Below, piece by piece: positions 1-64,000 of a DNA stretch of 64,000 nucleotides (positions are counted from its first letter, which is position 1; each line of letters opens with the position of its first letter). Source of the DNA: an uncultured Gammaproteobacteria bacterium. Lineage in GTDB: Bacteria > Patescibacteriota > Patescibacteriia > VMEV01 > CAYQCH01. The DNA is taken from contig CAYQCH010000001.1 in NCBI GenBank assembly GCA_964415935.1, positions 1,144 to 65,143 of the forward strand, in the 5' to 3' direction. The notes beneath the pieces were generated by a model. The model had not been told where the DNA came from. It saw only the letters and a program-made list of their open reading frames with translations, and searched no databases. Position numbers and translations under genes: made by a program.

Positions 1-326
1 ACCATATGTACGGCCTGCGGCTCACTACCGTAAGTCTCTTTTACCGCCATGCGCACCTGATGCTTGTTGGCGTCCACGGCAACATAGAACACATACTTAT
101 TCTGTGCCTGTAACCGGAAACTTTTTTCCGTAGAAGCCGGCTGCAACAATACATGCGCCATGACCAACTCTTTGGCATCAGAAGCGGGCTTGCCCATCGC
201 AACAGGTTTGCTGGATACGGGTTTCGCGGCAGGCTTCACGGCCTTGGATTTCTTTGCCGCAGCAGGCTTGGCTGACGCCGGTTCTTTGGTAGTCTTCTTT
301 CGTTTGAATGTGTCAAGAATACCCAT
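1..326 (-). CDS. rplW: 50S ribosomal protein L23 (3' end outside window); N-terminal Lys/Ala-rich extension
   Basis: Reverse-strand translation from ATG at 326 gives MGILDTFKRKK...ELVMAHVLLQPASTEKSFRLQAQNKYVFYVAVDANKHQVRMAVKETYG, a typical L23 core. It sits immediately downstream of L4 in conserved S10-operon order. Confidence 0.7.
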   Translation of the reverse strand, partial: MGILDTFKRKKTTKEPASAKPAAAKKSKAVKPAAKPVSSKPVAMGKPASDAKELVMAHVLLQPASTEKSFRLQAQNKYVFYVAVDANKHQVRMAVKETYGSEPQAVHM

Positions 327-335
327 AGAGAAACA

Positions 336-974
336 TTAAGCCTTGTTGGCGTAAAGCTGTTCAATCATCGACAGGGCCGCAACTGGCAGCACAATCGTCC
401 CCGCCTTCAACGTGTCATGAACATTCAAGCTTTCAACGCCGGACAACATGACGCCGGGGATATTGCGAGCGGAACGACTCATGTTTTTGGCCTCTTTATC
501 TAAAACAAATAAGGTTGTGCGGCCCTTTCGCGGAAGTTTAGCTAAAGCAGAGGCAACTTGTTTAGTTTTGATTTCCGGCAATGCCAGAGAATTTACCAAA
601 ATTAATTGCTGGGCAGCGACCTTATCAGACAAGACCATGCGCAAAGCCAATTGGCGAGTCTTTTTATTCATGCGCGTAGCATAACTACGCAAATTGCGCG
701 GACCAAAAGAAACACCGCCACCCTTCCAAATAGGGGTACGCGTGGAGCCATGGCGGGCTCGACCCGTATGCTTTTGCGCCCAAGGCTTTTTCCCGCCGCC
801 ACGCACTTCAGCGCGAGTCTTGGTGTGTGCCCATGGCTGGCGGCGATTGGCCAGCTGCGCGCGAACGACTTGCTGGACAACGACCGGATTCACGTCCACG
901 CCGAACACTGTCGGGTTCAACTCCTGTTGCCCCACCACTTCACCTGCCAGATTGTACACGTTTACTTTAGACAT
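336..974 (-). CDS. rplD: 50S ribosomal protein L4
   Basis: 212-aa ORF MSKVNVYNLAGEVVGQ...; L4 family signature and S10-operon position (L3-L4-L23). Confidence 0.9.
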   Translation of the reverse strand: MSKVNVYNLAGEVVGQQELNPTVFGVDVNPVVVQQVVRAQLANRRQPWAHTKTRAEVRGGGKKPWAQKHTGRARHGSTRTPIWKGGGVSFGPRNLRSYATRMNKKTRQLALRMVLSDKVAAQQLILVNSLALPEIKTKQVASALAKLPRKGRTTLFVLDKEAKNMSRSARNIPGVMLSGVESLNVHDTLKAGTIVLPVAALSMIEQLYANKA

Positions 975-994
975 ATGCGTTCGAATTCATGGCG

Positions 995-1705
995 TTAAGC
1001 TGCTGCGGTGACCTCAGCCGGCGCTTGTACGGGCTCGGCTTCAGGCTTCGCTGAAGCAAGAATGTTGACGGCGGGCTGCATGTCGCCCGGGCCGATCAAC
1101 ATGATCAGGGAATGACGCGCGCCGGGCAAGGCGCCCTTGACATACAACATGTTCTTTTCAGCATCAACACGGACAATTTCCAAATTCTTGATGGTGATAC
1201 GGTCAGTACCCATGCGCCCCGCCATACGCGTTCCTTTACGGACAGCGCCCTGGCGCTTGGAAGCAATGGAACCAGGCATGCGTTCCTGATCTTTGGTGCC
1301 GCGAGATGCCGGCTGACCAGCAAACCCATGACGTTTGACGACACCGGCAAAACCACGGCCTTTGGAGGTGCCGATGGCTTCCACTTTATCGCCAGCCTGA
1401 AAAGAAGCCACTGAAAGGGTATCGCCGATTGTCAACGAAGCGGCTGCGGGCAACCGCACTTCGCGCAAACGGTGAAACGGAGCCTGGCCAGCAGCCAAGA
1501 TGGATTTGAGATGACCACTAAGCGCTTTGCCTGGATGCTTCTTTTCACCGACGCCAATCTGGACGGCTTCGTATCCATCCTTTTCTGCTGTTTTGACCTG
1601 TGTTACCACGCAAGGGTCGGCCTTGACCATGGTCACAGGAACAATCGTACCGTCTTCACGATACAATTGTGTCATCTCCTGTTTGTAACCGAGTATAAAT
1701 TTCAT
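995..1705 (-). CDS. rplC: 50S ribosomal protein L3
   Basis: ORF 995..1777; the L3 core begins at internal Met25 (MKFILGYKQEMTQ...). Conserved L3 motifs GTSKGRGFAGVVKRHGF are present. Confidence 0.88.
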   Translation of the reverse strand: MKFILGYKQEMTQLYREDGTIVPVTMVKADPCVVTQVKTAEKDGYEAVQIGVGEKKHPGKALSGHLKSILAAGQAPFHRLREVRLPAAASLTIGDTLSVASFQAGDKVEAIGTSKGRGFAGVVKRHGFAGQPASRGTKDQERMPGSIASKRQGAVRKGTRMAGRMGTDRITIKNLEIVRVDAEKNMLYVKGALPGARHSLIMLIGPGDMQPAVNILASAKPEAEPVQAPAEVTAAA

Positions 1706-2001
1706 ATGCTTCTTTTTCAGTGTTAGTGCTCCCAAACGGGAGGTAACAAAAAGCCAGAAATTTTTTACCGCATACAAAATCCGGCAAAAAATTTCCGACC
1801 TTTATCACGAAAGACATGAAAAAGGTAATGTGTTCAAATCAAAGGGATTATCTCCTCTTGCGCGTCATGAGCCAATCAAGGTTTTCGTCCCGCTAAGCGG
1901 AAAGATCTTTCTTGAGTGTCGCGAGCCGCACATTTCCACAGTTCTGCGTGGAACTGAGCGTCAAATATCTTCGGCGCTCAGCCTCACGCAGGAGTGAGGG
2001 G
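1706..2001 (-). promoter_or_regulatory. Unusually long (296 nt) hairpin-rich spacer between rpsJ and rplC; candidate terminator/attenuator plus internal promoter or ribosomal-protein leader
   Basis: Several GC stems follow the rpsJ stop on the transcribed strand (cctcac/gtgagg, ctgagcg/cgctcag, ttccac/gtggaa, ccgc-tta-gcgg). These genes are normally adjacent. Confidence 0.3.
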
Positions 2002-2343
2002 TTACATCTTGATCTCGACGTCAACACCGGCTGGCAGGTTGAGGCTCATCAAAGAGTCAACCGTCTTGGGCGTTGGATCGATAATGTCAACGAGCCGCTT
2101 ATGGATGCGCATTTCGTACTGGTCGCGAGAATCCTTGTGAACGAAAGTGGATTTGTTGACCGTAAACTTGCGCTTTTCCGTCGGCAACGGGACAGGACCG
2201 ACCACATTGGCTCCGGAGCGGTGCGCGGTGTCGATGATGGTGCGCGTGCTCTGGTCAATAATTTTGTGGTCGTAAGCCAAAATCTTGATGCGAATGCGCT
2301 GCTTGGCTTCCTCCGTCTTTTCTTGTTTCTTTGCTGCTGACAT
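2002..2343 (-). CDS. rpsJ: 30S ribosomal protein S10
   Basis: ORF 2002..2355; the S10 core starts at Met5 (MSAAKKQEK...[17 protein letters not shown]...). Lies downstream of tuf as in the canonical layout. Confidence 0.9.
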
Positions 2344-2391
2344 GTTTGGAAACAATAAGGAGAGCCCACGAGGGGCCCTCCATACATCACA

Positions 2392-3579
2392 TTACTTGAT
2401 AATCTTGGTAATAACACCGGCGCCTACCGTGCGACCGCCTTCGCGGATGGCAAAACGCTGTTGTTCTTCCATGGCAACCGGGACAATCAACTTGACCGTC
2501 ATCTTGGCCGTATCGCCAGGCATAACCATTTCCGCGCCGGACAAGGTAACCTCGCCAGTCACATCAGTTGTACGCATGTAAAACTGGGGTTTGTATCCGG
2601 TAAAAAACGGCTTATGACGACCGCCTTCTTCCTTGGTCAAAGAGTAGACTTCCGCTTCAAACTCAGTATGAGGAGTAACGGAACCCGGCTTGGCCAAAAC
2701 CTGACCGCGCTCAACGTCTTCCTTCTTCAAACCGCGGAGCAACAAACCGGCATTGTCACCAGCCTGACCGCGATCCAACTGTTTGTTGAACATTTCAATA
2801 CCCGTGACAACAGTCTTGGATGTGTCGCGAATACCGACAATTTCTACTTCGTCGTTCAGGTTAACAACACCGCGTTCAATACGACCGGTCACCACAGTGC
2901 CACGTCCTTCAATGCTGAAGACGTCTTCAACGGCCATCAGGAACGGCTTTTCAACGTCGCGCACAGGGGTTGGGATGAAGCTGTCGACAGCCTCAAGCAA
3001 GTCAATAATGCACTTGGCATCATCGCCACCAGGGTTGTTGAGGGCATTCAACGCAGACCCGCGGACAACCGGAGTTTCAGCTCCCGGGTAGCCGTGCTTC
3101 TTGAGCAATTCGCGGACTTCTTCTTCAACGAGGTCAACGTATTCCTTATCTTCCACAGCATCAACCTTGTTCAAAAACACAACAATGGAAGGGACGCCGA
3201 CCTGCTTGGCCAACAAAACGTGCTCGCTGGTCTGAGGCATGACGCCGTCAACAGCGGAGACCACAAGGATGGCGCCATCCATCTGCGCAGCACCTGTAAT
3301 CATGTTTTTCACGTAGTCGGCGTGGCCCGGACAATCGACGTGCGCGTAATGGCGGTTAGGAGAAGAGTATTCTACGTGCGCGGTGGCAATCGTAACGGTC
3401 TTGCTCGCATCACGTTCAATACCGCCCTTGGCGATATCCTTATAGTCTTTCTTCTTACCCAAACCACGAGCTTCCGCAACAGCGGTCAACGCGGCGGTCA
3501 ATGTGGTCTTGCCGTGGTCAACGTGGCCAATAGTACCTACGTTAACGTGTGGCTTGGAGCGGTCAAACATTTCGGCCAT
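2392..3579 (-). CDS. tuf: Elongation factor Tu
   Basis: 395-aa ORF with [17 protein letters not shown] and NKVD GTPase motifs; follows fusA. Confidence 0.97.
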
Positions 3580-3629
3580 ACGAAGTTCTTAATGATGTAA
3601 ATCCGCGTTGCGGATGTTATTGCAGTAAG

Positions 3630-3660
3630 GAAAAACCCCAATACGGGGTTTTGTGATAAA
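3630..3660 (-). terminator. Rho-independent terminator-like hairpin (bidirectional) ending the rpsL-rpsG-fusA-small-ORF transcript upstream of tuf
   Basis: Sequence aaaaaccccaatacggggttttgtg: GC stem cccc/gggg flanked by an A-run and a T-run. Confidence 0.45.
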
Positions 3661-3783
3661 CCGTAATTCCTCTAAAAGTTGCCTAAATTATAACAGAGAA
3701 TTGAAAAATTGCAACTGGTGTCAACTCCCTGATTTTTCTAAAGAACAAACAGACAATCTTTTGGCCAACATTAGCAAAAATTT

Positions 3784-4080
3784 TTATTTCTGTCCATCCA
3801 GCGACTCGTCTCCGGATTCTTCATAAGCCAGCGGCTCAAACTCGTAGTTGTCCGCAAGCATTGACGACTCAGCGGCGCCGCCGACCGTTTGTTGAACAGG
3901 ATCGGCATTTGGACGCGGACGCGACACGAGGGTGTCGTTGTCCCGCTGGGGGGAGATGGCCTGCTCGTATTCTTTAATCGGCAAAATGACAAACGGCTCT
4001 TCCCCACCCTCCGGCAAAACGATCAGGCGATCGCCGGTGCGACTGGCAAGTTTGAGCAGTTGAGAGAGCCGTTTGTCCAT
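3784..4080 (-). CDS. Small acidic-tailed hypothetical protein (98 aa); N-terminal region resembles the Phd/YefM antitoxin-type fold
   Basis: ORF begins 8 nt after the fusA stop and is followed by a terminator. N-terminus LSQLLKLASRTGDRLIVLPEGGEEPFVILPIKEYEQA matches the Phd/YefM pattern (L..x..G..v.I.r.G.p.aVl...eYE). C-terminus is acidic (EFEPLAYEESGDESLDGQK). No toxin partner is seen. Confidence 0.4.
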   Translation of the reverse strand: MDKRLSQLLKLASRTGDRLIVLPEGGEEPFVILPIKEYEQAISPQRDNDTLVSRPRPNADPVQQTVGGAAESSMLADNYEFEPLAYEESGDESLDGQK

Positions 4081-4088
4081 ATGCGTGA

Positions 4089-6197
4089 TTACTTGGTTCC
4101 GGTTCCGGCGCGTTCGGCTTTCACCTTTTCCGCAACGTTGGCAGGTACTTCAGCATAATGGCTGAACTCCATGCTGGAGCTGGCGCGGCCCTGGCTCATG
4201 GAGCGCAATTCCGTCACATACCCGAACATCTCTGAAAGCGGAACGATGCCGCGGACAACCTTTGCCGTGCCGCGCTCCGTCATTTCATTGACCTGGCCGC
4301 GTCGCGCGTTCAAATCACCGATGACGTCACCCATGAAATCCTCAGGCGTGGTAATTTCCAGCTTCATCATCGGTTCGAGCAGGACGATTTTCGCTTTCTT
4401 TGCCGCCTCCTGGAAGGCCATGGAACCTGCCATCTTAAAGGCGACTTCCGAGGAGTCGACATCGTGGAAGGAGCCGTCGTACACCGTTACGTCGACATTG
4501 ACCACCGGATACCCGGCCAAAATGCCGCGGGACATGGCTTCTTCAACGCCCTTTTCAATAGGCTTGATGAATTCGCGGGGAATGACGCCGCCCTTAACTT
4601 CATCATGGAATTCAAATTCCTTGCCTTCAGCATGCGGCTTGACTCGCAACCAGCAATGACCGTATTGGCCGCGGCCACCGGACTGCTTGATGTACTTGCC
4701 TTCCGCTTCGGCTTCGCCCGTGATGGTTTCACGGTAAGCGACCTGGGGCTTACCGACATTTGCTTCGACTTTGAATTCGCGTTTCATGCGGTCGACCATG
4801 ATCTCCAGGTGCAATTCACCCATACCGGCAATGATTGTCTGGCCTGTTTCTTCATCCGTGCTGACGCTGAATGTCGGATCTTCTTCAGCCAGTTTACGCA
4901 AAGCAACACCAAGCTTTTCTTGATCAGCCTTGGACTTCGGTTCAATGGCCAGGCTGATAACCGGTTTGGCGAAGCTGATCTTTTCCAACAAAATCGGATG
5001 GTCAGGATCACAAAGAGTCTGTCCGGTGATCGTGTCTTTCAAACCGACAATGGCTCCGATATTGCCAGCGGTAATCTCCTCAACCTCTTCACGATGGTTG
5101 GCATGCAGCTGCACCAGGCGGCTGATGCGTTCTTTCTGACCGGTATTGGTGTTGTAGATGTACGTACCAGCCTTCATGACTCCGGAATAGACGCGCACAA
5201 AACACAACTTTCCGACAAACGGATCCGTGGCAATCTTAAACGCCAGGGCGGTCAAAGGTTCGGAGTCTTTCGCTTCGCGGGTAATCTTCACGGATTCGTC
5301 GGCAGGATCTGATCCTGTGACTGCCGGGATGTCCAACGGTGACGGCAAGTAGTCTGTAACAGCATCGAGCAACCGTTGCACGCCTTTGTTCTTCAAGGCA
5401 GATCCGCAAAGAATGGGGTAAAAATGCAGGCCGACGACTCCCTTGCGGATGGCGGCTTTTAATTCATCAACACTGATGTCTTTGCCCTCGAAATACTTGT
5501 TCATCAAAGCTTCATCATTCTCGGCGGCGGCCTCAATCAGCTGCTGGCGGTACTTCTTTGCCTCGTCCACCATCTCGGCCGGCACATCGGTTACTTGGAT
5601 GTCTGTACCCATTTCATTGGTGTAAATATATGCGTTCATCTGCACCAAATCGATGATGCCCTTGAAGTTATCTTCCGAGCCAATTGGCAGCTGGATGGGA
5701 AAAGCATTCTTGCCCAAACGTTCGTGAATGGACTTCACATCAGCGTAAAAATCCGCGCCCGTGCGATCAAGCTTGTTGATGAAACACAAGCGAGGAACCT
5801 GGTATTTGTCCGCCTGGCGCCAGACGGTTTCAGACTGCGGCTCCACGCCCGCAACACCGTCAAACACGACAACACCGCCGTCCAGCACGCGCAGGGAGCG
5901 CTCTACTTCAACGGTAAAGTCGACGTGACCGGGAGTGTCAATGAGGTTAATCTGATGCTTGGCGTTGTTCTGCGTGTTCGTCCAGAAACAGGTGGTGGCG
6001 GCGGCGGTAATGGTGATGCCACGTTCGCGCTCCTGTTCCATCCAGTCCATGGTAGCTTCGCCTTCATGAACTTCACCAATCTTATAATTCTTTCCCGTGT
6101 AATAGAGAATGCGTTCGCTGGTCGTGGTTTTGCCGGCATCAATGTGGGCAATGATACCGATGTTCCGGACCATGTTAAGCGGGGTTCGTTCGGCCAT
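4089..6197 (-). CDS. fusA: Elongation factor G
   Basis: 702-aa ORF; [10 protein letters not shown] and DTPGHVDF GTPase motifs and full EF-G domain order. Confidence 0.97.
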
Positions 6198-6215
6198 AGA
6201 ATTTTGTATGGTTGA

Positions 6216-6683
6216 TTAACGGGCAAAGTGGGCAAAGGCGCGGTTTGCCTCGGCCATTTTCTGCACGGTTTCGCGCTTTTTCATGGCTGAACCTTCTTTC
6301 TTGGCGGCATCCATGAATTCCTGGGCGAGCTTCTCTTGCATCGGCTTTCCCTTGCGCTCTTTGGCGGCATCGATGATCCAGCGGCAAGCCAGCAAAAACC
6401 GGCGTTCGGCCTTTACCTGGATGGGGATTTGGTAGTTGGCGCCACCGATACGGCGTCCCTTTACTTCCAATGTTGGTGCAACATTCTTAATGGCGGTTTC
6501 AAAAACCTCCAAAGGATTCTTTTTGGTCTTGTCTGCGACGACGTCAAAAGACTGATACACAATGCGCTGGGCCAGACTTTTTTTGCCGCGACGCATGAGG
6601 TAATTGATGAACTTCGCGACCTCCGCGTTCTGAAACTTGGGATCGGGAATGATTTCACGTTTTGGGGCTCGTTTTCCACGCAT
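6216..6683 (-). CDS. rpsG: 30S ribosomal protein S7
   Basis: 155-aa ORF MRGKRAPKREIIPDPKFQNAEVAKFINYLMRRGKKSLAQRIVY... typical of S7. Confidence 0.95.
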   Translation of the reverse strand: MRGKRAPKREIIPDPKFQNAEVAKFINYLMRRGKKSLAQRIVYQSFDVVADKTKKNPLEVFETAIKNVAPTLEVKGRRIGGANYQIPIQVKAERRFLLACRWIIDAAKERKGKPMQEKLAQEFMDAAKKEGSAMKKRETVQKMAEANRAFAHFAR

Positions 6684-6699
6684 ATCAAATCATTTGAAA

Positions 6700-7125
6700 T
6701 TAACTGGAAGCCTTCGGACGGCGCGCGCCGTACAAGGAGCGGCCTTGCTTGCGTCCTTCCACGCCTTGAGTGTCATATACGCCGCGAACAATGTGGTAGC
6801 GGACACCTGGCAAATCTTTCACGCGGCCGCCGCGGATCATGACGATGGAGTGTTCCTGCAAGTTATGGCCTTCGCCGGGAATGTATGCCGTTACTTCAAT
6901 GCCGTTAGACAAGCGGACACGGGCGATTTTGCGCAAAGCGGAGTTCGGCTTTTTGGGCGTCATGGTCGTGACTTTGGTGCAAACGCCGCGCTTAAAAGGA
7001 TGGCCCATGGGCATGGTGCTGCGTTTGCGGTGCAAAGAATCCAGAGTGACCTGCATGGCCGGGGCTTTGGACTTGCGGCGCTGCGGCTTGCGCGGTTTGC
7101 GGACAAGTTGATTGATTGTTGCCAT
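6700..7125 (-). CDS. rpsL: 30S ribosomal protein S12
   Basis: 141-aa [26 protein letters not shown]...; S12 signature. Confidence 0.95.
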
Positions 7126-7159
7126 AGCGTATTAAGGGTTTCGTTTATATAAAAGAAAA

Positions 7160-7196
7160 CTGACCGCTATAAAACGGTTCAGCTTTGCAACCCTCG
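7160..7196 (-). terminator. Terminator-like imperfect hairpin plus U-tract after the M50 protease gene
   Basis: Minus strand reads gcaaagctgaaccgttttatagcggtcagttttctttt. Confidence 0.35.
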
Positions 7197-7293
7197 CCCG
7201 GGTACACGCAGCCACGCGTGATGTCCCTGGCGAAAAAGCCGTTTTCAGTTATGGCTAAACCCTACCAAGAATGGCTTGGGGCGTCAAGAGAAA

Positions 7294-7944
7294 TCAAAAG
7301 AGAGACACCAGAGCAATCACCGTCCACTCTAACCCCGAGAGCACGGTTCTGAACAAACCGCCAAAAAAGGACACGGGTGAAGAAGCGTCCAATAAAACAG
7401 CTAATAACAGCAAAAAGGGACCATAGTTGGCCAGCCAGTTTTTTACATGGTCAAAACGGTCAGGCAAGACAGCATCGAGAACCTTCGAGCCGTCTAAGGG
7501 ATGGATCGGCAATAAATTGAAAACAAGTAATGCCACGTTAAATTGCGCCAGAAATAGCAGGAAAACATACAACAGCGAGTTGGAAGGCATCCCCCTGCCG
7601 ACCAGGATGGCTAGCGCTAAAATAGCAATAAAGGCGAGGATAAGATTGGAAATAGGTCCGGCCAAGCCGATCCAGGCGGCGCCCCACTTAGGGTTTTTGA
7701 GGTAGCGGTCATCAAACGGCACGGGGCGCCCAAAGCCAAATCCTGCGGTAATCAGCAACAAAAAACCGATGGGGTGCATATGAACAAGCGGATTGAGTGT
7801 CAGGCGCCCCAAAGACTTCGGCGTGGGATCTCCCAACCGGTCGGCCACATAAGCATGAGCGAATTCGTGAACCGTAAATGCAATCACCAAAGATAAAAAA
7901 ACCGGTATAAGCAATGCGGGCTGGGAAAGGAGTGATAGGATCAT
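7294..7944 (-). CDS. Site-2 protease family (peptidase M50) integral-membrane zinc metalloprotease
   Basis: HEFAH zinc motif and NLLPIHPLDGSKV (the LDG motif of S2P/M50) with multiple TM helices. Likely start is Met17 (MILSLLSQ). Extended -10 TGCTATACT lies about 40 nt upstream. Confidence 0.75.
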   Translation of the reverse strand: MILSLLSQPALLIPVFLSLVIAFTVHEFAHAYVADRLGDPTPKSLGRLTLNPLVHMHPIGFLLLITAGFGFGRPVPFDDRYLKNPKWGAAWIGLAGPISNLILAFIAILALAILVGRGMPSNSLLYVFLLFLAQFNVALLVFNLLPIHPLDGSKVLDAVLPDRFDHVKNWLANYGPFLLLLAVLLDASSPVSFFGGLFRTVLSGLEWTVIALVSLF

Positions 7945-8016
7945 AAAAAACCGGCTTGACAAAAACTTAGGTTCGCTGTTAGAGTATAGCAATCGTCGTT
8001 AAAAGTGAATACATTT

Positions 8017-8220
8017 ATGGCCCGTATTTGTGGCATTTGTGGCAAAGGATCGCAGGTCGTAACACCCCGCAAACTTTTGCGCGCCCACTATAATCCTACC
8101 AGCAAGCAACGCCGCTACCCGAACCTGCAGACCCTTCGCATCTCGGGTACAAAATTGCGTTTGTGCACCCGTTGCCTGAAGACCATGAAGCGGAAAGTCG
8201 CACAGCAGCACGGATCATAA
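8017..8220 (+). CDS. rpmB: 50S ribosomal protein L28
   Basis: MARICGICGKGSQVVTPRKLLRAHYNP...; L28-like size and motifs (ORF 8005..8220, start at Met5). Confidence 0.7.
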   Translation: MARICGICGKGSQVVTPRKLLRAHYNPTSKQRRYPNLQTLRISGTKLRLCTRCLKTMKRKVAQQHGS

Positions 8221-8242
8221 CAGTTCTCCAATTACTTTTGGC

Positions 8243-8271
8243 AAAACGCTCCGAATCCCGGAGCGTTTTTC
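8243..8271. terminator. Bidirectional Rho-independent terminator between convergent rpmB and queA
   Basis: Sequence aaaacgctccgaatcccggagcgttttt: 8-bp GC stem with flanking A-run and T-run. Confidence 0.65.
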
Positions 8272-9301
8272 AGTCTATAAACATGGCGTCGCCAAAAGAA
8301 AAAAATCGGTATCTTTTTTGTATAGCCTCGTCATAGGCTTTCCGTATAAATTGCTGCCCAGCAAAGGCATAGACGAGTGCGAGCAAACTGGAATGCGGCG
8401 TGTGAAAATTGGTAATGAGGGCGTCAACAGCCTTGAACTGATATCCCGGGTAAATAAATATGCGTGTTTCCCCGCTGATCTCCCGTGATTGGCCGCGAAG
8501 CGACGGATCAGAAAAGACTGTTTCCAAAACTCGGACGCTAGTCGTGCCGACAGCGACGATACGCCTCCCTTCTTGCTTGGCCTGGCGAAGCCGCTGAAGG
8601 GTTTGCGCCCCAAGCGAGTACCACTCGCTATGAATGGGATGATCTTCCACATGGTCGGTCTTAATGGGCTGAAAGGTACCGAGGCCGACATGGAGCGTGA
8701 CAAATTCCTGCTGTACACCTTTTTGGATTAGACGATCGATTAGTTCCTGGGTGAAGTGCAACCCGGCGGTAGGCGCGGCAGCGGAGCCGGAATCTTGGGC
8801 AAAGACGGTCTGATATAAGGCCGCATCCTTCAGCGTTTTTTTAATATACGGCGGTGTGGGCATGGTGCCGATGGTCTCTATGGCACGCACCAACTCCGCC
8901 CCGCTTTTATTGAATTGCACCGTGGCTGTGGGGGTTGAGGCTGTCGGCCGGGTTATGACGGTTGCCGCCAGGCTTTTCGAACAGGAAAGCCTCTCTCCTG
9001 TATCCGCTTTTCCGCCCAACAGGCACTGCCACATTCCCCGCCCCAAATCGCGCAGCAAAAGGATCTCCACACGGCCTCCGCTGCCGCGTTTGGCCAATAT
9101 GCGCGCTGGCAGCACCTTGGAGTTGTTAAACACCAGCACATCTCCCGCCCGAAGATACGAAAAAATTTCCGTAAAGGTCTTGTGTTCCGCCGAACGGGTT
9201 GCCCGATGAAGGATCATCAGGCGGCAAGCATCCCTCGGCAATACGGGCTCCTGGGCGATGAGTTCCTGCGGCAAATCAAAATGCAGTTCATCGCGGCGCA
9301 T
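8270..9301 (-). CDS. queA: S-adenosylmethionine:tRNA ribosyltransferase-isomerase
   Basis: 343-aa ORF MRRDELHFDLPQELIAQEPV...; QueA N- and C-terminal conserved blocks (ends ...FFSFGDAMFI). Confidence 0.85.
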   Translation of the reverse strand: MRRDELHFDLPQELIAQEPVLPRDACRLMILHRATRSAEHKTFTEIFSYLRAGDVLVFNNSKVLPARILAKRGSGGRVEILLLRDLGRGMWQCLLGGKADTGERLSCSKSLAATVITRPTASTPTATVQFNKSGAELVRAIETIGTMPTPPYIKKTLKDAALYQTVFAQDSGSAAAPTAGLHFTQELIDRLIQKGVQQEFVTLHVGLGTFQPIKTDHVEDHPIHSEWYSLGAQTLQRLRQAKQEGRRIVAVGTTSVRVLETVFSDPSLRGQSREISGETRIFIYPGYQFKAVDALITNFHTPHSSLLALVYAFAGQQFIRKAYDEAIQKRYRFFSFGDAMFID

Positions 9302-9306
9302 AGCGC

Positions 9307-10137
9307 TTAGACGCTCAATGGTTTGCCCTCCGCAACGCTCTTAGCCGAGTCTTTAGCGGTTGCGGCAGAGCCCTGTCCGCCATACCGGCGTGAACGACTG
9401 GAAAATTCTTCCAGGGCTTTGTCCAGTTGTGCTTCATCAAAATCCGGCCACAAAACGTCAGTAAAGTACAGCTCGCTGTAACTCATCTGCCACAGCAGAA
9501 AATTGGATAAGCGCATTTCCCCGCCTGTACGGATGATGAGATCGGGGTCGGGCTGGCCACGGGTATACAAATGCTGAGCAACAAGCTCTTCATTGATCTC
9601 TTTGGCGCTTTTCCCGCTTTCCACCAGTTCCTTAATGGCAGAAACGATTTCCGTCCTCCCGCCATAGTTAAACATGATGTTGCACTTGATGCGCTCGTTG
9701 TCTTTTAGCACCTCCACGGCTTGTTTCATGTTGCGCTGCACGCGTTCGGGAAGCCGGCGAAGTTCGCCCAAAAAGCTGAGGCGGACGCCAGACTGGCGCA
9801 TGCGTTTGACTTCGCGGCGGAGCCCGGTAACAGTCAGTTCAAACAGATCGGCGATTTCCGCCGCGCTGCGCTTTTTAAAATTTTCGGTGCTGAATGCGTA
9901 AAACGTTACAATCTGGACCCCGCGCGCCGCCGCCGCATCAACCATTCGCGACAACGTTTCCAGGCCGGCACGATGCCCGTCAGCGGTACTTAGGCCGCGC
10001 TGCTTTGCCCAGCGGCGATTTCCGTCCATGATGATTCCAATATGTTTCGGTACGCTCATATTCAAAGTAAAGAACCGCCGCGCGCAGGCGTGGCGGCGGT
10101 AATTGGCTATCATAGCCGAGGTTGGGGCCTGCGGCAA
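9307..10137 (-). CDS. uppS: Undecaprenyl-diphosphate synthase (cis-isoprenyl transferase)
   Basis: IIMDGNRRWA and the RTGGEMRLSNFLLWQ...SELYF motifs. The start may instead be Met27 (position 10059). Confidence 0.85.
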   Translation of the reverse strand: MPQAPTSAMIANYRRHACARRFFTLNMSVPKHIGIIMDGNRRWAKQRGLSTADGHRAGLETLSRMVDAAAARGVQIVTFYAFSTENFKKRSAAEIADLFELTVTGLRREVKRMRQSGVRLSFLGELRRLPERVQRNMKQAVEVLKDNERIKCNIMFNYGGRTEIVSAIKELVESGKSAKEINEELVAQHLYTRGQPDPDLIIRTGGEMRLSNFLLWQMSYSELYFTDVLWPDFDEAQLDKALEEFSSRSRRYGGQGSAATAKDSAKSVAEGKPLSV

Positions 10138-10152
10138 GCGGGAGCACTTGTG

Positions 10153-11523
10153 CTACCCCTCCCTTGGTTGTGCTGTAATAGTTTCAACCGCCTCTTCTAC
10201 GCGATCAATGACTTTGTAGTACCTGTTGTCGCCTGACGAAATGGTTTTGTATTTCTTTAACAAGATATCGTCAATGTATTTGAGCAGAGGGTTCCAGTAA
10301 CTGCTGTCGTAAAACATGACCGGAATGCGATGGGTTTTGCCTGTTTGCATGAGCGTCAGAAGTTCAAATGCCTGGTGGAGCGTACCCAACCCTCCCGGAA
10401 AAATGACAAAAGCATTAGATGGCGCCGTTAATATGAGTTTGCGCGTGTACGGAAATTTGAAGACGGCATGCGAATTAAGATACTTGTTGCCTGAGTCCGT
10501 GTGATCTTTGCGCATGATCAAGCCCACAGACGTTGAGCCCGCCTGAGCAGCGCCCTTGTTTGCGGCTTCAGTGATTCCAGGGCCTCCACCCGTGATAATA
10601 GTATATTTGCGGCGCCCAAGCTCGAGCCCGAGGCGGTATGCTTGGTGGTAGTATTCGGATTCTTCGCTTAACGCCTTTGATCCAAGAATGGTAACGTCAT
10701 CAAGGTACGTGGTAACGAGGTCAAACCCTTCTACCAGTTCCGCCATCACTTGAAAAATGCGCCAGTTGATCTCGTTCTCACACTTAAAATTGTCTGCAGA
10801 GAGCGCACACACGTTCACCGTATCGGGGGCTTTTTTCACGATGGCATAGGCGTCATTTGCATTGTCTACCAGCGAGACCGCCGCAAGCAACCTCTCATCC
10901 AAAATGCCATGTTTGATGGCGCGCTCCCGCAAAAATTTCAAGACGGGAGACCAAAACTCTTTTCCTACCAAAATCATCGGCGAGCGAGCGATCTGGTCAT
11001 TTTCCATCAAATCAAATACCTCAAAAAATTCATCGAGCGTGCCATATCCTCCCGGGAAAAACACAAACGCTTGTGCCGGGCTTAGCAACATTACTTTGCG
11101 CGTAAAAAAATATTTGAAACCCATGGACTGCTTCACATAGGGATTCAAAATTTGTTCGAATGGCAACTGAATGTTAATGCCGATAGAAGCTCCCTTTGCA
11201 TCGAATGCGCCGCGATTTGCCGCCTCCATGATACCTGGCCCGCCTCCCGTAATGGTCGTAAACTTTCCCTTTGCCAACAAGCTGCCCATTTTCACGGCTT
11301 CTTTATAATATTTCTGCCCGGGCTTGGTGCGAGCCGACCCCAAGATAGTGACGTTTCTGGTCAGCTTTGAGACAAAATCGTACCCCTCAACCAACTCGGC
11401 CATGATTTTAAAAATGCGCCAGGGACGCTTAAAATCTACTGGCTCATGGTATTGCGAAAACACCTTTTCTCGTTTTTGTTTTGCAGTCATAACGGGTGGT
11501 AATGCCATCATTTTAGCACACAA
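10153..11523 (-). CDS. Tandem LOG-family (Lonely Guy / TIGR00730-type) fusion protein with two complete domains
   Basis: Two repeats each carry GGGPG(I/M)(M/T)EAAN and PGG(Y/L)GTL..E motifs (domain 1 around aa 35-230, domain 2 around aa 255-450). Likely start is Met12 (11490), judged from an extended -10 TGCTAAAAT overlapping the upstream ATGs. Confidence 0.75.
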   Translation of the reverse strand: MCAKMMALPPVMTAKQKREKVFSQYHEPVDFKRPWRIFKIMAELVEGYDFVSKLTRNVTILGSARTKPGQKYYKEAVKMGSLLAKGKFTTITGGGPGIMEAANRGAFDAKGASIGINIQLPFEQILNPYVKQSMGFKYFFTRKVMLLSPAQAFVFFPGGYGTLDEFFEVFDLMENDQIARSPMILVGKEFWSPVLKFLRERAIKHGILDERLLAAVSLVDNANDAYAIVKKAPDTVNVCALSADNFKCENEINWRIFQVMAELVEGFDLVTTYLDDVTILGSKALSEESEYYHQAYRLGLELGRRKYTIITGGGPGITEAANKGAAQAGSTSVGLIMRKDHTDSGNKYLNSHAVFKFPYTRKLILTAPSNAFVIFPGGLGTLHQAFELLTLMQTGKTHRIPVMFYDSSYWNPLLKYIDDILLKKYKTISSGDNRYYKVIDRVEEAVETITAQPREG

Positions 11524-11525
11524 TA

Positions 11526-11553
11526 TAAAAACCTGCCGACCGGCAGGTTTTTA
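11526..11553. terminator. Perfect GC hairpin with flanking A-run and T-run just upstream of the LOG gene
   Basis: Sequence aaaaacctgccgaccggcaggttttta. Confidence 0.5.
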
Positions 11554-11871
11554 TACCAAACAAGACCACGGATCACTGCGCGCTTGGTGCGAATAAATTA
11601 TTAAGTCAGCGCGCAGGAAAAGCAATGTACGACTGTGGCATTGCTTTTAGCCAATGAGTCCTTGGCAGACCAAATCAAACGCATTCCATATCGTCCGCCA
11701 AGGTACTCATCTCGTCTTACGTGTCCCCAAATAAGACGAGACGAATGCATAAACATCAGCACTGAAAAGATCTATGGTCTTGACTGGCCACTTGGGATCA
11801 AGTCGCCATGAAATCGGCCACGCGGCCAAATAAACGACGGTACAATGAACGGGCCTTCCTTTTGGACATAT

Positions 11872-11968
11872 GCGGTTTTGAAAAGAGAGGGTTGAATTGC
11901 CATCCGGATGCGGAACCTGCTCTACGATGTAGAGAAAATTCAACCCTTATCCGTTTCATAACGGACTT
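11872..11968 (-). terminator. Multi-branched structured element plus U-tract downstream of lexA (complex terminator or 3' structured RNA)
   Basis: Minus strand reads tccgttatgaaacgga, then an 11-bp outer stem agggttgaatt / aattcaaccct. The outer stem encloses two hairpins (ctctac-atc-gtagag and the palindrome catccggatg). It is followed by ctctcttttc. Confidence 0.45.
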
Positions 11969-11997
11969 CTTTTCGTTTAAAAATTAGGTGGGCAGGG

Positions 11998-12618
11998 CTA
12001 TGACACGTGGGCGAAAGAACGAATCAGTCCTTTTACGACTCCCTGGATGATGGGATCAGATACGTAGATGGGTGACATGGAGGAATTTGCCGGCTGCAAT
12101 CGGATGCGACTCTTTTCTCGATAAAATCGTTTCAAGGTGGCGTAGGTGTTGTCCAAAAGCGCAACCACAATATCTCCATTCTTGGGGCTCGGATTGCGCT
12201 CCACAATGACGAAGTCCCCGTCAAGAATGCCATCTTCGATCATGGATTCCCCTTTTACTTTCAAGACGTAGGAATTAGCCGGATCGTCGACAAGGGTTAC
12301 AGGAACACCGATGGCATCGCGCTGCTCAACAGCTTCGATAGGTGAACCAGCCGTGATGAGCCCGACAAGCGGCAGGGAAACCGCTTGCGGCACCGGTAAA
12401 CTTTTTGCCGTCAATTCGATGGATCGAGATTCATTAGATGAGGTGGTAATGAACCCTTTTTCCTCCAACGTCTTTATATACTGATGGATGCTCGCCGGAG
12501 AGGAAAGGTTCAATGTTTCTGCAATTTCCCGATATGACGGCATGTACCCGAACTCTTGCTGATATTGGATAATGACATCCAGTATCTTTTTTTGCTTCTT
12601 GGTTAAGGTGTCGCCCAT
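11998..12618 (-). CDS. lexA: LexA repressor
   Basis: N-terminal winged-HTH (YMPSYREIAETLNLSSPASIHQYIKTLEEKGFI) and C-terminal S24 peptidase (VKGESMIEDGILDGDFVIVE...KRF). The cleavage site AG is present. Start is at Met17. Confidence 0.88.
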   Translation of the reverse strand: MGDTLTKKQKKILDVIIQYQQEFGYMPSYREIAETLNLSSPASIHQYIKTLEEKGFITTSSNESRSIELTAKSLPVPQAVSLPLVGLITAGSPIEAVEQRDAIGVPVTLVDDPANSYVLKVKGESMIEDGILDGDFVIVERNPSPKNGDIVVALLDNTYATLKRFYREKSRIRLQPANSSMSPIYVSDPIIQGVVKGLIRSFAHVS

Positions 12619-12660
12619 ATGATTTTGTTTAGGCTCTTGTCTACTGAAAACAGTATATAT

Positions 12661-12707
12661 GAACAAAACACGAACGTCAACGGAGCATTTTTGTTCGTGT
12701 TTTGTTC
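12661..12707 (-). promoter_or_regulatory. Candidate LexA operator: 15-bp perfect inverted repeat, each arm a GTTC-N7-GTTC unit, bracketing the lexA -35 and filling the -35/-10 spacer
   Basis: Sequence GAACAAAACACGAAC-(17 nt containing TTGACG on the transcribed strand)-GTTCGTGTTTTGTTC, then TATATACT (-10) about 38 nt upstream of the lexA ATG. Confidence 0.5.
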
Positions 12708-12725
12708 GTTATCCACAGTTTAAGA

Positions 12726-12752
12726 AAAAGCCCGGGAGATACCGGGCTTTTA
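12726..12752. terminator. Bidirectional Rho-independent terminator immediately after the htrA stop
   Basis: Sequence aaaaagcccgggagataccgggcttttatt: 6-bp GC stem, 6-nt loop, with an A-run and a T-run on the flanks. Confidence 0.7.
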
Positions 12753-12753
12753 T

Positions 12754-14076
12754 TTACTCTACATCAAACTCTCCTAACGTCACCCTCACCTCCTGCTCTT
12801 CTCCATCTTTTAGGACCTTAAGCGTTATGACATCTCCTGGATCAAATCGGCCAAGAATGCGGACCAGGCTTTGCTCGGCACTGACACGCTGACCATCAAT
12901 CTCTAAAATAATGTCGTTTTCTTCCAAACCCGCCTTATCTGCCGGGCTGCCAGGAATAACGGCCAATTCCTCGGGTTGTTCCCCGCGCCGCAACAAGGCG
13001 CCGTAATCCACAGAAAGCTTGTTGAGTTGCTGGAGCTGCTTATCAACAATCACATAACGGACGCCAAGATATGGACGAATCACGCGACCATACTCCTCGA
13101 TGCTTTCAATCAAGCGAATGGCATCATTAATGGGAATGGCAAACCCGATGGACTGGCCCTCCTGGCTTACGGCCGTATTTACGCCGATAACCTGACCAGC
13201 AATGTTTAACAAGGGGCCACCGGAATTGCCAGGATTAATGGCAGCGTCGGTCTGAATGACGGCCTCAAGCGTCTCTGCCCCGCCCGTGCCATCAGACGCG
13301 GTAACGCGGCGATTAATGCCGCTAATAACCCCTTTCGTGACCGTGTTATTGAACTCTCCAAGGCTGTTGCCAATGGCCAACACGGTTTGTCCGATGCGAG
13401 CGGTATCAGAAGAGCCTAATTCCAGGGCGGGCAAACTGACTTCTTCCTTTGTTTTAACGACGGCCAGGTCATTGACCGGATCAACGCCTAAAATTTCAAT
13501 TTCATGCTTTTGCCCGTCGCGCGTAAGGATCGAATACTTCGCATCTTTATCATTAACGACATGCTTGTTGGTGAGGATCAGCCCCTTCTCCGAAACAACG
13601 AAGCCGGTTCCGGCGCCGACTTGGACCAAAGATTCCTCCGTGTCGACAGGCACATCAGTTTGCGGTTGCGGCGTAGGCGGAACAATTTCAAATCCCGGGA
13701 AGTTGAAATCAAAGGGGAACAAATTCGGGCCCGTGGCCTGGCGTGCTGGTTTCTCCACGATGATGCTGACAACAGATTGGGAAGCCTCTTCAACCATGTC
13801 AATCAGCGCGGAATCTTCTACTGTCACTACTTTGGCCACGCGCGCGGACAAATCGCGATCCTGCCCTTTTGGTAAAATGCCATTTCCCTCAATGTACGAT
13901 GTGACCAACGCCCCGGCCACCCCGCCGCCCAACATGCCAAAAACGAGAACTAACGCGATAACTCCTCGGAGATTTGAAACGGCAATGTGCGTTTCCGGCT
14001 TCGACTGAGGTTTTTCATCGATCAAATGTGGTTCAAGCATATATTGTTGTAAAAATAACACCCATATATACCCCAA
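12754..14076 (-). CDS. htrA: HtrA/DegP-family periplasmic serine protease with a C-terminal PDZ domain
   Basis: Trypsin-like fold with catalytic GNSGGPL, an N-terminal TM anchor, and a PDZ-like C-terminus (LGVRYVIVDK...GSPADKAGLEENDIILEIDG). Confidence 0.85.
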   Translation of the reverse strand: MGYIWVLFLQQYMLEPHLIDEKPQSKPETHIAVSNLRGVIALVLVFGMLGGGVAGALVTSYIEGNGILPKGQDRDLSARVAKVVTVEDSALIDMVEEASQSVVSIIVEKPARQATGPNLFPFDFNFPGFEIVPPTPQPQTDVPVDTEESLVQVGAGTGFVVSEKGLILTNKHVVNDKDAKYSILTRDGQKHEIEILGVDPVNDLAVVKTKEEVSLPALELGSSDTARIGQTVLAIGNSLGEFNNTVTKGVISGINRRVTASDGTGGAETLEAVIQTDAAINPGNSGGPLLNIAGQVIGVNTAVSQEGQSIGFAIPINDAIRLIESIEEYGRVIRPYLGVRYVIVDKQLQQLNKLSVDYGALLRRGEQPEELAVIPGSPADKAGLEENDIILEIDGQRVSAEQSLVRILGRFDPGDVITLKVLKDGEEQEVRVTLGEFDVE

Positions 14077-14084
14077 TTTTCCTG

Positions 14085-14441
14085 CTATCTTTCAAACAAG
14101 GAAGATTTTTGCAAAAGTTCGCGCAATTGCTCGACGTTTATTCCACGCATATCGCCGGAAACATCGGGAATCGCTTCCTGGTATCCGCGGATGGTTTCCA
14201 ACCAGTCCCGGACAAATGGCGGCAAGAACACCGCCGCCAGTATCAATGGGATTAAAATAAGGATTAATTTTACCGCTGAGGCGACAAAAGAAAACCGCAT
14301 CCCGCGCCGCACGGACAACAACATGCGGTGGTTTTCCTCCAGGAGCTGGCGCTGGGATTTTAATTCCGCCTGAATTTTATCCATGGCCTGATGGGACTCG
14401 GAGGGATAGGCTGGCTGCTGGAGGGGGTGCTGTTGCTGCAT
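14085..14441 (-). CDS. Small hypothetical membrane protein (one TM segment), co-transcribed in the division/envelope operon
   Basis: Begins 5 nt after the M23 peptidase stop (Met17 start). Has a Gln-rich N-terminus and hydrophobic LILILIPLILAAVFL. No recognisable family. Confidence 0.35.
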   Translation of the reverse strand: MQQQHPLQQPAYPSESHQAMDKIQAELKSQRQLLEENHRMLLSVRRGMRFSFVASAVKLILILIPLILAAVFLPPFVRDWLETIRGYQEAIPDVSGDMRGINVEQLRELLQKSSLFER

Positions 14442-14445
14442 AGGA

Positions 14446-15720
14446 TTAAAACGTAATGGACGCAAGCGCGCCCTGCCATTCATTGACATTTACTAAAAAT
14501 GCTTCCATGAATTCCTCTGCCAGCGCCTCGCCTTCCGGAGCGTCAACTCGGGTGGGGTCAACGTATGCCCCGTACTCCGTCATGGAAAAGTGCACATGGT
14601 TGCCCGTAGAAAATCCGGTTGAACCGACATACCCGATGGTTTGTCCCTGTTTTACCCGGTCACCGATGCCCAAGCCCTTCACATAGGATGACATATGGGA
14701 GTACTGGGAACTGTATCGCTCATTATGGCGGATTTCAATGCGATTGCCATATCCGCCCGCCCAGCCTGACCGCGAGACAACGCCGTCGCCAATGGCAATA
14801 ATCGGCACGCCATAATCAGCGGCATAGTCCACGCCGTCATGCATCATTACTTTGCCCAAAATCGGATGAAAACGCGCATTGCTGAAACCCGAGCTGACAT
14901 ACCGAAAATTGACCGGCGCCTTTAAGAACGCGCGCTGCAACGATGCCCCGTCTGCCGTGTAATATCCTGGATCTTTTCCTTCCGGCTGAAAAAAGAATGC
15001 CTGAAACGTTTTCCCTTTGTTGGTGTATTCGGCGGCAAGAATCTTTCCTGGGGCCACAAACTGCCCGTCTTTATATTTTTCTTCGTACAGGACTTTGTAC
15101 GTATCTCCGGAAGCGGTGTCGCGCGCAAAATCAATATCCCAGGCAAACACGTCGGCGAAACGCATGATGGTGTTGTCCGAGAGGCCCTGCGCCAGCGCGG
15201 AGGCGTACAACGACCCCTCCACATTTCCTCCCCGCGTTGCGCGACGGATTTCATATTCGATGCGCTCCTCCTCAACAATCCAGCCAGCGGCGCTTTGCGT
15301 GGCTATAATGACCCGATTTGCATCAGGCTGGTACACCACCGAGGACAGTCCGTAGGAACTTCCTTCGTCAGCAAAAGCGAAATCCACGCTCTTGCCCACC
15401 TGGATATTAGTCAGGTCAAAGACCTTCTTGCTTGCCTGCTCGAGGAGGACTATTTCCGCGTAGGGGACGTCTGTGTCGGCAAAAACATCGGCAAGCGTGT
15501 CCCCTTCTTGCACGACATATGTTACGTCAGCTTCCGGCAGCTGGAGGCTTGGAGGCAACGGGTCTTCCTGGACGATATGGGTGTCAGCCGAAACCGTTTG
15601 AATGGTTTCCGACTTCTGCGGCCAGTATTTCCAGACGACGAATACGGCCGCGGCCAGCAAGAACAGCTTGCCGACCCGCCGCGAAGGAAACCGCCGCATT
15701 CGCGCGCCCCGCACCGGCAT
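14446..15720 (-). CDS. Peptidase M23 (LytM-type) with an N-terminal OapA/LysM-like region
   Basis: C-terminal VGSTGFSTGNHVHFS and HMSSY...D motifs of M23 metallopeptidases. Has an N-terminal signal anchor and lies directly downstream of ftsZ. Confidence 0.8.
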   Translation of the reverse strand: MPVRGARMRRFPSRRVGKLFLLAAAVFVVWKYWPQKSETIQTVSADTHIVQEDPLPPSLQLPEADVTYVVQEGDTLADVFADTDVPYAEIVLLEQASKKVFDLTNIQVGKSVDFAFADEGSSYGLSSVVYQPDANRVIIATQSAAGWIVEEERIEYEIRRATRGGNVEGSLYASALAQGLSDNTIMRFADVFAWDIDFARDTASGDTYKVLYEEKYKDGQFVAPGKILAAEYTNKGKTFQAFFFQPEGKDPGYYTADGASLQRAFLKAPVNFRYVSSGFSNARFHPILGKVMMHDGVDYAADYGVPIIAIGDGVVSRSGWAGGYGNRIEIRHNERYSSQYSHMSSYVKGLGIGDRVKQGQTIGYVGSTGFSTGNHVHFSMTEYGAYVDPTRVDAPEGEALAEEFMEAFLVNVNEWQGALASITF

Positions 15721-15724
15721 AGGC

Positions 15725-16972
15725 TTACATCATCTTCTTACGGATAAAGGCCGGAATTTCCAAATCTTCCTGATCAATATCCTGCTGGGGAGCGGCGGAA
15801 CGGCTGGATTCTTCCGCCCGCACGGGCTCGGTCATGATTGGGTTGGCGGCTAACGGCTCGGATCGAAACGACGGGGCCGTGTTAAAGGACCGCGGGGCCG
15901 CGGCCGGGCGCTCACTGGCCTGTTTATTCTGCTGGGACATGCGCATGAGCGGGCTGTTGTAGGCGCTGGCGGCCAGAGACTGGCCAAACGCCATGGTGTC
16001 GGCCTGATGAACAGATTTCGGCTGTTTGCCGAAACCGGCCGCAATTACGGTAACACGGACTTCATCTTTCATGTTCTCGTCAATAACCGTGCCGTAAATG
16101 ATCTTGGCGCTTGGATCGGCTTTTTCGGTAATGATGGTAGCGGCTTCATTCAGTTCATACATGCCCAAGTCCTTGCCACCAGTGATGGTAAACAAAATAC
16201 CTTTGGCGCCGTCGATGGAAACCTCCAACAAAGGACTGGAAATAGCTGCTTTGGCGGCATCAATCGCGCGATTATCGCCGGTGCCGTACCCAATACCCAT
16301 AAGGGCAGAGCCGGCATCTTTCATGATGGCTTTTACGTCAGCAAAGTCGACGTTGGTCACGCCATGCACGGTCACAAGCTCGGAAATCCCCTGCACGCCC
16401 TGGCGGAGGACGTCATCCACGATATCAAATGCCTCCACAAGCGTGGTCTTCTTTTCAATAACCTGCAAAATACGATCATTGGGGATGGTAATGATGGTGT
16501 CGACCTTGCTGGCCAACTCGTCATGTGCCTTTTCCGCGATCATTCCGCGTTGTTTTCCTTCAAACGAAAATGGTTTGGTCACCACGCCAATGGTAAGTGC
16601 GCCCAATTCCTTGGCGATACTGGCTACAATAGGGGCTGCGCCGCTGCCTGTGCCACCGCCCAAACCGCAAGTGATAAACACCATGTCGGTGTCTTTCAAC
16701 AATTCGCGCAGCTCGTTCTGGTTTTCTTCCGCGGACTTGCGGCCCATTTCCGGATCCATGCCAGCACCCAGGCCGCGAGTGACCGTTTTGCCGATATGTA
16801 CGCGCAGCGGCGCTCGCGAATGATGCAATGCCTGCGCATCGGTGTTCACGGCAATGAATTCGACGCCCCTGATTTTGGAGGCAACCATGGCGTTCACGGT
16901 CGATCCGCCGCTTCCGCCCACACCCACCACTTTTATTTTTGCGAACGTCTCGATTTCGGGTTTGATTTCCAT
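15725..16972 (-). CDS. ftsZ: Cell division protein FtsZ
   Basis: GGGTGSGAAP tubulin signature, NTDAQAL, and a conserved C-terminal peptide (DLEIPAFIRKK). Confidence 0.96.
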   Translation of the reverse strand: MEIKPEIETFAKIKVVGVGGSGGSTVNAMVASKIRGVEFIAVNTDAQALHHSRAPLRVHIGKTVTRGLGAGMDPEMGRKSAEENQNELRELLKDTDMVFITCGLGGGTGSGAAPIVASIAKELGALTIGVVTKPFSFEGKQRGMIAEKAHDELASKVDTIITIPNDRILQVIEKKTTLVEAFDIVDDVLRQGVQGISELVTVHGVTNVDFADVKAIMKDAGSALMGIGYGTGDNRAIDAAKAAISSPLLEVSIDGAKGILFTITGGKDLGMYELNEAATIITEKADPSAKIIYGTVIDENMKDEVRVTVIAAGFGKQPKSVHQADTMAFGQSLAASAYNSPLMRMSQQNKQASERPAAAPRSFNTAPSFRSEPLAANPIMTEPVRAEESSRSAAPQQDIDQEDLEIPAFIRKKMM

Positions 16973-17043
16973 ATTCGTGTGGTTACGCTTGTGAACAATT
17001 AACGTTTACCGACAAGCTCAGGGCAAACGTTAGCTTTCCCAAG

Positions 17044-18294
17044 CTATGGGATTATGGCCTTAAACCAAGATTTTACTTTTTCTTTGACAGAACCGAAGTT
17101 GGTAAAGCCCTGAAATCGGCCGCCGCTTCCCGCATGCATGTGCATGCCCCAGAGCAGCAAGCCTACGGCGACCGCATACATGGGGTCGTTTACCTTTTCA
17201 ATGGCCGTGGTCAACTCGCGCGGCACGCCGATTGAGGCTGGCAGGCGGAACTCCCGTTTAGCCACGTCGATAATGCCGTGCAGGCGCGAGCCGCCGCCGG
17301 TCAGGACCACGCCGGCCGGCAAAAGACCGCTGCGATTAATTTTCTTCAACTCTTTGTTCACCAGTTTAAAAATTTCTTCGATGCGCGCTTCGATGATTTC
17401 CGCCACCTGCCGGCGCGACACCAGATGGGATTCTCCTTCCTGGAACTCATTTAAATCAATCATTTCCTTTTTATCTACACTTTCTGGCAAAGACGTACCG
17501 TATTGCAGCTTCACTTGTTCCGCAATCTCTATGGACGTCCGTAACCCAATGGCAATGTCGGAAGTAATGTGACCCGCGCCCACGGGCAAGACTGCTGTAT
17601 GTAACACATCGCCTTCTTCGTAGACGACGACCGTGGTGGTTGCGCCGCCAAGGTTAACCAATGCCACACCCAGCTCTTTCTGCTGCTTATCTAGTACGCT
17701 TTCAGCAGCGGCCAGCCCAGCAAACACCGTGTCTTCAATGTCCAGCCCCGTGCGATAGACGGCTTTGGTAACGTTTTTTAATTGCGTGGAAAGTCCCTGG
17801 ATGATTTGCGCGTCGACTTCCAGGCGGATGCCGGTCATGCCTATGGGGTCTTTGATATGGCCCTGGTTGTCGACCGTATAAGAACGCGGGATGACATGCA
17901 AAATCTCGTAATTCGGCGGCGTTGCCACGGCCTGTGCCGCCTCAATGACGCGCTCCACGTCATCTTCGTTGATTTCTCCGTTCGCCTTGGAAACGGCAAT
18001 GACGCCTTTAGATGCCTGGGACAAAATATGGGCGCCGGAAATGCTTACAAAGGCACGCTCCAAAGGGACCCCGGCCATGCGTTCGCCCTTTTCTATGCAG
18101 CTCGTCAAGCAGGTAACGGCGTCTTCGATGCTGGTAACCACGCCTTTGCTTATGCCTTGCGAGGGGGTTTCGGCTACGCCAATAATATGCAGTTGCTGCC
18201 CCTCCCCGGCCTCATCCGGCACGAACTGACCGACTACCAAACGGATAGTCGATGATCCAATGTCCAACCCTGTAATGATATCGGACCGGCTCAT
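17044..18294 (-). CDS. ftsA: Cell division protein FtsA
   Basis: Actin-like ATPase motifs (GLDIGSSTIR, VNLGGATTTVV, LTGGGSRL) and position upstream of ftsZ. A TATATAAT -10 sits about 35 nt upstream. Confidence 0.9.
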   Translation of the reverse strand: MSRSDIITGLDIGSSTIRLVVGQFVPDEAGEGQQLHIIGVAETPSQGISKGVVTSIEDAVTCLTSCIEKGERMAGVPLERAFVSISGAHILSQASKGVIAVSKANGEINEDDVERVIEAAQAVATPPNYEILHVIPRSYTVDNQGHIKDPIGMTGIRLEVDAQIIQGLSTQLKNVTKAVYRTGLDIEDTVFAGLAAAESVLDKQQKELGVALVNLGGATTTVVVYEEGDVLHTAVLPVGAGHITSDIAIGLRTSIEIAEQVKLQYGTSLPESVDKKEMIDLNEFQEGESHLVSRRQVAEIIEARIEEIFKLVNKELKKINRSGLLPAGVVLTGGGSRLHGIIDVAKREFRLPASIGVPRELTTAIEKVNDPMYAVAVGLLLWGMHMHAGSGGRFQGFTNFGSVKEKVKSWFKAIIP

Positions 18295-18384
18295 GTGCTT
18301 AGCGAATAACTAATGAGTACATGTGAGAACATTATATATCCAATACCGCTGATGTTCCAGCGCTTCGCTGAACAACAGAACTAG

Positions 18385-18897
18385 TCAGCGGGCTTTCCGC
18401 TTTTGCTGCGAACCCATTTTTGACTCACCATTCATCCGAGTTATCAGACCGGCTTTATCCCCAAGATACTTTTGCTCCTCTTTAGCCATATCTTTCAAAT
18501 CGTCAGGCGTCTCATGGTCGTACCCAAGGATATGGAGCAGGCCGTGGGTAAACAATACGCGCGCTTCATCCGCCAGGCGATGCTTTTGTTCGCGTGCCTG
18601 CCGGCGCAAGGTGTCAACACTGATGATGATTTCTCCCAGGCAGCCGTCACTTGGCCAGCCCTCGCCTTCCAAAAAAGAAAACGACAACACATCTGTCGGG
18701 CCCTTTTTGCCGCGATGCATTGCGTTTAACTTGCTCATTTCACGATCTGAAACAAAGACGAGGGAAATGGAAACATTTCCACCGCGCAATGCACGCGGGT
18801 ATCCGCGCGACACAATCTCGTTTGCCAGTATATGCAGCGGCGCGACCGCAAAACTGACACGCGCCCGGCGCGAGACATCCAGAACAACGCGGTGCAT
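18385..18897 (-). CDS. ybeY: rRNA maturation endoribonuclease YbeY
   Basis: HGLLHILGYDH metal-binding motif, about 150-aa core. Confidence 0.85.
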   Translation of the reverse strand: MHRVVLDVSRRARVSFAVAPLHILANEIVSRGYPRALRGGNVSISLVFVSDREMSKLNAMHRGKKGPTDVLSFSFLEGEGWPSDGCLGEIIISVDTLRRQAREQKHRLADEARVLFTHGLLHILGYDHETPDDLKDMAKEEQKYLGDKAGLITRMNGESKMGSQQKRKAR

Positions 18898-18900
18898 ATG

Positions 18901-19860
18901 TTACTGGGCCGCGGCGGTATCGCCCGAAGAGACAGAGAGGCTGTTGGTCATGGTGTCCCAAACCGCCGGGAATCGGAGTGATTTTTCCTGGCCGGCGTCA
19001 TAGTGCATGACAAACATCAGGGCACGTGACCCCGGGCCGCCATCGTCGAATGAAGCAATCACCAGCGTATGATCCTGAGTCTGGACACCGATCCAGCTTG
19101 ATTCATTTCGAAAATTGACATACTGCGTCAAATTGACCGACGGATCCTGCTGCTGCAGCCATTCTGTTACGGAAAGACGGGCCTCATTGTCGTATACCAT
19201 GATACGAAATGATTCGCTGCCCTGGTCAGGCCGGACAATAAACTCGCGTCCATCCGCGGTGCTGCGCGTGGCCGTCCAGGCGAGCGGCACGAGCAACTGG
19301 TAGCCCAAGCTCTCATTACGCGCAATTTTGATTTGCGGCGACACCTCAAGCAACGCGCGCGGCGTGGCTGGGTCATACAAGTTGCGCAACTCCACGCCAT
19401 CCAAAAAGCTATCCTGGTCCGTATCAGGCACGGACGCGCTGGTAAGGAACAGCTGCTCCTCAATGTCCGTCAAGCTGTCCTGGTCAGTATCAACCGCCAC
19501 TGGCAAGACGCCGCTGATGACGGCGGGTAACTGCACGCGCGGCGTGGCCACCGGCTGCTCTTGTACTGGCTGCGGCGCGGCTGGTTGCGCCGGCTGCTGA
19601 GGCTGTTGCTGCGCCGGCTGTTCGATAACCGGAGTTTGCTCGATCGGGGCTTGCGCAACAGGCGTTGTCTGGGGCGCGCGCGTAAAAAAGAGCACCAGAA
19701 CAATGATGACTAATAACGCCACGATGCCCAAAACAATCGCCAATATGGCAGTTGAGGAAAGCTTCTTTTTTTCCTTTGGCACATACGCATCAGGCATGAC
19801 AATCAGGCGGCCTGACAATGCCGATGACGGTGTTTCCTGTGGGGACATCTGGGTGGCCAT
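18901..19860 (-). CDS. Membrane-anchored protein with Pro/Gln-rich linker, TSP3-like Ca-binding repeats and a C-terminal unknown domain
   Basis: Single TM (ILAIVLGIVALLVIIVLVLFF), then a (QP)n linker. Repeats DTDQDSLTD and DTDQDSFLDGVE match the D-x-D-x-D-G/S motif. No family match for the C-terminal ~170 aa. Confidence 0.5.
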   Translation of the reverse strand: MATQMSPQETPSSALSGRLIVMPDAYVPKEKKKLSSTAILAIVLGIVALLVIIVLVLFFTRAPQTTPVAQAPIEQTPVIEQPAQQQPQQPAQPAAPQPVQEQPVATPRVQLPAVISGVLPVAVDTDQDSLTDIEEQLFLTSASVPDTDQDSFLDGVELRNLYDPATPRALLEVSPQIKIARNESLGYQLLVPLAWTATRSTADGREFIVRPDQGSESFRIMVYDNEARLSVTEWLQQQDPSVNLTQYVNFRNESSWIGVQTQDHTLVIASFDDGGPGSRALMFVMHYDAGQEKSLRFPAVWDTMTNSLSVSSGDTAAAQ

Positions 19861-19863
19861 AGG

Positions 19864-20544
19864 TTATGGATTGGTTGGGGCGGCGGGAGGCGCGTCCTGC
19901 GGCTGAGTTTCTTGTTGCCCCAGTTGCTCCTCTTCTGCTCCCGGCAACGTCAAAAGCTTCGCACCGACGGCATTCGGATCATATCCGGAGCGCACTTCCA
20001 TGCCATCGGGGTAGCCGTCATTATCGGAATCCGGATCCAACGGGTCGGTGTTCCACACGCGGATTTCGTCGTAATCCGTGAGGCCGTCATCATCTGAATC
20101 GACAAGCGTCGGGTTGGTACGGTTTTCAGCTTCTTCTTCATCGGAAAGACCATCGCGGTCCGTATCCACCGGCAGTTGCGTTTCAGACGCAGGAGTTTCC
20201 GTCAGAGGGACAACCGGCAATGCCTGGGTGTCCGCCGTTTGCGTCGTCGGCAACTGCGTTACTGGCTGTTGCAGCTGGTTTGCCGCGGGTGCAGGAGTTT
20301 GCCGGCTCAGATAGATGTACACCAGCGCTACGGCAATGACAACAAAACCTAACACCGCGATAACGGCAATGATGATAAGCGTTTTACTGGGCCCGGACGC
20401 CACGACGTCCTCTACAGCAGATGGCGATGGCGGCGAAGACTGGCCAGATTGATTCGGCAGCGAAGGACGAACCAGCTGCGAGGGGGCGGCATCTTGCTCC
20501 GCGCCTTCAAAAATATCTTCCGGTTCTTTTGTGTCTTCAAACAT
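19864..20544 (-). CDS. Membrane-anchored protein with three thrombospondin type-3-like Ca-binding repeats (paralog of the preceding gene)
   Basis: Single TM (LIIIAVIAVLGFVVIAVALVYIYL). Repeats DTDRDGLSDEEE, DSDDDGLTDYDE and DPDSDNDGYPDGME. Pro/Gln/Thr-rich linker and C-terminus. Confidence 0.5.
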   Translation of the reverse strand: MFEDTKEPEDIFEGAEQDAAPSQLVRPSLPNQSGQSSPPSPSAVEDVVASGPSKTLIIIAVIAVLGFVVIAVALVYIYLSRQTPAPAANQLQQPVTQLPTTQTADTQALPVVPLTETPASETQLPVDTDRDGLSDEEEAENRTNPTLVDSDDDGLTDYDEIRVWNTDPLDPDSDNDGYPDGMEVRSGYDPNAVGAKLLTLPGAEEEQLGQQETQPQDAPPAAPTNP

Positions 20545-20553
20545 ACGACAAGG

Positions 20554-21165
20554 TTAAATGGTAGGTTCAGGCAATGCCTCTGGATTTGCAAAGACTTCAT
20601 ACTGATCCAGCAAATCATTGCTATTGCGATCTACATAGAGATCTGACCGCTTTTCAGCCACATGCGCCGCGCATTCTTCGCTCAAATTCTGTATAAAAAT
20701 ATCAGCACATACCGAAGCGGCAATACGCCCTTGTACGGCCTGAAACGACAAGTGCCGCATGATGCATGTTTGGGACTGCGGTCCGGACTGGAGCTGCGCG
20801 CACAAACCCTGTTGTTCAGGGCTGAGCATCGCGACCGTTTGAGCCCACGCTTGCGGATTCGGGGGCAAAGCTACGGCGCCCGGAGCCGACACTTGTTGCG
20901 GCATATTAGAATATAGGTTCAGGCCATCCAGCAATGCGTTCAGCCGCTCTTCAGAAAGACGCGAAACATAGTTAATGGGCTTGAACTGTCGTTTTGTCTG
21001 CTCATCCACGATGTCGGAATAGGTATACAACCCGCTTGCGCGGTCAATCAACAACACCCGTTCTTCGGCATTATACAACTGCTGGCGTCTGGCAAGCGTG
21101 TAAACAAGCCAACCTGATGCCGCAATAGCGAGCAGCACGACGACAAGAATAATTTTCTTATTCAT
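20554..21165 (-). CDS. Hypothetical N-terminally anchored exported protein (203 aa) with 4 Cys
   Basis: N-terminal signal-anchor MNKKIILVVVLLAIAASGWLV. No recognisable domain. Co-directional with a 5-nt gap to the neighbouring gene. Confidence 0.4.
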   Translation of the reverse strand: MNKKIILVVVLLAIAASGWLVYTLARRQQLYNAEERVLLIDRASGLYTYSDIVDEQTKRQFKPINYVSRLSEERLNALLDGLNLYSNMPQQVSAPGAVALPPNPQAWAQTVAMLSPEQQGLCAQLQSGPQSQTCIMRHLSFQAVQGRIAASVCADIFIQNLSEECAAHVAEKRSDLYVDRNSNDLLDQYEVFANPEALPEPTI

Positions 21166-21170
21166 ATTTC

Positions 21171-23801
21171 TTAGAGCGCCTGCAAGAAGTCACACACGCG
21201 ATTATTATCAACATCTACGCATCCTAACACATAGGTCGTATTGCTTGTCGTCGAGGTTTGACCCTGGCTTGGGTCAGTCTTGGTGCTATTTCCTAGCCAC
21301 ACCATAAATCCTTGTCCTTGCTGGAAGTTCACGCGGTAGGTGTCTTGCGGCAAGAGATTGCCGCTGGGATCGCGACGGTCACGCAAGTGTTCGAGGACGA
21401 CAATGCCGCCGTTTGTGTCGATTTCCTTGGCATTCGGAAGGTAGATCCTGCCGCGGGCATACCCGCCGTTCGCCCAGGTTTCATTCGCGACCACTTCGTC
21501 GATAACCGCATCGCTGAGATTCAGTCGATGCATGGCGTTGTCATTGCCGCAATGTTCGCCATGCTTTGGAATAAAGTACGTCTGATACCTTACTTCCTGT
21601 CCGTTATACCGCCCCATCATGAAATGACCGCCGCACCCGCCATGAAACCAGGTTACAGAATCCGTCATCAACGGATATGGCAGTTTATAGTGCGAGGCGT
21701 TATACGGCCATCCCCACGGTGAACCAAACGACTGGCCATTGCGCGTAAAACTTTGTGAAGATGCGCCCGTGCAAGTCATTTGCAATTCCTCGGAAGTGGT
21801 ATCTGCCATGCTCCAACCCCAGGCACCCTTGTTCGCCACACAAAATGATTTGCGAGTATCGGCAACCACAGCATAGCTTGCTGTAACTTTGTTATTGGCC
21901 ACCTGACAGCTCTGGCACAAGCCCGGTGTTTTGGCATCATCGCATTTTTCAGGACCGTTCACCGTGCCGTCACCACAGAAACCAACCTGCCTGCATGCGT
22001 CATACGGCCCCCAGGTACAAAGAGGGTTTTGGGGCGTTGCTTCCTGAACACAGCGACGCAGTTTGTAAAAGTATGTTGGTTCAGGCTCGCAAGGAACGTC
22101 CTGCGTCTGGTTATCGCATGCCTCAAACGGGATATTGCGCGCTCCATCACCACAATACGGGCCACGCACGACATCGATTTTGCAGGAATTGGTGCAGTAG
22201 TTACAGGTTTTTCCGTACGCAGGCACGCAACGCTGTCCGTTCTTGTTGGACTCATCGCATTCTTCTCCCTGGTCAGCCTGAACGATGCCATCACCGCAGC
22301 GGGGGCCAAGCGCTTCCTGCACTTTGCAAACGCTGCTGCAGTAGGTGCAACGCTGCGCATATGCCGCCTGGCATTGCACGCCGTTTTGCTCAGATTCATC
22401 GCACGTCTCCAACCCGTTTATGATGCCGTCCCCGCAGGTTTCAATGGGCTGGCAATCAGTCCAAGGGGCGTATCTGCATGTATTGCGACAAACACGCACA
22501 CGTTGCGTGCGGTAGCCATTGATAAACGTGGAACACAACTGCGTTTCGTTATTCCCGTCGCATTCTTCGTTGAGGCCCTGCTCATTGGGGGTCTGCACCG
22601 TCCCGTCGCCGCAATACGCTACGGAGCGGACTGAACGGCAGTCTGCGGCGCATTCCTGGAACTCATTCACGCCTGATTGGCCGTCGCAAGCTTCGGTTCC
22701 TTCCGTGACATTATTACCGCAGGTTTGAAAATCGCATACGTCGCCGACGCCATCGCCGTCAAGATCTGTCTGATCTGAATTTCCGATCGTCGGACAGTTA
22801 TCTAAATTTCCGCAAACGCCATCGTTGTCCTGGTCGTTGGTGGGGTCATTTGGACAAGTGTCACAGGCGTTTCCCACGCCGTCACTGTCGGAATCAGACT
22901 GATCGGCATTGCTCACCGCCGGACAGTTGTCCACGGCGGCCCCCACCCCGTCCCCGTCAAAATCAGCGGAGTCGGCCGCGCTGAAGTTAAAGCATTGCCC
23001 GGCAGTCTGGTCGGAAAACGATTGCGTGCGCCAGCTGCCTGGTCCCTGATATTCAAAATTTGTAAACAAGTTGTAAGACAACCCGTCGGGATTGACTCGG
23101 TATGCATAGGCATATGCCTCGGGGGGACAGGAAAACTGCCTGTCTTCAACGGACCAGCAGGTCTTGGTATCATACGGGTCTTTGCAACCGATGAATTCAT
23201 TGCGCGGGTCAACGGGCACAGCAACACCGAGCAAATTCCCAAGTGTGGCCTGCCAGGACGGCCATGTGCTGTAGGTAGTGTTGGGTAAATAACTCCCCGC
23301 TTCAAAAACCGGATACTTGCCGGTCTTGACCCGGTACGACTCCAGATATCCCTGAATGTTGTTCAGGTCAGCGGCACGATGCATGTCGCGACGGATCTGC
23401 TCGCGCGTGGTCCTGTCAGTAATGTTCGTATTCAGCCGGAACTGCCTGAGAAATTCATTAAATACGGCCTGAACGGACTCGTCAGCCGTTTCGCTGTAAG
23501 AAATAAGATAAATATTGCTGTACAAGGTGCGAGAGTTGGCGTCGTAATTTGTTGCAGCCACATATACGGAGCGGCCGTCACGAACAGCAGGATATCCGTC
23601 GACTTCAAGCGCCGCGGGATTCCCAGGATTTGGCACGTTCGCGCGATACCATGTCAACGGAGATAGCCTGTCAGGGTTGGGAATAATACGTATGCCAATG
23701 GCCTGCCCGCGCCCAGTGTCTTGCGCCCGCGCAGGAAAACCGACTGCCGAGGCGGCAAACAGGCAGAAAACAATTGCTATGTAATATAGTGACTTTCTCA
23801 T
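21171..23801 (-). CDS. Large secreted cysteine-rich protein: TSP3-type repeats plus at least six Myxococcus-type cysteine-rich repeats (CGDG...EECD)
   Basis: Signal peptide from Met25 (MRKSLYYIAIVFCLFAASAVGFPARAQ). Repeats DSDSDGVGNACDTCPNDPTNDQDNDGVCGNLDNCP...DLDGDGVGDVCD. Six CGDG(x)n(E/T)CD units (e.g. CGDGIVQADQGEECDESNKNG). Cys-rich C-terminal domain. Confidence 0.6.
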   Translation of the reverse strand: MRKSLYYIAIVFCLFAASAVGFPARAQDTGRGQAIGIRIIPNPDRLSPLTWYRANVPNPGNPAALEVDGYPAVRDGRSVYVAATNYDANSRTLYSNIYLISYSETADESVQAVFNEFLRQFRLNTNITDRTTREQIRRDMHRAADLNNIQGYLESYRVKTGKYPVFEAGSYLPNTTYSTWPSWQATLGNLLGVAVPVDPRNEFIGCKDPYDTKTCWSVEDRQFSCPPEAYAYAYRVNPDGLSYNLFTNFEYQGPGSWRTQSFSDQTAGQCFNFSAADSADFDGDGVGAAVDNCPAVSNADQSDSDSDGVGNACDTCPNDPTNDQDNDGVCGNLDNCPTIGNSDQTDLDGDGVGDVCDFQTCGNNVTEGTEACDGQSGVNEFQECAADCRSVRSVAYCGDGTVQTPNEQGLNEECDGNNETQLCSTFINGYRTQRVRVCRNTCRYAPWTDCQPIETCGDGIINGLETCDESEQNGVQCQAAYAQRCTYCSSVCKVQEALGPRCGDGIVQADQGEECDESNKNGQRCVPAYGKTCNYCTNSCKIDVVRGPYCGDGARNIPFEACDNQTQDVPCEPEPTYFYKLRRCVQEATPQNPLCTWGPYDACRQVGFCGDGTVNGPEKCDDAKTPGLCQSCQVANNKVTASYAVVADTRKSFCVANKGAWGWSMADTTSEELQMTCTGASSQSFTRNGQSFGSPWGWPYNASHYKLPYPLMTDSVTWFHGGCGGHFMMGRYNGQEVRYQTYFIPKHGEHCGNDNAMHRLNLSDAVIDEVVANETWANGGYARGRIYLPNAKEIDTNGGIVVLEHLRDRRDPSGNLLPQDTYRVNFQQGQGFMVWLGNSTKTDPSQGQTSTTSNTTYVLGCVDVDNNRVCDFLQAL

Positions 23802-23869
23802 AAGGACACGGGGCGATTCATTGAAATGATACCAATTTCCCAGCCTGCGGTCTCTGTGTATAAAAGACA

Positions 23870-26800
23870 TCATTCAATGATGAACAGTGATTCCTTTAAC
23901 ACGCCCCCGACATTCTGGCCGGTAACGGGGCTGGACAGGGGCGGCAAGTCGTCATCAAACCCCGGCTCGCCGGCATCTCGGCAATAGAAAATGTCGTAAT
24001 TGAATGCCGTGTCGACGTACGGGAAGGACGTGATATCCGGCCACGGATTTTCACACAAGAAGGTTACGACATCCAGTGTGCGTGAAATGGTGCCCTGAGA
24101 CGGGGCCTGGGCGCGCGCCGTTACCGTCACCGTCGCTTCGCCATTCTGTGGATTCGGCGTCATTTCCACCTGCTCCCCCGTTGCAGGATCAAGCGTCAAA
24201 ATGGGGTCGCCTTCCACAGTCCAGGTAAAGTCAGCCGGGACAATGAATCCCGCTCGGTCGCGTCCGGTAGCCAGATAGGCATGCTGGTTCCCTTCTTTAG
24301 TCGCGTTTACGTCTCCCGGGCAGTCGTTTCGAGCGGCGCAGAATGCAACATCCAGGCGGCCGGGCTCACCGGGAGGCGTGATAAGGACATCCACGTAGTC
24401 GAGCTTGCATTCCGCTTTGCCTGTCCTGAACGTCCTGACATCTTCCCCGCTGACCGCAACGTTAAACGAGTTGCGTACTCCTTCGGGAACGTTGTCATCG
24501 AGGTTCAGGTCCCCCACCGTCCGAACGCGGTACTGGCGGTCATCCTGGAGTTTTTGCTTCGGATATACGCGGGCGCTGCTGCCGACGTCCGTATTTGAAA
24601 CGCTGACGCTGGACTCAACGCGGCACCAGTTTTCTCCTTGCGCCTGCGTGGCGGGAATCACCCAGGACAGCGCGCGGGAGGCATAGTATTTTGCTTTTGG
24701 CCACCATGCCGTAGGCGCCACGGAAGGGCATGGGATGCCGCCATTATTGATTTCCAAAATGATGCCGCTGACCAAAGACGCCTGGTTCATGGGCTGGTCA
24801 AACTCTAGCTCTATACCCAGCGTCGTACAGACGGCTTCGGCACCGTTTCGCGGATTGCTACCGATAATCCCAGGGCGCGGATAGCAGCATGAATCGGATC
24901 CGACGCCATGCGACTGGACCGTAGCCGGAGATGGACATTGATTGTCGGTTTGAAAACCGCATTGCACCGTAAAATCTCCTTCACCATTAACCCCCTGGGT
25001 GGAGGCGCGCACCTTTGTGGATCCTTCGCCGCGGCTGGTGGTAATTTGCGCCCAGTCCTTGAAATTCTCTAAAGGCAATACATCTTGCTGGGTAACGGAA
25101 GCAACCTTTGGAACGGATACGCCCCAGACCCAGTCCATGGTATCGCCGCGCAGAATCTGACCATACTGGTTACATGCGTCAGCGGGAGCTACCGGCAACG
25201 CCTGGTAGTTGAATTCTTCCAATATGAGGCTGGATATGGCTGTAGGCGGATCAATAAGCACGTCTTCAATCTGACACTGATTGGGGTCATTTCTGGTGCT
25301 GAATAGCCAGGAATAGCTGTCAATGGTGCCATCCCCGTCGGCGTCGTAGTTTAATCCCGAAAGCGGCAGCCCGCTTGCGCTGCGCATGCCCTTGAGGACG
25401 ACGCGGTACTTGGTGGCGACTTTAAACGCGCTGATATTAGGCAGGAAGTGCAGGGTAAAGCTTGTATTGTTATAGGTCAGGCTGGTTACGCCGATACTGG
25501 CGGTATTGGCGCGCGCGCAGGCCGCGTCTTTACATTCGTGTAATTCCACGTTGGCGTTAGCCGTAACCGAAGCTTCCTGCATTTCTTGATTGAATTTCGC
25601 GCCCAACGCGGCGTTGATGCAAGCGCTTGAGCAATTCGGCCATTTATCCACCACCAAAGGCGGCTCCAAAGAAATACGCAACTGACCGCTGTCTTCCTTG
25701 CTGAACTCCGGAATGGACGCAATGATATCAACCGCCGGGCCAGGATCGGTGGCACCTTTCGCCGTGGCGCGATTTTGGTATGTCCTGGACGTTTCCAGAA
25801 CAGCTTTTGATGTATCCGCGCTCAGCCAGCCCCATGTATAGGCGCTGCCGTCGAGGATATTGCAATTCAAGGCAGTGGCAACGCCCGTATACGCTTGCGT
25901 CGCACCAACTTTTTTCAACGTGGCCGTGGCTGGTGTCACTTCGACATGATCAACAGCACAGGCCCCTTCTCCCGACTGCGTCTTAAACGTCCATCGATAC
26001 GGGTTTTCCATCCTGTTGCCGTTTTCCGCTTCCACGGTATTGGCAATCGTTACCTGGTACCAGGTGTCAGGAACAAACGCCGGTTGAGGCTGGGCGATAA
26101 AGCCTTCGCCCGGCTGATTGGAATTGATGATGACAAAATTACTGAGGCTCACCGTTGTTTGGCAGCTACCGCCATCAAAGGAAGGGCCGGTGTTGCAGCG
26201 GCGCAGCTCAACTGTTCCCGCGTTCAGCGTGGCGTCCTTCATATCATGGGTAAAGCGGGCGGAAACAGCCGCGTTCAAACAAGCATCAACGGTGTCCTTA
26301 AATGGTGACGGGCTTTGCGTGTTGTTTTTGCACGTCGCTTGCTCGATGACGCGCGGGATGCCGCCCAGGTCGTCGCCCGTGCCGAATGTCCAGGAATACG
26401 TACACAACGGCAGGGCCTCGGAACAGGTTCCGGCGGCCTGGCATGCTCCAGAAGAGCAGCATTCAAAGCCTGTTCCGCACGTGTCCGGGCTGCATTGTCC
26501 AACACGGAAGTTCAACCCGTTGCTTAGTTGTCCCGTGGAGGCAATGACTTGTACCAATCCCGTCTGGGCCGTGGGCGGCACGGCTACGCGGATCTGCCCG
26601 TCGTTCCAGGAAACAACGTCCGAAATATCAACGCGCGAATGGAAGCGTACGCCCCCCTTGTTTACGCCGAATCCCTCGCCATACAACACGGTTTCAATGC
26701 CTAGCGGGCCGTTGTCAGGTTCCATGGCGCACAGTCCGGGCAACCGGCCGCCGGCGGTAACGGTAAAGCTGGCCGGATTGCTGCGACCAGCATCTGTTTC

Positions 26801-28864
26801 TAAAAATACTTCGTAAATACCTGGATCCAGGCGCGGGACCCGGAACGCGCGCTGCTCGCCTTTGCGGAAGAAGCGCAAACAGCTGTCCGGCAGTCTGGTG
26901 TCGGCCAGCGTGACTTCACCTGTGCGCGGGTTTAAAAACTTCACAAGCGGCGTGCGCGACAAATTTTCGCCGATGATGGAGAAAATTTGTCCGACCGGGC
27001 CGCGATCCGGAGAAACGGAATCCAGGCGCGGCAACGTAGGCGATGAGGTCACAGACATGAACACCGGATTGCTGGTCAACGGACCTACCTGCACGCGCAC
27101 GGGCACGACACCCTCCGGCAGGGATGGCACGACCACATCGGAAATCTGTTCGTCTGCCCAGGTGCCGATGCGTCCGGCCCTGGCTTGTCCAAAGGAAACA
27201 TCGCCTAGCGTGGCTCCAAAGCCGTTGCCGCGCAGCGTAACCGGCTCTCCAACTTGCTGGCTGCCCGGTTCAACCGCGCATAAACCCGGGCGCCGCGTGT
27301 CGTTGATTTCAAAAATCACGCGTCCACCCTTGTCGTCATCGGTGGTGTCATACAACCCCTCTGCCGTGGTCAGACGAAGCGCGCCTGTGCGAGCGTTGGC
27401 AGGCACCTGCAGCACGACCTGCGTGTTGCTCCAGGCCCCGACGCATGGAAACGCGTCAACCGTTGCATCGTCGTCGTCCGCGCTCAAGCCAAGAAACACA
27501 AGCGTACCGGTTTCTGTTCCGAAATTACGTCCGCGGACGGTAACAAAATTTCCAGGCGCGCCATTGGCCTCAATCACTTCTTCAATCACCGGATAGTCAC
27601 GGCAGAATCCGCCGACACAGAGGCCGGAGGCGCACTGCGAATTTTCCGTACACGCGGCGCCCTGGCAGAGACGGCAGGTCGGGCCGCCGCAATCGACGCC
27701 TTCTTCATCCTCATTCTGCTGGCCGTCAAAACAATAGGCGGGCAAAATTTCCACGGATATTTCCGGGCTCAGCCCGGTCTGTCCCGCTAAATCAACGGCC
27801 GCGGCTGTAATGGCGTGACGGCTCTTTAGCGCAAGATCGATGGTAAGCCAGGTCGCGCTGCCGCGAAATTCAGTAACGACATCGGGACCGGAAGCCGGCG
27901 CCACGCCCACGGACGATCCATCAACAAAAAATTCCAAAAAGGCCACGGCATAGTCGTCCAATGCCAGGGCTTCCAACAACACGGAGCTGTTCTGCCCCAC
28001 CGCCGCGTCATTATATGGCAAAGTCATGCGAGCCGTGGGAGCGATGGTATCGACAGCCTCACCGGTCACAAATCCAAATGCGCACTGCGAAGTTGGCGAC
28101 GGACAACGGAAGGCATCGCCATCGGCGCTGGTCAAAGCGGAACTTATAACCGCTTCATAGGCCACATTCGCGTCAAAGCAGCGGACTTGTTCATTCGGCG
28201 AGGGACAAGCCTGGTTGGGAACGAATATGGCCCGGCTTCCCTTTACCGACCACGATCCGGCTACAGGAGCTGTTTCACCGGTCTTGCGGACATAGGCATT
28301 CTGCTCAATACCGGTCTGCGTGATGTCCTGGTTAAACAGCAGCTGCACCTGGACGTTGCGGATGGGCACCACGCCGGAAGGCAAGGCATCAATGAGCAAC
28401 AACGCGTCGCGCGTGTCCAGGCCGCTTTGTCCGACCGGCTGCGACAAAGGCGCCTGCTGGCTGGCTCGGCGCTGCTGGCTGCGAATGACAACGAAGCTGA
28501 TAAGCAGCAGTACCGCACAGAGCACGAATACAATGCCAAACACCAGCGCCAGGCGGCGGCCGCGCTCCAAAACAAGGATGTCATTGTTCTGGCTGCCATT
28601 TCGCCAAAGCACGATGCCGTAACTCATGCCTGCCAGGCTGAGAATGAGGCCGACGAATGCGGTTAACTGCAATACGCGCCATACCGTACTCGGCTGAGCT
28701 GCTTCCACTGTGGTTTGCGCCACATTTTGCGACGACGCGCCTTCCGTGACCTGAACGGCGTCCTGGGCCAGAGCCGGAATGGCCACAGCAAAGACTGCAC
28801 CCCAGGCAAACAAAGCGGACACAAGCATGGATCGAAAACAGCGCATACTCAAGCTACGGACCAA
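23870..28864 (-). CDS. Giant surface protein (1664 aa): signal peptide plus TrbC/VirB2-like two-helix membrane hairpin, then Ig-like (Big), Cys-knot and IPT/TIG repeat arrays
   Basis: N-terminus: signal peptide (...AIPALAQ), then hydrophobic helix, W-R-N-G-S-Q-N-N loop, hydrophobic helix. Multiple IPT/TIG-like units (PRLDSVSPDRGPVGQIFSIIGENL, LCAVEPGSQQVGEPVTLRGNGFG). Has D..AP-type Big starts. No LPXTG or C-terminal TM. Overlaps or abuts the upstream gene. Confidence 0.6.
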   Translation of the reverse strand: MVRSLSMRCFRSMLVSALFAWGAVFAVAIPALAQDAVQVTEGASSQNVAQTTVEAAQPSTVWRVLQLTAFVGLILSLAGMSYGIVLWRNGSQNNDILVLERGRRLALVFGIVFVLCAVLLLISFVVIRSQQRRASQQAPLSQPVGQSGLDTRDALLLIDALPSGVVPIRNVQVQLLFNQDITQTGIEQNAYVRKTGETAPVAGSWSVKGSRAIFVPNQACPSPNEQVRCFDANVAYEAVISSALTSADGDAFRCPSPTSQCAFGFVTGEAVDTIAPTARMTLPYNDAAVGQNSSVLLEALALDDYAVAFLEFFVDGSSVGVAPASGPDVVTEFRGSATWLTIDLALKSRHAITAAAVDLAGQTGLSPEISVEILPAYCFDGQQNEDEEGVDCGGPTCRLCQGAACTENSQCASGLCVGGFCRDYPVIEEVIEANGAPGNFVTVRGRNFGTETGTLVFLGLSADDDDATVDAFPCVGAWSNTQVVLQVPANARTGALRLTTAEGLYDTTDDDKGGRVIFEINDTRRPGLCAVEPGSQQVGEPVTLRGNGFGATLGDVSFGQARAGRIGTWADEQISDVVVPSLPEGVVPVRVQVGPLTSNPVFMSVTSSPTLPRLDSVSPDRGPVGQIFSIIGENLSRTPLVKFLNPRTGEVTLADTRLPDSCLRFFRKGEQRAFRVPRLDPGIYEVFLETDAGRSNPASFTVTAGGRLPGLCAMEPDNGPLGIETVLYGEGFGVNKGGVRFHSRVDISDVVSWNDGQIRVAVPPTAQTGLVQVIASTGQLSNGLNFRVGQCSPDTCGTGFECCSSGACQAAGTCSEALPLCTYSWTFGTGDDLGGIPRVIEQATCKNNTQSPSPFKDTVDACLNAAVSARFTHDMKDATLNAGTVELRRCNTGPSFDGGSCQTTVSLSNFVIINSNQPGEGFIAQPQPAFVPDTWYQVTIANTVEAENGNRMENPYRWTFKTQSGEGACAVDHVEVTPATATLKKVGATQAYTGVATALNCNILDGSAYTWGWLSADTSKAVLETSRTYQNRATAKGATDPGPAVDIIASIPEFSKEDSGQLRISLEPPLVVDKWPNCSSACINAALGAKFNQEMQEASVTANANVELHECKDAACARANTASIGVTSLTYNNTSFTLHFLPNISAFKVATKYRVVLKGMRSASGLPLSGLNYDADGDGTIDSYSWLFSTRNDPNQCQIEDVLIDPPTAISSLILEEFNYQALPVAPADACNQYGQILRGDTMDWVWGVSVPKVASVTQQDVLPLENFKDWAQITTSRGEGSTKVRASTQGVNGEGDFTVQCGFQTDNQCPSPATVQSHGVGSDSCCYPRPGIIGSNPRNGAEAVCTTLGIELEFDQPMNQASLVSGIILEINNGGIPCPSVAPTAWWPKAKYYASRALSWVIPATQAQGENWCRVESSVSVSNTDVGSSARVYPKQKLQDDRQYRVRTVGDLNLDDNVPEGVRNSFNVAVSGEDVRTFRTGKAECKLDYVDVLITPPGEPGRLDVAFCAARNDCPGDVNATKEGNQHAYLATGRDRAGFIVPADFTWTVEGDPILTLDPATGEQVEMTPNPQNGEATVTVTARAQAPSQGTISRTLDVVTFLCENPWPDITSFPYVDTAFNYDIFYCRDAGEPGFDDDLPPLSSPVTGQNVGGVLKESLFIIE

Positions 28865-30470
28865 CGCAAGGCTGGTAGCAATTCTGATAAATGTCTTTTA
28901 CGTTTGATGACACAACGGGCGTGTATGTCGCATTCTCATCCAACCCTGCGTGCACCATCTGCACGACCGTCTGATTTTCTTCCACGGACGAAGAAATCTG
29001 ATAATCAAGCCCGGGAACCTGCACGGTCTGGCGGTTGATGGTCTTTAACCACAGGGGTTTATCGAAGGTAACGGTCAAGCGGCTGTCGCGCGGGACCAGC
29101 GTGGCGTATGGCTGCGGCGATACCGCGCTCACGACGGGCGCGCGCAGGTCTATCTGGTCAGTGGTTTGAAAACTCCAGGCGAAGTCGTCGGCCGGGCTGC
29201 CTTGCGCTGCGCCGTCGACATTGCCATCAAAGGAGTTGCCTGACGCATCTACGACGCCGTCAAACGGAAAGACGGCCACCGGCGGTTGCGCGCTGACCGT
29301 GGCAGCGCGGACGCGTGCCGTAAACTTGGCGCTGGGCGGCAAGCAAAACACGTCCTGGCCGCAGGAATTGGTGCCACATAAATCATTGGTGACGAATTCG
29401 GCCGTGCGGTACTGGTTGCTGATGGTAAACCGGCCTGCCACCACTTCCCCGTTCTGTCCGCGCACGCTCAGGTTGTTAAATCCGCGCGCGGTATCGCCGC
29501 TGACGGCCAAGGGGTTCATGGCTTCGCTGAACGTCACCTGCACGATAATGTTGCGAGCATACGTCTGATCCGGTTGCGGGATAACGCTGACCACGCGCGG
29601 CGGCTCCAGATCAACAAACGTCCCCACCTCGAATTCCCAGGTATAGGCGCCGAAATTACCAAACGCCCCCCTGCCGGCCGCGGTGGAAATGCCCTCTCCC
29701 AGCGTTACGCGATACAGGGTGTTTTGTTCGGCGCTGCCGAGCAAGTCAATGGGGTCAATGACCAGGATGCGGGCGTCGTCGCTGACTGCCGCGCGCGCCG
29801 GAACAAACGGACCGGACTGCGGGTCATCGCTGGCCTTGGAGATAAAAATATTTTGGCCGTTAATCTCGTCGTCGGCCGGATCTTCCGTGCCCTTGTTATT
29901 AATGAGTGAGTCAACCAGCATGGGCTCAACGAAACTGACCATGATGTTGGTGTTGCGCGCAAGATTGGTCTGGCCGCGGTCGGGATAGTGCGATTCGATT
30001 ACGCCCAAAGGAAATCCGCCGCCCCCGCCCAAAAACCCGCCTGTGCCGCGGCGGCCAAAGGATGACGGTTGTGTCTCCGGACCGCCCACCAGGCGGTTGA
30101 GGACGAACGTTACAATGCCGAAAGAAGACAAGATGATGATCAAACCAATCAGGCCGTTGCGCAACAGCGTCTTGGCCGTATTGACCTGGTCATCATTGCC
30201 CGCCGCGGTCATCCAAAGATATCCCGCATATAAAAGCAGCCCCAGGGCGACAATTCCTAAAAAGCCCAGGGCCACTTGTATGACGCGCGCGATAATGACG
30301 CGCGGGTCGCTTCCGCTCAATCCAACCGATTCCGCTTGCTCCAGCCCGACGTCTACCGTCTGGGCAAAAGCCGGTTCATGCAAAACCAGGGATGAAACAA
30401 GCAACGCGGCGATGATGAATCCCGCGAAAATGATGATGCGTTTCAACCCCGAAAGCATGGGAACTTGCAT
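28854..30470 (-). CDS. Surface protein (538 aa) with TrbC/VirB2 pilin-like N-terminal anchor followed by SbsA-type Ig-like (Big_5) domains
   Basis: N-terminus: signal peptide (..HEPAFAQ), then QVALGFLGIVALGLLLYAGYLWMTAAGNDDQVNTAKTLLRNGLIGLIIILSSFGIVTFV, two hydrophobic helices with a short polar loop as in VirB2/TrbC. Gly-rich linker. Two Ig-like modules begin PRVVSVIPQPDQTYA and RAPVVSAVSPQPYATL. Confidence 0.55.
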   Translation of the reverse strand: MQVPMLSGLKRIIIFAGFIIAALLVSSLVLHEPAFAQTVDVGLEQAESVGLSGSDPRVIIARVIQVALGFLGIVALGLLLYAGYLWMTAAGNDDQVNTAKTLLRNGLIGLIIILSSFGIVTFVLNRLVGGPETQPSSFGRRGTGGFLGGGGGFPLGVIESHYPDRGQTNLARNTNIMVSFVEPMLVDSLINNKGTEDPADDEINGQNIFISKASDDPQSGPFVPARAAVSDDARILVIDPIDLLGSAEQNTLYRVTLGEGISTAAGRGAFGNFGAYTWEFEVGTFVDLEPPRVVSVIPQPDQTYARNIIVQVTFSEAMNPLAVSGDTARGFNNLSVRGQNGEVVAGRFTISNQYRTAEFVTNDLCGTNSCGQDVFCLPPSAKFTARVRAATVSAQPPVAVFPFDGVVDASGNSFDGNVDGAAQGSPADDFAWSFQTTDQIDLRAPVVSAVSPQPYATLVPRDSRLTVTFDKPLWLKTINRQTVQVPGLDYQISSSVEENQTVVQMVHAGLDENATYTPVVSSNVKDIYQNCYQPCVGP

Positions 30471-30500
30471 AGCAAGAAAGGGTGTGGATTGTATTTGTGT

Positions 30501-30752
30501 TTAGCGTCGGCGATCTCGTCTTTGTTCTTCAGGGAGCTGTCCGGTTTTTCGGAGCCATTCCCGTTTTTCTACCACTTCAAGGCGCCGCAATGCGCGCTCT
30601 TTCTGTCGGCGCTTGTTTTGCGTCCGTTCGTGGAAGCGGATTTTTCTGGCTTGAAAAATCTTACCGCTTTCCAGCACGCGCTTGTTAAAGCGTCGCAGCA
30701 AGGAGTCAAAACGCTCGCCTTTCTTCTTTTTTACGTCAACTACAGCTGACAT
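30501..30752 (-). CDS. rpsU: 30S ribosomal protein S21
   Basis: 83-aa basic protein MSAVVDVKKKKGERFDSLLRRFNKRV... with an Arg/Lys-rich C-terminus, as in S21. Confidence 0.8.
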   Translation of the reverse strand: MSAVVDVKKKKGERFDSLLRRFNKRVLESGKIFQARKIRFHERTQNKRRQKERALRRLEVVEKREWLRKTGQLPEEQRRDRRR

Positions 30753-30933
30753 GCTGTCACCGTCCTTTCAGTTGTATAAATAATGAGGGCAGTTTTTTGC
30801 TCGCTGCCGAATGCCAGCGTACCAAAAAACAGGCTGGTGCGTCAACTACCGGATGATGCGATACTTTGATAACAACGTTTTAAAAAACCGGCTGTTCATG
30901 AACCTACTTTCCAAACATATTTTAGCAAAAGAA

Positions 30934-30990
30934 AAGAGTCCGGAGAACATTCTTGCATCTTGCGACGCAAGCATCTCACGGACTCTGTTC
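30934..30990 (-). terminator. Nested-hairpin terminator with U-tract downstream of orphan paralog A
   Basis: Minus strand reads cagagtccg-[inner hairpin cttgcgtcgcaag]-ccggactct, followed by tttcttttg. Confidence 0.5.
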
Positions 30991-31053
30991 GGTGCGAAGA
31001 ACCAAGGATCAAGAATCCAAAAGTTCCAAGTTACCAAAGACCAAGTTCCTAGT

Positions 31054-31896
31054 TCACTCCCCGACAGGGCCAGGAACGGCGAAGTTCCTATCGTGAAAGT
31101 CGCCGTTGTCGTCGCTGAGCCGCACCCGGCGCTCACTCTGAAAGAAGATGAGCCAGGGAACGGCGGACCAGCGGCCTTCATAGAAGCACTGATAGCCGGG
31201 CAGCCACACAAACGGTACGGACTCGCCGTCCATGGCTTCCACCCACCACCTGTGGATGGCCGCCGCAGCCAGAATGCTGGCATGCGGCGACTGTGCGTTG
31301 CGCACGTCGCGCGGCCGGATGCCGTTCTGCTGGTCCCAGTTTGCGCCCAGGTCGATGGTCTCCCACCTCAGGCACCTGCCCGGATGGATGATGCCATCAA
31401 GCAGCTTGGCCAGGGCCTGGGCGCTCTTGAGCCGATCCCAGCGCCAGGTATTGGCATGACGCGCCTCGACGGCGCGCCACAGACCATCGAAAGTCGTCTG
31501 GACCGTATCCAGATACGGAACCAAGGTCACAGCAGCCAAATTGTGCAGCTGGACCGTCGGCCAGGCCGTCGGAACTGGCAGCGACGCGAAGTCGTCGGCC
31601 GTGAAGCCCCAGCCCAGGCGCTGGTTGAGTTCCCAGACCACCCTCACCTGCTTAACAATGGACTCGAACAAGGCATTGCTGGGTGACGGAAGGTGCGGGC
31701 TGCACTCCGCCATCGCCGTCTCCTGATCCGTGTTCAGGGCCAGGATGGCCGGAAGGATGCCGGCCGCCGCGGTGAGCAGCAGCTGCCGCTCTTGAATTGC
31801 GCCAGCGCGGGTTCGCGCCCTCAGCAGGCGCGCGTCATCCTCAGGGGCGCCGCTTACGGACGCCCCGCGTTGCAAAGCGCGAACCGACCAGTCCAT
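31054..31896 (-). CDS. Hypothetical protein, orphan family member A (paralog of 62889..63593)
   Basis: 280-aa ORF. Shares blocks with the second copy: DWSVRAL/DWVVRAAL, LGWGFTADDFASLPVP/FGWGLADKDFLRLPAP, LRWETIDLGA/MRWEVIDLGA, SPHASILAAAAIH/SPHAGILAAMALH, and a C-terminal AVP. Has its own promoter region and terminator. Confidence 0.5.
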   Translation of the reverse strand: MDWSVRALQRGASVSGAPEDDARLLRARTRAGAIQERQLLLTAAAGILPAILALNTDQETAMAECSPHLPSPSNALFESIVKQVRVVWELNQRLGWGFTADDFASLPVPTAWPTVQLHNLAAVTLVPYLDTVQTTFDGLWRAVEARHANTWRWDRLKSAQALAKLLDGIIHPGRCLRWETIDLGANWDQQNGIRPRDVRNAQSPHASILAAAAIHRWWVEAMDGESVPFVWLPGYQCFYEGRWSAVPWLIFFQSERRVRLSDDNGDFHDRNFAVPGPVGE

Positions 31897-32102
31897 GGCT
31901 ATCCCCCAATGTTGTTTATGAATGTGTTTTTAACACTCCGGGAACGCCCAGGAATATTTGGTCAAAATATTACTAAAATTTTATGATTTTGTCAAGTATT
32001 TTGAGATCGATTTCAGTTTTTGTGTCGACCGCACGACAAAATTGTGATACAGTACATGTACCCCAAATTTTTGCCTCTGCCGCATAATCATTCACGTTCA
32101 TT

Positions 32103-32411
32103 ATGTCGCAGGCAGAGCGCAATTTTTATACTCTCACAGAACGTATGGCTACCCTGGAAGCCAAAGAAAAGGACTTACGTACCATCACAATGGATGGGTT
32201 TGCCGAGATGCGAACAAAATTCCAATGGGTCGAAGACGGGTTTGCTAGGATGGACAAGGAATTCCAGCTTGTCCATAAAAAATTTGCTCAACACGAAGAG
32301 CAAATCGATTTTCTTGCCGTAGAGCTAGTAAATCGTACCGACCGTCTGGAAAAAAAATTCGACGCAATGGCCGCAAAAATTGACCTCATTTACAAAGCCC
32401 TGGCCATATAA
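32103..32411 (+). CDS. Small coiled-coil hypothetical protein (102 aa)
   Basis: Charged heptad-like sequence (MATLEAKEKDLRTI...RLEKKFDAMAAKIDLIYKAL). AT-rich upstream region with a GTACATGTAC palindrome. Weak coding evidence. Confidence 0.35.
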   Translation: MSQAERNFYTLTERMATLEAKEKDLRTITMDGFAEMRTKFQWVEDGFARMDKEFQLVHKKFAQHEEQIDFLAVELVNRTDRLEKKFDAMAAKIDLIYKALAI

Positions 32412-32434
32412 CCAGGGCTTTTCGTACATTCTTA

Positions 32435-33793
32435 TTAACTCATCCCTAATCTCTTTTTCAGCTCCGGCACCAGCTTGTCCTGGGGAATCTCTTCCTGGAT
32501 GCCGCCATCCATGTCACGGATGAGGATGGTCTTATCCAGCATCTCCTTCTGCCCCAGCACGCAGGTATATTTCACGCCAAGAGCCATGGCCTGCTCCAGC
32601 TGGTCCTTGAGGCTGTCCTTGCCAAAATGCTCAAAAGACTTGATGCCGGCGGCATGCAATTCTTCGCGCAATGCCAGGCATTTCTTTTTGGCTTCATCGC
32701 CGAGCTGCGCCAGGAAAATCTGGGGCAAACGCTCGACGGGAATGGACATGTTCTGGCTGCGTACCGCTTTCAAGCACTGATCCAGATCAATGGTCATCTT
32801 CATGGCCGGGATGTCCTGTTGTTCGATGATAGGCAGGCCGTCATAGCGCCCGCCGCGCGCAAGCACGTAGGACGCGCCGTTATCCACCGTTACTTTGATG
32901 GCAAACAACGTCTTTTGCATGTACTCGTCCAGCGGCGGGACCAGTTCCGGAGCCAGGCTGTAAGGAACGCCCAATTCATCGAGATACTCCAGCACGCGGA
33001 AGAAGTGCTGCTTGTCTTCCTCTGTAAACCAGTCCACGCTTTGCGGGGCTTCGCTGCGCAGCTGGTTGCATTCCTGGCGCTCACAGGCCAGCAGCTGCAA
33101 CGGATGCTTGCTGATGTATGGCTGGCAGCTGTCGCACACCTGACGCTTGCGGTCTTTATAGAATGCATTGAGCTCCTGCTTGTACATCTGCTGCGACTGC
33201 TTGCCGCCGATGCTGTTTACCAACACCTGGATATTTGTAAAACCCAGGGCCTGGATGTAGCGATACGCGGCCACGGCACATTCCGCGTCCACGACCGGGT
33301 GCTCGTTGCCAATGACACTCATGAACATCTGCGGGCGTTCGCGCGGCTCAAACTTGTTGCCGAAGACTGAACCAAAGGCATACCAGTTCTCAATGGGCAT
33401 GCCGTTTTCAAACGCCTGCCGATGCTGCAAATAATAGGCGCGCAAGAATGTAACATCATAGGAAGCACGCAAAGACAAATGCTCTTCTTTGGGATCGACA
33501 ATGGCCATGAGGTTGCCGTCCACCAGCGGATGGTCTTTGCCAAACGCGCGGGTGTACAGCGTGGTGTATTCTACGGCCGCAGGATGTATGAGATAAAAAT
33601 GGTACTTCTCCATTACCTCAAAAGCGACTTCCATGAAGTAGCCCCACCATTTGCGGTCGGTTCCCATGCGGTCTTTAAAACCAGGGGCCAGTTGCAGCGA
33701 ACGCGGTCCCGTAATGCGAGACGGCGTGGCCAGGGCCGCGACGGGTTTTGGTTTTGCCTTTTTGATGGTTTTCGCTTTCTTGGTCATACGCAA
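32435..33793 (-). CDS. hisS: Histidine--tRNA ligase (class II aaRS)
   Basis: Class II motifs including motif-3-like ARGGRYDGL, and a C-terminal anticodon-binding domain (KYTCVLGQKEMLDKTILIRDMDGG). Lys-rich N-terminal extension. Confidence 0.8.
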   Translation of the reverse strand: MRMTKKAKTIKKAKPKPVAALATPSRITGPRSLQLAPGFKDRMGTDRKWWGYFMEVAFEVMEKYHFYLIHPAAVEYTTLYTRAFGKDHPLVDGNLMAIVDPKEEHLSLRASYDVTFLRAYYLQHRQAFENGMPIENWYAFGSVFGNKFEPRERPQMFMSVIGNEHPVVDAECAVAAYRYIQALGFTNIQVLVNSIGGKQSQQMYKQELNAFYKDRKRQVCDSCQPYISKHPLQLLACERQECNQLRSEAPQSVDWFTEEDKQHFFRVLEYLDELGVPYSLAPELVPPLDEYMQKTLFAIKVTVDNGASYVLARGGRYDGLPIIEQQDIPAMKMTIDLDQCLKAVRSQNMSIPVERLPQIFLAQLGDEAKKKCLALREELHAAGIKSFEHFGKDSLKDQLEQAMALGVKYTCVLGQKEMLDKTILIRDMDGGIQEEIPQDKLVPELKKRLGMS

Positions 33794-33794
33794 A

Positions 33795-34430
33795 TTATTC
33801 TGTCTGTTCTAAAGAAGAAGGAACGTTGTACATGGGCGGAGAGAAAACGGTTACCTTGTTAAACGGCCAGCCGCGGATCCATGTCTTGCCGACAATATAC
33901 TGGCGCGGTAACGGACCAAAGCTGCGCGAATCTAGGCTGAAGCTGCGGTTGTCGCCGAGGACGAAATATTCGTCAGGTTGCAATGTGACAACCATTTCAC
34001 CCACCGTTGTTGTCCCTTCGTCCAAATACGGCTCCTCTACCTGCTCGCCGTTGATGTATACATTGCTGCCGGTTACCTGCACGGTCTCACCCGGCAGGCC
34101 GATGATGCGCTTGATGAAGTACTGTTTGGGATCGCGGGGGTAGCGGAAAACAATGATGTCGCCGCGCACCGGTTCTTTGAACCGATAACTGATCTCGTCA
34201 ATGACCAGGTACTCATGGTCAAAAAACGTCGGCTCCATGGACGCACCCTTGACATAAAACGGTTTGATGAAGAAATACCGGACCGGGATTATAATGACCA
34301 GGGCGACGATGACGACCTGCAACAACTCAACAAAAAATTCGCGCACCGATGTGGGTTGCGCGGCTTGCTCCTGCTCGGCAAAAAAATCCATGTGCTTGGA
34401 TTCCTGCGGCGTTTTGTTTTCTTCTGGCAT
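33795..34430 (-). CDS. lepB: Signal peptidase I
   Basis: S26 motifs GASMEPTF (catalytic Ser box) and GDNRSFSLDSR, with an N-terminal TM segment. Confidence 0.85.
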   Translation of the reverse strand: MPEENKTPQESKHMDFFAEQEQAAQPTSVREFFVELLQVVIVALVIIIPVRYFFIKPFYVKGASMEPTFFDHEYLVIDEISYRFKEPVRGDIIVFRYPRDPKQYFIKRIIGLPGETVQVTGSNVYINGEQVEEPYLDEGTTTVGEMVVTLQPDEYFVLGDNRSFSLDSRSFGPLPRQYIVGKTWIRGWPFNKVTVFSPPMYNVPSSLEQTE

Positions 34431-34562
34431 GAATAAAATTTTTGCGTGAAAACACGCAAAAAACTAGGAATATACGCATACTATAGCATGATTTTGCCCC
34501 CAAATCAACCTTGGCAAATCCGCAACAAATGAGTATGATGTGTCAACGATAGACCTTTCTCT

Positions 34563-35978
34563 ATGGAACCAAAACGTCGCTGGTGGAAATTCTTGCTATA
34601 CCCCGTCATTGTTGCCGCGGTTTTTTTGTTTGTACTCGGCCTGCGCGTGTCGTACAGCAATGATTCGTTTTGGGAATATGTTTCCGAACATTACATCCGG
34701 CCGACATTTTCATTATCTTCTTCCCTCTCCGTCCTCACGGCATCGGCCGACCAGGTTTTGGTGGGCGCGCAGGAAGACCGCATCAACATTTTGCTATTGG
34801 GTATTGGCGGCAAAGGCCATGAAGGGTCAAATCTCACGGACACCATCATTGTCGCCAGCTACAAACCCTCCACGAATGAAGTGGGCATGATGTCCATCCC
34901 GCGCGATTTGCTGGTGCCCATTCCGGGGTATGGCTGGCGCAAGGTCAACAATTTGTATTCCATCGCCGAATACAATGACCGCGGTACGGGCGGCGACTAC
35001 GCCAAACAAATCATCAGCCAGATTTTTGACGTGCAGATCCCGTATTACATCCGCATTGACTTCAACGGTTTCACGCAGCTTGTCGATCTGGTGGGCGGCA
35101 TCGACGTGGATGTGCCGAACACGCTTTCTGATTACCAATATCCCATCCCGGGCCGCGAAGAAGCACCTGAGGATGAGCGATACGAACACCTGTACATCGA
35201 AGCGGGCGCCCAGCATTTTGACGGGCAAACAGCGCTTAAATACGTACGTTCACGACACGGACAAGGCGAAGAAGGGTCAGACTTCGCGCGCGCCAAACGC
35301 CAGCAGCTTGTCATCGAAGCCCTGATGGACAAGGTCTTTTCGCTTAACACTTTGTTGCGGCCGAGCAAGATTAAAAAAATCCAGGCGAACCTGGAAGAAA
35401 ATATCGATACGAATTTGAACGCTGATGAGCTGGCCGCCTTTGCCAAACTGGCCGCCCAGTACCTGGGCGACAAAAAGCCCGTCATCACGCGCGTGCTGAG
35501 CGACGCCAATAACGGCCCGCTGGAAGCCGCCAATTATAACGGCGCTTTTGTACTCGAACCGAAAGTGGAAGACTTCAGTGAATTAAAATTCATCGCTAAA
35601 AACATTTTTGCCCCGGACCTGGTATACGAGCGGCCAACGGAAGAAGAAAGCGGCTTGCCTCGCGTTACCCTGGAAAACCCCGTGCAAGCCAAGGACGCCG
35701 CAACCATTGAAATTCAGAACGGCACCTTCGTGAATGGTTTGGCGCGCGCCACGCAAGAAAAGCTGTCTTCGCTTGAATATGAAATCGTCAGCATCGGCAA
35801 CGCCGCCAGCCGCGATTACGCGGAAACCATTATTTATGACTTCAGCAACGGCGCATACCCGGACACGCTCGACTTCCTGGCAACCAATTATACGGACAAT
35901 ATCACGGCCAGCATCCCGCTCGGCCTGACTTCAAGCGCCGACTTCCTGATCATTCTGGGACTGGACGCCGCCTACTAA
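34563..35978 (+). CDS. LytR-CpsA-Psr (LCP) family cell-envelope phosphotransferase with a C-terminal LytR_C-like domain
   Basis: N-terminal TM, then LCP core (NILLLGIGGKGHEGSNLTDTIIVASYKP...MMSIPRDL...G..KVN). Confidence 0.85.
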   Translation: MEPKRRWWKFLLYPVIVAAVFLFVLGLRVSYSNDSFWEYVSEHYIRPTFSLSSSLSVLTASADQVLVGAQEDRINILLLGIGGKGHEGSNLTDTIIVASYKPSTNEVGMMSIPRDLLVPIPGYGWRKVNNLYSIAEYNDRGTGGDYAKQIISQIFDVQIPYYIRIDFNGFTQLVDLVGGIDVDVPNTLSDYQYPIPGREEAPEDERYEHLYIEAGAQHFDGQTALKYVRSRHGQGEEGSDFARAKRQQLVIEALMDKVFSLNTLLRPSKIKKIQANLEENIDTNLNADELAAFAKLAAQYLGDKKPVITRVLSDANNGPLEAANYNGAFVLEPKVEDFSELKFIAKNIFAPDLVYERPTEEESGLPRVTLENPVQAKDAATIEIQNGTFVNGLARATQEKLSSLEYEIVSIGNAASRDYAETIIYDFSNGAYPDTLDFLATNYTDNITASIPLGLTSSADFLIILGLDAAY

Positions 35979-35979
35979 T

Positions 35980-37320
35980 ATGCCAACTGACCGCCTCCCA
36001 TCCGTGGTGCTTGTCGGCCGCACGAACGTCGGCAAATCGACGCTCTTCAATCGGCTGACGGAAACCGAACATGCCATCGTCTCCCCCATCGGCGGGACAA
36101 CGAGAGACCGCAACATCGCCAATGTCGAATGGGTTGGTTACAATTTCAATTTGATCGACACGGGCGGCCTTGACTTGAGCCATCCGGACGACGTGGAAAA
36201 AAAGGTGTTTGAAATGGCCTGGCGTTCGGTGCAGGAAGCCGACCTTATTTTGCTTGTGTTGGACGCTAAAGACGGCCTGCTGCCGCAAGACCAGGATATC
36301 GCCCGACAGCTGCGCGAAAAAGGCAAAGACTTCATTGTTGTGGCGAACAAAGCGGACAGCCCCTCGTTGAAACATCAATCCGCTGAATTTTTTGCCGTTG
36401 CAAAAACCGTGTTTCCCGTCTCTGCCGCCAACGGCACCGGAACCGGCGACCTGCTCGACTATGTCGTAGCGAGGCTGTTCCCTGCCAAACCCGCGCCGTC
36501 GCCTGCCTCGCCGATGGAAACGCGCGAAGAAATTTCCATCACCTTTGCCGGATTGCCAAATGTGGGAAAATCGTCCCTGCTTAATTCCCTTCTTGGGCGC
36601 GAGGAAGTTATTGTCAGCCCCAAGCCGCATACCACGCGCGAATCCCGCGACGTGTTTTTAGAGTTTGAAGGCCATCCCATCCGGCTGGTAGACACGGCAG
36701 GCATCCGCAAGCAGCAAAAACTGCGCGGTACCCTCGTGCAACAAAGCGCGGCGCGTTCCCTGCAGGCTATCCGCCAAGCGGACTGGGTCGTGCTGGTCGT
36801 TGACGCTACTAAAGACAACTGGGGCGAACAGGACCATTACATTTTGGATACCATCATCAAATCCGGCGCTTCCGTGATTATTGCCGCAAACAAATGGGAT
36901 ATGCTTGAAGGCGAAGACCGATACGAACAGTTTAAGAAACGCTTTGCCCGCGAATTCGGTTTATATGACTGGATTCCCGTCGTTGCCATCAGCGCCAAAA
37001 GCGGCTGGCATGTGGCCCGCGTGCTGCGCACCATCATTGAACTGCATCCCAACCGCAAACGCGAAATCCCGCAAAGTGCACTGGATCGCCTGCTCAAAAA
37101 GGCCGTAGCGCGCCGACGCCCGCAAAAGAAAAAGGGGCCCGAAGCGCCCTACATCCACGCCATCAAACAGGTCGGTACGGAGCCGCCGCATTTTGAAGTC
37201 ATCATCGACTACGACAACACCCTGGCGCATTTTTACGTCCGGTACCTCATGAAAGTGATCCGCGCGCAATTTGAATTTGACGGCACGCCCATCCGTATCC
37301 ATGTCCGTGCCATCCGTTAA
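35980..37320 (+). CDS. der: Ribosome-biogenesis GTPase Der (EngA), tandem GTPase domains plus a KH-like C-terminus
   Basis: Two G domains (GRTNVGKST...DTGG...NKAD and GLPNVGKSS...DTAG...NKWD). Confidence 0.9.
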   Translation: MPTDRLPSVVLVGRTNVGKSTLFNRLTETEHAIVSPIGGTTRDRNIANVEWVGYNFNLIDTGGLDLSHPDDVEKKVFEMAWRSVQEADLILLVLDAKDGLLPQDQDIARQLREKGKDFIVVANKADSPSLKHQSAEFFAVAKTVFPVSAANGTGTGDLLDYVVARLFPAKPAPSPASPMETREEISITFAGLPNVGKSSLLNSLLGREEVIVSPKPHTTRESRDVFLEFEGHPIRLVDTAGIRKQQKLRGTLVQQSAARSLQAIRQADWVVLVVDATKDNWGEQDHYILDTIIKSGASVIIAANKWDMLEGEDRYEQFKKRFAREFGLYDWIPVVAISAKSGWHVARVLRTIIELHPNRKREIPQSALDRLLKKAVARRRPQKKKGPEAPYIHAIKQVGTEPPHFEVIIDYDNTLAHFYVRYLMKVIRAQFEFDGTPIRIHVRAIR

Positions 37321-37321
37321 T

Positions 37322-37888
37322 ATGAAATTGATTGTCGGTCTCGGAAATCCGGGCAAGCAATACGAACACACGCGGCATAACCTCGGCTTTATGGCCGTGG
37401 ACGCCCTGGCGGAACGCCTGGATGCCGCCGAATGGAAAAAACATCATAAAGCGAATGCGCTGGTTGCTGAGGCCATGGTTGGCGGTGAAAAATGCCTGCT
37501 AGCCAAACCGCAGACCTTTATGAACAACTCTGGCGAGGCGGCGCAGGCGCTGATGGCGTTTTACAAGCTTCAATCAGGGGATGTCATTATCGCGCACGAT
37601 GAACTGGACCTGCCGTTTGGAACGCTGCGCATCAGTATTGACGCTTCGGCGGGTGGGCATAACGGCGTGGCTTCCGTCATGGAAAAACTCGGCACCAGGA
37701 ATATCACTCGCTTGCGCATGGGCATCCGCGGCTCGCAAAAAGGGAGTATCCCGGGCGACAAATATGTTTTGCTCCCTTTCTCCTTGCTGGAACGATTAAA
37801 ACGAAAGTCCGTTGTTTCCCATGCCGCTGAGGCGCTGGAATGCCTGGCCGCGCATGACGCGCAAACCTGCATGAACCGATTTAACTAA
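37322..37888 (+). CDS. pth: Peptidyl-tRNA hydrolase
   Basis: MKLIVGLGNPG...HNLGF...; starts 2 nt after the der stop. Confidence 0.9.
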   Translation: MKLIVGLGNPGKQYEHTRHNLGFMAVDALAERLDAAEWKKHHKANALVAEAMVGGEKCLLAKPQTFMNNSGEAAQALMAFYKLQSGDVIIAHDELDLPFGTLRISIDASAGGHNGVASVMEKLGTRNITRLRMGIRGSQKGSIPGDKYVLLPFSLLERLKRKSVVSHAAEALECLAAHDAQTCMNRFN

Positions 37889-37915
37889 AAAAGCCCGCCA
37901 TGCGGGGCTTTTTTG
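37887..37915. terminator. Bidirectional Rho-independent terminator between convergent pth and atpC
   Basis: Sequence aaaaagcccgccatgcggggcttttttg. Confidence 0.7.
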
Positions 37916-37917
37916 CA

Positions 37918-38319
37918 TTACTTCCGCCACTTCGTAAACGCGCTGACGCGCACGCGATGCTTGTCCAGGTTCGTCTTTAATGTCTCGTATTCGCGCAGAT
38001 CAAATTTCTTTTCCGCCATAAGCGCCTGCGCCAGTTCCATGGCTTTTTGGGCGCGCTCCAGGTCGACTTCATGGGCATGCTCAGCCGTGTCTGCCAGAAT
38101 GGTCACCTGGTTGTTGGCGACTTCCAGGAATCCTCCGGACACGACCACCGGTTTTACAGCCGAACCGCTTTTAATGACGATTTCGCCGGGCTTTAAGACG
38201 GAGATCAACGCGATGTGATGAGGCAAAATGGTTACCTGGCCGTCCAGAGTCATGGCGGAAACTGATTCCACTTCCTCCTCAAACATCACGCGCTCCGGCG
38301 TGACAAATTTGAGCTTCAT
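37918..38319 (-). CDS. atpC: ATP synthase F1 epsilon subunit
   Basis: Met8 start (MKLKFVTPERVMFEEEV...) and last position in the atp operon. Confidence 0.85.
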   Translation of the reverse strand: MKLKFVTPERVMFEEEVESVSAMTLDGQVTILPHHIALISVLKPGEIVIKSGSAVKPVVVSGGFLEVANNQVTILADTAEHAHEVDLERAQKAMELAQALMAEKKFDLREYETLKTNLDKHRVRVSAFTKWRK

Positions 38320-38350
38320 GGTGCGCTTTTCGCCAGGCATAGTTCTTGAA

Positions 38351-40658
<2,308 letters not shown>

Positions 40659-40661
40659 AGG

Positions 40662-42192
<1,531 letters not shown>

Positions 42193-42203
<11 letters not shown>

Positions 42204-42582
42204 CGATCGATCGCTTCAGGCGCTCGAGCTGGTTCTTGACTGATAAATCCCATTGGGCGTCTTCCGTGCGCACGACCACGCCGGCAATCAACGAAGGGTC
42301 TGTTTTTTTCGTCACGGCGACGTCGCGGTCGCCAAACAGCTCTTTCAGGATGCTTTTCTCCAAACGGCTGTCCAGCTCCCTGGCGCTGACGATGGTTACG
42401 GGCAGGGCCGGCTGCTCCCCTTGCAACTGCTCCATGGCCTGGCTGATGCCCTGCAAAGCGCGCCCGCCCGCGCGGCCAAAACGGCGGAGCATGCGGTCAC
42501 TGACCGCGTCCCAGTCCTTGGGGTCGGAACGTCGAAGCGCGTCTTGCCATCGCCTGGCATGTTGTTTGGCGGCGCCGTTCAT
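42193..42582 (-). CDS. atpH: ATP synthase delta (OSCP) subunit, short form (129 aa)
   Basis: Operon position between atpF and atpA. C-terminal OSCP-like block ([26 protein letters not shown]). The N-terminal domain appears reduced. Confidence 0.65.
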
Positions 42583-42583
42583 A

Positions 42584-43078
42584 CTATTTCACTTTTGCCA
42601 GCTGCGACTTAAGCCAGGCCTGGTCGACGCGTTCGTCCACCACGCCCTGCAGAATCTTTTCCGTGCTGGCCACGACCATGCCGATGACGTCTTTCTTCAC
42701 CTGCGTCAGCATGTTGGCGCGCTCGGCCGCCAGGGCTTGTTTCCCTTCCGCCACGACGCGCGTTACTTCTTCTTTGGCCTGAGCGACAATAGCTGCGGCC
42801 TGCTCATCCGCGGCTTTGCGCGCCGCGTCGATGATGCGGGCGGCTTCGCGCCGCGCCTCAACAACAACCGCTTCCTGTTCTTCCGTGGCGCGGGACATGA
42901 GGGCCTTGGCCTCTTTAGCGTCTTCTACGCCTTTGGCAATGGCTTCCTGCCGCTGACGCATGAAATTAAGCAGCGGGTTGTACGCAAACTTGTACAAAAT
43001 AGCCAGCAAGATGGCGAAGTTCACGAACTGCGCCACCAATGACTTCCAGTCAACGCCAAAGGCTTCAAAGAATTGCAT
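42584..43078 (-). CDS. atpF: ATP synthase Fo b subunit
   Basis: N-terminal TM, then a long charged helix. Confidence 0.8.
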   Translation of the reverse strand: MQFFEAFGVDWKSLVAQFVNFAILLAILYKFAYNPLLNFMRQRQEAIAKGVEDAKEAKALMSRATEEQEAVVVEARREAARIIDAARKAADEQAAAIVAQAKEEVTRVVAEGKQALAAERANMLTQVKKDVIGMVVASTEKILQGVVDERVDQAWLKSQLAKVK

Positions 43079-43084
43079 AGATCA

Positions 43085-43336
43085 CTAGATAGCGAAGAGC
43101 AAAATAAGAGTCACAACCAGGGCGTAAATGGCCGTGGATTCACAGATGGCCATGGCAATGACCATGCGGGTAAAAATGGAATCGCTTACTTCGGGATTGC
43201 GTCCCATGGATTCCATGGCTTTCGCGGCCACGAGACCTTCACCGACGGCAACAAGGCCGAATGCAAATGATCCCATGATGCCGATGCCGAGGTATTTGGC
43301 GGCTTCCGCGTAAATTTGAGCTACTTCTGGCGTCAT
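43085..43336 (-). CDS. atpE: ATP synthase Fo c subunit
   Basis: Two-helix hairpin with the conserved carboxylate (AICESTAIYALVV). Confidence 0.88.
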   Translation of the reverse strand: MTPEVAQIYAEAAKYLGIGIMGSFAFGLVAVGEGLVAAKAMESMGRNPEVSDSIFTRMVIAMAICESTAIYALVVTLILLFAI

Positions 43337-43421
43337 ACGGTCAGAAATGTTTAATGATGAACAATATCAAGTGATATTGAAAGCCCGTCCGGCGCATGCG
43401 CCAGGCAGGCTTTCCGCACCA

Positions 43422-44162
43422 CTACCCTTTTGCCTCCGGTTTGGCGGCGATATTGCCGGTGATGTTAAGCGCCGTCAGCAGGCTGAACACCGTGGGCTGG
43501 ACGAACGTGGTCAGCAACCCCAGGATGGCAAACGGCAGCGGTACGACGAATGGCATGAGACTGCCGACCACCGCGGTGAGCACTTCGCCAGCAAACATGT
43601 TGCCGAACAGACGAAAAGACAAGGATACAATCTTTGCCACCTCGCCAATCAAATCCATGACGCCCAGAAACACGTTGATGGGTTTTTGCGACCAGGGACC
43701 GGAAAAATTAATGAATTTTTTGATATAGGTTCCGATACCGCCGGTAGCCAGCAGCGTTCCCTGCGTAATGGCGAAGGAGATCAAGGTCAGAGCCAGCACG
43801 AAACTGTAATCGGAAGTAATGGTACGGTAGATGTTCGTTCCCTGATAGCTGATGGCGCCCAAACCCGGAATATAAGCGAACAAGTTGCCGAACAAGATCA
43901 ACAGGAACAGCGTCATGATTAACGGAAAGAGTTTGCGCGTCACGCGCTCGTCTTTGGTCAACCCTTGCAGGAACCCATAGACGAGGGCAACCATCTGCTC
44001 CGCCCAGAACTGCACGCCGGAAGGGACCATCTGCATGCGGCGCGTGGCCAAACGGGCCATGAACACCAAAAACAACGCCACGATGACGCTCATGAACAGG
44101 CTGTTCGTAACGGGAAACCCGTAAACGGTAAAGAGCACCGATGGTGCAATGCTGATTTCCAT
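43422..44162 (-). CDS. atpB: ATP synthase Fo a subunit
   Basis: Conserved R in helix 4 (LSFRLFGNMFAGE). Confidence 0.88.
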   Translation of the reverse strand: MEISIAPSVLFTVYGFPVTNSLFMSVIVALFLVFMARLATRRMQMVPSGVQFWAEQMVALVYGFLQGLTKDERVTRKLFPLIMTLFLLILFGNLFAYIPGLGAISYQGTNIYRTITSDYSFVLALTLISFAITQGTLLATGGIGTYIKKFINFSGPWSQKPINVFLGVMDLIGEVAKIVSLSFRLFGNMFAGEVLTAVVGSLMPFVVPLPFAILGLLTTFVQPTVFSLLTALNITGNIAAKPEAKG

Positions 44163-44165
44163 ATG

Positions 44166-44438
44166 CTAACGATAGCGGTTGATGATGTCCTGCGCCTTGC
44201 GATACACAAGGTAGTTGGACGCCACAAAGGCCAGCGCGATGCTGACAAAAAACAGGATGCGGCGCGTGTGCAACAGCGTATCGACCCAAAATCCCAGTCC
44301 GCCAATAACAACCAATGGGCCAATGATATATGCCGTGATGTGGGCCACCAGCGCCAACCCAGCCCACGGGCTGAATACTGGCCTCTGTTGCTGTGGCGGC
44401 TGAGACTCGGATGCGCCCTCCTGGCGATGATCGTCCAT
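44166..44438 (-). CDS. Small 2-TM protein upstream of atpB (AtpI/AtpZ-like)
   Basis: 90 aa with two hydrophobic helices, in the position of atpI. Confidence 0.4.
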   Translation of the reverse strand: MDDHRQEGASESQPPQQQRPVFSPWAGLALVAHITAYIIGPLVVIGGLGFWVDTLLHTRRILFFVSIALAFVASNYLVYRKAQDIINRYR

Positions 44439-44545
44439 AAAATAACAGGAAGAAGGGCAAAAACGCCCCTCTCCTTACATACCGAGGCCGTAGTATACGT
44501 TGGTTGTTGCTACCCGTCAACGGTTTTATACACACGGCAATGGCC

Positions 44546-45331
44546 CTACAATCGGGCATCCACGCGGATTCCGACGGGACAATGGTCAGAACCCATGACC
44601 TGCGGCCAAATAAAGGCATCCTTGACATGTTTCATGAATTCCTGGTTTACCCAAAAATAGTCGATTCGCCATCCGACATTGCGGTCGCGCGCCCGGGTTT
44701 TCTGGTCCCAATAACTATACTGATGCGGCTCTTTGCTGAAATGGCGGAACGTGTCGGCGTATCCAAGCTGCTGCAGCGTATCAAGCCGCTTGCGCTCAAC
44801 AGGCATAAATCCGGAATTTTTAACATTCTCCTTGGGGCGTGCCAGGTCGATCTCATGATGCGCGGTGTTGTAATCGCCGCAAACGACAATGTTCTTCCCT
44901 TTCTTACGGAACGTCTCGATGTATGTGTAAAACTTGTCGTAAAAATTCAGCTTGTACTTCAGCCGGACCGGGCCGCTGCCGCCGTTGGGAAAGTAGACGT
45001 TAAACAAAACAAAATCTTCAAATTCAAGCAGGTTCACTCGGCCTTCTTCGTCCAGCCAGTCCTGTTCAAAATTGGTCATGGACATGCGCGGGCAGCTTTT
45101 TGTAAACACGGCCGTGCCGCTGTACCCCGGCCGGTTTGCCGACGACCAGAACGTGTAATACCCTTCCGGCCGCAGCAGTTCGTCCGTTAACTGTTCCACA
45201 TGCGCTTTTGTTTCTTGCACGCAGAGCACATCGGGTTTAGCCTCTTGCAGCCATTGTAAAAATCCTTTTTTGTGCGCGGCGCGGATGCCGTTAACATTCC
45301 AGGAAACCAGCGTGGTAAATTTTTTCGCCAT
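44546..45331 (-). CDS. xthA: Exodeoxyribonuclease III (AP endonuclease, ExoIII family)
   Basis: WNVNG, QETK, GDYN and SDHCP motifs. An extended -10 TGCTATACT sits 7 nt from the ATG (leaderless). Confidence 0.9.
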   Translation of the reverse strand: MAKKFTTLVSWNVNGIRAAHKKGFLQWLQEAKPDVLCVQETKAHVEQLTDELLRPEGYYTFWSSANRPGYSGTAVFTKSCPRMSMTNFEQDWLDEEGRVNLLEFEDFVLFNVYFPNGGSGPVRLKYKLNFYDKFYTYIETFRKKGKNIVVCGDYNTAHHEIDLARPKENVKNSGFMPVERKRLDTLQQLGYADTFRHFSKEPHQYSYWDQKTRARDRNVGWRIDYFWVNQEFMKHVKDAFIWPQVMGSDHCPVGIRVDARL

Positions 45332-45371
45332 AGATACCAGTATAGCAAAAGGAAAGGTCCCGTTTGATTTC

Positions 45372-45623
45372 TCATTCGGGACCTGGCTCTGGCGTAATCA
45401 GGCCGAGACGGCACAGGACCTTGTCCATAAGCCACATGAACACATCGACCGGCGCGGCCAGAACCATCAAAACGCCCCATCCGATGATGCATGCCATGAG
45501 GATGAACACGACATACGTCATGCGAAAGACATTCATGATGCTCATGGGCGCATCTTCAAAAAATGAACAAAACGCCTGAAAGCGGGTCTCGCGAACCGCA
45601 CCTTGTTGCCCGTACATGGGCAC
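45372..45623 (-). CDS. Small hypothetical membrane protein (83 aa, 2 TM)
   Basis: Hydrophobic segments only; weak evidence. Confidence 0.3.
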   Translation of the reverse strand: MPMYGQQGAVRETRFQAFCSFFEDAPMSIMNVFRMTYVVFILMACIIGWGVLMVLAAPVDVFMWLMDKVLCRLGLITPEPGPE

Positions 45624-45663
45624 CTCCTGTCCACACTCTGGAAAACCTGGGGCAAGTTGTCAA

Positions 45664-46437
45664 TTACCTGATATCAAACAAATACAATTCAAGCGAGCCA
45701 AACCTTGTAAACGCTGAAGAAAAAAGGTAAATCCAGTTACCGAGCAGCAGGATGCCAATCACCATCATGAGTATGCCCGAAACGCGCATGAGGATGTTCA
45801 GGCTGCGGCGATGCCGGCGAAGCAACTCAATACCGCGATGCAGGAACAGGCTGATGAGGAGAAACGGCGTGCCCAGCCCGATGCCGTAAAAAAACAGCAG
45901 CAGCGCGCCCTGCCAGAAACTGGCCGCCTGGCTGGACCAGAACAAGATGACGGCAAGCACCGGGCCAATGCACGGTGTCCACGAAAACCCGAACGATACC
46001 CCGATGATAAAGGCGTTGAGGGGGGCGAAACGCGTCAGCTTTGTGGGCAGTTGCAACCGTTTGGTAAAACTTAAGAACCGCAGCTCAAACAAGCCGGCGA
46101 TATACGCGCCGACCACAATGAGCAACAATCCGCCAATCGTATGCATGATGCCGCGATAGGCCTGCAGCTTGGCGCCGATCAAGGTAACCGTCAGCCCGAA
46201 CAGCATGAACACGAACACAAACCCGGCGACGTACGCCAGGCTGGTGGCCAGAAGCAGGCGGCGCAGCGATTTTGCCTGCTTCGGGTCTAGGGTGGCAGAC
46301 TGCGTTTCCTGCAATGAAACGCCGGCAATGTAACTCATGTACGCCGGCACTAAAGGCAAGTGGCAGGGCGCGATAAAGGTAACGAGCCCTGCCACATAGG
46401 CAACAAAGACCGAAATTTCGTTTGCTTGAAGAACCAT
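45664..46437 (-). CDS. ccdA: Cytochrome c-type biogenesis / thiol-disulfide transporter CcdA (DsbD-beta family)
   Basis: Conserved Cys pair in TM1 and TM4 (FIAPCHLPLVP, WTPCIGPVL). ORF extends to 46500; Met22 is the probable start. Confidence 0.8.
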   Translation of the reverse strand: MVLQANEISVFVAYVAGLVTFIAPCHLPLVPAYMSYIAGVSLQETQSATLDPKQAKSLRRLLLATSLAYVAGFVFVFMLFGLTVTLIGAKLQAYRGIMHTIGGLLLIVVGAYIAGLFELRFLSFTKRLQLPTKLTRFAPLNAFIIGVSFGFSWTPCIGPVLAVILFWSSQAASFWQGALLLFFYGIGLGTPFLLISLFLHRGIELLRRHRRSLNILMRVSGILMMVIGILLLGNWIYLFSSAFTRFGSLELYLFDIR

Positions 46438-46517
46438 ACAGTACGCGCAGTTATACACGGCCAGCGGCGGGATATTCCGCAGTATAGCATCCTGAAACAT
46501 GATATACTTTACTCTCT

Positions 46518-46703
46518 ATGCAATCCGCACCTTCATCCGGCGCCAGCGGCCTGATGGCCGTAGCCGCGGCCTATAAAGCGCAGCAACAAAAAATGAAAGC
46601 CTTGGAAACGGAGCAACTGGCGCTGCTCCAGGAAGCCATGCGCCTTTTACAAGAGAGCCGCATGAGCGAGGCCCGAAAAAAACTGGAAGCCATCCTCCAA
46701 TAA
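46518..46703 (+). CDS. Small helical ORF (61 aa) immediately upstream of the giant coiled-coil gene, leaderless-type start
   Basis: An extended -10 TGATATACT lies 9 nt upstream of the ATG. Sequence ...KMKALETEQLALLQEAMRLLQESRMSEARKKLEAILQ. Its stop is 8 nt before the next start. Confidence 0.35.
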   Translation: MQSAPSSGASGLMAVAAAYKAQQQKMKALETEQLALLQEAMRLLQESRMSEARKKLEAILQ

Positions 46704-46711
46704 TTTTGCCT

Positions 46712-49330
46712 ATGCCAACAAGCACGGTTGCCCCATCCGCCGAACAACCCATACGCAAGTCCGAGCCCTTTGACATGCCGGTGCGCAAACGGGAGGCTGC
46801 GGGAAAAACAGAAATTCCCCAGGGTTTTTCCGAATCCGCCGATGATGCCGTACGCGCGGCGGAGCAGATTAAGCAAATCGCCGATCATATTAACCGTTCC
46901 GTCGAGCAGGCGCGCGCCACCCATCAACGCATCATGGGAATCGAAGTTTCCGGAAACCAGCGCCTGGATGAAATCAAAGCAACGTCCGCATCCCTCCTCA
47001 AAGAAATGGAGGACTTGCGCGCCGATGTCATGACGCATGGCATTCAAAACATGGATGCGGAAGTTCTTGCCAGCCGACAAAAAGAAATTACGCAGAACTT
47101 GTCCGCCTTGGCCGAAGATGCAGAAGGCGCTTCCCTCCCGTCGGCACGCGAACCGGAGGTAAAAACGGCATTTCAACAACATTTGGAATCGGTAGAGAAA
47201 CTCGAACTTGATGAGCCACTGGAATTGGTTCCCGAGGAAGAACCGTCCGCTCCGGACATCGCCGAACAGCAAGCCGCTGAGGCCGCGGCAGCACCTGAAG
47301 AAATACAGCCTGAGCCTGCGGCGCCCCAACCCGCAGAAACTGAGCCTGCATCGGCCGCAGAAGCGCCTGCTGCGCGCCAAACGGAGTCATACGACCGTTC
47401 TGCCGCCTGGCAAGAGATGCGCGTCAAATTGAAAAGCATCGACCGCGTGCGGGAAGACGTGTTCAAAACGAAGGACCAGTTAAACGAAGTCGCGCGGGAA
47501 ATAAAACGGCTTACGGCCAGCATGGAATCCGCGGACGCCCAATTCGGATCAATTGATGGTCTGGTGGACGCCATTGCCGACGCCCAGGCCATGATCGGCG
47601 GACGGGAATCCGCCGCGGCCGCGCGCGAAAAGCTGCAAGCGCTGATAACCGCCTATCAAGAGGGCAACGAAGACCTGCCGACCAACCTGATCCGCGAACT
47701 CAAATCCATTTCGGGAACAGAAGGGCTGTCCAGGCAAATTCAAGAAGCGCGGCAACGCGCTGCCAAGGCCGGGATTCTCCAAAAAGCTAGCCAGTTGTTG
47801 CAATCCGTTTTGGGGTACACCGAAGTTTCCGGATTGGAATTTGTGCAGGCCCATGCAAAAAAGCAGCTTACGGACGCGGTAGACACCCTCATGCAGCGCC
47901 TGCGCAATGAACATCAGCTCGCCTATTTGAAAGATAGGAAAAAAGAGCTGGAACTGGAAAAAGAGTCGCAACTGCAGCAGATTGCCTTTGACGTGAGGCT
48001 GGAAGCGCTCATGGCCGATGCTATCGCCGCTGAACAAGGCGCGGCCATGGTCAAAAAGCGCATGGATGCATTCCTCAAAAACCTTCCCGGCGAGGCTGCC
48101 GCCGCGCTGCAAGACTATCCGCATGCTGCCCCAACGGAAGTTCATTACCTCATGAGTGCACAAGACCGCCAGACGTATGAACGACTGGCTGCGCAATACC
48201 ATGCGCACATGGAAAAATTTAACGCCGCTTTGGACGAAATGGCCGGCATGAGCAAAGACGGCGTGGCCGCATTCCACGCGCGCCAGTCGCCTCAGGAAAC
48301 AGCCGCCCCCCAGCCCCAGGACGCTGAAACGCCTCGCCAAGCGGAGGAAGAATCTTTGAATACGGCGCTGGAAAACAAGAAGGATCAAATCGACCAGGCC
48401 TGGGATGCCGATACGCGCCAGCGCCTGACAGAGATTCTAAAACGCCACTACCCCAAATACATCAGCGACGAAGACGCGGAAAATGATGTCGCGGAATTCA
48501 TTGCAATCCATCTGCCCGACAAAGCACAGCGCAAACTGTATGAGATGGGCCGTTTGCAACGGGACCTGCGGGACGCGGAATCAGGGGAAGAAATCGACCA
48601 GATCCTCGTGGATAAAGCCGGGCTATTGCGCGATATTGAGGAAGCACTGCGCAATCCGGACCTGCTGCGCAACCCGGACATCCAGGGCGTGAAGAATTTT
48701 TTCAACAAACGCCCTGGTGAGACCACTAAAGCTGATACAGGTGAAAAAACCCTCTCCATGGAAGAGCTGGAAGATATGTCTGGCGATGAGACCGTAGCGC
48801 CGTCATACGCAGAACCCATTGAAGGCTATCTGCCGCCGTCAGAGAAAGAAATCCAAGACAAGCGCGAAGACGCCAGCAAGGACCTCAAAGAGTTATCAGC
48901 CATTTTCCACCAGCGCCTGGGCGACATGTCCCACAGCAAATTGCTGCCGCAAGCCGGCACATGGAACAAGTTGCGCGATTTGGACGCAACCGCCGCCGAC
49001 CTTAAGCGCATTGACATGCTGTCAGCTGATTCCAAAAAGGAGCTGCTTAAGACGCTAATCGAGCTGCATAACAGCTTGAATGACAGGCCTTTTGACCCAT
49101 ACGGATCATCTGCGGCGGAATACTTAGAGATAAAAAGCGGCGGCGCGGAAATCAAAGCCATTGCCGACACGCTGGGCGTAAACCTCAAACAGCTGGTCCG
49201 GGAAATGTCTAAACCCGCAGAAGCAAAAGCCGAACCCGCCAAGGCCGCGCCACGACGAAAGCCGCGGCAAGCGCCCCCGCCCAAACCGATACGCCGCCGC
49301 CCCGCCACCGCGCGCCCGCGTGCCGCCTAA
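46712..49330 (+). CDS. Large (about 870 aa) charged coiled-coil/low-complexity cytoplasmic protein with a basic Pro/Arg-rich C-terminal tail, function unknown
   Basis: Single uninterrupted ORF with no TM and no NTPase motifs. Composition is E/A/Q/K/R/L-rich. Acidic Pro/Glu/Ala segment (EEEPSAPDIAEQQAAEAAAAPEEIQPEPAAPQPAETEPA). Tail AKAEPAKAAPRRKPRQAPPPKPIRRRPATARPRAA. Confidence 0.6.
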   Translation: MPTSTVAPSAEQPIRKSEPFDMPVRKREAAGKTEIPQGFSESADDAVRAAEQIKQIADHINRSVEQARATHQRIMGIEVSGNQRLDEIKATSASLLKEMEDLRADVMTHGIQNMDAEVLASRQKEITQNLSALAEDAEGASLPSAREPEVKTAFQQHLESVEKLELDEPLELVPEEEPSAPDIAEQQAAEAAAAPEEIQPEPAAPQPAETEPASAAEAPAARQTESYDRSAAWQEMRVKLKSIDRVREDVFKTKDQLNEVAREIKRLTASMESADAQFGSIDGLVDAIADAQAMIGGRESAAAAREKLQALITAYQEGNEDLPTNLIRELKSISGTEGLSRQIQEARQRAAKAGILQKASQLLQSVLGYTEVSGLEFVQAHAKKQLTDAVDTLMQRLRNEHQLAYLKDRKKELELEKESQLQQIAFDVRLEALMADAIAAEQGAAMVKKRMDAFLKNLPGEAAAALQDYPHAAPTEVHYLMSAQDRQTYERLAAQYHAHMEKFNAALDEMAGMSKDGVAAFHARQSPQETAAPQPQDAETPRQAEEESLNTALENKKDQIDQAWDADTRQRLTEILKRHYPKYISDEDAENDVAEFIAIHLPDKAQRKLYEMGRLQRDLRDAESGEEIDQILVDKAGLLRDIEEALRNPDLLRNPDIQGVKNFFNKRPGETTKADTGEKTLSMEELEDMSGDETVAPSYAEPIEGYLPPSEKEIQDKREDASKDLKELSAIFHQRLGDMSHSKLLPQAGTWNKLRDLDATAADLKRIDMLSADSKKELLKTLIELHNSLNDRPFDPYGSSAAEYLEIKSGGAEIKAIADTLGVNLKQLVREMSKPAEAKAEPAKAAPRRKPRQAPPPKPIRRRPATARPRAA

Positions 49331-49333
49331 ACC

Positions 49334-49370
49334 AAAACCCGCTCCGAGACATTCGGAGCGGGTTTTGCGT
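49334..49370. terminator. Bidirectional terminator between the convergent coiled-coil gene and rpoD
   Basis: Sequence aaaacccgctccgagacattcggagcgggttttgcgtttt. Confidence 0.75.
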
Positions 49371-49371
49371 T

Positions 49372-50586
49372 TTAGCGGAGATAATCTTTTAGCCGGCTGA
49401 TCTGCGGCATGTTCAAGGCGTTCTGCAATGCCTTGGCTTCAATCTGGCGGATGCGTTCGCGCGTTACGCCGAATTCCTGACCCACCTCTTCCAGCGTGTG
49501 GGTTACGCCGTCGGTAAGGCCAAAACGCATTTCCAGAATCTTCTGCTCGCGCGGGCTGAGATTTTTAATGATCTCGCGCACATGGTCCTTGAGAAGCTGC
49601 AGGCCGGCTGAGCGATCCGGCATCATGTTCTTTTCGTCTTCAATGAACTCTTCCAGCGTGGAATCCTCATCATCATCGCCGACCGGCGTCTCCAGGGAAA
49701 CCGTGTCTTGGGAAATCTTCATGATATGGCGCACCTTTTCCACGTCTTCGCCCATTTCCGCGGCGATTTCTTCCGGCAGCGGCTCGCGGCCAAGGTCCTG
49801 GATGAGGCGACGCTCCACCTGCTGGAACTTATTGATGGTTTCCACCATGTGCACCGGAATACGGATGGTACGGCTCTGGTCGGCCAAGGCACGCGTGATG
49901 GCCTGACGGATCCACCATGTGGCATACGTGGAGAACTTGTACCCCTTGCGGTATTCAAATTTTTCCACGGCGCGGAACAAGCCGATGTTGCCCTCTTGAA
50001 TCAGGTCCAACAGGGACAAGGACTTGCCCGTAAACTTTTTGGCAATGGACACCACCAGACGCAGGTTGGCTTCAATCAACCGCTGCTTGGCTTCCGGATC
50101 GTTGCGTTCTTTGCGCTTGGCCAGGGCCACTTCTTCTTCCGCAGTCAGCAGCGGCACCTTGCCGATCTCGCGCAGGTACATCTGGATGGAGTCGCTGGAA
50201 ATGTCGCTTAAATCGATGCCCAACACCTTGGACTTCTCTTCCTTCTTGTCCGTTTTTTCGGCCTTCTTCTGTTCGCTTGGCAGCTGAAGCAGTCCGCCTT
50301 TCTGCTCCACGACGCTCACGCCGTAGTCCCAGAGCAGCTCCAAAAAATCTTCAAACACGTCGATATAGTCCTCGATTTCAGGAAATGCGTACAGCACTTC
50401 CTGCTCGGTGAGGAATCCACGCGACTTGGCTGTTTTAAACAAACGATCTAGTGTTTCCTTGTTCGGCGGCACGGCCGGTTCTAGCGGCGCGCGCGGCTTG
50501 CGGCTGGCACTCTTTTTGGCCGCTTTCTTTGCGCTGGATTTGGACTTCTTTGCACGTTGCTTCTTTGCTGGCATACACATGCTCAC
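49372..50586 (-). CDS. rpoD: RNA polymerase primary sigma factor (sigma-70)
   Basis: Regions 2-4 are present ([40 protein letters not shown] and the region 4 HTH). Lys-rich N-terminus. Confidence 0.92.
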
Positions 50587-50619
50587 CAGCCAAAACGCGA
50601 CACCGATTGGCTTGTGGGA

Positions 50620-52434
50620 CTAATTGATTTGAGCTAATTGTTGGGAAAGCACGGAAAAATCCCGGGATAACTGCTGGAGACGGGCCATGTCCTGCGCCCG
50701 TTCCGCATCCCGGATGTCCGCCTGGAGGTTGCGCAGCTGGTCTTCCAGCCGCTTTCGTTTCAGAAACGAGAGGCGCGCGCCCAAAACCTGCGTCGCTTCA
50801 GGTCCGGTCAGCTCGGCGAATTCCTTGTCGCCGTACAGCTGCAAGCGCGAAAAAAAAGTTTGCAAATCATGTGCGAGCCTTTTCGAAAAGGCTTCAGTAA
50901 ACAGGGGGTTCTCCCCTGCTGATATGGCCATATCATAAAATGATTTCATCTCTTTGTAAAGGGCCCGCTCTTCCGACCCGGGCAATATCAAAGAATCTTC
51001 CAATGCGTACCCGTCCAAAAACCCCGGATGCATGGCATATAAGGCCAAAATATCCTGGCTGGCCGATTGCTCCGGCGAAGGCGCGGCGGCCGGTTTTTGC
51101 GGCTCGAGCATGGCCTTGGCGCCGGGCTGCGGCTGGCTGCGCGGCCGCGCGGCCTGGACGGGCTGCTGGCGAAGCACCTGGTACAACGCTTCGTGGCTGG
51201 TCTGGAGTTCATCTCCCAGCAGCCGGACGTAATGTTCCACTTCCACGGGATTGGTGAAATGTTTAAGCATCGATAATACGTCCTGAGCAATCTGTTTCTT
51301 CCCGTCTGGTAGTCGCGGATCATAGGTTGCCAGGCTGCGCGACAAAATAACATCCATCACCGGCCGCGCCGAGGCAATGGCCTGCTCCCACAACACAGGA
51401 TCTTTCTGTATGCATTCATCCGGGTCTTTGCCGTACGGCAGCGTCAGCGCCTTGACGCTCATGCCAGCGCGCAGAGCCAGCTCCATACCCCGCCGCGCCG
51501 CCATGAACCCGGCCGCGTCGGCGTCAAAAGAAAAAATCAACGTATTTGTAAATCGCTTCAGCAAGGCGATTTGCGCTTCCGTAAAAGCCGTGCCCGACAC
51601 GGCGACCACCTGCTTGGCGCCTGCCTGATGCGAACTTATGGCGTCCATGTTTCCTTCCACAACCACGACATGGCCGGCAGCTTTTATGGCTTGCTTCGCC
51701 TGATCCAGCGCGAACACAACCCGACTTTTGTCGTATAGTTCGGTTTGCGGCGTATTGATGTATTTGCCCCCCTCAAACTCCTTGGCGATGGCGCGCGCCG
51801 TAAATCCGACGACGCGGCCGTTTACGTCGCATAATGGAATCATCAGCCGTCCGCGGAACCGGTCGTAATATGAACGGCGCTCCTGGTTGTACACCATGAC
51901 GCCGGCCGCAACCATATCTTCATTGGAAAAACCGCGGGAAGACAAAAACTTCTGCAAAACGTCCCAGGCATCGGGCGCGAATCCGATGTTGAAGGTGGAC
52001 AACGTCTCCGGACGTAGGCCGCGGGAGGTGGTATACGCGCGCGCCCCCGCCGCCTGCGGATGTGATGTCAAAATCTTGTGATAAAACGCGCGCGTTGTCT
52101 CCAGCACCTCCCGCAACGCGTCCTTTTTTTGCACCTCCTGGGGAGAAACGCGTTTTTCGATCTTCACGCCCGCGCGTTCTCCAAGAAGTTTTAAGGTTTC
52201 GTAAAAATTCAACCCCTCTATTTTTTGGACAAATGAAAAAATATCGCCGCCCTCATGGCAGCCGAAACAATGCCAGATTTGCTTGCCCTGGCTGACCATG
52301 AATGACGGCGATTTTTCCTGGTGGAACGGACAGTTGCCTTTATGGTTGGCGCCCGCGCGCTTGAGCGGAACGTATTGCTGCACCGTCTCGACAATGTCCA
52401 GCCGCTGTTTGATTTCCTCCACTTCGCGTGACAT
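50620..52434 (-). CDS. dnaG: DNA primase
   Basis: Zinc ribbon (CPFHQEKSPSF...CFGCHEGGD), TOPRIM (EGNMDAIS) and a C-terminal helicase-interaction domain. Confidence 0.92.
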   Translation of the reverse strand: MSREVEEIKQRLDIVETVQQYVPLKRAGANHKGNCPFHQEKSPSFMVSQGKQIWHCFGCHEGGDIFSFVQKIEGLNFYETLKLLGERAGVKIEKRVSPQEVQKKDALREVLETTRAFYHKILTSHPQAAGARAYTTSRGLRPETLSTFNIGFAPDAWDVLQKFLSSRGFSNEDMVAAGVMVYNQERRSYYDRFRGRLMIPLCDVNGRVVGFTARAIAKEFEGGKYINTPQTELYDKSRVVFALDQAKQAIKAAGHVVVVEGNMDAISSHQAGAKQVVAVSGTAFTEAQIALLKRFTNTLIFSFDADAAGFMAARRGMELALRAGMSVKALTLPYGKDPDECIQKDPVLWEQAIASARPVMDVILSRSLATYDPRLPDGKKQIAQDVLSMLKHFTNPVEVEHYVRLLGDELQTSHEALYQVLRQQPVQAARPRSQPQPGAKAMLEPQKPAAAPSPEQSASQDILALYAMHPGFLDGYALEDSLILPGSEERALYKEMKSFYDMAISAGENPLFTEAFSKRLAHDLQTFFSRLQLYGDKEFAELTGPEATQVLGARLSFLKRKRLEDQLRNLQADIRDAERAQDMARLQQLSRDFSVLSQQLAQIN

Positions 52435-52477
52435 AGCGCCCCAAGGTTACCCTGCGGGGACCAAAAAGACAACCGCG

Positions 52478-53455
52478 CTATTTATTTGTTTCTTCGGCTG
52501 CTGCGGCTTTTTCTTCTTCCGTCAGCGTGAACTTTGTCCTCATGGCCCCGTAATCGCTCAGGGCATCGTCAATATTTTGCGTAGGGACGTTATACCCGAT
52601 GCCATCCGAGCCGCGAACAACCAAATAGGTTTCTCCGCCGTTGGCATATATGTTCCAGGTTTCCTTGCGCTCAAACGTATCTACCGTTCCTACTTCAATG
52701 ACCACGGTGGCAAAGGTGCTGCGATTGCTGCGGGCATTTTCCACATCCTCTTTGGACGGAAAATCAGAAGCCCCGAGCTGCGCGAAAGAGCGCAACCAGT
52801 CTGTGACCTTATCCGTATCAACCACCTGTGCGGCGATGCGGTTTGTGCCAAGGGTCCAACCGGACGTGGTATTCACCAAATCCCAATTGATCTGATTCTC
52901 GTTATATGTGACACGACGAACCTGGTCAGCAGTAAACGAGGCCAGTGCGCGATCGCGCCAGAAGCTGGGATCTTCATTCAACGCATAGCGGGGAAACCCA
53001 TTCATGACATAGACATCATCCTGGTCAGGCAACCGGACGTACACGGCATCGCCGCCGGCGGTCTTGCCGACAATCATCTCGGCTTTCACCTGGTCGCTTT
53101 CCAGCATGGTCAGTCGCACGCCTTTGCCGTCAACCTCAAAACGCTCATGATATTGTTTGTTTCCGGATACCCGCGACGTAACCGAGGCAGTCCTCAGCGA
53201 GGCGATAAGATCCTCGATTTTTTGCGCGTTTGCCGGAGCATCATCAATACGCCACTCCCCATTCGATTCCCGCACGTCAATCTGTTTGCCGTCTCCGAAT
53301 ACCAGCCGCACTTCGTCTATGGACTCGGCGGGCAGCCCTTCAAAACGCAAGGCCGCAGGCGGCTCAAACGATGCCGGGCGCGCGTACCAGCGCAAACCAA
53401 CATAGCCAAGGACAAGAACAACAAACATGACGAGAAGCGTGGACAATCGTTTCAT
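52478..53455 (-). CDS. DUF4340-family protein (accessory to the GldG-type ABC system)
   Basis: N-terminal TM anchor. The two-domain periplasmic architecture is typical of DUF4340 proteins found next to GldG. Confidence 0.6.
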   Translation of the reverse strand: MKRLSTLLVMFVVLVLGYVGLRWYARPASFEPPAALRFEGLPAESIDEVRLVFGDGKQIDVRESNGEWRIDDAPANAQKIEDLIASLRTASVTSRVSGNKQYHERFEVDGKGVRLTMLESDQVKAEMIVGKTAGGDAVYVRLPDQDDVYVMNGFPRYALNEDPSFWRDRALASFTADQVRRVTYNENQINWDLVNTTSGWTLGTNRIAAQVVDTDKVTDWLRSFAQLGASDFPSKEDVENARSNRSTFATVVIEVGTVDTFERKETWNIYANGGETYLVVRGSDGIGYNVPTQNIDDALSDYGAMRTKFTLTEEEKAAAAEETNK

Positions 53456-53464
53456 ACGGGAAGG

Positions 53465-55687
53465 TTAATTGGTGGAATTGATGTACTTGCGGCGGCGATA
53501 CAGCCATACGGCGCCGACGAGACCGACAACAACCGGCGCGCCAACGGTATTCCCCCACTTGACCGCCGTTTGAGCGGATTTGGACGGCCAGATCATGGCG
53601 GCCGGCTGGCTCTGCTTGCTGCGGATGGCCACCAACGCGTCATTCTGGCTAAGCCAGTCAATGGCATTCAAGGCCAGTGAACCGTTTTGCGGGAACTGGG
53701 CCAGCATGGAATCCCCTAAAAATTCGCTGTTCGCGACTACGACCCACCGCCCGGCGGGCTGGCCCTCAGCGGCGGGAACGTTCTCTACAGCAGCGGCCAG
53801 CATGTAGGAAGCCGTTTCCAGGCTGGTAAAGTCCGGCAGACGGTCTGGGCTGAGCTGAAAATTTGAAGTGAAGCGTACCCCCTGCGGCGTGGTTTCGACG
53901 AGCGGATATGCGTCGCCGGGCGCGCTTTCATCCAACATGACGGAGCTGGGCCAGGGTAACATGACCTGCTGGATATTGCCCGCCAGCACATGCCGCCCGG
54001 TATTGGCGCGCACCCAATAGGGGTACGGGTAAAAATAGGTGAATAATCCGGCGCTGAAGTTCACCGTTTCATGCGACCGAATGTCCGCGACCAGGTCCTG
54101 ACGCACTTCAATGCCGGCACCGGCAAGAATATCTTCCAGTCCCGTTTTGACGCCGGCGGCGCTCAGACGGCTGGTATCAACTGTCACCCCGGGAAGCATC
54201 CAGAAAATTTTCCCGCCGCGAGAAACAAAGTTTTTTACTTCCGCAATGGCAGCCTCGGAATACGCCTGGGTCGGGGCGGCAATAACCAAGACGTCAATGC
54301 TTTCATCAATCTGATCGACGGCTTGTCCTTCTTCCGACGCGGACAACCGGACGTCTTCAATGGTGTAGTTCTGCCGCAACTGCTCGGCAAAGGCGGCAAC
54401 TTCTTCCAGCGTCTTTCCTCCAAAATCGGAAACGTACCCCACTTTAGGTTTGGCCGTGCTGCGCAGCGCCAGAATGGCGCGAGACAACCGATACTCCAGG
54501 TCATCGGTGCTTTGCACGAACGGGATGACTTCTTGCTTGTCCAAAAATTCCACCACGATGCCGATGTACCCCTCCTGAACCGTAAACTCATCCTGGCTCA
54601 AGACGTTGAAACGGATGGCGGGGACGCCTTGTTCTCGCGCCTCCATGGCCGCGTCTTCGTCCTGGTCAGGATACTTCACGTTCAACTCGGCGTGGCGCCC
54701 GCCAAACTTCTGGTAATCCCGCAGCAAATCCTGGATGTCGCGCGAGACCAGTTCCATCTGCGTCGGCAACTTTTTTGAACGGTAAAACGTAAAACGGACC
54801 GTATCGTCCAGGTCGGCCAAAATCCGCTTTGTCGCGGCGGACAGGCTGTAAATGTTTTGGGCAGTGGCGTCAAAACGGACCGTAAACGACTGTCCGAACA
54901 AATTTACAACGACGGCAATCGCGATAATAACGACAACCGTGCTTTGCAGCCTCCTCCACAACGGATCTCGCGGCGCAGTCTTTTGTTTAAACAACCAGGC
55001 CACGGACAGGGCGCCAAACACGGCCATCACAGAAAGGAAGTACAACACATCGCGCCCGTCAATCAGTCCTCGCGACAGGCTTTGCACATGGGAAAGCATG
55101 CCCAGCTGCTGGCCGATGATGTTCAGAGGATATGGCAAGGATAACAGCACGGCATCCAGGCTGATCAGATAAAACGCCACCAACGTCCCGATGGCGATAA
55201 CAAACGCCACAACCTGGTTTTTCGACAACGTGGAAGCCCATTGACCGACGGCGACCATGGCGCCGGACAGTAGTATGGCCCCTAAATACTGGGCCGCGAT
55301 GACACCCGTGTCAAAGTCGCCAGCCGCTGACAAGGAAGCCGGGATGCTGACGGTCACGAGCAAAATGGCCGTGATAAACGCCCAGGCCGCCGCGAATTTA
55401 CCGGCGACAATGACCCAGACCGGCGCCGGATAGCTCAGCAGCAAAGAGAGCGTTTGTTCCTTGCGCTCTTCCGCCCAGGAACGCATGGTCAGAGCCGGGA
55501 CGAAAAACAACAACATCCACGGCAATAGGCCGAACATCGAACGCAAACTCATGACCTGCTCGACCGAAGCGGCGCGAAAGAACAAAAAATGGTTGATGAC
55601 TAAAAAGACGATGGCCAGGATATACGCCAGCGGATGGTCGACGTAGGCCTTTATTTCCTTCTTGAATACGGCAAGAAATGCTTTCAT
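53465..55687 (-). CDS. Fused ABC-2 permease (GldF-like) and GldG-like large periplasmic-loop protein
   Basis: The N-terminal ~240 aa carry 6 TM, the ABC-2 permease pattern. A large soluble region follows, bracketed by TM helices (N-terminal VVIIAIAVVVNLF, C-terminal VGAPVVVGLVGAVWLY), typical of GldG. Confidence 0.65.
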   Translation of the reverse strand: MKAFLAVFKKEIKAYVDHPLAYILAIVFLVINHFLFFRAASVEQVMSLRSMFGLLPWMLLFFVPALTMRSWAEERKEQTLSLLLSYPAPVWVIVAGKFAAAWAFITAILLVTVSIPASLSAAGDFDTGVIAAQYLGAILLSGAMVAVGQWASTLSKNQVVAFVIAIGTLVAFYLISLDAVLLSLPYPLNIIGQQLGMLSHVQSLSRGLIDGRDVLYFLSVMAVFGALSVAWLFKQKTAPRDPLWRRLQSTVVVIIAIAVVVNLFGQSFTVRFDATAQNIYSLSAATKRILADLDDTVRFTFYRSKKLPTQMELVSRDIQDLLRDYQKFGGRHAELNVKYPDQDEDAAMEAREQGVPAIRFNVLSQDEFTVQEGYIGIVVEFLDKQEVIPFVQSTDDLEYRLSRAILALRSTAKPKVGYVSDFGGKTLEEVAAFAEQLRQNYTIEDVRLSASEEGQAVDQIDESIDVLVIAAPTQAYSEAAIAEVKNFVSRGGKIFWMLPGVTVDTSRLSAAGVKTGLEDILAGAGIEVRQDLVADIRSHETVNFSAGLFTYFYPYPYWVRANTGRHVLAGNIQQVMLPWPSSVMLDESAPGDAYPLVETTPQGVRFTSNFQLSPDRLPDFTSLETASYMLAAAVENVPAAEGQPAGRWVVVANSEFLGDSMLAQFPQNGSLALNAIDWLSQNDALVAIRSKQSQPAAMIWPSKSAQTAVKWGNTVGAPVVVGLVGAVWLYRRRKYINSTN

Positions 55688-55696
55688 ACGCTGCTC

Positions 55697-56626
55697 TTAC
55701 GATGCGGTTAAGGACCGGAAAATATCCTCAAAACTGACGGATGCCTCGTGCAATTCATACAAAACCCAGCCATGCTCTTTTGCCAGGGCAAAAATCTTGG
55801 GCCTGATGTCGCCACTTTCACCCGACAGCAGCGTGATATTGGTGCGGCCGTCGACCTGTTTTTCTTCAACAATGCGGACGCCCCCCTGCTGTTCGAGCGT
55901 CTGACGGATGCCCTGGCCGATGGCGGAAATTTCAACCTTCTGCCCTTCCTGCCCCTGGCGAAGCACGTCTTGCACCGGGCCTTCGGTAATCAAGCGTCCC
56001 TGGTTGAGGATGATGACTCTGTCGCACATGGCCTGTACTTCAGACAAAACGTGCGTGCTGATAACGACCGTTTTGTCTTTTCCCAGCCGGCTGATGAGCT
56101 CGCGGATGGTCACGCGCTGGTTGGGGTCAAGCCCTTCCGTAGGCTCGTCCAAAATAAGCACCTTTGGGTCATGTAAAATGGCCTGGGCCAGGCCCACGCG
56201 CTGTTTGTAACCTTTAGACAACTCTTCAATCGGCTGGCGCAACTTGTCTGCGATACCCGTTTCCTTCGCCACGCGGTTAATGGCCTCCTTTGCCTCGGCT
56301 TTTTCCATGCCTCGCAAGCCGGCCATGTAGGCCAGGTACTCTTCCACCAGCATGTCGCGGTACAACGGATTGACCTCTGACAGGAACCCGATGGCGGCCT
56401 TGATACCGGCCTCCGTTTCATGGGTCAGCTTTACGCCGTCAAACAACACCTCCCCATCATCCGGCGCCAAAATGCCGGTCATGATGCTCATGGTGGTGGT
56501 CTTGCCGGCGCCGTTAGGTCCCAGCAGGCCTATGATATGGCCTGATTCGACAGTAAACGAGAGTGTGTCGACGGCCTTTTTCTGATGATACGATTTGCTG
56601 ATCCCCTTTACTTCAATGGTATGCAT
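55697..56626 (-). CDS. ABC transporter ATP-binding protein (GldA-like)
   Basis: Walker A GPNGAGKTT, signature LSKGYKQRV, Walker B ILILDEPT. Confidence 0.88.
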   Translation of the reverse strand: MHTIEVKGISKSYHQKKAVDTLSFTVESGHIIGLLGPNGAGKTTTMSIMTGILAPDDGEVLFDGVKLTHETEAGIKAAIGFLSEVNPLYRDMLVEEYLAYMAGLRGMEKAEAKEAINRVAKETGIADKLRQPIEELSKGYKQRVGLAQAILHDPKVLILDEPTEGLDPNQRVTIRELISRLGKDKTVVISTHVLSEVQAMCDRVIILNQGRLITEGPVQDVLRQGQEGQKVEISAIGQGIRQTLEQQGGVRIVEEKQVDGRTNITLLSGESGDIRPKIFALAKEHGWVLYELHEASVSFEDIFRSLTAS

Positions 56627-56720
56627 AACAACGAATTCCATGAATCGTAGAATGGAGTATAGGAAACGGCGCCTGATTTTTCAACTCAGCCCGTGGGGCC
56701 GGGCAATGCCTGCCGCATCA

Positions 56721-57212
56721 TCATTGGACCACGGGGCCGGGGGCAAGACGGAAAAATGTAATGGTAAAGGGAAACCCGGGAATGAGGCGGTAATGAAGCT
56801 TGCCCAGCAGCATGCCCGGCTCGACCTGGACGACTTCGTCCAACGCCGGCCGCAGCCAGAAAGGGTTTCCTTCCAGGTCGTAATCGATCTGGAGTACGTC
56901 TTTTTCGGTATCGCGCAGGCCCTTCCCCACCGAAGTGCGAAATGGATACAGCTGCCTGTCGCCGGTACGCGCGGAGAATATGTTTATGCCCCTGGCCTGC
57001 GCGCGGTCAAACTGTTTGCCTTTCCAACGCCCTTGGACATCCGCTGAACCGGCAAAGAACCCATCAGGCAGCGGAGCCGGCAATGTGCCGGCGGCAAACA
57101 GTTGCTGCTCGTCGCTGCGGCCGGCAAGCCATGTTCCGATAAAACCGCCCAGAAGAGCGGCGGCTGAAATAACACAAAGAATAAGGAAAAAGAGCTTGAG
57201 AATGCGTTTCAT
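56721..57212 (-). CDS. Hypothetical N-terminally anchored protein
   Basis: Signal-anchor LKLFFLILCVISAAALLGGFIGTWLA; no family recognised. Confidence 0.35.
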   Translation of the reverse strand: MKRILKLFFLILCVISAAALLGGFIGTWLAGRSDEQQLFAAGTLPAPLPDGFFAGSADVQGRWKGKQFDRAQARGINIFSARTGDRQLYPFRTSVGKGLRDTEKDVLQIDYDLEGNPFWLRPALDEVVQVEPGMLLGKLHYRLIPGFPFTITFFRLAPGPVVQ

Positions 57213-57245
57213 AACATGCATATCAGGTTCAGATCCCTAGTATAG

Positions 57246-57278
57246 CAAAAGCAGTCCCGCGAAGGGACTGCTTTTGTG
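57246..57278. terminator. Rho-independent terminator after the anti-sigma gene; overlaps the extended -10 of the next promoter
   Basis: Sequence aaaagcagtcccgcgaagggactgcttttgtg; on the minus strand it is followed by TTTTGCTATACT. Confidence 0.65.
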
Positions 57279-57292
57279 CACGTCAAGGGTTT

Positions 57293-58864
57293 TTATTGTT
57301 TTGGCTCGCTGGCCGGCGCTGATGGCGCGGTGGCCGGATCGATGGCCGGGGGAACCGGCGCAATGGATGATGTCTCCTTCAGCATGGCGCCGCCCCCAAT
57401 ACCCAGCGGCATAATCACCTGTTGTTCGTAGGAATCCAGGATTTCTTTGATAACAGGCACAACGATCGAGCGTTGGCCGTAGTAATCCTGCGGCGCATCA
57501 AGAACCGGGAATACCAGCGCTGGTACATAGAGTTCTTCGTTCACTCCGTTCGTGTAATGCAGGAACTGCATCAAGGTATGCGTAGGCGTGCCCAAAGCGA
57601 TTTCCTTGGCATCGGGGGCCTCCTCGGCTCCCCACCAGCCGTACAGGCCGCCCCGCTCAGCAACCTTGATAATGCGGGAGGCATCCTGCTCCGTGGGGTA
57701 CGAAGATGATTCATACCGCTGGACGTTGAGGTTCCAGACGCCAAAGACTTTCTTTTCGCGCTGATGAACTTCGACACGCAGGCCATACAAGTTCCCGCCG
57801 GTATCCCGCACTTCCTGTCCCTGCAGCTGCAGCGGGAACACCACGCCGACGGTATCGGGGATATACACCTGGGATTTATCGACGGCCTGGTCATAGGCAA
57901 GGCGCCATTGGTTGTCCATAACCGGCGCGCCATATGTGGAAGCGTCAATGCCGTGCTGGGCAAGGAAAGACGTGGCGATGGAAATGGCCTCGCTGTCAGG
58001 AATGGCCTCGCCGATGGTCAGCGGCGGCGGGCAGTTGCCGCGGGCGCAAGCCGCGTTCTGCTCGGCAAACCAGGTTTCGTAATTGGGGTTGATGTACACC
58101 GTGCCTTCAAAGAAGTTGATGCCGATGTTGTAGCCGCCGGCGCGGTCTTCATACAAATCGATGGATCGGACCTGCGGATTGGCGAAGCTGCCGATATTCA
58201 CGAGCTCTCCGCCCAAGCCGGAGGCGATGCGCGCAATGTCAGAGCTGTTGAGCCGCTTGATGCGCTTATGCACATCAAGGCTGGCTTCGTCTACGGTCAG
58301 CTCATCGCCGCGATACACGAACTTGTACGGCTGGTACCAGGGCCGATCAATAACCATTTCAGAAGCAATTTTATCCGATGCGGGGCTCGGAGCCGGGAAT
58401 CCCCCGCCGCCGAAACCGCCGCCGCTTTGCGAGCGGCTCGCTTCCGCCAGCACGGCCAATGAACCAAAGGCGTTACTGGTCTGCGGCGTGAATACGGGCG
58501 TATTCGTCAAAGAGGAAATGAGATCAGAAGAAGAAAGACTGCTCAGGTTGCGCGCGGGCGTGGTGGCCAGGTACATGACCGGCAGCATGAATACCAGCGC
58601 GACCAGAGCTCCAGAAAGCCCGTACGTCAGGCGCGCGGAAGTGATGAATGACATAAGCGTTTTGATAGGTGATAAGGATGGACGGTCGGCGGCCAGAAGC
58701 TGGCGGCGCAATCGGCGGGCGAAGGCCTTGTCAAAAGTGTTCGCTGGCTGCTGATCCAGAAGCGACTGGACAATGCGGCGCAATTCGTCCTTGCGTCCGG
58801 CCAGGCTCGGCTCCATGTCGCAGAGCTCTCGCACGATTTGTTCTATGGTGGTAGATGATTTCAT
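57293..58864 (-). CDS. Putative anti-sigma factor: cytoplasmic N-terminus, one TM segment, large extracytoplasmic domain
   Basis: Its start overlaps the ECF sigma stop (58861/58864). Single TM (LTYGLSGALVALVFMLPVMYLA), Gly-rich linker, ~380-aa external domain. Confidence 0.5.
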   Translation of the reverse strand: MKSSTTIEQIVRELCDMEPSLAGRKDELRRIVQSLLDQQPANTFDKAFARRLRRQLLAADRPSLSPIKTLMSFITSARLTYGLSGALVALVFMLPVMYLATTPARNLSSLSSSDLISSLTNTPVFTPQTSNAFGSLAVLAEASRSQSGGGFGGGGFPAPSPASDKIASEMVIDRPWYQPYKFVYRGDELTVDEASLDVHKRIKRLNSSDIARIASGLGGELVNIGSFANPQVRSIDLYEDRAGGYNIGINFFEGTVYINPNYETWFAEQNAACARGNCPPPLTIGEAIPDSEAISIATSFLAQHGIDASTYGAPVMDNQWRLAYDQAVDKSQVYIPDTVGVVFPLQLQGQEVRDTGGNLYGLRVEVHQREKKVFGVWNLNVQRYESSSYPTEQDASRIIKVAERGGLYGWWGAEEAPDAKEIALGTPTHTLMQFLHYTNGVNEELYVPALVFPVLDAPQDYYGQRSIVVPVIKEILDSYEQQVIMPLGIGGGAMLKETSSIAPVPPAIDPATAPSAPASEPKQ

Positions 58865-59433
58865 AGGCGTGGGAGAAACAAGGAGATAAAGAGGAGCGTC
58901 AGGCTTGGCATGGCCTTCTGTAAGTGCCGGACAGTCCGAGAAAACATGACCTTACATGCGCCCTCGGATTTTCCGATGATGTCCGCAATTTCGCGATACG
59001 ACTTTCCTTGCCATAGGCGCAACAGGACAATTTCGCGCTGTTCGGCGCTGAGATCTGCCAGCAATGGCTGCACTTTTTGCATCATCTGCGCCACATGCGC
59101 GTCGCGCTCAATGTCCGCATCTGAAGCCAGGTCAAACGCATCCTCTATGTTGGAAGTGGGACGCGCGCGGCGATAATGGTCGATGACGGCGTTTCGCGCA
59201 ATGCTATACAACCAGGTGCGGAAAGCAGCGCGCTGCGCATCAAATCGTCCCATGGAGCGCAGGGCTTTCATGAACGTCTGTGACGTCAAATCCTGCGCCG
59301 TCTCCACATGATGCGTTTTGTAATAGATAAAGTTGTAGATGTCCTGGACGTACGCGTCGTAGAGGCGGCCAAACGCCTGTCGGTCGCCTTGTGACGCCGC
59401 GGTAACGTCGTGTTCATTGTTTTGCATGGCCAT
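58861..59433 (-). CDS. ECF-family RNA polymerase sigma factor (sigma-70 regions 2 and 4)
   Basis: Region 2 (FGRLYDAYVQDIYNFIYYKTHHVETAQDLTSQTFMKALRSM) and region 4 HTH (LSAEQREIVLLRLWQGKSYREIADIIGKSEGACKVMFSR). Confidence 0.82.
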   Translation of the reverse strand: MAMQNNEHDVTAASQGDRQAFGRLYDAYVQDIYNFIYYKTHHVETAQDLTSQTFMKALRSMGRFDAQRAAFRTWLYSIARNAVIDHYRRARPTSNIEDAFDLASDADIERDAHVAQMMQKVQPLLADLSAEQREIVLLRLWQGKSYREIADIIGKSEGACKVMFSRTVRHLQKAMPSLTLLFISLFLPRL

Positions 59434-59517
59434 GCGATTGATGAACGTTTTTTCAAGCGTGTGTCGCTTGCACATGAATATACGGAAAGCCGGCCTAAAA
59501 AGTAACAGCCTCGCCCG

Positions 59518-60150
59518 TTACCGCTCCAAAAACACCTCTTTTGCGGCAAATCTCACCTTTTTATAAGCCTTTTTTCCCTGTTTCTCGGCACGACGGTAAC
59601 CCAGGGCAACACAAACAACCGGAATGACGCCATGTCGTTTCAGGCCCAAAATCTTCTCAAATTTTTTGGGGTTAAACCCCTCTATGGGGCAGGCATCAAT
59701 ATTCATGTATGCGGCCGTGGCAAGCAAAAACCCCAGGGCGATATACACCTGACGAGCGTTCCAGTCGGCCCGCTCCCGCGCTGACAGACGCGCCACGTCT
59801 TTGGCAATCATCCGCTTGTATTTCGTATACGAAGATTCTGCCAGGCGTTGGATCTGGGAGGCAACCCGAATGTAGCGATTGACATCTCGAGGCGTAAGAG
59901 ATGTCCTGGCGCACAGCACGAGAAACTCGGAAGCCTCTGTCACCTGCGGCTGATCGTGGGAGTGCTGGCGGAGCTGGGAGCGAACCCCTTTGTCTTTGAC
60001 GCGTACAAACTTCCACGGCTGCAGGTCGTACGCCGAGGGTGTCATGCGCAAACTCTCCAGCAAGACCCGCAGGTCTTTACGGGGAATCCGCCGTTTGGCG
60101 TCAAAATCGTGGGTGGCGGAACGCCACTGCAGCTGTTGTAAAAAATCCAT
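59518..60150 (-). CDS. Nitroreductase-family flavoprotein
   Basis: R..S.R.F and P(S/T)..N.QPW blocks (RSATHDFDAKR, PSAYDLQPWKFV) and C-terminal GF/K motifs. Confidence 0.75.
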   Translation of the reverse strand: MDFLQQLQWRSATHDFDAKRRIPRKDLRVLLESLRMTPSAYDLQPWKFVRVKDKGVRSQLRQHSHDQPQVTEASEFLVLCARTSLTPRDVNRYIRVASQIQRLAESSYTKYKRMIAKDVARLSARERADWNARQVYIALGFLLATAAYMNIDACPIEGFNPKKFEKILGLKRHGVIPVVCVALGYRRAEKQGKKAYKKVRFAAKEVFLER

Positions 60151-60158
60151 GGGGAAGG

Positions 60159-61001
60159 TTATTTACTCGCCGGTTTATATAAGGAAATATCTTCTTCAAC
60201 ACCGACAAAGCCCAGTAGCTTGTCCTGCTCATCCAGAATCGGCGAGACGGTTGCCAACGCGCGATACAGCGTGCCGTCTTTGCGCTTGTTGATGATTTCA
60301 CCGCGAAATGGCTGCAGATTATCTTTTACCTGCTTCCAAAAATCTTTATAAAATGCGGCCGGCATCTGGCGCCCCCATAAGGCCGGGGTTTTTCCCAGCA
60401 CTTCTTTGACGCTGTACTGTGTTACGCGTTCCACGCCCTTGTTGGCAAACATGATTTTTCCCTCCGGATCGGTAACAATGATGTGGTTAAACGCATTCTC
60501 GACCGCCAGGCGGAATGTGCGCAACTCCCTATTGACCTTCTTAAGCAGTTCCGTGGCCGTCACTTGTTCGGTTACGTCGCGCGCAACGGCGAATGTGCCT
60601 ACCACCTTCCCCGCGTCATCTGTGGCGACCTGAACGGAAATATCTGCCCAAATATAATCACCCTTGCTGCGAAGCAACCGGATAAAGGCGCGGGAGTCTT
60701 GCCCATCCGTGATCACTTGCTTGAATGCTTCTTCCGCCTTTACCTTGTCGGCCACATACACAAGGTCGAACACGCCCTGACCAAACAGCGGGCGCTGCTC
60801 ATACCCAAGCAATGGTTTTACTGACGGCGAGATGAATTTAATCTTTCCGGCAATGTCCGTTTGAACAATCAAATCGTGCGTCAGTTCGGCAATACGCCGG
60901 AACATCTGTTCGCTTGAAACCAACTCAGAAAACAAGCTCGAGTCAAGGTCTTTGTATGACATTTCAGCAAACAGTTTTCGACTCGGTTTTTTGGATGGCA
61001 T
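60159..61001 (-). CDS. Tandem PAS-domain protein with no output domain
   Basis: Two PAS folds (…DLIVQTD..GKIKFISPS…; …NHIIVTDPEGKIMFANKGVERVTQYS…). Confidence 0.7.
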   Translation of the reverse strand: MPSKKPSRKLFAEMSYKDLDSSLFSELVSSEQMFRRIAELTHDLIVQTDIAGKIKFISPSVKPLLGYEQRPLFGQGVFDLVYVADKVKAEEAFKQVITDGQDSRAFIRLLRSKGDYIWADISVQVATDDAGKVVGTFAVARDVTEQVTATELLKKVNRELRTFRLAVENAFNHIIVTDPEGKIMFANKGVERVTQYSVKEVLGKTPALWGRQMPAAFYKDFWKQVKDNLQPFRGEIINKRKDGTLYRALATVSPILDEQDKLLGFVGVEEDISLYKPASK

Positions 61002-61005
61002 ATGT

Positions 61006-61551
61006 TTATTTTTCTGCGACCATGATGAAATACGGAAATACATTGCGCGGTTCTACGCTCAGGCTTACATGCCGAAAATACTTTTTCAGCACGGGCAGCA
61101 TCAGCGGTGAATATTGATAGACAATGAATGCCCCCCCATCGCGCAGGTTGCGATGGGTATTGCGTACAATGCGCTCGCGGGTGGCTGGATTAAAAAACGA
61201 AAACGGGATGCCTGAAATGACGGCATCCGCTGTTTTTAATCCAGTAGTGGAAAAATCCTCTGACAACCGAACCACATCCTCATTTTTTACGGCCAGGCGA
61301 TCATCTTTAATCTCGTTGAGCAACGGGAGAAAGTCTTTATTCAATTCAACAGCCACGACTTTGGCGTCACCAGGCAAACGAGACAAAAGCTCTTTGGTGA
61401 TGACTCCGTCGCCGGCGCCGTACTCCACCACCAGCTTATAGCCAGGCCGCACCTTCTTTAAAATGGCGCGCACCGTATGGGGCGAACTTTTGGTGATGGC
61501 GCCGACTTTGTAGTCTTTCAACGCGACCTTGATGAAATCAATGGCATTCAT
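61006..61551 (-). CDS. Class I SAM-dependent methyltransferase
   Basis: Motif [16 protein letters not shown], acidic residue at motif II (VELNKD). Confidence 0.7.
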
Positions 61552-62021
61552 ATGTGGCAGGTCGATAGTCCGCGCTTGGCCAGGTACTGCTGATGGTATT
61601 CTTCCGCCTTATAAAATGTCTGCGCCGGCTCCAGGCTGGTTACGATGGGCTTGTCCCATTTCCCGGTGGCATTCCATTTTTCTATGGCGGCCTGCGCAGC
61701 CAGCTTCTGCTCTTCATCATGGTAAAAAACGGCAGAGCGGTACTGGTTGCCGATATCGGGACCCTGGCGGTTCAGCGTGGTGGGGTTATGGCTGGAAAAA
61801 AACACGTCCAGCAGGCGGTCGTAGCTGACTTTGGCCGGATCAAATTCCACCTGCACGACCTCGGCATGGCCGGTTGTGTCCGTGCAAACATCTTGATACG
61901 TCGGGTTTTCCATGGTGCCGCCTTCATAGCCGACAGCCGTGGAAATGACACCGGGAATATTGCGAAATGTTTCTTCGACGCCCCAGAAGCACCCTGCGCC
62001 GAACGTGGCGAGTAATAGCAT
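61548..62021 (-). CDS. msrA: Peptide-methionine (S)-S-oxide reductase
   Basis: GCFWG catalytic motif at the N-terminus. Confidence 0.92.
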
Positions 62022-62106
62022 ACTTACATTTGCTTATTGTAGGAGCCAGCTCGTGACTAACTCCAGAGCTAATTATACCGGAAATCGACAAACTTGAATG
62101 CCCCGC

Positions 62107-62724
62107 CTACGTCGTATATTCCAAGGAAAGGCCGCTACTGGCAGGCTCTTCGGCCGTCTCCCCTCCTTCCTCTTCATCGGGACGCAACACGCCGAACATG
62201 GCGACGGTGGCGACAACCTGGATGATTCCCATCATGACAAAAAGCATTTTAAAAGAGGCATACGCGGCCACGCTGCCGCCCACCAGAAACGCCGCGCCCA
62301 TGATGATGCTGGACTGGCCTTGCGCCTGCCCCCAGGATTCGCCGGAGCTACGCGTGCCGTACTGGGAATACAGGGCGTACCACGTAGGCGTAGCCATGGC
62401 TTGCGCAACCCCCAAAATAGCCTGAACAACCATGAGCTGAAACGGATTTTGTACGAACAAATACCCAAACGTCATCAAGGCGTTCAGCGCATAGCCAATA
62501 ACGGCAAACCACTTCTGACGGCGTTCCGTCGTGGCAATTTTCCCGACGATAATAGTGGCAAAACCCGTTACCACCATAAACATGGCCCAGGCCCAGCTGA
62601 TATCCAAAATACTGCCGCCGATATGCTCCGAATACACGGCAAAAAGAGGGCCGAAGAGCCCTTCGCCCAAATACCAGAGATTGCTGGCGTACAACAGATT
62701 TTTTTCCGGGTGACTAAAGCGCAT
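62107..62724 (-). CDS. Six-TM membrane protein resembling half of an MFS transporter
   Basis: 205 aa with about 6 hydrophobic helices and an acidic C-terminal tail. No partner half is adjacent. Confidence 0.45.
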   Translation of the reverse strand: MRFSHPEKNLLYASNLWYLGEGLFGPLFAVYSEHIGGSILDISWAWAMFMVVTGFATIIVGKIATTERRQKWFAVIGYALNALMTFGYLFVQNPFQLMVVQAILGVAQAMATPTWYALYSQYGTRSSGESWGQAQGQSSIIMGAAFLVGGSVAAYASFKMLFVMMGIIQVVATVAMFGVLRPDEEEGGETAEEPASSGLSLEYTT

Positions 62725-62811
62725 AAAATAAACATCGCAGGCGATTCAATGAATCGGCCTGCGAAATCCAATAGTCGGTGCACCTAGTTTAGGCAAAAAA
62801 CAATTTTTTGT

Positions 62812-62862
62812 CAATGATGTTCCAAATAAAAAAGAGCCCGGAGCGTTCGACATGCGAGTGCT
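62812..62862 (-). terminator. Hairpin plus U-tract downstream of orphan paralog B
   Basis: Minus strand reads gagcccg...cgggctc followed by tttttt. Confidence 0.4.
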
Positions 62863-62888
62863 CAACGGGCTCATGACTCTGATCCTCC

Positions 62889-63593
62889 TTATGCGACGAA
62901 GCACGGAACCGCCGTGGTGGAAAACGCTTCATCGAGCGGGCGCAGGCCCAAATAGAGCCTGGGCTTCTGCCAAAAGACGCTGGGGACGTAGATCTTGCTC
63001 GATCCGCGCCGCCGACGCGCTTCGTAGCCGGCGAGATGCACGAACATCGCCCGGCACCAGCCATCCATGGTAATGGTCCACTTATCGTGAAGCGCCATCG
63101 CCGCGAGAATGCCCGCATGCGGAGATGACAGCGGCGAACGGACCTGGGAAACGGCCTTGCCCTCATGCGCGCCGAGGTCGATGACCTCCCAACGCATCAG
63201 CCGGCGAGGATGATGGCTGCCTTCGAGAACCGTGAGATGGCTGGCGTCCGGCCGCACGCGATCCAGCCGGCAGTACCTGCCCAGTTGCCATTCGATGGCC
63301 TGCCACCAGCGTCGAAACGTTTCTTCCACGTTACGGAAGTACACGGCCAGGACAATGGCCGTATGCTTCCCCGGCGGGCGCGGCGGCGGCGCAGGAAGCC
63401 GCAGAAAGTCCTTGTCCGCCAGACCCCAGCCGAACACGCTGTTGTAGGCGTAGACGCGGCTGAGTTGCTCTTCCGGCAAGGCATGCCACCAGGGCATGCC
63501 ATTCTCTTCGTGGCAGACCCGCAGCGCGCGGATGTCTGCTCGTTTCAACAATGCTGCGCGGACGACCCAATCGTCCACGATCTTCATGATCAT
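62889..63593 (-). CDS. Hypothetical protein, orphan family member B (paralog of 31054..31896)
   Basis: Start at Met86 of ORF 62889..63848 (MIMKIVDDWVV...), preceded by GGAGG. Shares blocks with copy A. Confidence 0.5.
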   Translation of the reverse strand: MIMKIVDDWVVRAALLKRADIRALRVCHEENGMPWWHALPEEQLSRVYAYNSVFGWGLADKDFLRLPAPPPRPPGKHTAIVLAVYFRNVEETFRRWWQAIEWQLGRYCRLDRVRPDASHLTVLEGSHHPRRLMRWEVIDLGAHEGKAVSQVRSPLSSPHAGILAAMALHDKWTITMDGWCRAMFVHLAGYEARRRRGSSKIYVPSVFWQKPRLYLGLRPLDEAFSTTAVPCFVA

Positions 63594-63639
63594 GACCCCT
63601 CCTGAGGGCATAGAATAAGCAAGGAAATCAAGAAAATCA

Positions 63640-63660
63640 ACAGTACCTTGCATTGCAATA
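63640..63660. promoter_or_regulatory. Palindrome TTGCATTGCAA in the divergent promoter between paralog B and the PadR gene; candidate PadR operator
   Basis: Perfect inverted repeat ttgca-t-tgcaa about 30 nt upstream of the PadR ATG. Confidence 0.3.
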
Positions 63661-63684
63661 TACCATGTGGTAAAGTAGCGCCAT

Positions 63685-64000
63685 ATGACAAACGCGCAAA
63701 AAAATATCGAGAACACCAAATCGCAGATGCGCAAAGGATCGCTGGAATTTTGCATTTTGCTGCTCATTGCCAGCAGCCAAAAGATGTACGCATCCGACAT
63801 GCTCAAAGAACTGAAGAACCATGAGCTGATTGTGGTAGAAGGAACCATTTATCCCCTTTTAAACCGCCTCAAACGCGAAGGACTGCTCGACTATGAATGG
63901 CAAGAATCCCAAAACGGCCCGCCGCGCAAGTATTACTTCGTAACCGCCGCCGGCGACGAAATGATCCGCGAACTCATGGCCACCTGGAAATCTTTGAACA
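63685..64000 (+). CDS. PadR-family transcriptional regulator (C-terminus outside window)
   Basis: Winged HTH (ILLLIASSQKMYASDMLKEL...GTIYPLLNRLKREGLL...WQESQNGPPRKYYFVTAAGDE), the PadR hallmark. Missing from the ORF track because no stop falls inside the window. Confidence 0.7.
   Translation, partial: MTNAQKNIENTKSQMRKGSLEFCILLLIASSQKMYASDMLKELKNHELIVVEGTIYPLLNRLKREGLLDYEWQESQNGPPRKYYFVTAAGDEMIRELMATWKSLN

Follow-up and report, generated by a model that had tools for sequence, protein, structure and literature searches.

We propose that genes A and B, two minus-strand genes in the 64-kb stretch of DNA analysed here (the window), belong to an unannotated Patescibacteria family whose C-terminal, C-type-lectin-like (CLec-like) domain is a target of diversity-generating retroelements (DGRs). 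Gene A carries the footprint of DGR mutagenesis by a cassette that is either remote or lost, and gene B is an old paralog that is not diversified. We give this reading as a whole a probability of about 0.8.

The signature of a DGR is a template repeat (TR) together with a variable repeat (VR) and adenine-specific mutagenesis. Two clues led to what the family is: gene A and its 89%-identical ortholog have nearly all their differences close to the C-terminus, and in another locus, L004, a reverse transcriptase (RT) is encoded just downstream of a member of the same family.

Two paralogs of a large unannotated family

Gene A (31054..31896, minus strand) encodes a DGR variable-protein family member of 280 aa, with a helical N-terminal domain (approximately residues 1-105) followed by a predicted divergent C-type-lectin-like domain. 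Gene B (62889..63593, minus strand) encodes a paralog of 234 aa with a C-terminal region that is fixed and not being diversified. Both had been proposed as genes in an earlier, sequence-only reading of the window, and both are real ORFs of these lengths on this strand. The start of gene B at the ATG at 63593 is backed by an upstream AGGAGG ribosome-binding site and by the N-terminus of the family alignment; a longer ORF of 319 aa is possible but unsupported, as its hydrophobic extension is seen in no homolog.

The sequence-only reading had also taken the two products as kin, a claim that an E-value > 0.01 in a pairwise alignment would speak against. The BLASTP alignment of A and B has E = 1e-21, with 37% identity over 157 aa. 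Among the shared blocks that had been listed by eye, LGWGF.., RWE.IDLGA and SPHA.ILAA do lie inside this alignment, whereas the N-terminal pair DWSVRAL/DWVVRAAL falls outside any significant alignment. The AVP at the end of both proteins is a motif found across the whole family.

The family has no name that we could attach to it, as had been said before. Neither A nor B has a Pfam or NCBIfam match at E <= 1, including the FGE-sulfatase (PF03781) and Lectin_C families, and none of the 32 aligned family members (0/32) matches Pfam. On the other hand, the description of A and B as orphans does not survive a profile search. A word-indexed search finds few relatives (23 and 15 clusters), while a family profile built from 32 sequences brings up 1,026 cluster representatives at E <= 1e-3, and 298 of them still pass at E <= 1e-30. 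Counted at 50% identity in Patescibacteria metagenomes, that is about 1,000 clusters without annotation, so the family is large but unannotated, as opposed to orphan. Those homologs that carry a name come from MAGs labelled "Patescibacteria group bacterium". The conserved motifs of the family are RWEVIDLGAN, SPHAGILAAAALHPxWVxAMDG, VPYVWLPGYE and the C-terminal AVPxFxRE, and its invariant residues are F136, D182, H205, W218, G234, Y235 and P275.

Association of the family with DGRs

In L004, the last 135 nucleotides of the family gene (8671..8805) are repeated without gaps at 9126..9260. The two copies have 17 mismatches, and all 17 are an adenine in the downstream copy against a G or T in the gene, always at codon positions 1-2. 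We surveyed for such TR/VR pairs 80 metagenome loci with family genes, plus the loci obtained by protein look-up. At least nine related loci have one, such that the last ~130 nt of the gene (the VR) recur 300-550 nt downstream as a TR.

A cognate TR that differs from the VR only, or almost only, at adenines is present in seven loci: L004, L021, L030, L032, L036, L091 and L093. Next to the 17/17 of L004, the mismatches that fall on TR adenines are 21/21 in L021 (which has duplicates in L022 and L083), 13/13 in L030, 20/21 in L036, 15/17 in L032, and all except one in L091; L093 has 3 non-A mismatches in 133 nt. The pattern is weaker in L015 (12 of 18 mismatches at adenines) and in L038. In every cis-DGR locus, a gene for an Avd-type four-helix bundle is encoded on the strand opposite to the target, and every one has an RT of ~330 aa after the TR, except for L091, whose contig stops inside Avd. 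The relatives of these Avd proteins carry PF22296. In two loci, the RT is split into two overlapping ORFs (L004, 9684..10681; L015, 11565..12564), which may stem from a frameshift, from faulty assembly or from decay of the element.

In the reading proposed here, these complete loci work as follows. The TR, 300-550 nt downstream of the gene, is transcribed and then reverse-transcribed by the DGR RT together with Avd; the RT misincorporates opposite template adenines; and the resulting cDNA overwrites the VR (the final ~130 nt of the gene), so that about 15-20 codons in a putative ligand-binding surface become randomized.

Not all family members are found next to a DGR. About two thirds of the assessable family loci have no cis DGR, among them all 30 of the 30 loci that do not have the 3′ hairpin described below. 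With both cis DGR and hairpin missing from many loci, the family also exists independently of DGRs, possibly outside of the Patescibacteria. One family clade of higher GC (L039-L089, for instance L042, L044, L066 and L077), 32-37% identical to A, has neither 3′ hairpin nor cis DGR; many of its members come from one soil or desert sample series.

Other loci have the hairpin and no TR beside the gene. A 156-kb contig (Ga0265297_10000320) has two family paralogs, L017 and L018, which are ~30 kb apart, 82% identical, and both followed by the CTTGG hairpin. No TR is found within 10 kb of either one. The differences between them are twice as dense in the last 150 nt as upstream, mostly at codon positions 1-2, which suggests two remote targets of one TR. 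Locus L026 has a weak match to the Avd profile (107..250, plus strand, E = 8.6e-8) some 9.8 kb upstream of a hairpin-positive family gene without an adjacent TR, and there may be a non-adjacent DGR just past the edge of this locus.

The mutational footprint in gene A

Two alleles of gene A are known, the second one in a sister strain (ENA contig L002). Identity between the window and L002 is 98.8% over 18.9 kb. Even so, 71 of the 229 mismatches are inside gene A between nt 462 and 815. The flanks of the gene differ from the sister strain by ~0.9%.

Along gene A, the comparison with L002 changes character three times. Nucleotides 1-459 have one single mismatch between the alleles. The following divergent tract (nt 460-705; 31192..31437, minus strand) has 46 mismatches, which amount to 22 synonymous and 14 nonsynonymous codon differences. 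Then comes the hypervariable part of the VR (nt 706-816, residues ~236-272; 31081..31191, minus strand) with 24 mismatches, and those produce 0 synonymous and 16 nonsynonymous codon differences. Finally, nt 817-843 have 0 mismatches, and the 3′ end of the VR (GCCGTTCCTGGCCCTGTCGGGGAGT; 31056..31080, minus strand) is invariant. The synonymous/nonsynonymous contrast between nt 460-705 and nt 706-816 has p = 2.8e-5. In the hypervariable part, 21 of the 24 mismatches are at codon positions 1-2, and there are doublet changes in codons of the form xxC, such as ATC/GAC, GAC/TTC, AAC/CTC and TTC/AGC.

The divergent tract is itself unusual. Its 246 nt are 19% different from those of a sister strain that is ~99% identical elsewhere, the differences are mostly synonymous, and it directly adjoins the VR. 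By its sequence, it looks like an allelic recombination import that ends at the 3′ end of the VR. As for the invariant GCCGTTCCTGGCCCTGTCGGGGAGT segment, its position makes it the probable counterpart of the IMH-like segment that VR and TR have in common in the cis-DGR loci; in L004 and L091, the TR/VR homology stops at the analogous place.

Can adenine-specific mutagenesis be recognized in a gene that has no TR at its side? The closest non-conspecific relative of A (P0003, 56% identity, locus L091) does have a cis TR, and we can use that TR as a proxy. The VR of A aligns with it without gaps. At non-A sites of the TR, 59 of 64 positions are identical (~92%), versus 11-13 of 29 at the A sites. 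And of the 20 sites that vary between the two A alleles, 16 fall on adenines of the L091 TR (Fisher p = 4e-7). This adenine bias persists when only codon positions 1-2 are considered (p = 4.5e-4). An adenine-specific pattern of this kind implies that the two A alleles are independent mutagenized copies of a TR much like that of L091. In copy A, the variation between alleles thus has the features expected of a DGR target (on TR adenines, at codon positions 1-2, with non-A sites conserved); copy B does not show this pattern.

The stasis of copy B

Relative to the sister strain, copy B has 8 mismatches in its 705 nt, and just 2 of them in the last 135 nt. Across four alleles, some as low as 94% identical, the last 45 aa are nearly invariant. 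No compatible TR for B is found in any locus examined, and the covariance model finds no CTTGG hairpin for it. Copy B is an old paralog, 37% identical to A, that is no longer diversified.

The predicted fold

The sequence-only reading had suggested a structure prediction followed by a fold search. The first part works well: the AlphaFold model of A, for which the family alignment served as input, is very confident (pLDDT 94.2, pTM 0.92). The fold search does not, with nothing significant from Foldseek against either PDB or BFVD; a profile search against PDB sequences returns only noise. The model shows a helical N-terminal region (~residues 1-105) and an alpha/beta domain with the VR in its last strands. 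Going by this model, the fold of the A/B family is predicted to be a divergent C-type lectin with the VR embedded in it. No signal peptide and no transmembrane segment are found in the family protein. Uncharacterized VR domains of CPR targets are expected to be new CLec variants without recognizable membrane anchors (PMC8144416), and the model of A fits this published expectation.

A conserved hairpin downstream of the variable repeat

Downstream of the stop codon, most family loci of low to medium GC have a long hairpin in which CTTGG/CTCGG is abundant. Aligning 14 of these hairpins yields a consensus helix of 17 bp, with compensatory double changes in 14 of the 17 pairs. The loop usually has 4 nt, and a TT/TT internal mismatch is conserved because both arms carry CTTGG.

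A covariance model of this hairpin finds 21 matches at E <= 0.01 in 682 kb of family loci. Of these, 20 are located ~10-90 nt 3′ of a family gene on the same strand, six of the loci being outside the seed, and none (0/21) is next to a TR. Six of the seven cis loci have 24-31 nt between the VR end and the hairpin, and the other one (L030) has 64 nt; for copy A this distance is 20 nt. In the 45 unique loci that can be assessed, a cis DGR is present in 8 of the 15 that are hairpin-positive versus 0 of the 30 that are hairpin-negative (p = 3e-5).

For gene A, the nested-hairpin terminator and the CCAAG/CCAAA tract that had been noticed downstream are both there. The CTTGG-rich tract (30995..31050, minus strand), which reads CCAAG on the plus strand, is the family hairpin in a degenerate form. 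It starts 20 nt after the end of the VR, and its match to the covariance model (R1) has 13.9 bits and E = 0.83, at 30995..31035. The nested hairpin with a T-run (30925..30986, minus strand) is, by RNA folding, the probable intrinsic terminator of A. It is also present in L091, where its outer stem has undergone a compensatory change. The 3′ UTR of A folds better than 200 of 200 shuffles (z = -3.5). A simple terminator scanner flagged neither hairpin. The best match of the model anywhere in the window (17056..17110, minus strand; 15.3 bits, E = 0.37) overlaps the 3′ end of a 416-aa ORF (17044..18294), and we judge it to be at chance level.

In L021, L030, L091 and window gene A, the family hairpin has no T-run and a second hairpin that has one comes after it, which speaks for a role of the first one beyond termination. 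We regard the 3′ hairpin as a candidate target-recognition signal of CPR DGRs.

Genomic setting

The window is a gene-dense stretch of Patescibacteria type. Among the products encoded in it are ribosomal protein S21, HisRS, signal peptidase, LytR, Der and ATP synthase, as well as a T4SS-pilin/Big_5 protein and giant Big_5/TIG/TSP3 proteins. The neighbours of both A and B are housekeeping genes. No tRNA genes and no Rfam families at gathering score are found in the 64 kb.

Gene A does sit between AT-rich stretches, as previously described, with flanks of 37-44% GC around a gene of 65%. This contrast extends to other members: family genes are far richer in GC than the loci that host them (65% versus 54% in the window, 61% versus 36% in L024, 62% versus 44% in L038), as seen for A and B in the window and in L004, L021, L024, L030, L032, L036, L038 and L090-L092. 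The high GC could come from horizontal spread with the DGR cassette, or from a compositional constraint such as adenine avoidance.

Each copy looks like a stand-alone unit, in agreement with the sequence-only reading. Each has its own hairpin and T-run, that of B being the probable terminator GAGCCCG...CGGGCTC + T6 (62824..62872, minus strand), which has no CTTGG motif. Gene A also has an upstream promoter-like site, TTGACA-17-TAATAT (31967..31995, minus strand), with 10 of 12 consensus matches.

In locus L090, the gene order Der-LytR-SPase-HisRS-[family gene]-S21-pilin/Big_5 is that of the window. The neighbouring proteins are 82-93% identical between the two, compared with 53% for the family protein and 24% for its VR segment, which is the most divergent part of A relative to this syntenic ortholog. 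The position of A is conserved in L090 and L002, and that of B in L008; in a sister strain, the neighbourhood of B is conserved.

Divergent from gene A and upstream of it, there is an ORF of 102 aa (32103..32411, plus strand), coiled-coil-like and without a Pfam match. It is present in the sister strain and missing from L090, where the gap between HisRS and the family gene is 208 nt. Directly downstream of S21 and gene A is a run of surface-type proteins (21171..30470, minus strand), with a 538-aa protein with T4SS_pilin and Big_5, a 1664-aa protein with Big_5, TIG and Big_7, and a 900-aa protein with TSP_3 repeats. L090 has this run in a syntenic arrangement. That the adhesin-like cluster has any functional tie to the variable protein would be pure speculation.

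Where is the donor cassette of gene A?

The cognate TR of A would be a VR-like sequence of ~120 nt that has an adenine at each variable position and ends in GCCGTTCCTGGCCCTGTCGGGGAG. In the 64-kb window and the 10 kb past its end, there is no cognate TR for either A or B, by BLAST with 7-nt words or by an exhaustive scan that takes TR adenines as wildcards. The wildcard scan gives at least 42 non-A mismatches in the window versus 0 and 14 in the positive controls. RT and Avd are also absent from the window, by tblastn with the L004 RT and by HMMs from the cis loci run over the six frames, and from the next 10 kb; as a positive control, the same RT and Avd HMMs match every cis-DGR locus. The DNA covered is ~74 kb of a genome of roughly 1 Mb. 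With no TR, Avd or RT within that distance, the donor is either remote or lost.

Two wider searches did not bring it closer. A scan with the invariant VR end of A, in a collection of genome contigs that does not include copy A itself, gives only a chance match in a Planctomycetota contig (L009). A protein search with the Avd fragment of L091 gives 5 Avd relatives, and the four contigs examined are from other organisms or samples.

Distance by itself is not an obstacle. Remote targets more than 100 kb from their RT have been documented (PMC5758913), and metagenome surveys state that they miss such targets (PMC8144416). Proximity to an RT is thus typical, not obligatory. Copy A may have been reached in one of two ways: it would be a remote target of a cassette elsewhere in the genome, or the cassette would have acted in another lineage, which donated the 3′ part of the allele by recombination.

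Alternative explanations

Could gene A be a former DGR target that has lost its cassette, and whose VR differences came along with the adjacent tract in one single event of homologous recombination, from a lineage with a present or past DGR? We think this quite possible, even if we would not bet on it. The divergent block (nt 460-816) is one uninterrupted stretch with near-identical sequence on either side, the 3′ hairpin of A is degenerate, there are no DGR components in the 64 + 10 kb, and in the syntenic L090 locus, too, there is no TR and nothing but a plain terminator. But the VR has 0 synonymous differences while the 82 codons of the adjacent tract have 22, which places the copying of both VRs, from near-identical TRs, after the divergence of the tracts. 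And the DNA covered is ~74 kb out of ~1 Mb, when remote targets are documented (PMC5758913). A bolder proposal takes the opposite side: gene A is an active remote target of a DGR elsewhere in the genome, the CTTGG hairpin is a sequence-specific element for recognition in trans, and B together with the hairpin-less clade are targets retired by loss of the hairpin. We offer it tentatively, as something rather unlikely in this complete form.

The other two alternatives are both very improbable. One would have A and B as ordinary fast-evolving orphan paralogs, in which relaxed or positive selection, and no retroelement, made the C-termini diverge. It can point to the absence of DGR components from the window, and to the fact that the whole protein, not the C-terminus alone, outpaces its neighbours in evolution. 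Selection of either kind does not account for variation that singles out the adenines of a TR (p = 4e-7), for 16 nonsynonymous and 0 synonymous codon differences in the VR, or for the textbook TR/VR pairs with Avd and RT in several family members; this explanation is strongly disfavoured. The other one comes from the sequence-only reading, which saw in A and B copies of a mobile or recently duplicated autonomous cassette. Both genes are indeed GC-rich islands (63-65%) amid AT-rich spacers, each with its own hairpin and T-run. However, family genes exceed their host loci in GC wherever they occur, A and B are just 37% identical, a comparison of their flanks finds no common repeats or boundaries, A is syntenic in a relative ~10% divergent at the protein level, and no family member is found in a scan of viral contigs. 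Synteny and divergence already contradict a cassette of this kind.

Comparison with known systems

Variable proteins of DGRs with a C-type-lectin fold include Mtd of the Bordetella phage BPP-1, TvpA of Treponema denticola, and archaeal and Thermus examples. The A/B family differs from these in having no match in Pfam at the sequence level or in the PDB with Foldseek, in lacking a signal peptide and transmembrane segments, and in its N-terminal helical domain of ~100 aa.

By description, the family resembles the DGRs of CPR bacteria, both those that Roux et al. 2021 (PMC8144416) place in "DGR clade 2" and the CPR set of Wu et al. 2018 (PMC5758913), which has the unknown VR classes UVR1-6. Both sets have CPR hosts and a cellular target without recognizable domain or membrane anchor, and in the cis loci of the family, as in those DGRs, one target adjoins the TR, Avd and RT. 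The target in the window differs in having no adjacent DGR, which puts it in the class that those surveys say they miss. In that respect it is closer to the remote targets of Treponema denticola and Trichodesmium (PMC5758913, PMC8867640), where a footprinted target gene is far from any RT or TR. In those organisms, however, the cognate TR is known in the same genome, while for A, with no TR found in ~74 kb, the remote status is deduced.

[quoted passage not shown] Like the structure downstream of the IMH described by Guo et al. 2011 (PMC3240598), the family hairpin is an inverted repeat with a short loop, at a near-constant spacing (24-31 nt), and absent beside the TRs. There are also differences. 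The family stem has 17 bp versus a GC-rich stem of 7-10 bp, the loop is T-rich (TTCG, TTTT) and not GRNA, CTTGG is present on both arms, and in many loci the family hairpin doubles as a T-run terminator.

Significance

That DGRs of CPR bacteria diversify small CLec-like proteins is already established. What this analysis gives is a mechanistic label for an unannotated family of ~1,000 clusters at 50% identity, as a DGR-diversified, predicted binding protein with a divergent C-type-lectin fold. Worth following up are the hairpin conserved downstream of the VR, and the way in which a target without a nearby DGR could be recognized. A DGR target can be recognized with neither RT nor TR in view, from the absence of synonymous changes between strains, from doublet changes in xxC codons, and from the TR of a relative. 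These signs apply to remote or orphaned targets, precisely the class that metagenome surveys say they miss. The hairpin, in turn, is a testable candidate for the recognition signal of CPR DGRs. If gene A were indeed an active target in trans and the CTTGG hairpin its recognition element, we would have a new variant of the DGR target signal, and with it a rule for finding remote targets.

Follow-up and report, generated by a model that had tools for sequence, protein, structure and literature searches.

A two-gene unit encoding a putative structural scaffold and its proposed small partner in one clade of Patescibacteria

Several groups of large helical proteins have been described with which a candidate scaffold may be compared. 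Spectrin, talin, vinculin and EzrA are scaffolds of antiparallel three-helix bundles arranged as contiguous modules, and EzrA carries its spectrin-like repeats behind an N-terminal transmembrane (TM) anchor. PopZ of Alphaproteobacteria is cytoplasmic and non-enzymatic, with an acidic Pro/Glu-rich disordered (PED) linker between helices, a short N-terminal client-binding helix and a conserved C-terminal oligomerisation domain, and DivIVA joins a lipid-binding domain to a coiled coil. The Mycoplasma proteins HMW1, P65, P200 and HMW2, i.e., the terminal-organelle cytoskeletal APR proteins of reduced-genome, host-attached bacteria, are large and cytoplasmic, combine helical or coiled-coil parts with low-complexity acidic Pro-rich domains and have no signal peptide. 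In effector-chaperone pairs a small helical ORF stands directly upstream of the effector gene, and the secretion chaperones known to us are acidic. SMC and Rad50 join N- and C-terminal ABC ATPase head halves, bearing Walker A/B and signature motifs, through an antiparallel coiled coil with a hinge or zinc hook. Gram-positive surface proteins of the M-protein type bear a signal peptide at the N-terminus and an LPXTG sorting signal with a hydrophobic segment at the C-terminus, while phage tape-measure proteins are encoded within tail gene clusters. To our knowledge, CPR bacteria (Patescibacteria) are without many of the canonical proteins of the cytoskeleton, of division and of nucleoid organisation, and their cell organisation is little understood. 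The locus described here encodes a modular helical protein that is enzyme-free, conserved and probably well expressed, together with a putative small partner, and the two may reasonably be considered as candidates for a cell architecture specific to the clade.

The two-gene unit and its expression signals

Within the window (the whole 64,000-nt stretch of DNA analysed), a 61-aa ORF and a much longer one follow each other on the plus strand (Table 1), and comparative sequence data indicate that they form a genuine, self-contained two-gene operon confined to one Patescibacteria clade. The original prediction had a giant ORF of 874 aa beginning 8 nt after the small one; the gap of 8 nt stands when counted from ATG 46712, while the length becomes 872 aa (also the NCBI source version), since this ATG, and not TTG 46706, is the start common to all lineages. 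Judged by substitution patterns, purifying selection is acting on both ORFs. Comparison with a relative of 94% identity gives an omega of 0.27 for the large ORF; for the small ORF omega is 0, with 3 synonymous and no nonsynonymous differences from the relative L002. Both reading frames remain unbroken where synonymous sites are saturated, the large one in six lineages. Frameshifts or low coding potential, which had been named as grounds for abandoning the ORFs, were not encountered; there are no frameshifts and the coding constraint is clear. Relative to the small ORF, the large ORF has a different frame offset from locus to locus (arithmetic on ORF coordinates), which argues against one frameshifted gene; a programmed frameshift fusing both ORFs was rejected as well, given that the offset varies by lineage and no lineage has lost the stop codon. 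A regulatory uORF was also considered for the small ORF and rejected, because its protein sequence is better conserved than that of the large protein. The unit had been taken for the only substantial plus-strand one in about 45 kb, which proved wrong, as the genes for LytR_cpsA_psr, Der/EngA and Pth make up another at 34563-37888; at about 38-64 kb no further plus-strand gene was identified, and the single overlapping pair tested was resolved in favor of the minus strand.

Table 1 Sequence features of the two-gene unit and predicted regions of its products (positions in the window)
Feature	Position	Strand	Description
Divergent extended -10	46481..46489	-	TGCTATACT; faces ccdA
Extended -10	46500..46508	+	TGATATACT; TATACT hexamer 46503-46508; 9 nt to ATG 46518
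Small ORF	46518..46703	+	61 aa, basic, pI 9.3; helical by sequence character only
Inter-ORF spacer	46704..46711	+	8 nt, without Shine-Dalgarno
Large ORF	46712..49330	+	872 aa, 96.6 kDa, pI 5.0, no Cys; stop codon 49328-49330
N-terminal helical module	46835..47209	+	aa 42-166; helices 42-75, 83-109, 116-166; pLDDT about 75-92; omega 0.06, most constrained part
Acidic Pro/Glu/Ala-rich disordered spacer (PEAx)	47210..47389	+	aa 167-226; pLDDT < 50; aligned low-complexity in all homologues
Central helical region	47390..48289	+	aa 227-526; invariant R229, W233, G296-G297, G335, G338; pLDDT 75-93
Second disordered acidic spacer	48290..48331	+	aa 527-540; much longer in distant homologues
Helical module C1	48332..48676	+	aa 541-655; invariant W564, F596
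Third disordered acidic spacer	48677..48832	+	aa 656-707; pLDDT < 50; net -10 in aa 681-720
Helical module C2	48833..49216	+	aa 708-835; invariant H733, H741, L744-L745, W751, L754, L757
Polycationic Pro/Arg/Lys tail	49217..49327	+	aa 836-872; predicted disordered; ends -AA
Bidirectional intrinsic terminator	49334..49366	both	AAAA, 10-bp G+C-rich stem 49338-49347/49353-49362, 5-nt loop, TTTT

The hexamer of the extended -10 stands 9 nt before the small-ORF ATG, exactly as predicted. The motif TGNTATACT has 5 matches in the window versus 0.35 expected, and all five lineages compared have TGnTATACT 6-9 nt 5' of the ATG of the small ORF, where the other intergenic DNA is unalignable. The element had been located inside the 5' end of the divergent ccdA, a gene that turns out to be overcalled: all its homologues begin at M22 of the longest ORF, i.e., at ATG 46437, so that the -10 is intergenic, as is the whole of 46438-46517. 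This interval holds two back-to-back TGnTATACT elements, one per strand, and AGTATA(C/G)CA is kept upstream at other loci; owing to the divergent -10 facing ccdA, it is, by its sequence, a bidirectional promoter region. The mRNA is probably leaderless or nearly so, as had been proposed, considering how close to the ATG the conserved -10 lies in these lineages, and the sequence pattern of leaderless mRNAs is present, with a -10 within a few nt of the AUG and without a Shine-Dalgarno (SD) sequence. The xth gene of the same genome begins likewise, and leaderless starts are thus not confined to the two-gene unit.

Between the two ORFs, the six loci have stop-to-ATG distances of 8, 8, 8, 1, 2 and 1 nt. 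No purine-rich SD was seen on inspection in any of them, from which we infer that translation of the large ORF would be coupled to that of the small one by termination-reinitiation. The leaderless coupled operons of Actinobacteria and Deinococcus look much the same (-10 at 6-9 nt from the ATG, no SD, downstream cistron 1-8 nt after the stop), and nothing is unusual about this one except for its CPR host lineage; a literature search on leaderless or coiled-coil proteins of CPR returned nothing relevant. The locus may serve as a clean comparative case for extended -10 promoters, leaderless starts and SD-free translational coupling in CPR.

Downstream, a terminator stands between the unit and the convergent rpoD, and on both strands it gives the G+C-rich hairpin and U-run of a rho-independent terminator (MFE -48.9 kcal/mol, z = -5.6, with 0/200 shuffles equally stable). 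The same A-run/hairpin/T-run design recurs in five relatives, L001, L002, L084, L085 and L086. The neighbors of the unit are ccdA, a P-type ATPase, rpoD and dnaG, and rpoD adjoins the large ORF in every complete locus. A check of synteny with rpoD-dnaG found a region of >20 kb wholly syntenic among close relatives, and the link to these genes implied by the original prediction is weak, because the genes converge, a terminator separates them and the entire region is kept together in any case.

Distribution and architecture of the two proteins

Within a single Patescibacteria clade, the ORF pair was found in about six lineages that have diverged from one another, with the same synteny and the two ORFs always adjacent (1-8 nt apart), and nowhere else among the sources searched. 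No relative was found in a scan of GTDB species representatives, no homologue in JGI metagenome scans with two profiles, and no match in IMG/VR or by tblastn against 50,697 phage records, and a third word-indexed protein search returned only P0001. Among 80 rpoD loci from the nearest genomes there was neither a homologue nor an analogue in position or composition, and nothing comparable to the unit flanks rpoD in the nearest other CPR lineages. The small protein evolves more slowly than the large one (46-59% versus 21-44% identity across lineages); its family has 7 members, none of them named, with the conserved core AYKxYKQKxQALExQQxALLxEAMGLLQxxKMxDARKKLExML. A match of an HslV segment to the small protein (PDB sequence search, E = 0.02) was judged fortuitous.

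The charged composition that had been noticed in the large protein is borne out, as it is rich in A, E, L, D, Q, R and K with a net charge of -41, and so are its acidic PEAx segment (residues 161-200, net charge -12, 6 Pro) and its basic Pro/Arg tail (last 32 residues, net +10, 9 Pro), the latter being present in 5/5 complete sequences. Across six loci the net charge ranges from -23 to -46, the last 35 aa carry +7 to +11 and there are 0-1 Cys; the most acidic 60-mer has a net charge of -17 and 10 Pro. Also confirmed was the lack of TM segments (maximal KD19 0.92, no signal peptide; homologues 0.72-1.15, no N-terminal hydrophobic core), which points to a cytoplasmic location. The searches run revealed no recognisable enzymatic domain, again in agreement with the original prediction: the window protein matched no Pfam domain at E <= 1, the 6 homologues scanned matched none at E <= 0.1, and neither protein of the pair had a meaningful match in Pfam, NCBIfam, PHROGs or PADLOC. 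An NTPase was considered and rejected, as there is no Walker A, the AAGKT at aa 29-33 being without the required spacing and not conserved. PDB sequence searches (single sequence and two profiles) gave only chance coiled-coil matches.

An AF2 model of the large protein is all-alpha (mean pLDDT 70), with disorder predicted at about residues 1-41, 166-226, 527-544, 656-707 and 835-872, and with a helix of ~97 residues (aa 360-456) in the central region; packing between modules is unreliable in this model because its alignment has only 6 sequences (pTM 0.34). Foldseek on the model retrieved nothing but coiled-coil arms, each with E > 0.3, and hhalign of module against module found no internal repeats. 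In a heptad scan, 7% of windows exceeded the 99.5% threshold, the best segment being aa 233-298. Substitutions in the large ORF cluster in the disordered parts, and after the basic run the C-terminus reads -AA or -AG in 5/5 complete sequences.

Possible roles of the pair

Our preferred explanation, held tentatively, is that the large protein serves as a structural scaffold or tether, that the small protein is its obligate partner, and that both are expressed from a leaderless coupled operon. The extended -10 promoter would fire next to the first ATG and yield a leaderless or near-leaderless mRNA, from which the 61-aa protein would be made first and the 872-aa protein would follow by coupling across the SD-free gap, until the bidirectional hairpin stops the transcript ahead of rpoD. 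The four predicted helical-bundle regions (Table 1) would be strung on the acidic Pro-rich disordered spacers, the bundles serving as platforms for protein binding and the spacers as extended, self-repelling linkers. To guess from its composition, the basic tail might dock on a polyanionic surface, most likely nucleic acid, with an anionic membrane or an acidic protein as second choices. The small, better-conserved protein may be an obligate stoichiometric partner, acting in co-assembly, capping or as a chaperone. The roles originally put forward (scaffold, nucleoid-associated protein or polar organiser) all fit the modelled architecture; a sequence or fold link to DivIVA, PopZ, SMC or apolipoproteins was found neither in Pfam and PDB searches nor by Foldseek, and none of our searches revealed homology to characterised scaffolds.

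Instead of tethering other components as a monomer, the large protein might itself polymerise or condense into a cytoskeletal or polar matrix, a filament or a polar hub, of the DivIVA, PopZ, Scy/FilP or Ccrp-like kind, with the small protein as putative nucleator or regulator. The all-helical fold with several heptad-like stretches, the acidic Pro-rich spacer that resembles the PED linker of PopZ in composition, and a blocky acidic body followed by a basic tail, which would favor multivalent self-association, all speak for such behavior. We nevertheless regard it as unlikely, since DivIVA, PopZ and other Pfam matches are absent from the 6 homologues scanned, heptad-like windows are few, the helices fold back into bundles in the model, and the modules do not repeat one another.

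The rate of evolution brings in another possibility, namely a non-classically exported host-interaction factor (effector or surface component) of an episymbiotic CPR cell that would be evolving fast because of pressure from the host, with the small protein as its secretion chaperone. Omega of the large ORF is the highest among 12 local genes (0.27 vs 0.008-0.16), and identity of the protein is only 24-28% between genomes that share 87% in rpoD; the scarcity of Cys and the small helical ORF just upstream, as in effector-chaperone pairs, point in the same direction. Fast evolution, on its own, suits a host-interface or effector role and a scaffold equally well. Set against export are the lack of signal peptides, anchors and TM segments among all homologues, neighbors that are housekeeping rather than secretion genes, selection that is purifying overall with changes falling mostly in disordered parts, and a small protein that is basic where the secretion chaperones known to us are acidic, and we consider this explanation rather doubtful.

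The constant presence of rpoD next door could also be read as a sign that the large protein works as regulator or adaptor in connection with rpoD-dnaG, e.g., by binding the sigma factor or RNA polymerase, with its level perhaps set by proteolysis via the basic C-terminus, whose -AA or -AG ending we take to resemble ssrA- and MuA-type ClpX tags. This is very unlikely, as the genes converge on a strong bidirectional terminator, adjacency is uninformative where the surrounding >20 kb is syntenic in close relatives, rpoD has no such companion in the nearest other CPR lineages, and no sigma-binding or anti-sigma domain was found. Finally, an artefact or mobile-element protein (a spurious ORF in G+C-rich DNA, a phage tape-measure or a surface protein of the M-protein type whose signal peptide was missed) is refuted by the comparative data, for although this window (55% G+C) has many long but spurious ORFs lying across real genes and low-complexity composition could mimic a coding region, the frame is under purifying selection and stays open at saturated synonymous divergence, no homology to a tape-measure or M-protein emerged to overturn the original prediction, phage collections gave no match (PHROGs, the tblastn and IMG/VR searches above), no PHROG family reached E < 0.03 and none was annotated as tail, the neighbors are housekeeping genes, and the homologues have no N-terminal hydrophobic segment and the polycationic C-terminus no LPXTG.

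Comparison with known systems

Uncharacterised proteins restricted to one clade are very numerous in CPR; the putative scaffold is one of them, and nothing about it points to an unprecedented mechanism. The arms of SMC, Rad50, MukB and JetC are the top Foldseek matches to its long helices, at a non-significant level (E > 0.3, TM below 0.15), and it has no ATPase head, hinge or Walker motif and no SMC_N or AAA match in Pfam. From spectrin, talin, vinculin and EzrA it differs in having neither sequence homology nor internal repeats, in modules split by long acidic disordered spacers, and in its basic tail; the TM anchor of EzrA is missing, and Pfam shows no EzrA match. The lipid-binding and coiled-coil domains of DivIVA were likewise not detected with Pfam. 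The APR proteins of Mycoplasma come closer, by composition: both are large and without signal peptide, and the acidic stretches described above (residues 161-200 and the 60-mer) have the acidic, Pro-rich character of that group. However, the large protein has no EAGR box, shared domain or sequence similarity with them (it had no Pfam or NCBIfam match above noise that would link it to HMW1, P65 or P200, and the sole mycoplasma model matched, TIGR04527, scored 17.8 bits vs a cut-off of 125), and these CPR cells are not known to have an attachment organelle. With PopZ it shares, in composition only, the acidic disordered linker between helices and a cytoplasmic, non-enzymatic nature; in contrast, it is about five times longer, ends in a polycationic tail, has a dedicated small partner gene, belongs to an unrelated lineage and shows no Pfam match to the oligomerisation domain or client-binding helix. 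It is conceivable, if quite improbable, that the pair is the core of a new cytoplasmic structure, be it an attachment or polar organelle or a nucleoid-tethering matrix, in one family of ultra-small episymbionts, which would work like the APR proteins of Mycoplasma or the condensates of PopZ and be evolutionarily unrelated to either.

Constituents and surroundings of the operon

The 61-aa small ORF and the long ORF that follows it are both genes, judging by their substitution patterns. Against L002, the locus of a 94%-identical relative, the large ORF has a dN/dS (omega) of 0.27 and the small ORF shows no nonsynonymous and three synonymous changes, and both remain open and alignable in relatives with saturated synonymous sites. 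The small ORF ends 1-8 nt before the large one in every locus, and arithmetic on the ORF coordinates gives a frame offset that varies among loci, which excludes a frameshifted single gene. An exhaustive HMMER search, covering 1.84 billion cluster representatives, matched the large protein to only five clusters; adding a small-protein search and contig look-ups gives about six diverged lineages in total, across which identity is 21-44% for the large protein and 46-59% for the small one. The nearest other CPR genomes hold no positional or compositional analogue next to rpoD. We have high confidence that genes and operon are real, and in our reading the two ORFs form a bicistronic operon confined to one clade.

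The window comes from a Patescibacteria (CPR) genome, and its rpoD shares 62-71% identity with the nearest matches, which for the most part are MAGs carrying the labels Falkowbacteria, Uhrbacteria, Kerfeldbacteria, Moraniibacteriota and Parcubacteria. Gene order is constant across loci: ATP synthase, xth and ccdA, joined in some loci by a P-type ATPase, lie on one strand, and the pair follows in all loci on the opposite strand. Beyond it comes the convergent rpoD, with dnaG and the genes for a DUF4340 protein and an ABC transporter. In more distant lineages the P-type (E1-E2) ATPase gene separates ccdA from the divergent promoter; its product has a heavy-metal-associated domain in two of them (L084 and L085), and neither the window nor the related locus L001 has the gene. 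Several loci have a call for a candidate small ORF (57-88 aa, without a recorded Pfam match) in the interval from xth to ccdA. The original prediction held the pair to be the only substantial plus-strand unit in about 45 kb; a LytR_cpsA_psr protein, the Der/EngA GTPase and peptidyl-tRNA hydrolase form another. Elsewhere in the window, three consecutive large ORFs (900, 1664 and 538 aa) have TSP_3, Big_5, TIG and Big_7 domains, plus a weak T4SS_pilin family match (25.2 bits, just under the 26.6 cut-off). They resemble a gene cluster for cell-surface or adhesion functions, which would fit an episymbiotic way of life.

Features of the locus and its surroundings (window positions unless a relative's locus is named)
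Feature	Position	Strand	Description
TGNTATACT copies	7983-7991, 45339-45347, 46481-46489, 57239-57247	-	motif count in window
TGNTATACT copy	46500-46508	+	TGATATACT, extended -10 of the unit
Three large ORFs	21171-30470	-	putative surface cluster
LytR_cpsA_psr, Der/EngA, Pth unit	34563-37888	+	pth start overlaps der end
Candidate small ORF, xth to ccdA	45372-45623; L002 8622-8795; L084 6583-6783; L085 5844-6110	-	ORF call
ccdA (DsbD_TM), longest ORF	45664-46500	-	278 aa
Divergent promoter region	46438-46517		80 nt
Small ORF	46518-46703	+	61 aa
Large ORF	46712-49330	+	872 aa
Basic tail of large ORF	49217-49327	+	basic run, then -AA (-AA or -AG across complete homologues)
Bidirectional terminator	49334-49366	both	AAAA, 10-bp G+C-rich stem, loop, TTTT
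P-type ATPase	L084 7581-9740; L085 7563-9767; L087 7446-9587	-	between ccdA and promoter

Promoter, starts and terminator

The -10 element had been placed inside the 5' end of ccdA. However, all ccdA homologues (4/4 aligned) start where the longest ORF has M22, and that ORF is thus overlong; the corrected start, ATG 46437 (257 aa), makes the promoter region intergenic, with two back-to-back TGnTATACT elements, one per strand. In five lineages this element precedes the ATG of the small ORF by 6-9 nt, the remaining intergenic DNA being unalignable, a spacing that supports a leaderless or near-leaderless transcript. Given that the window holds five copies of TGNTATACT where 0.35 are expected, this motif looks like the extended -10 promoter consensus of the lineage; one copy precedes the ATG of xth (45331) by 7 nt, so that xth is probably leaderless as well and the geometry is found elsewhere in the same genome.

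For the large ORF, the 8-nt gap of the original prediction stands and its length of 874 aa gives way to 872 aa, since the start at ATG 46712 is conserved in every lineage (the three closest loci have it within CCTATG); the NCBI source version has the same length. Upstream of the large ORF, none of the lineages examined showed a Shine-Dalgarno sequence, which points to translational coupling of the two ORFs. The terminator is strong (z-score -5.6; 0/200 shuffles as stable), and hairpins of the same design 3' of the gene in L001, L002, L084, L085 and L086 indicate that the unit is transcriptionally insulated from rpoD.

Large-protein architecture and rate of evolution

The large protein (96.6 kDa, pI 5.0, net charge -41, no cysteine) has the layout first described, i.e., an acidic body, an acidic Pro segment (residues 161-200, net charge -12, 6 Pro) and a basic Pro-rich tail (last 32 residues, net charge +10, 9 Pro), and the two ORFs and the -10 element were likewise confirmed. 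All six loci scored share the acidic spacers, an acidic body of net charge -23 to -46 and a basic tail whose last 35 residues carry +7 to +11, and each of the five complete large proteins finishes on -AA or -AG after a basic run (PRAA, AKAA, AVAA, RKAG, KKAA), an ending that we take to resemble ssrA- and MuA-type ClpX recognition tags. A PxxPxR motif is present in the window protein and in L001 (PPKPIR, PPKPAR). TM segments and signal peptides are absent from every homologue, and hhalign found no internal repeats. AlphaFold2, run on a six-sequence alignment (mean pLDDT 70, pTM 0.34), gave an all-alpha-helical model with confident regions at 42-166, 227-526, 541-655 and 708-835; the low-confidence segments (1-41, 166-226, 527-544, 656-707, 835-872) are presumably disordered.

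Carriers are closely related (rpoD 87%, xth 78%, dnaG 69% identity), but their large proteins share only 24-28%. The omega of the large ORF is the highest among 12 local genes (others 0.008-0.16), with more substitutions in the disordered parts and a tightly constrained N-terminal module (omega 0.06). It is because of this fast decay that nothing is detectable outside the clade. Divergence between the window and L002 (97% identical) is mosaic, with 0-6 mismatches per 500 nt at 36750-41000 and ~48830-51000 and 10-40 elsewhere, owing either to recent recombination between populations or to strain-chimeric assemblies. These low-mismatch tracts account for the complete absence of changes in codons 708-872 of the large ORF and for the very low dS of rpoD.

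Proposed function and known families

We tentatively favor, at somewhat less than an even chance, a cytoplasmic scaffold or tether without an enzymatic domain. Its helical bundles would serve as interaction platforms, the acidic Pro-rich segments as extended spacers, and the polycationic, helix-incompatible tail would anchor it to a polyanion, nucleic acid being likelier than membrane as the tail lacks hydrophobic or amphipathic character; confidence in any specific ligand is low. The small protein, better conserved and, if coupling holds, probably synthesised at the pace of the large one, is most simply its obligate partner.

A self-assembling cytoskeletal or polar matrix is unlikely; only 7% of windows exceed the 99.5th percentile of shuffles by a crude heptad score. 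Fast evolution would suit a non-classically exported host-interface factor, which we nevertheless hold to be improbable, there being no export signal. A regulator, linked to rpoD or under proteolytic control, is very doubtful, the operon being insulated from rpoD. An artefact or a phage protein is effectively refuted. The large protein gave no match above noise in Pfam, NCBIfam, PHROGs, PADLOC, PDB sequences, phage records or IMG/VR.

In composition the large protein is similar to PopZ and to the APR-domain cytoskeletal proteins of Mycoplasma. None of the sequence or domain hallmarks of DivIVA, PopZ, SMC, EzrA, tape-measure proteins, M proteins and EAGR-box proteins was present in it, and the best Foldseek matches in the PDB (E = 0.3 at best) were dynein stalks and the arms of SMC, Rad50 and JetC. 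The gene pair is genuine and has clear-cut limits; orphan families of this kind are common in CPR, and we consider it a good candidate for clade-specific cell architecture. The large protein shows no new mechanism and is best filed as an uncharacterised family within the general class of helical scaffold proteins, its closest working likeness, by analogy, being the three-helix-bundle scaffolds spectrin, talin and EzrA.
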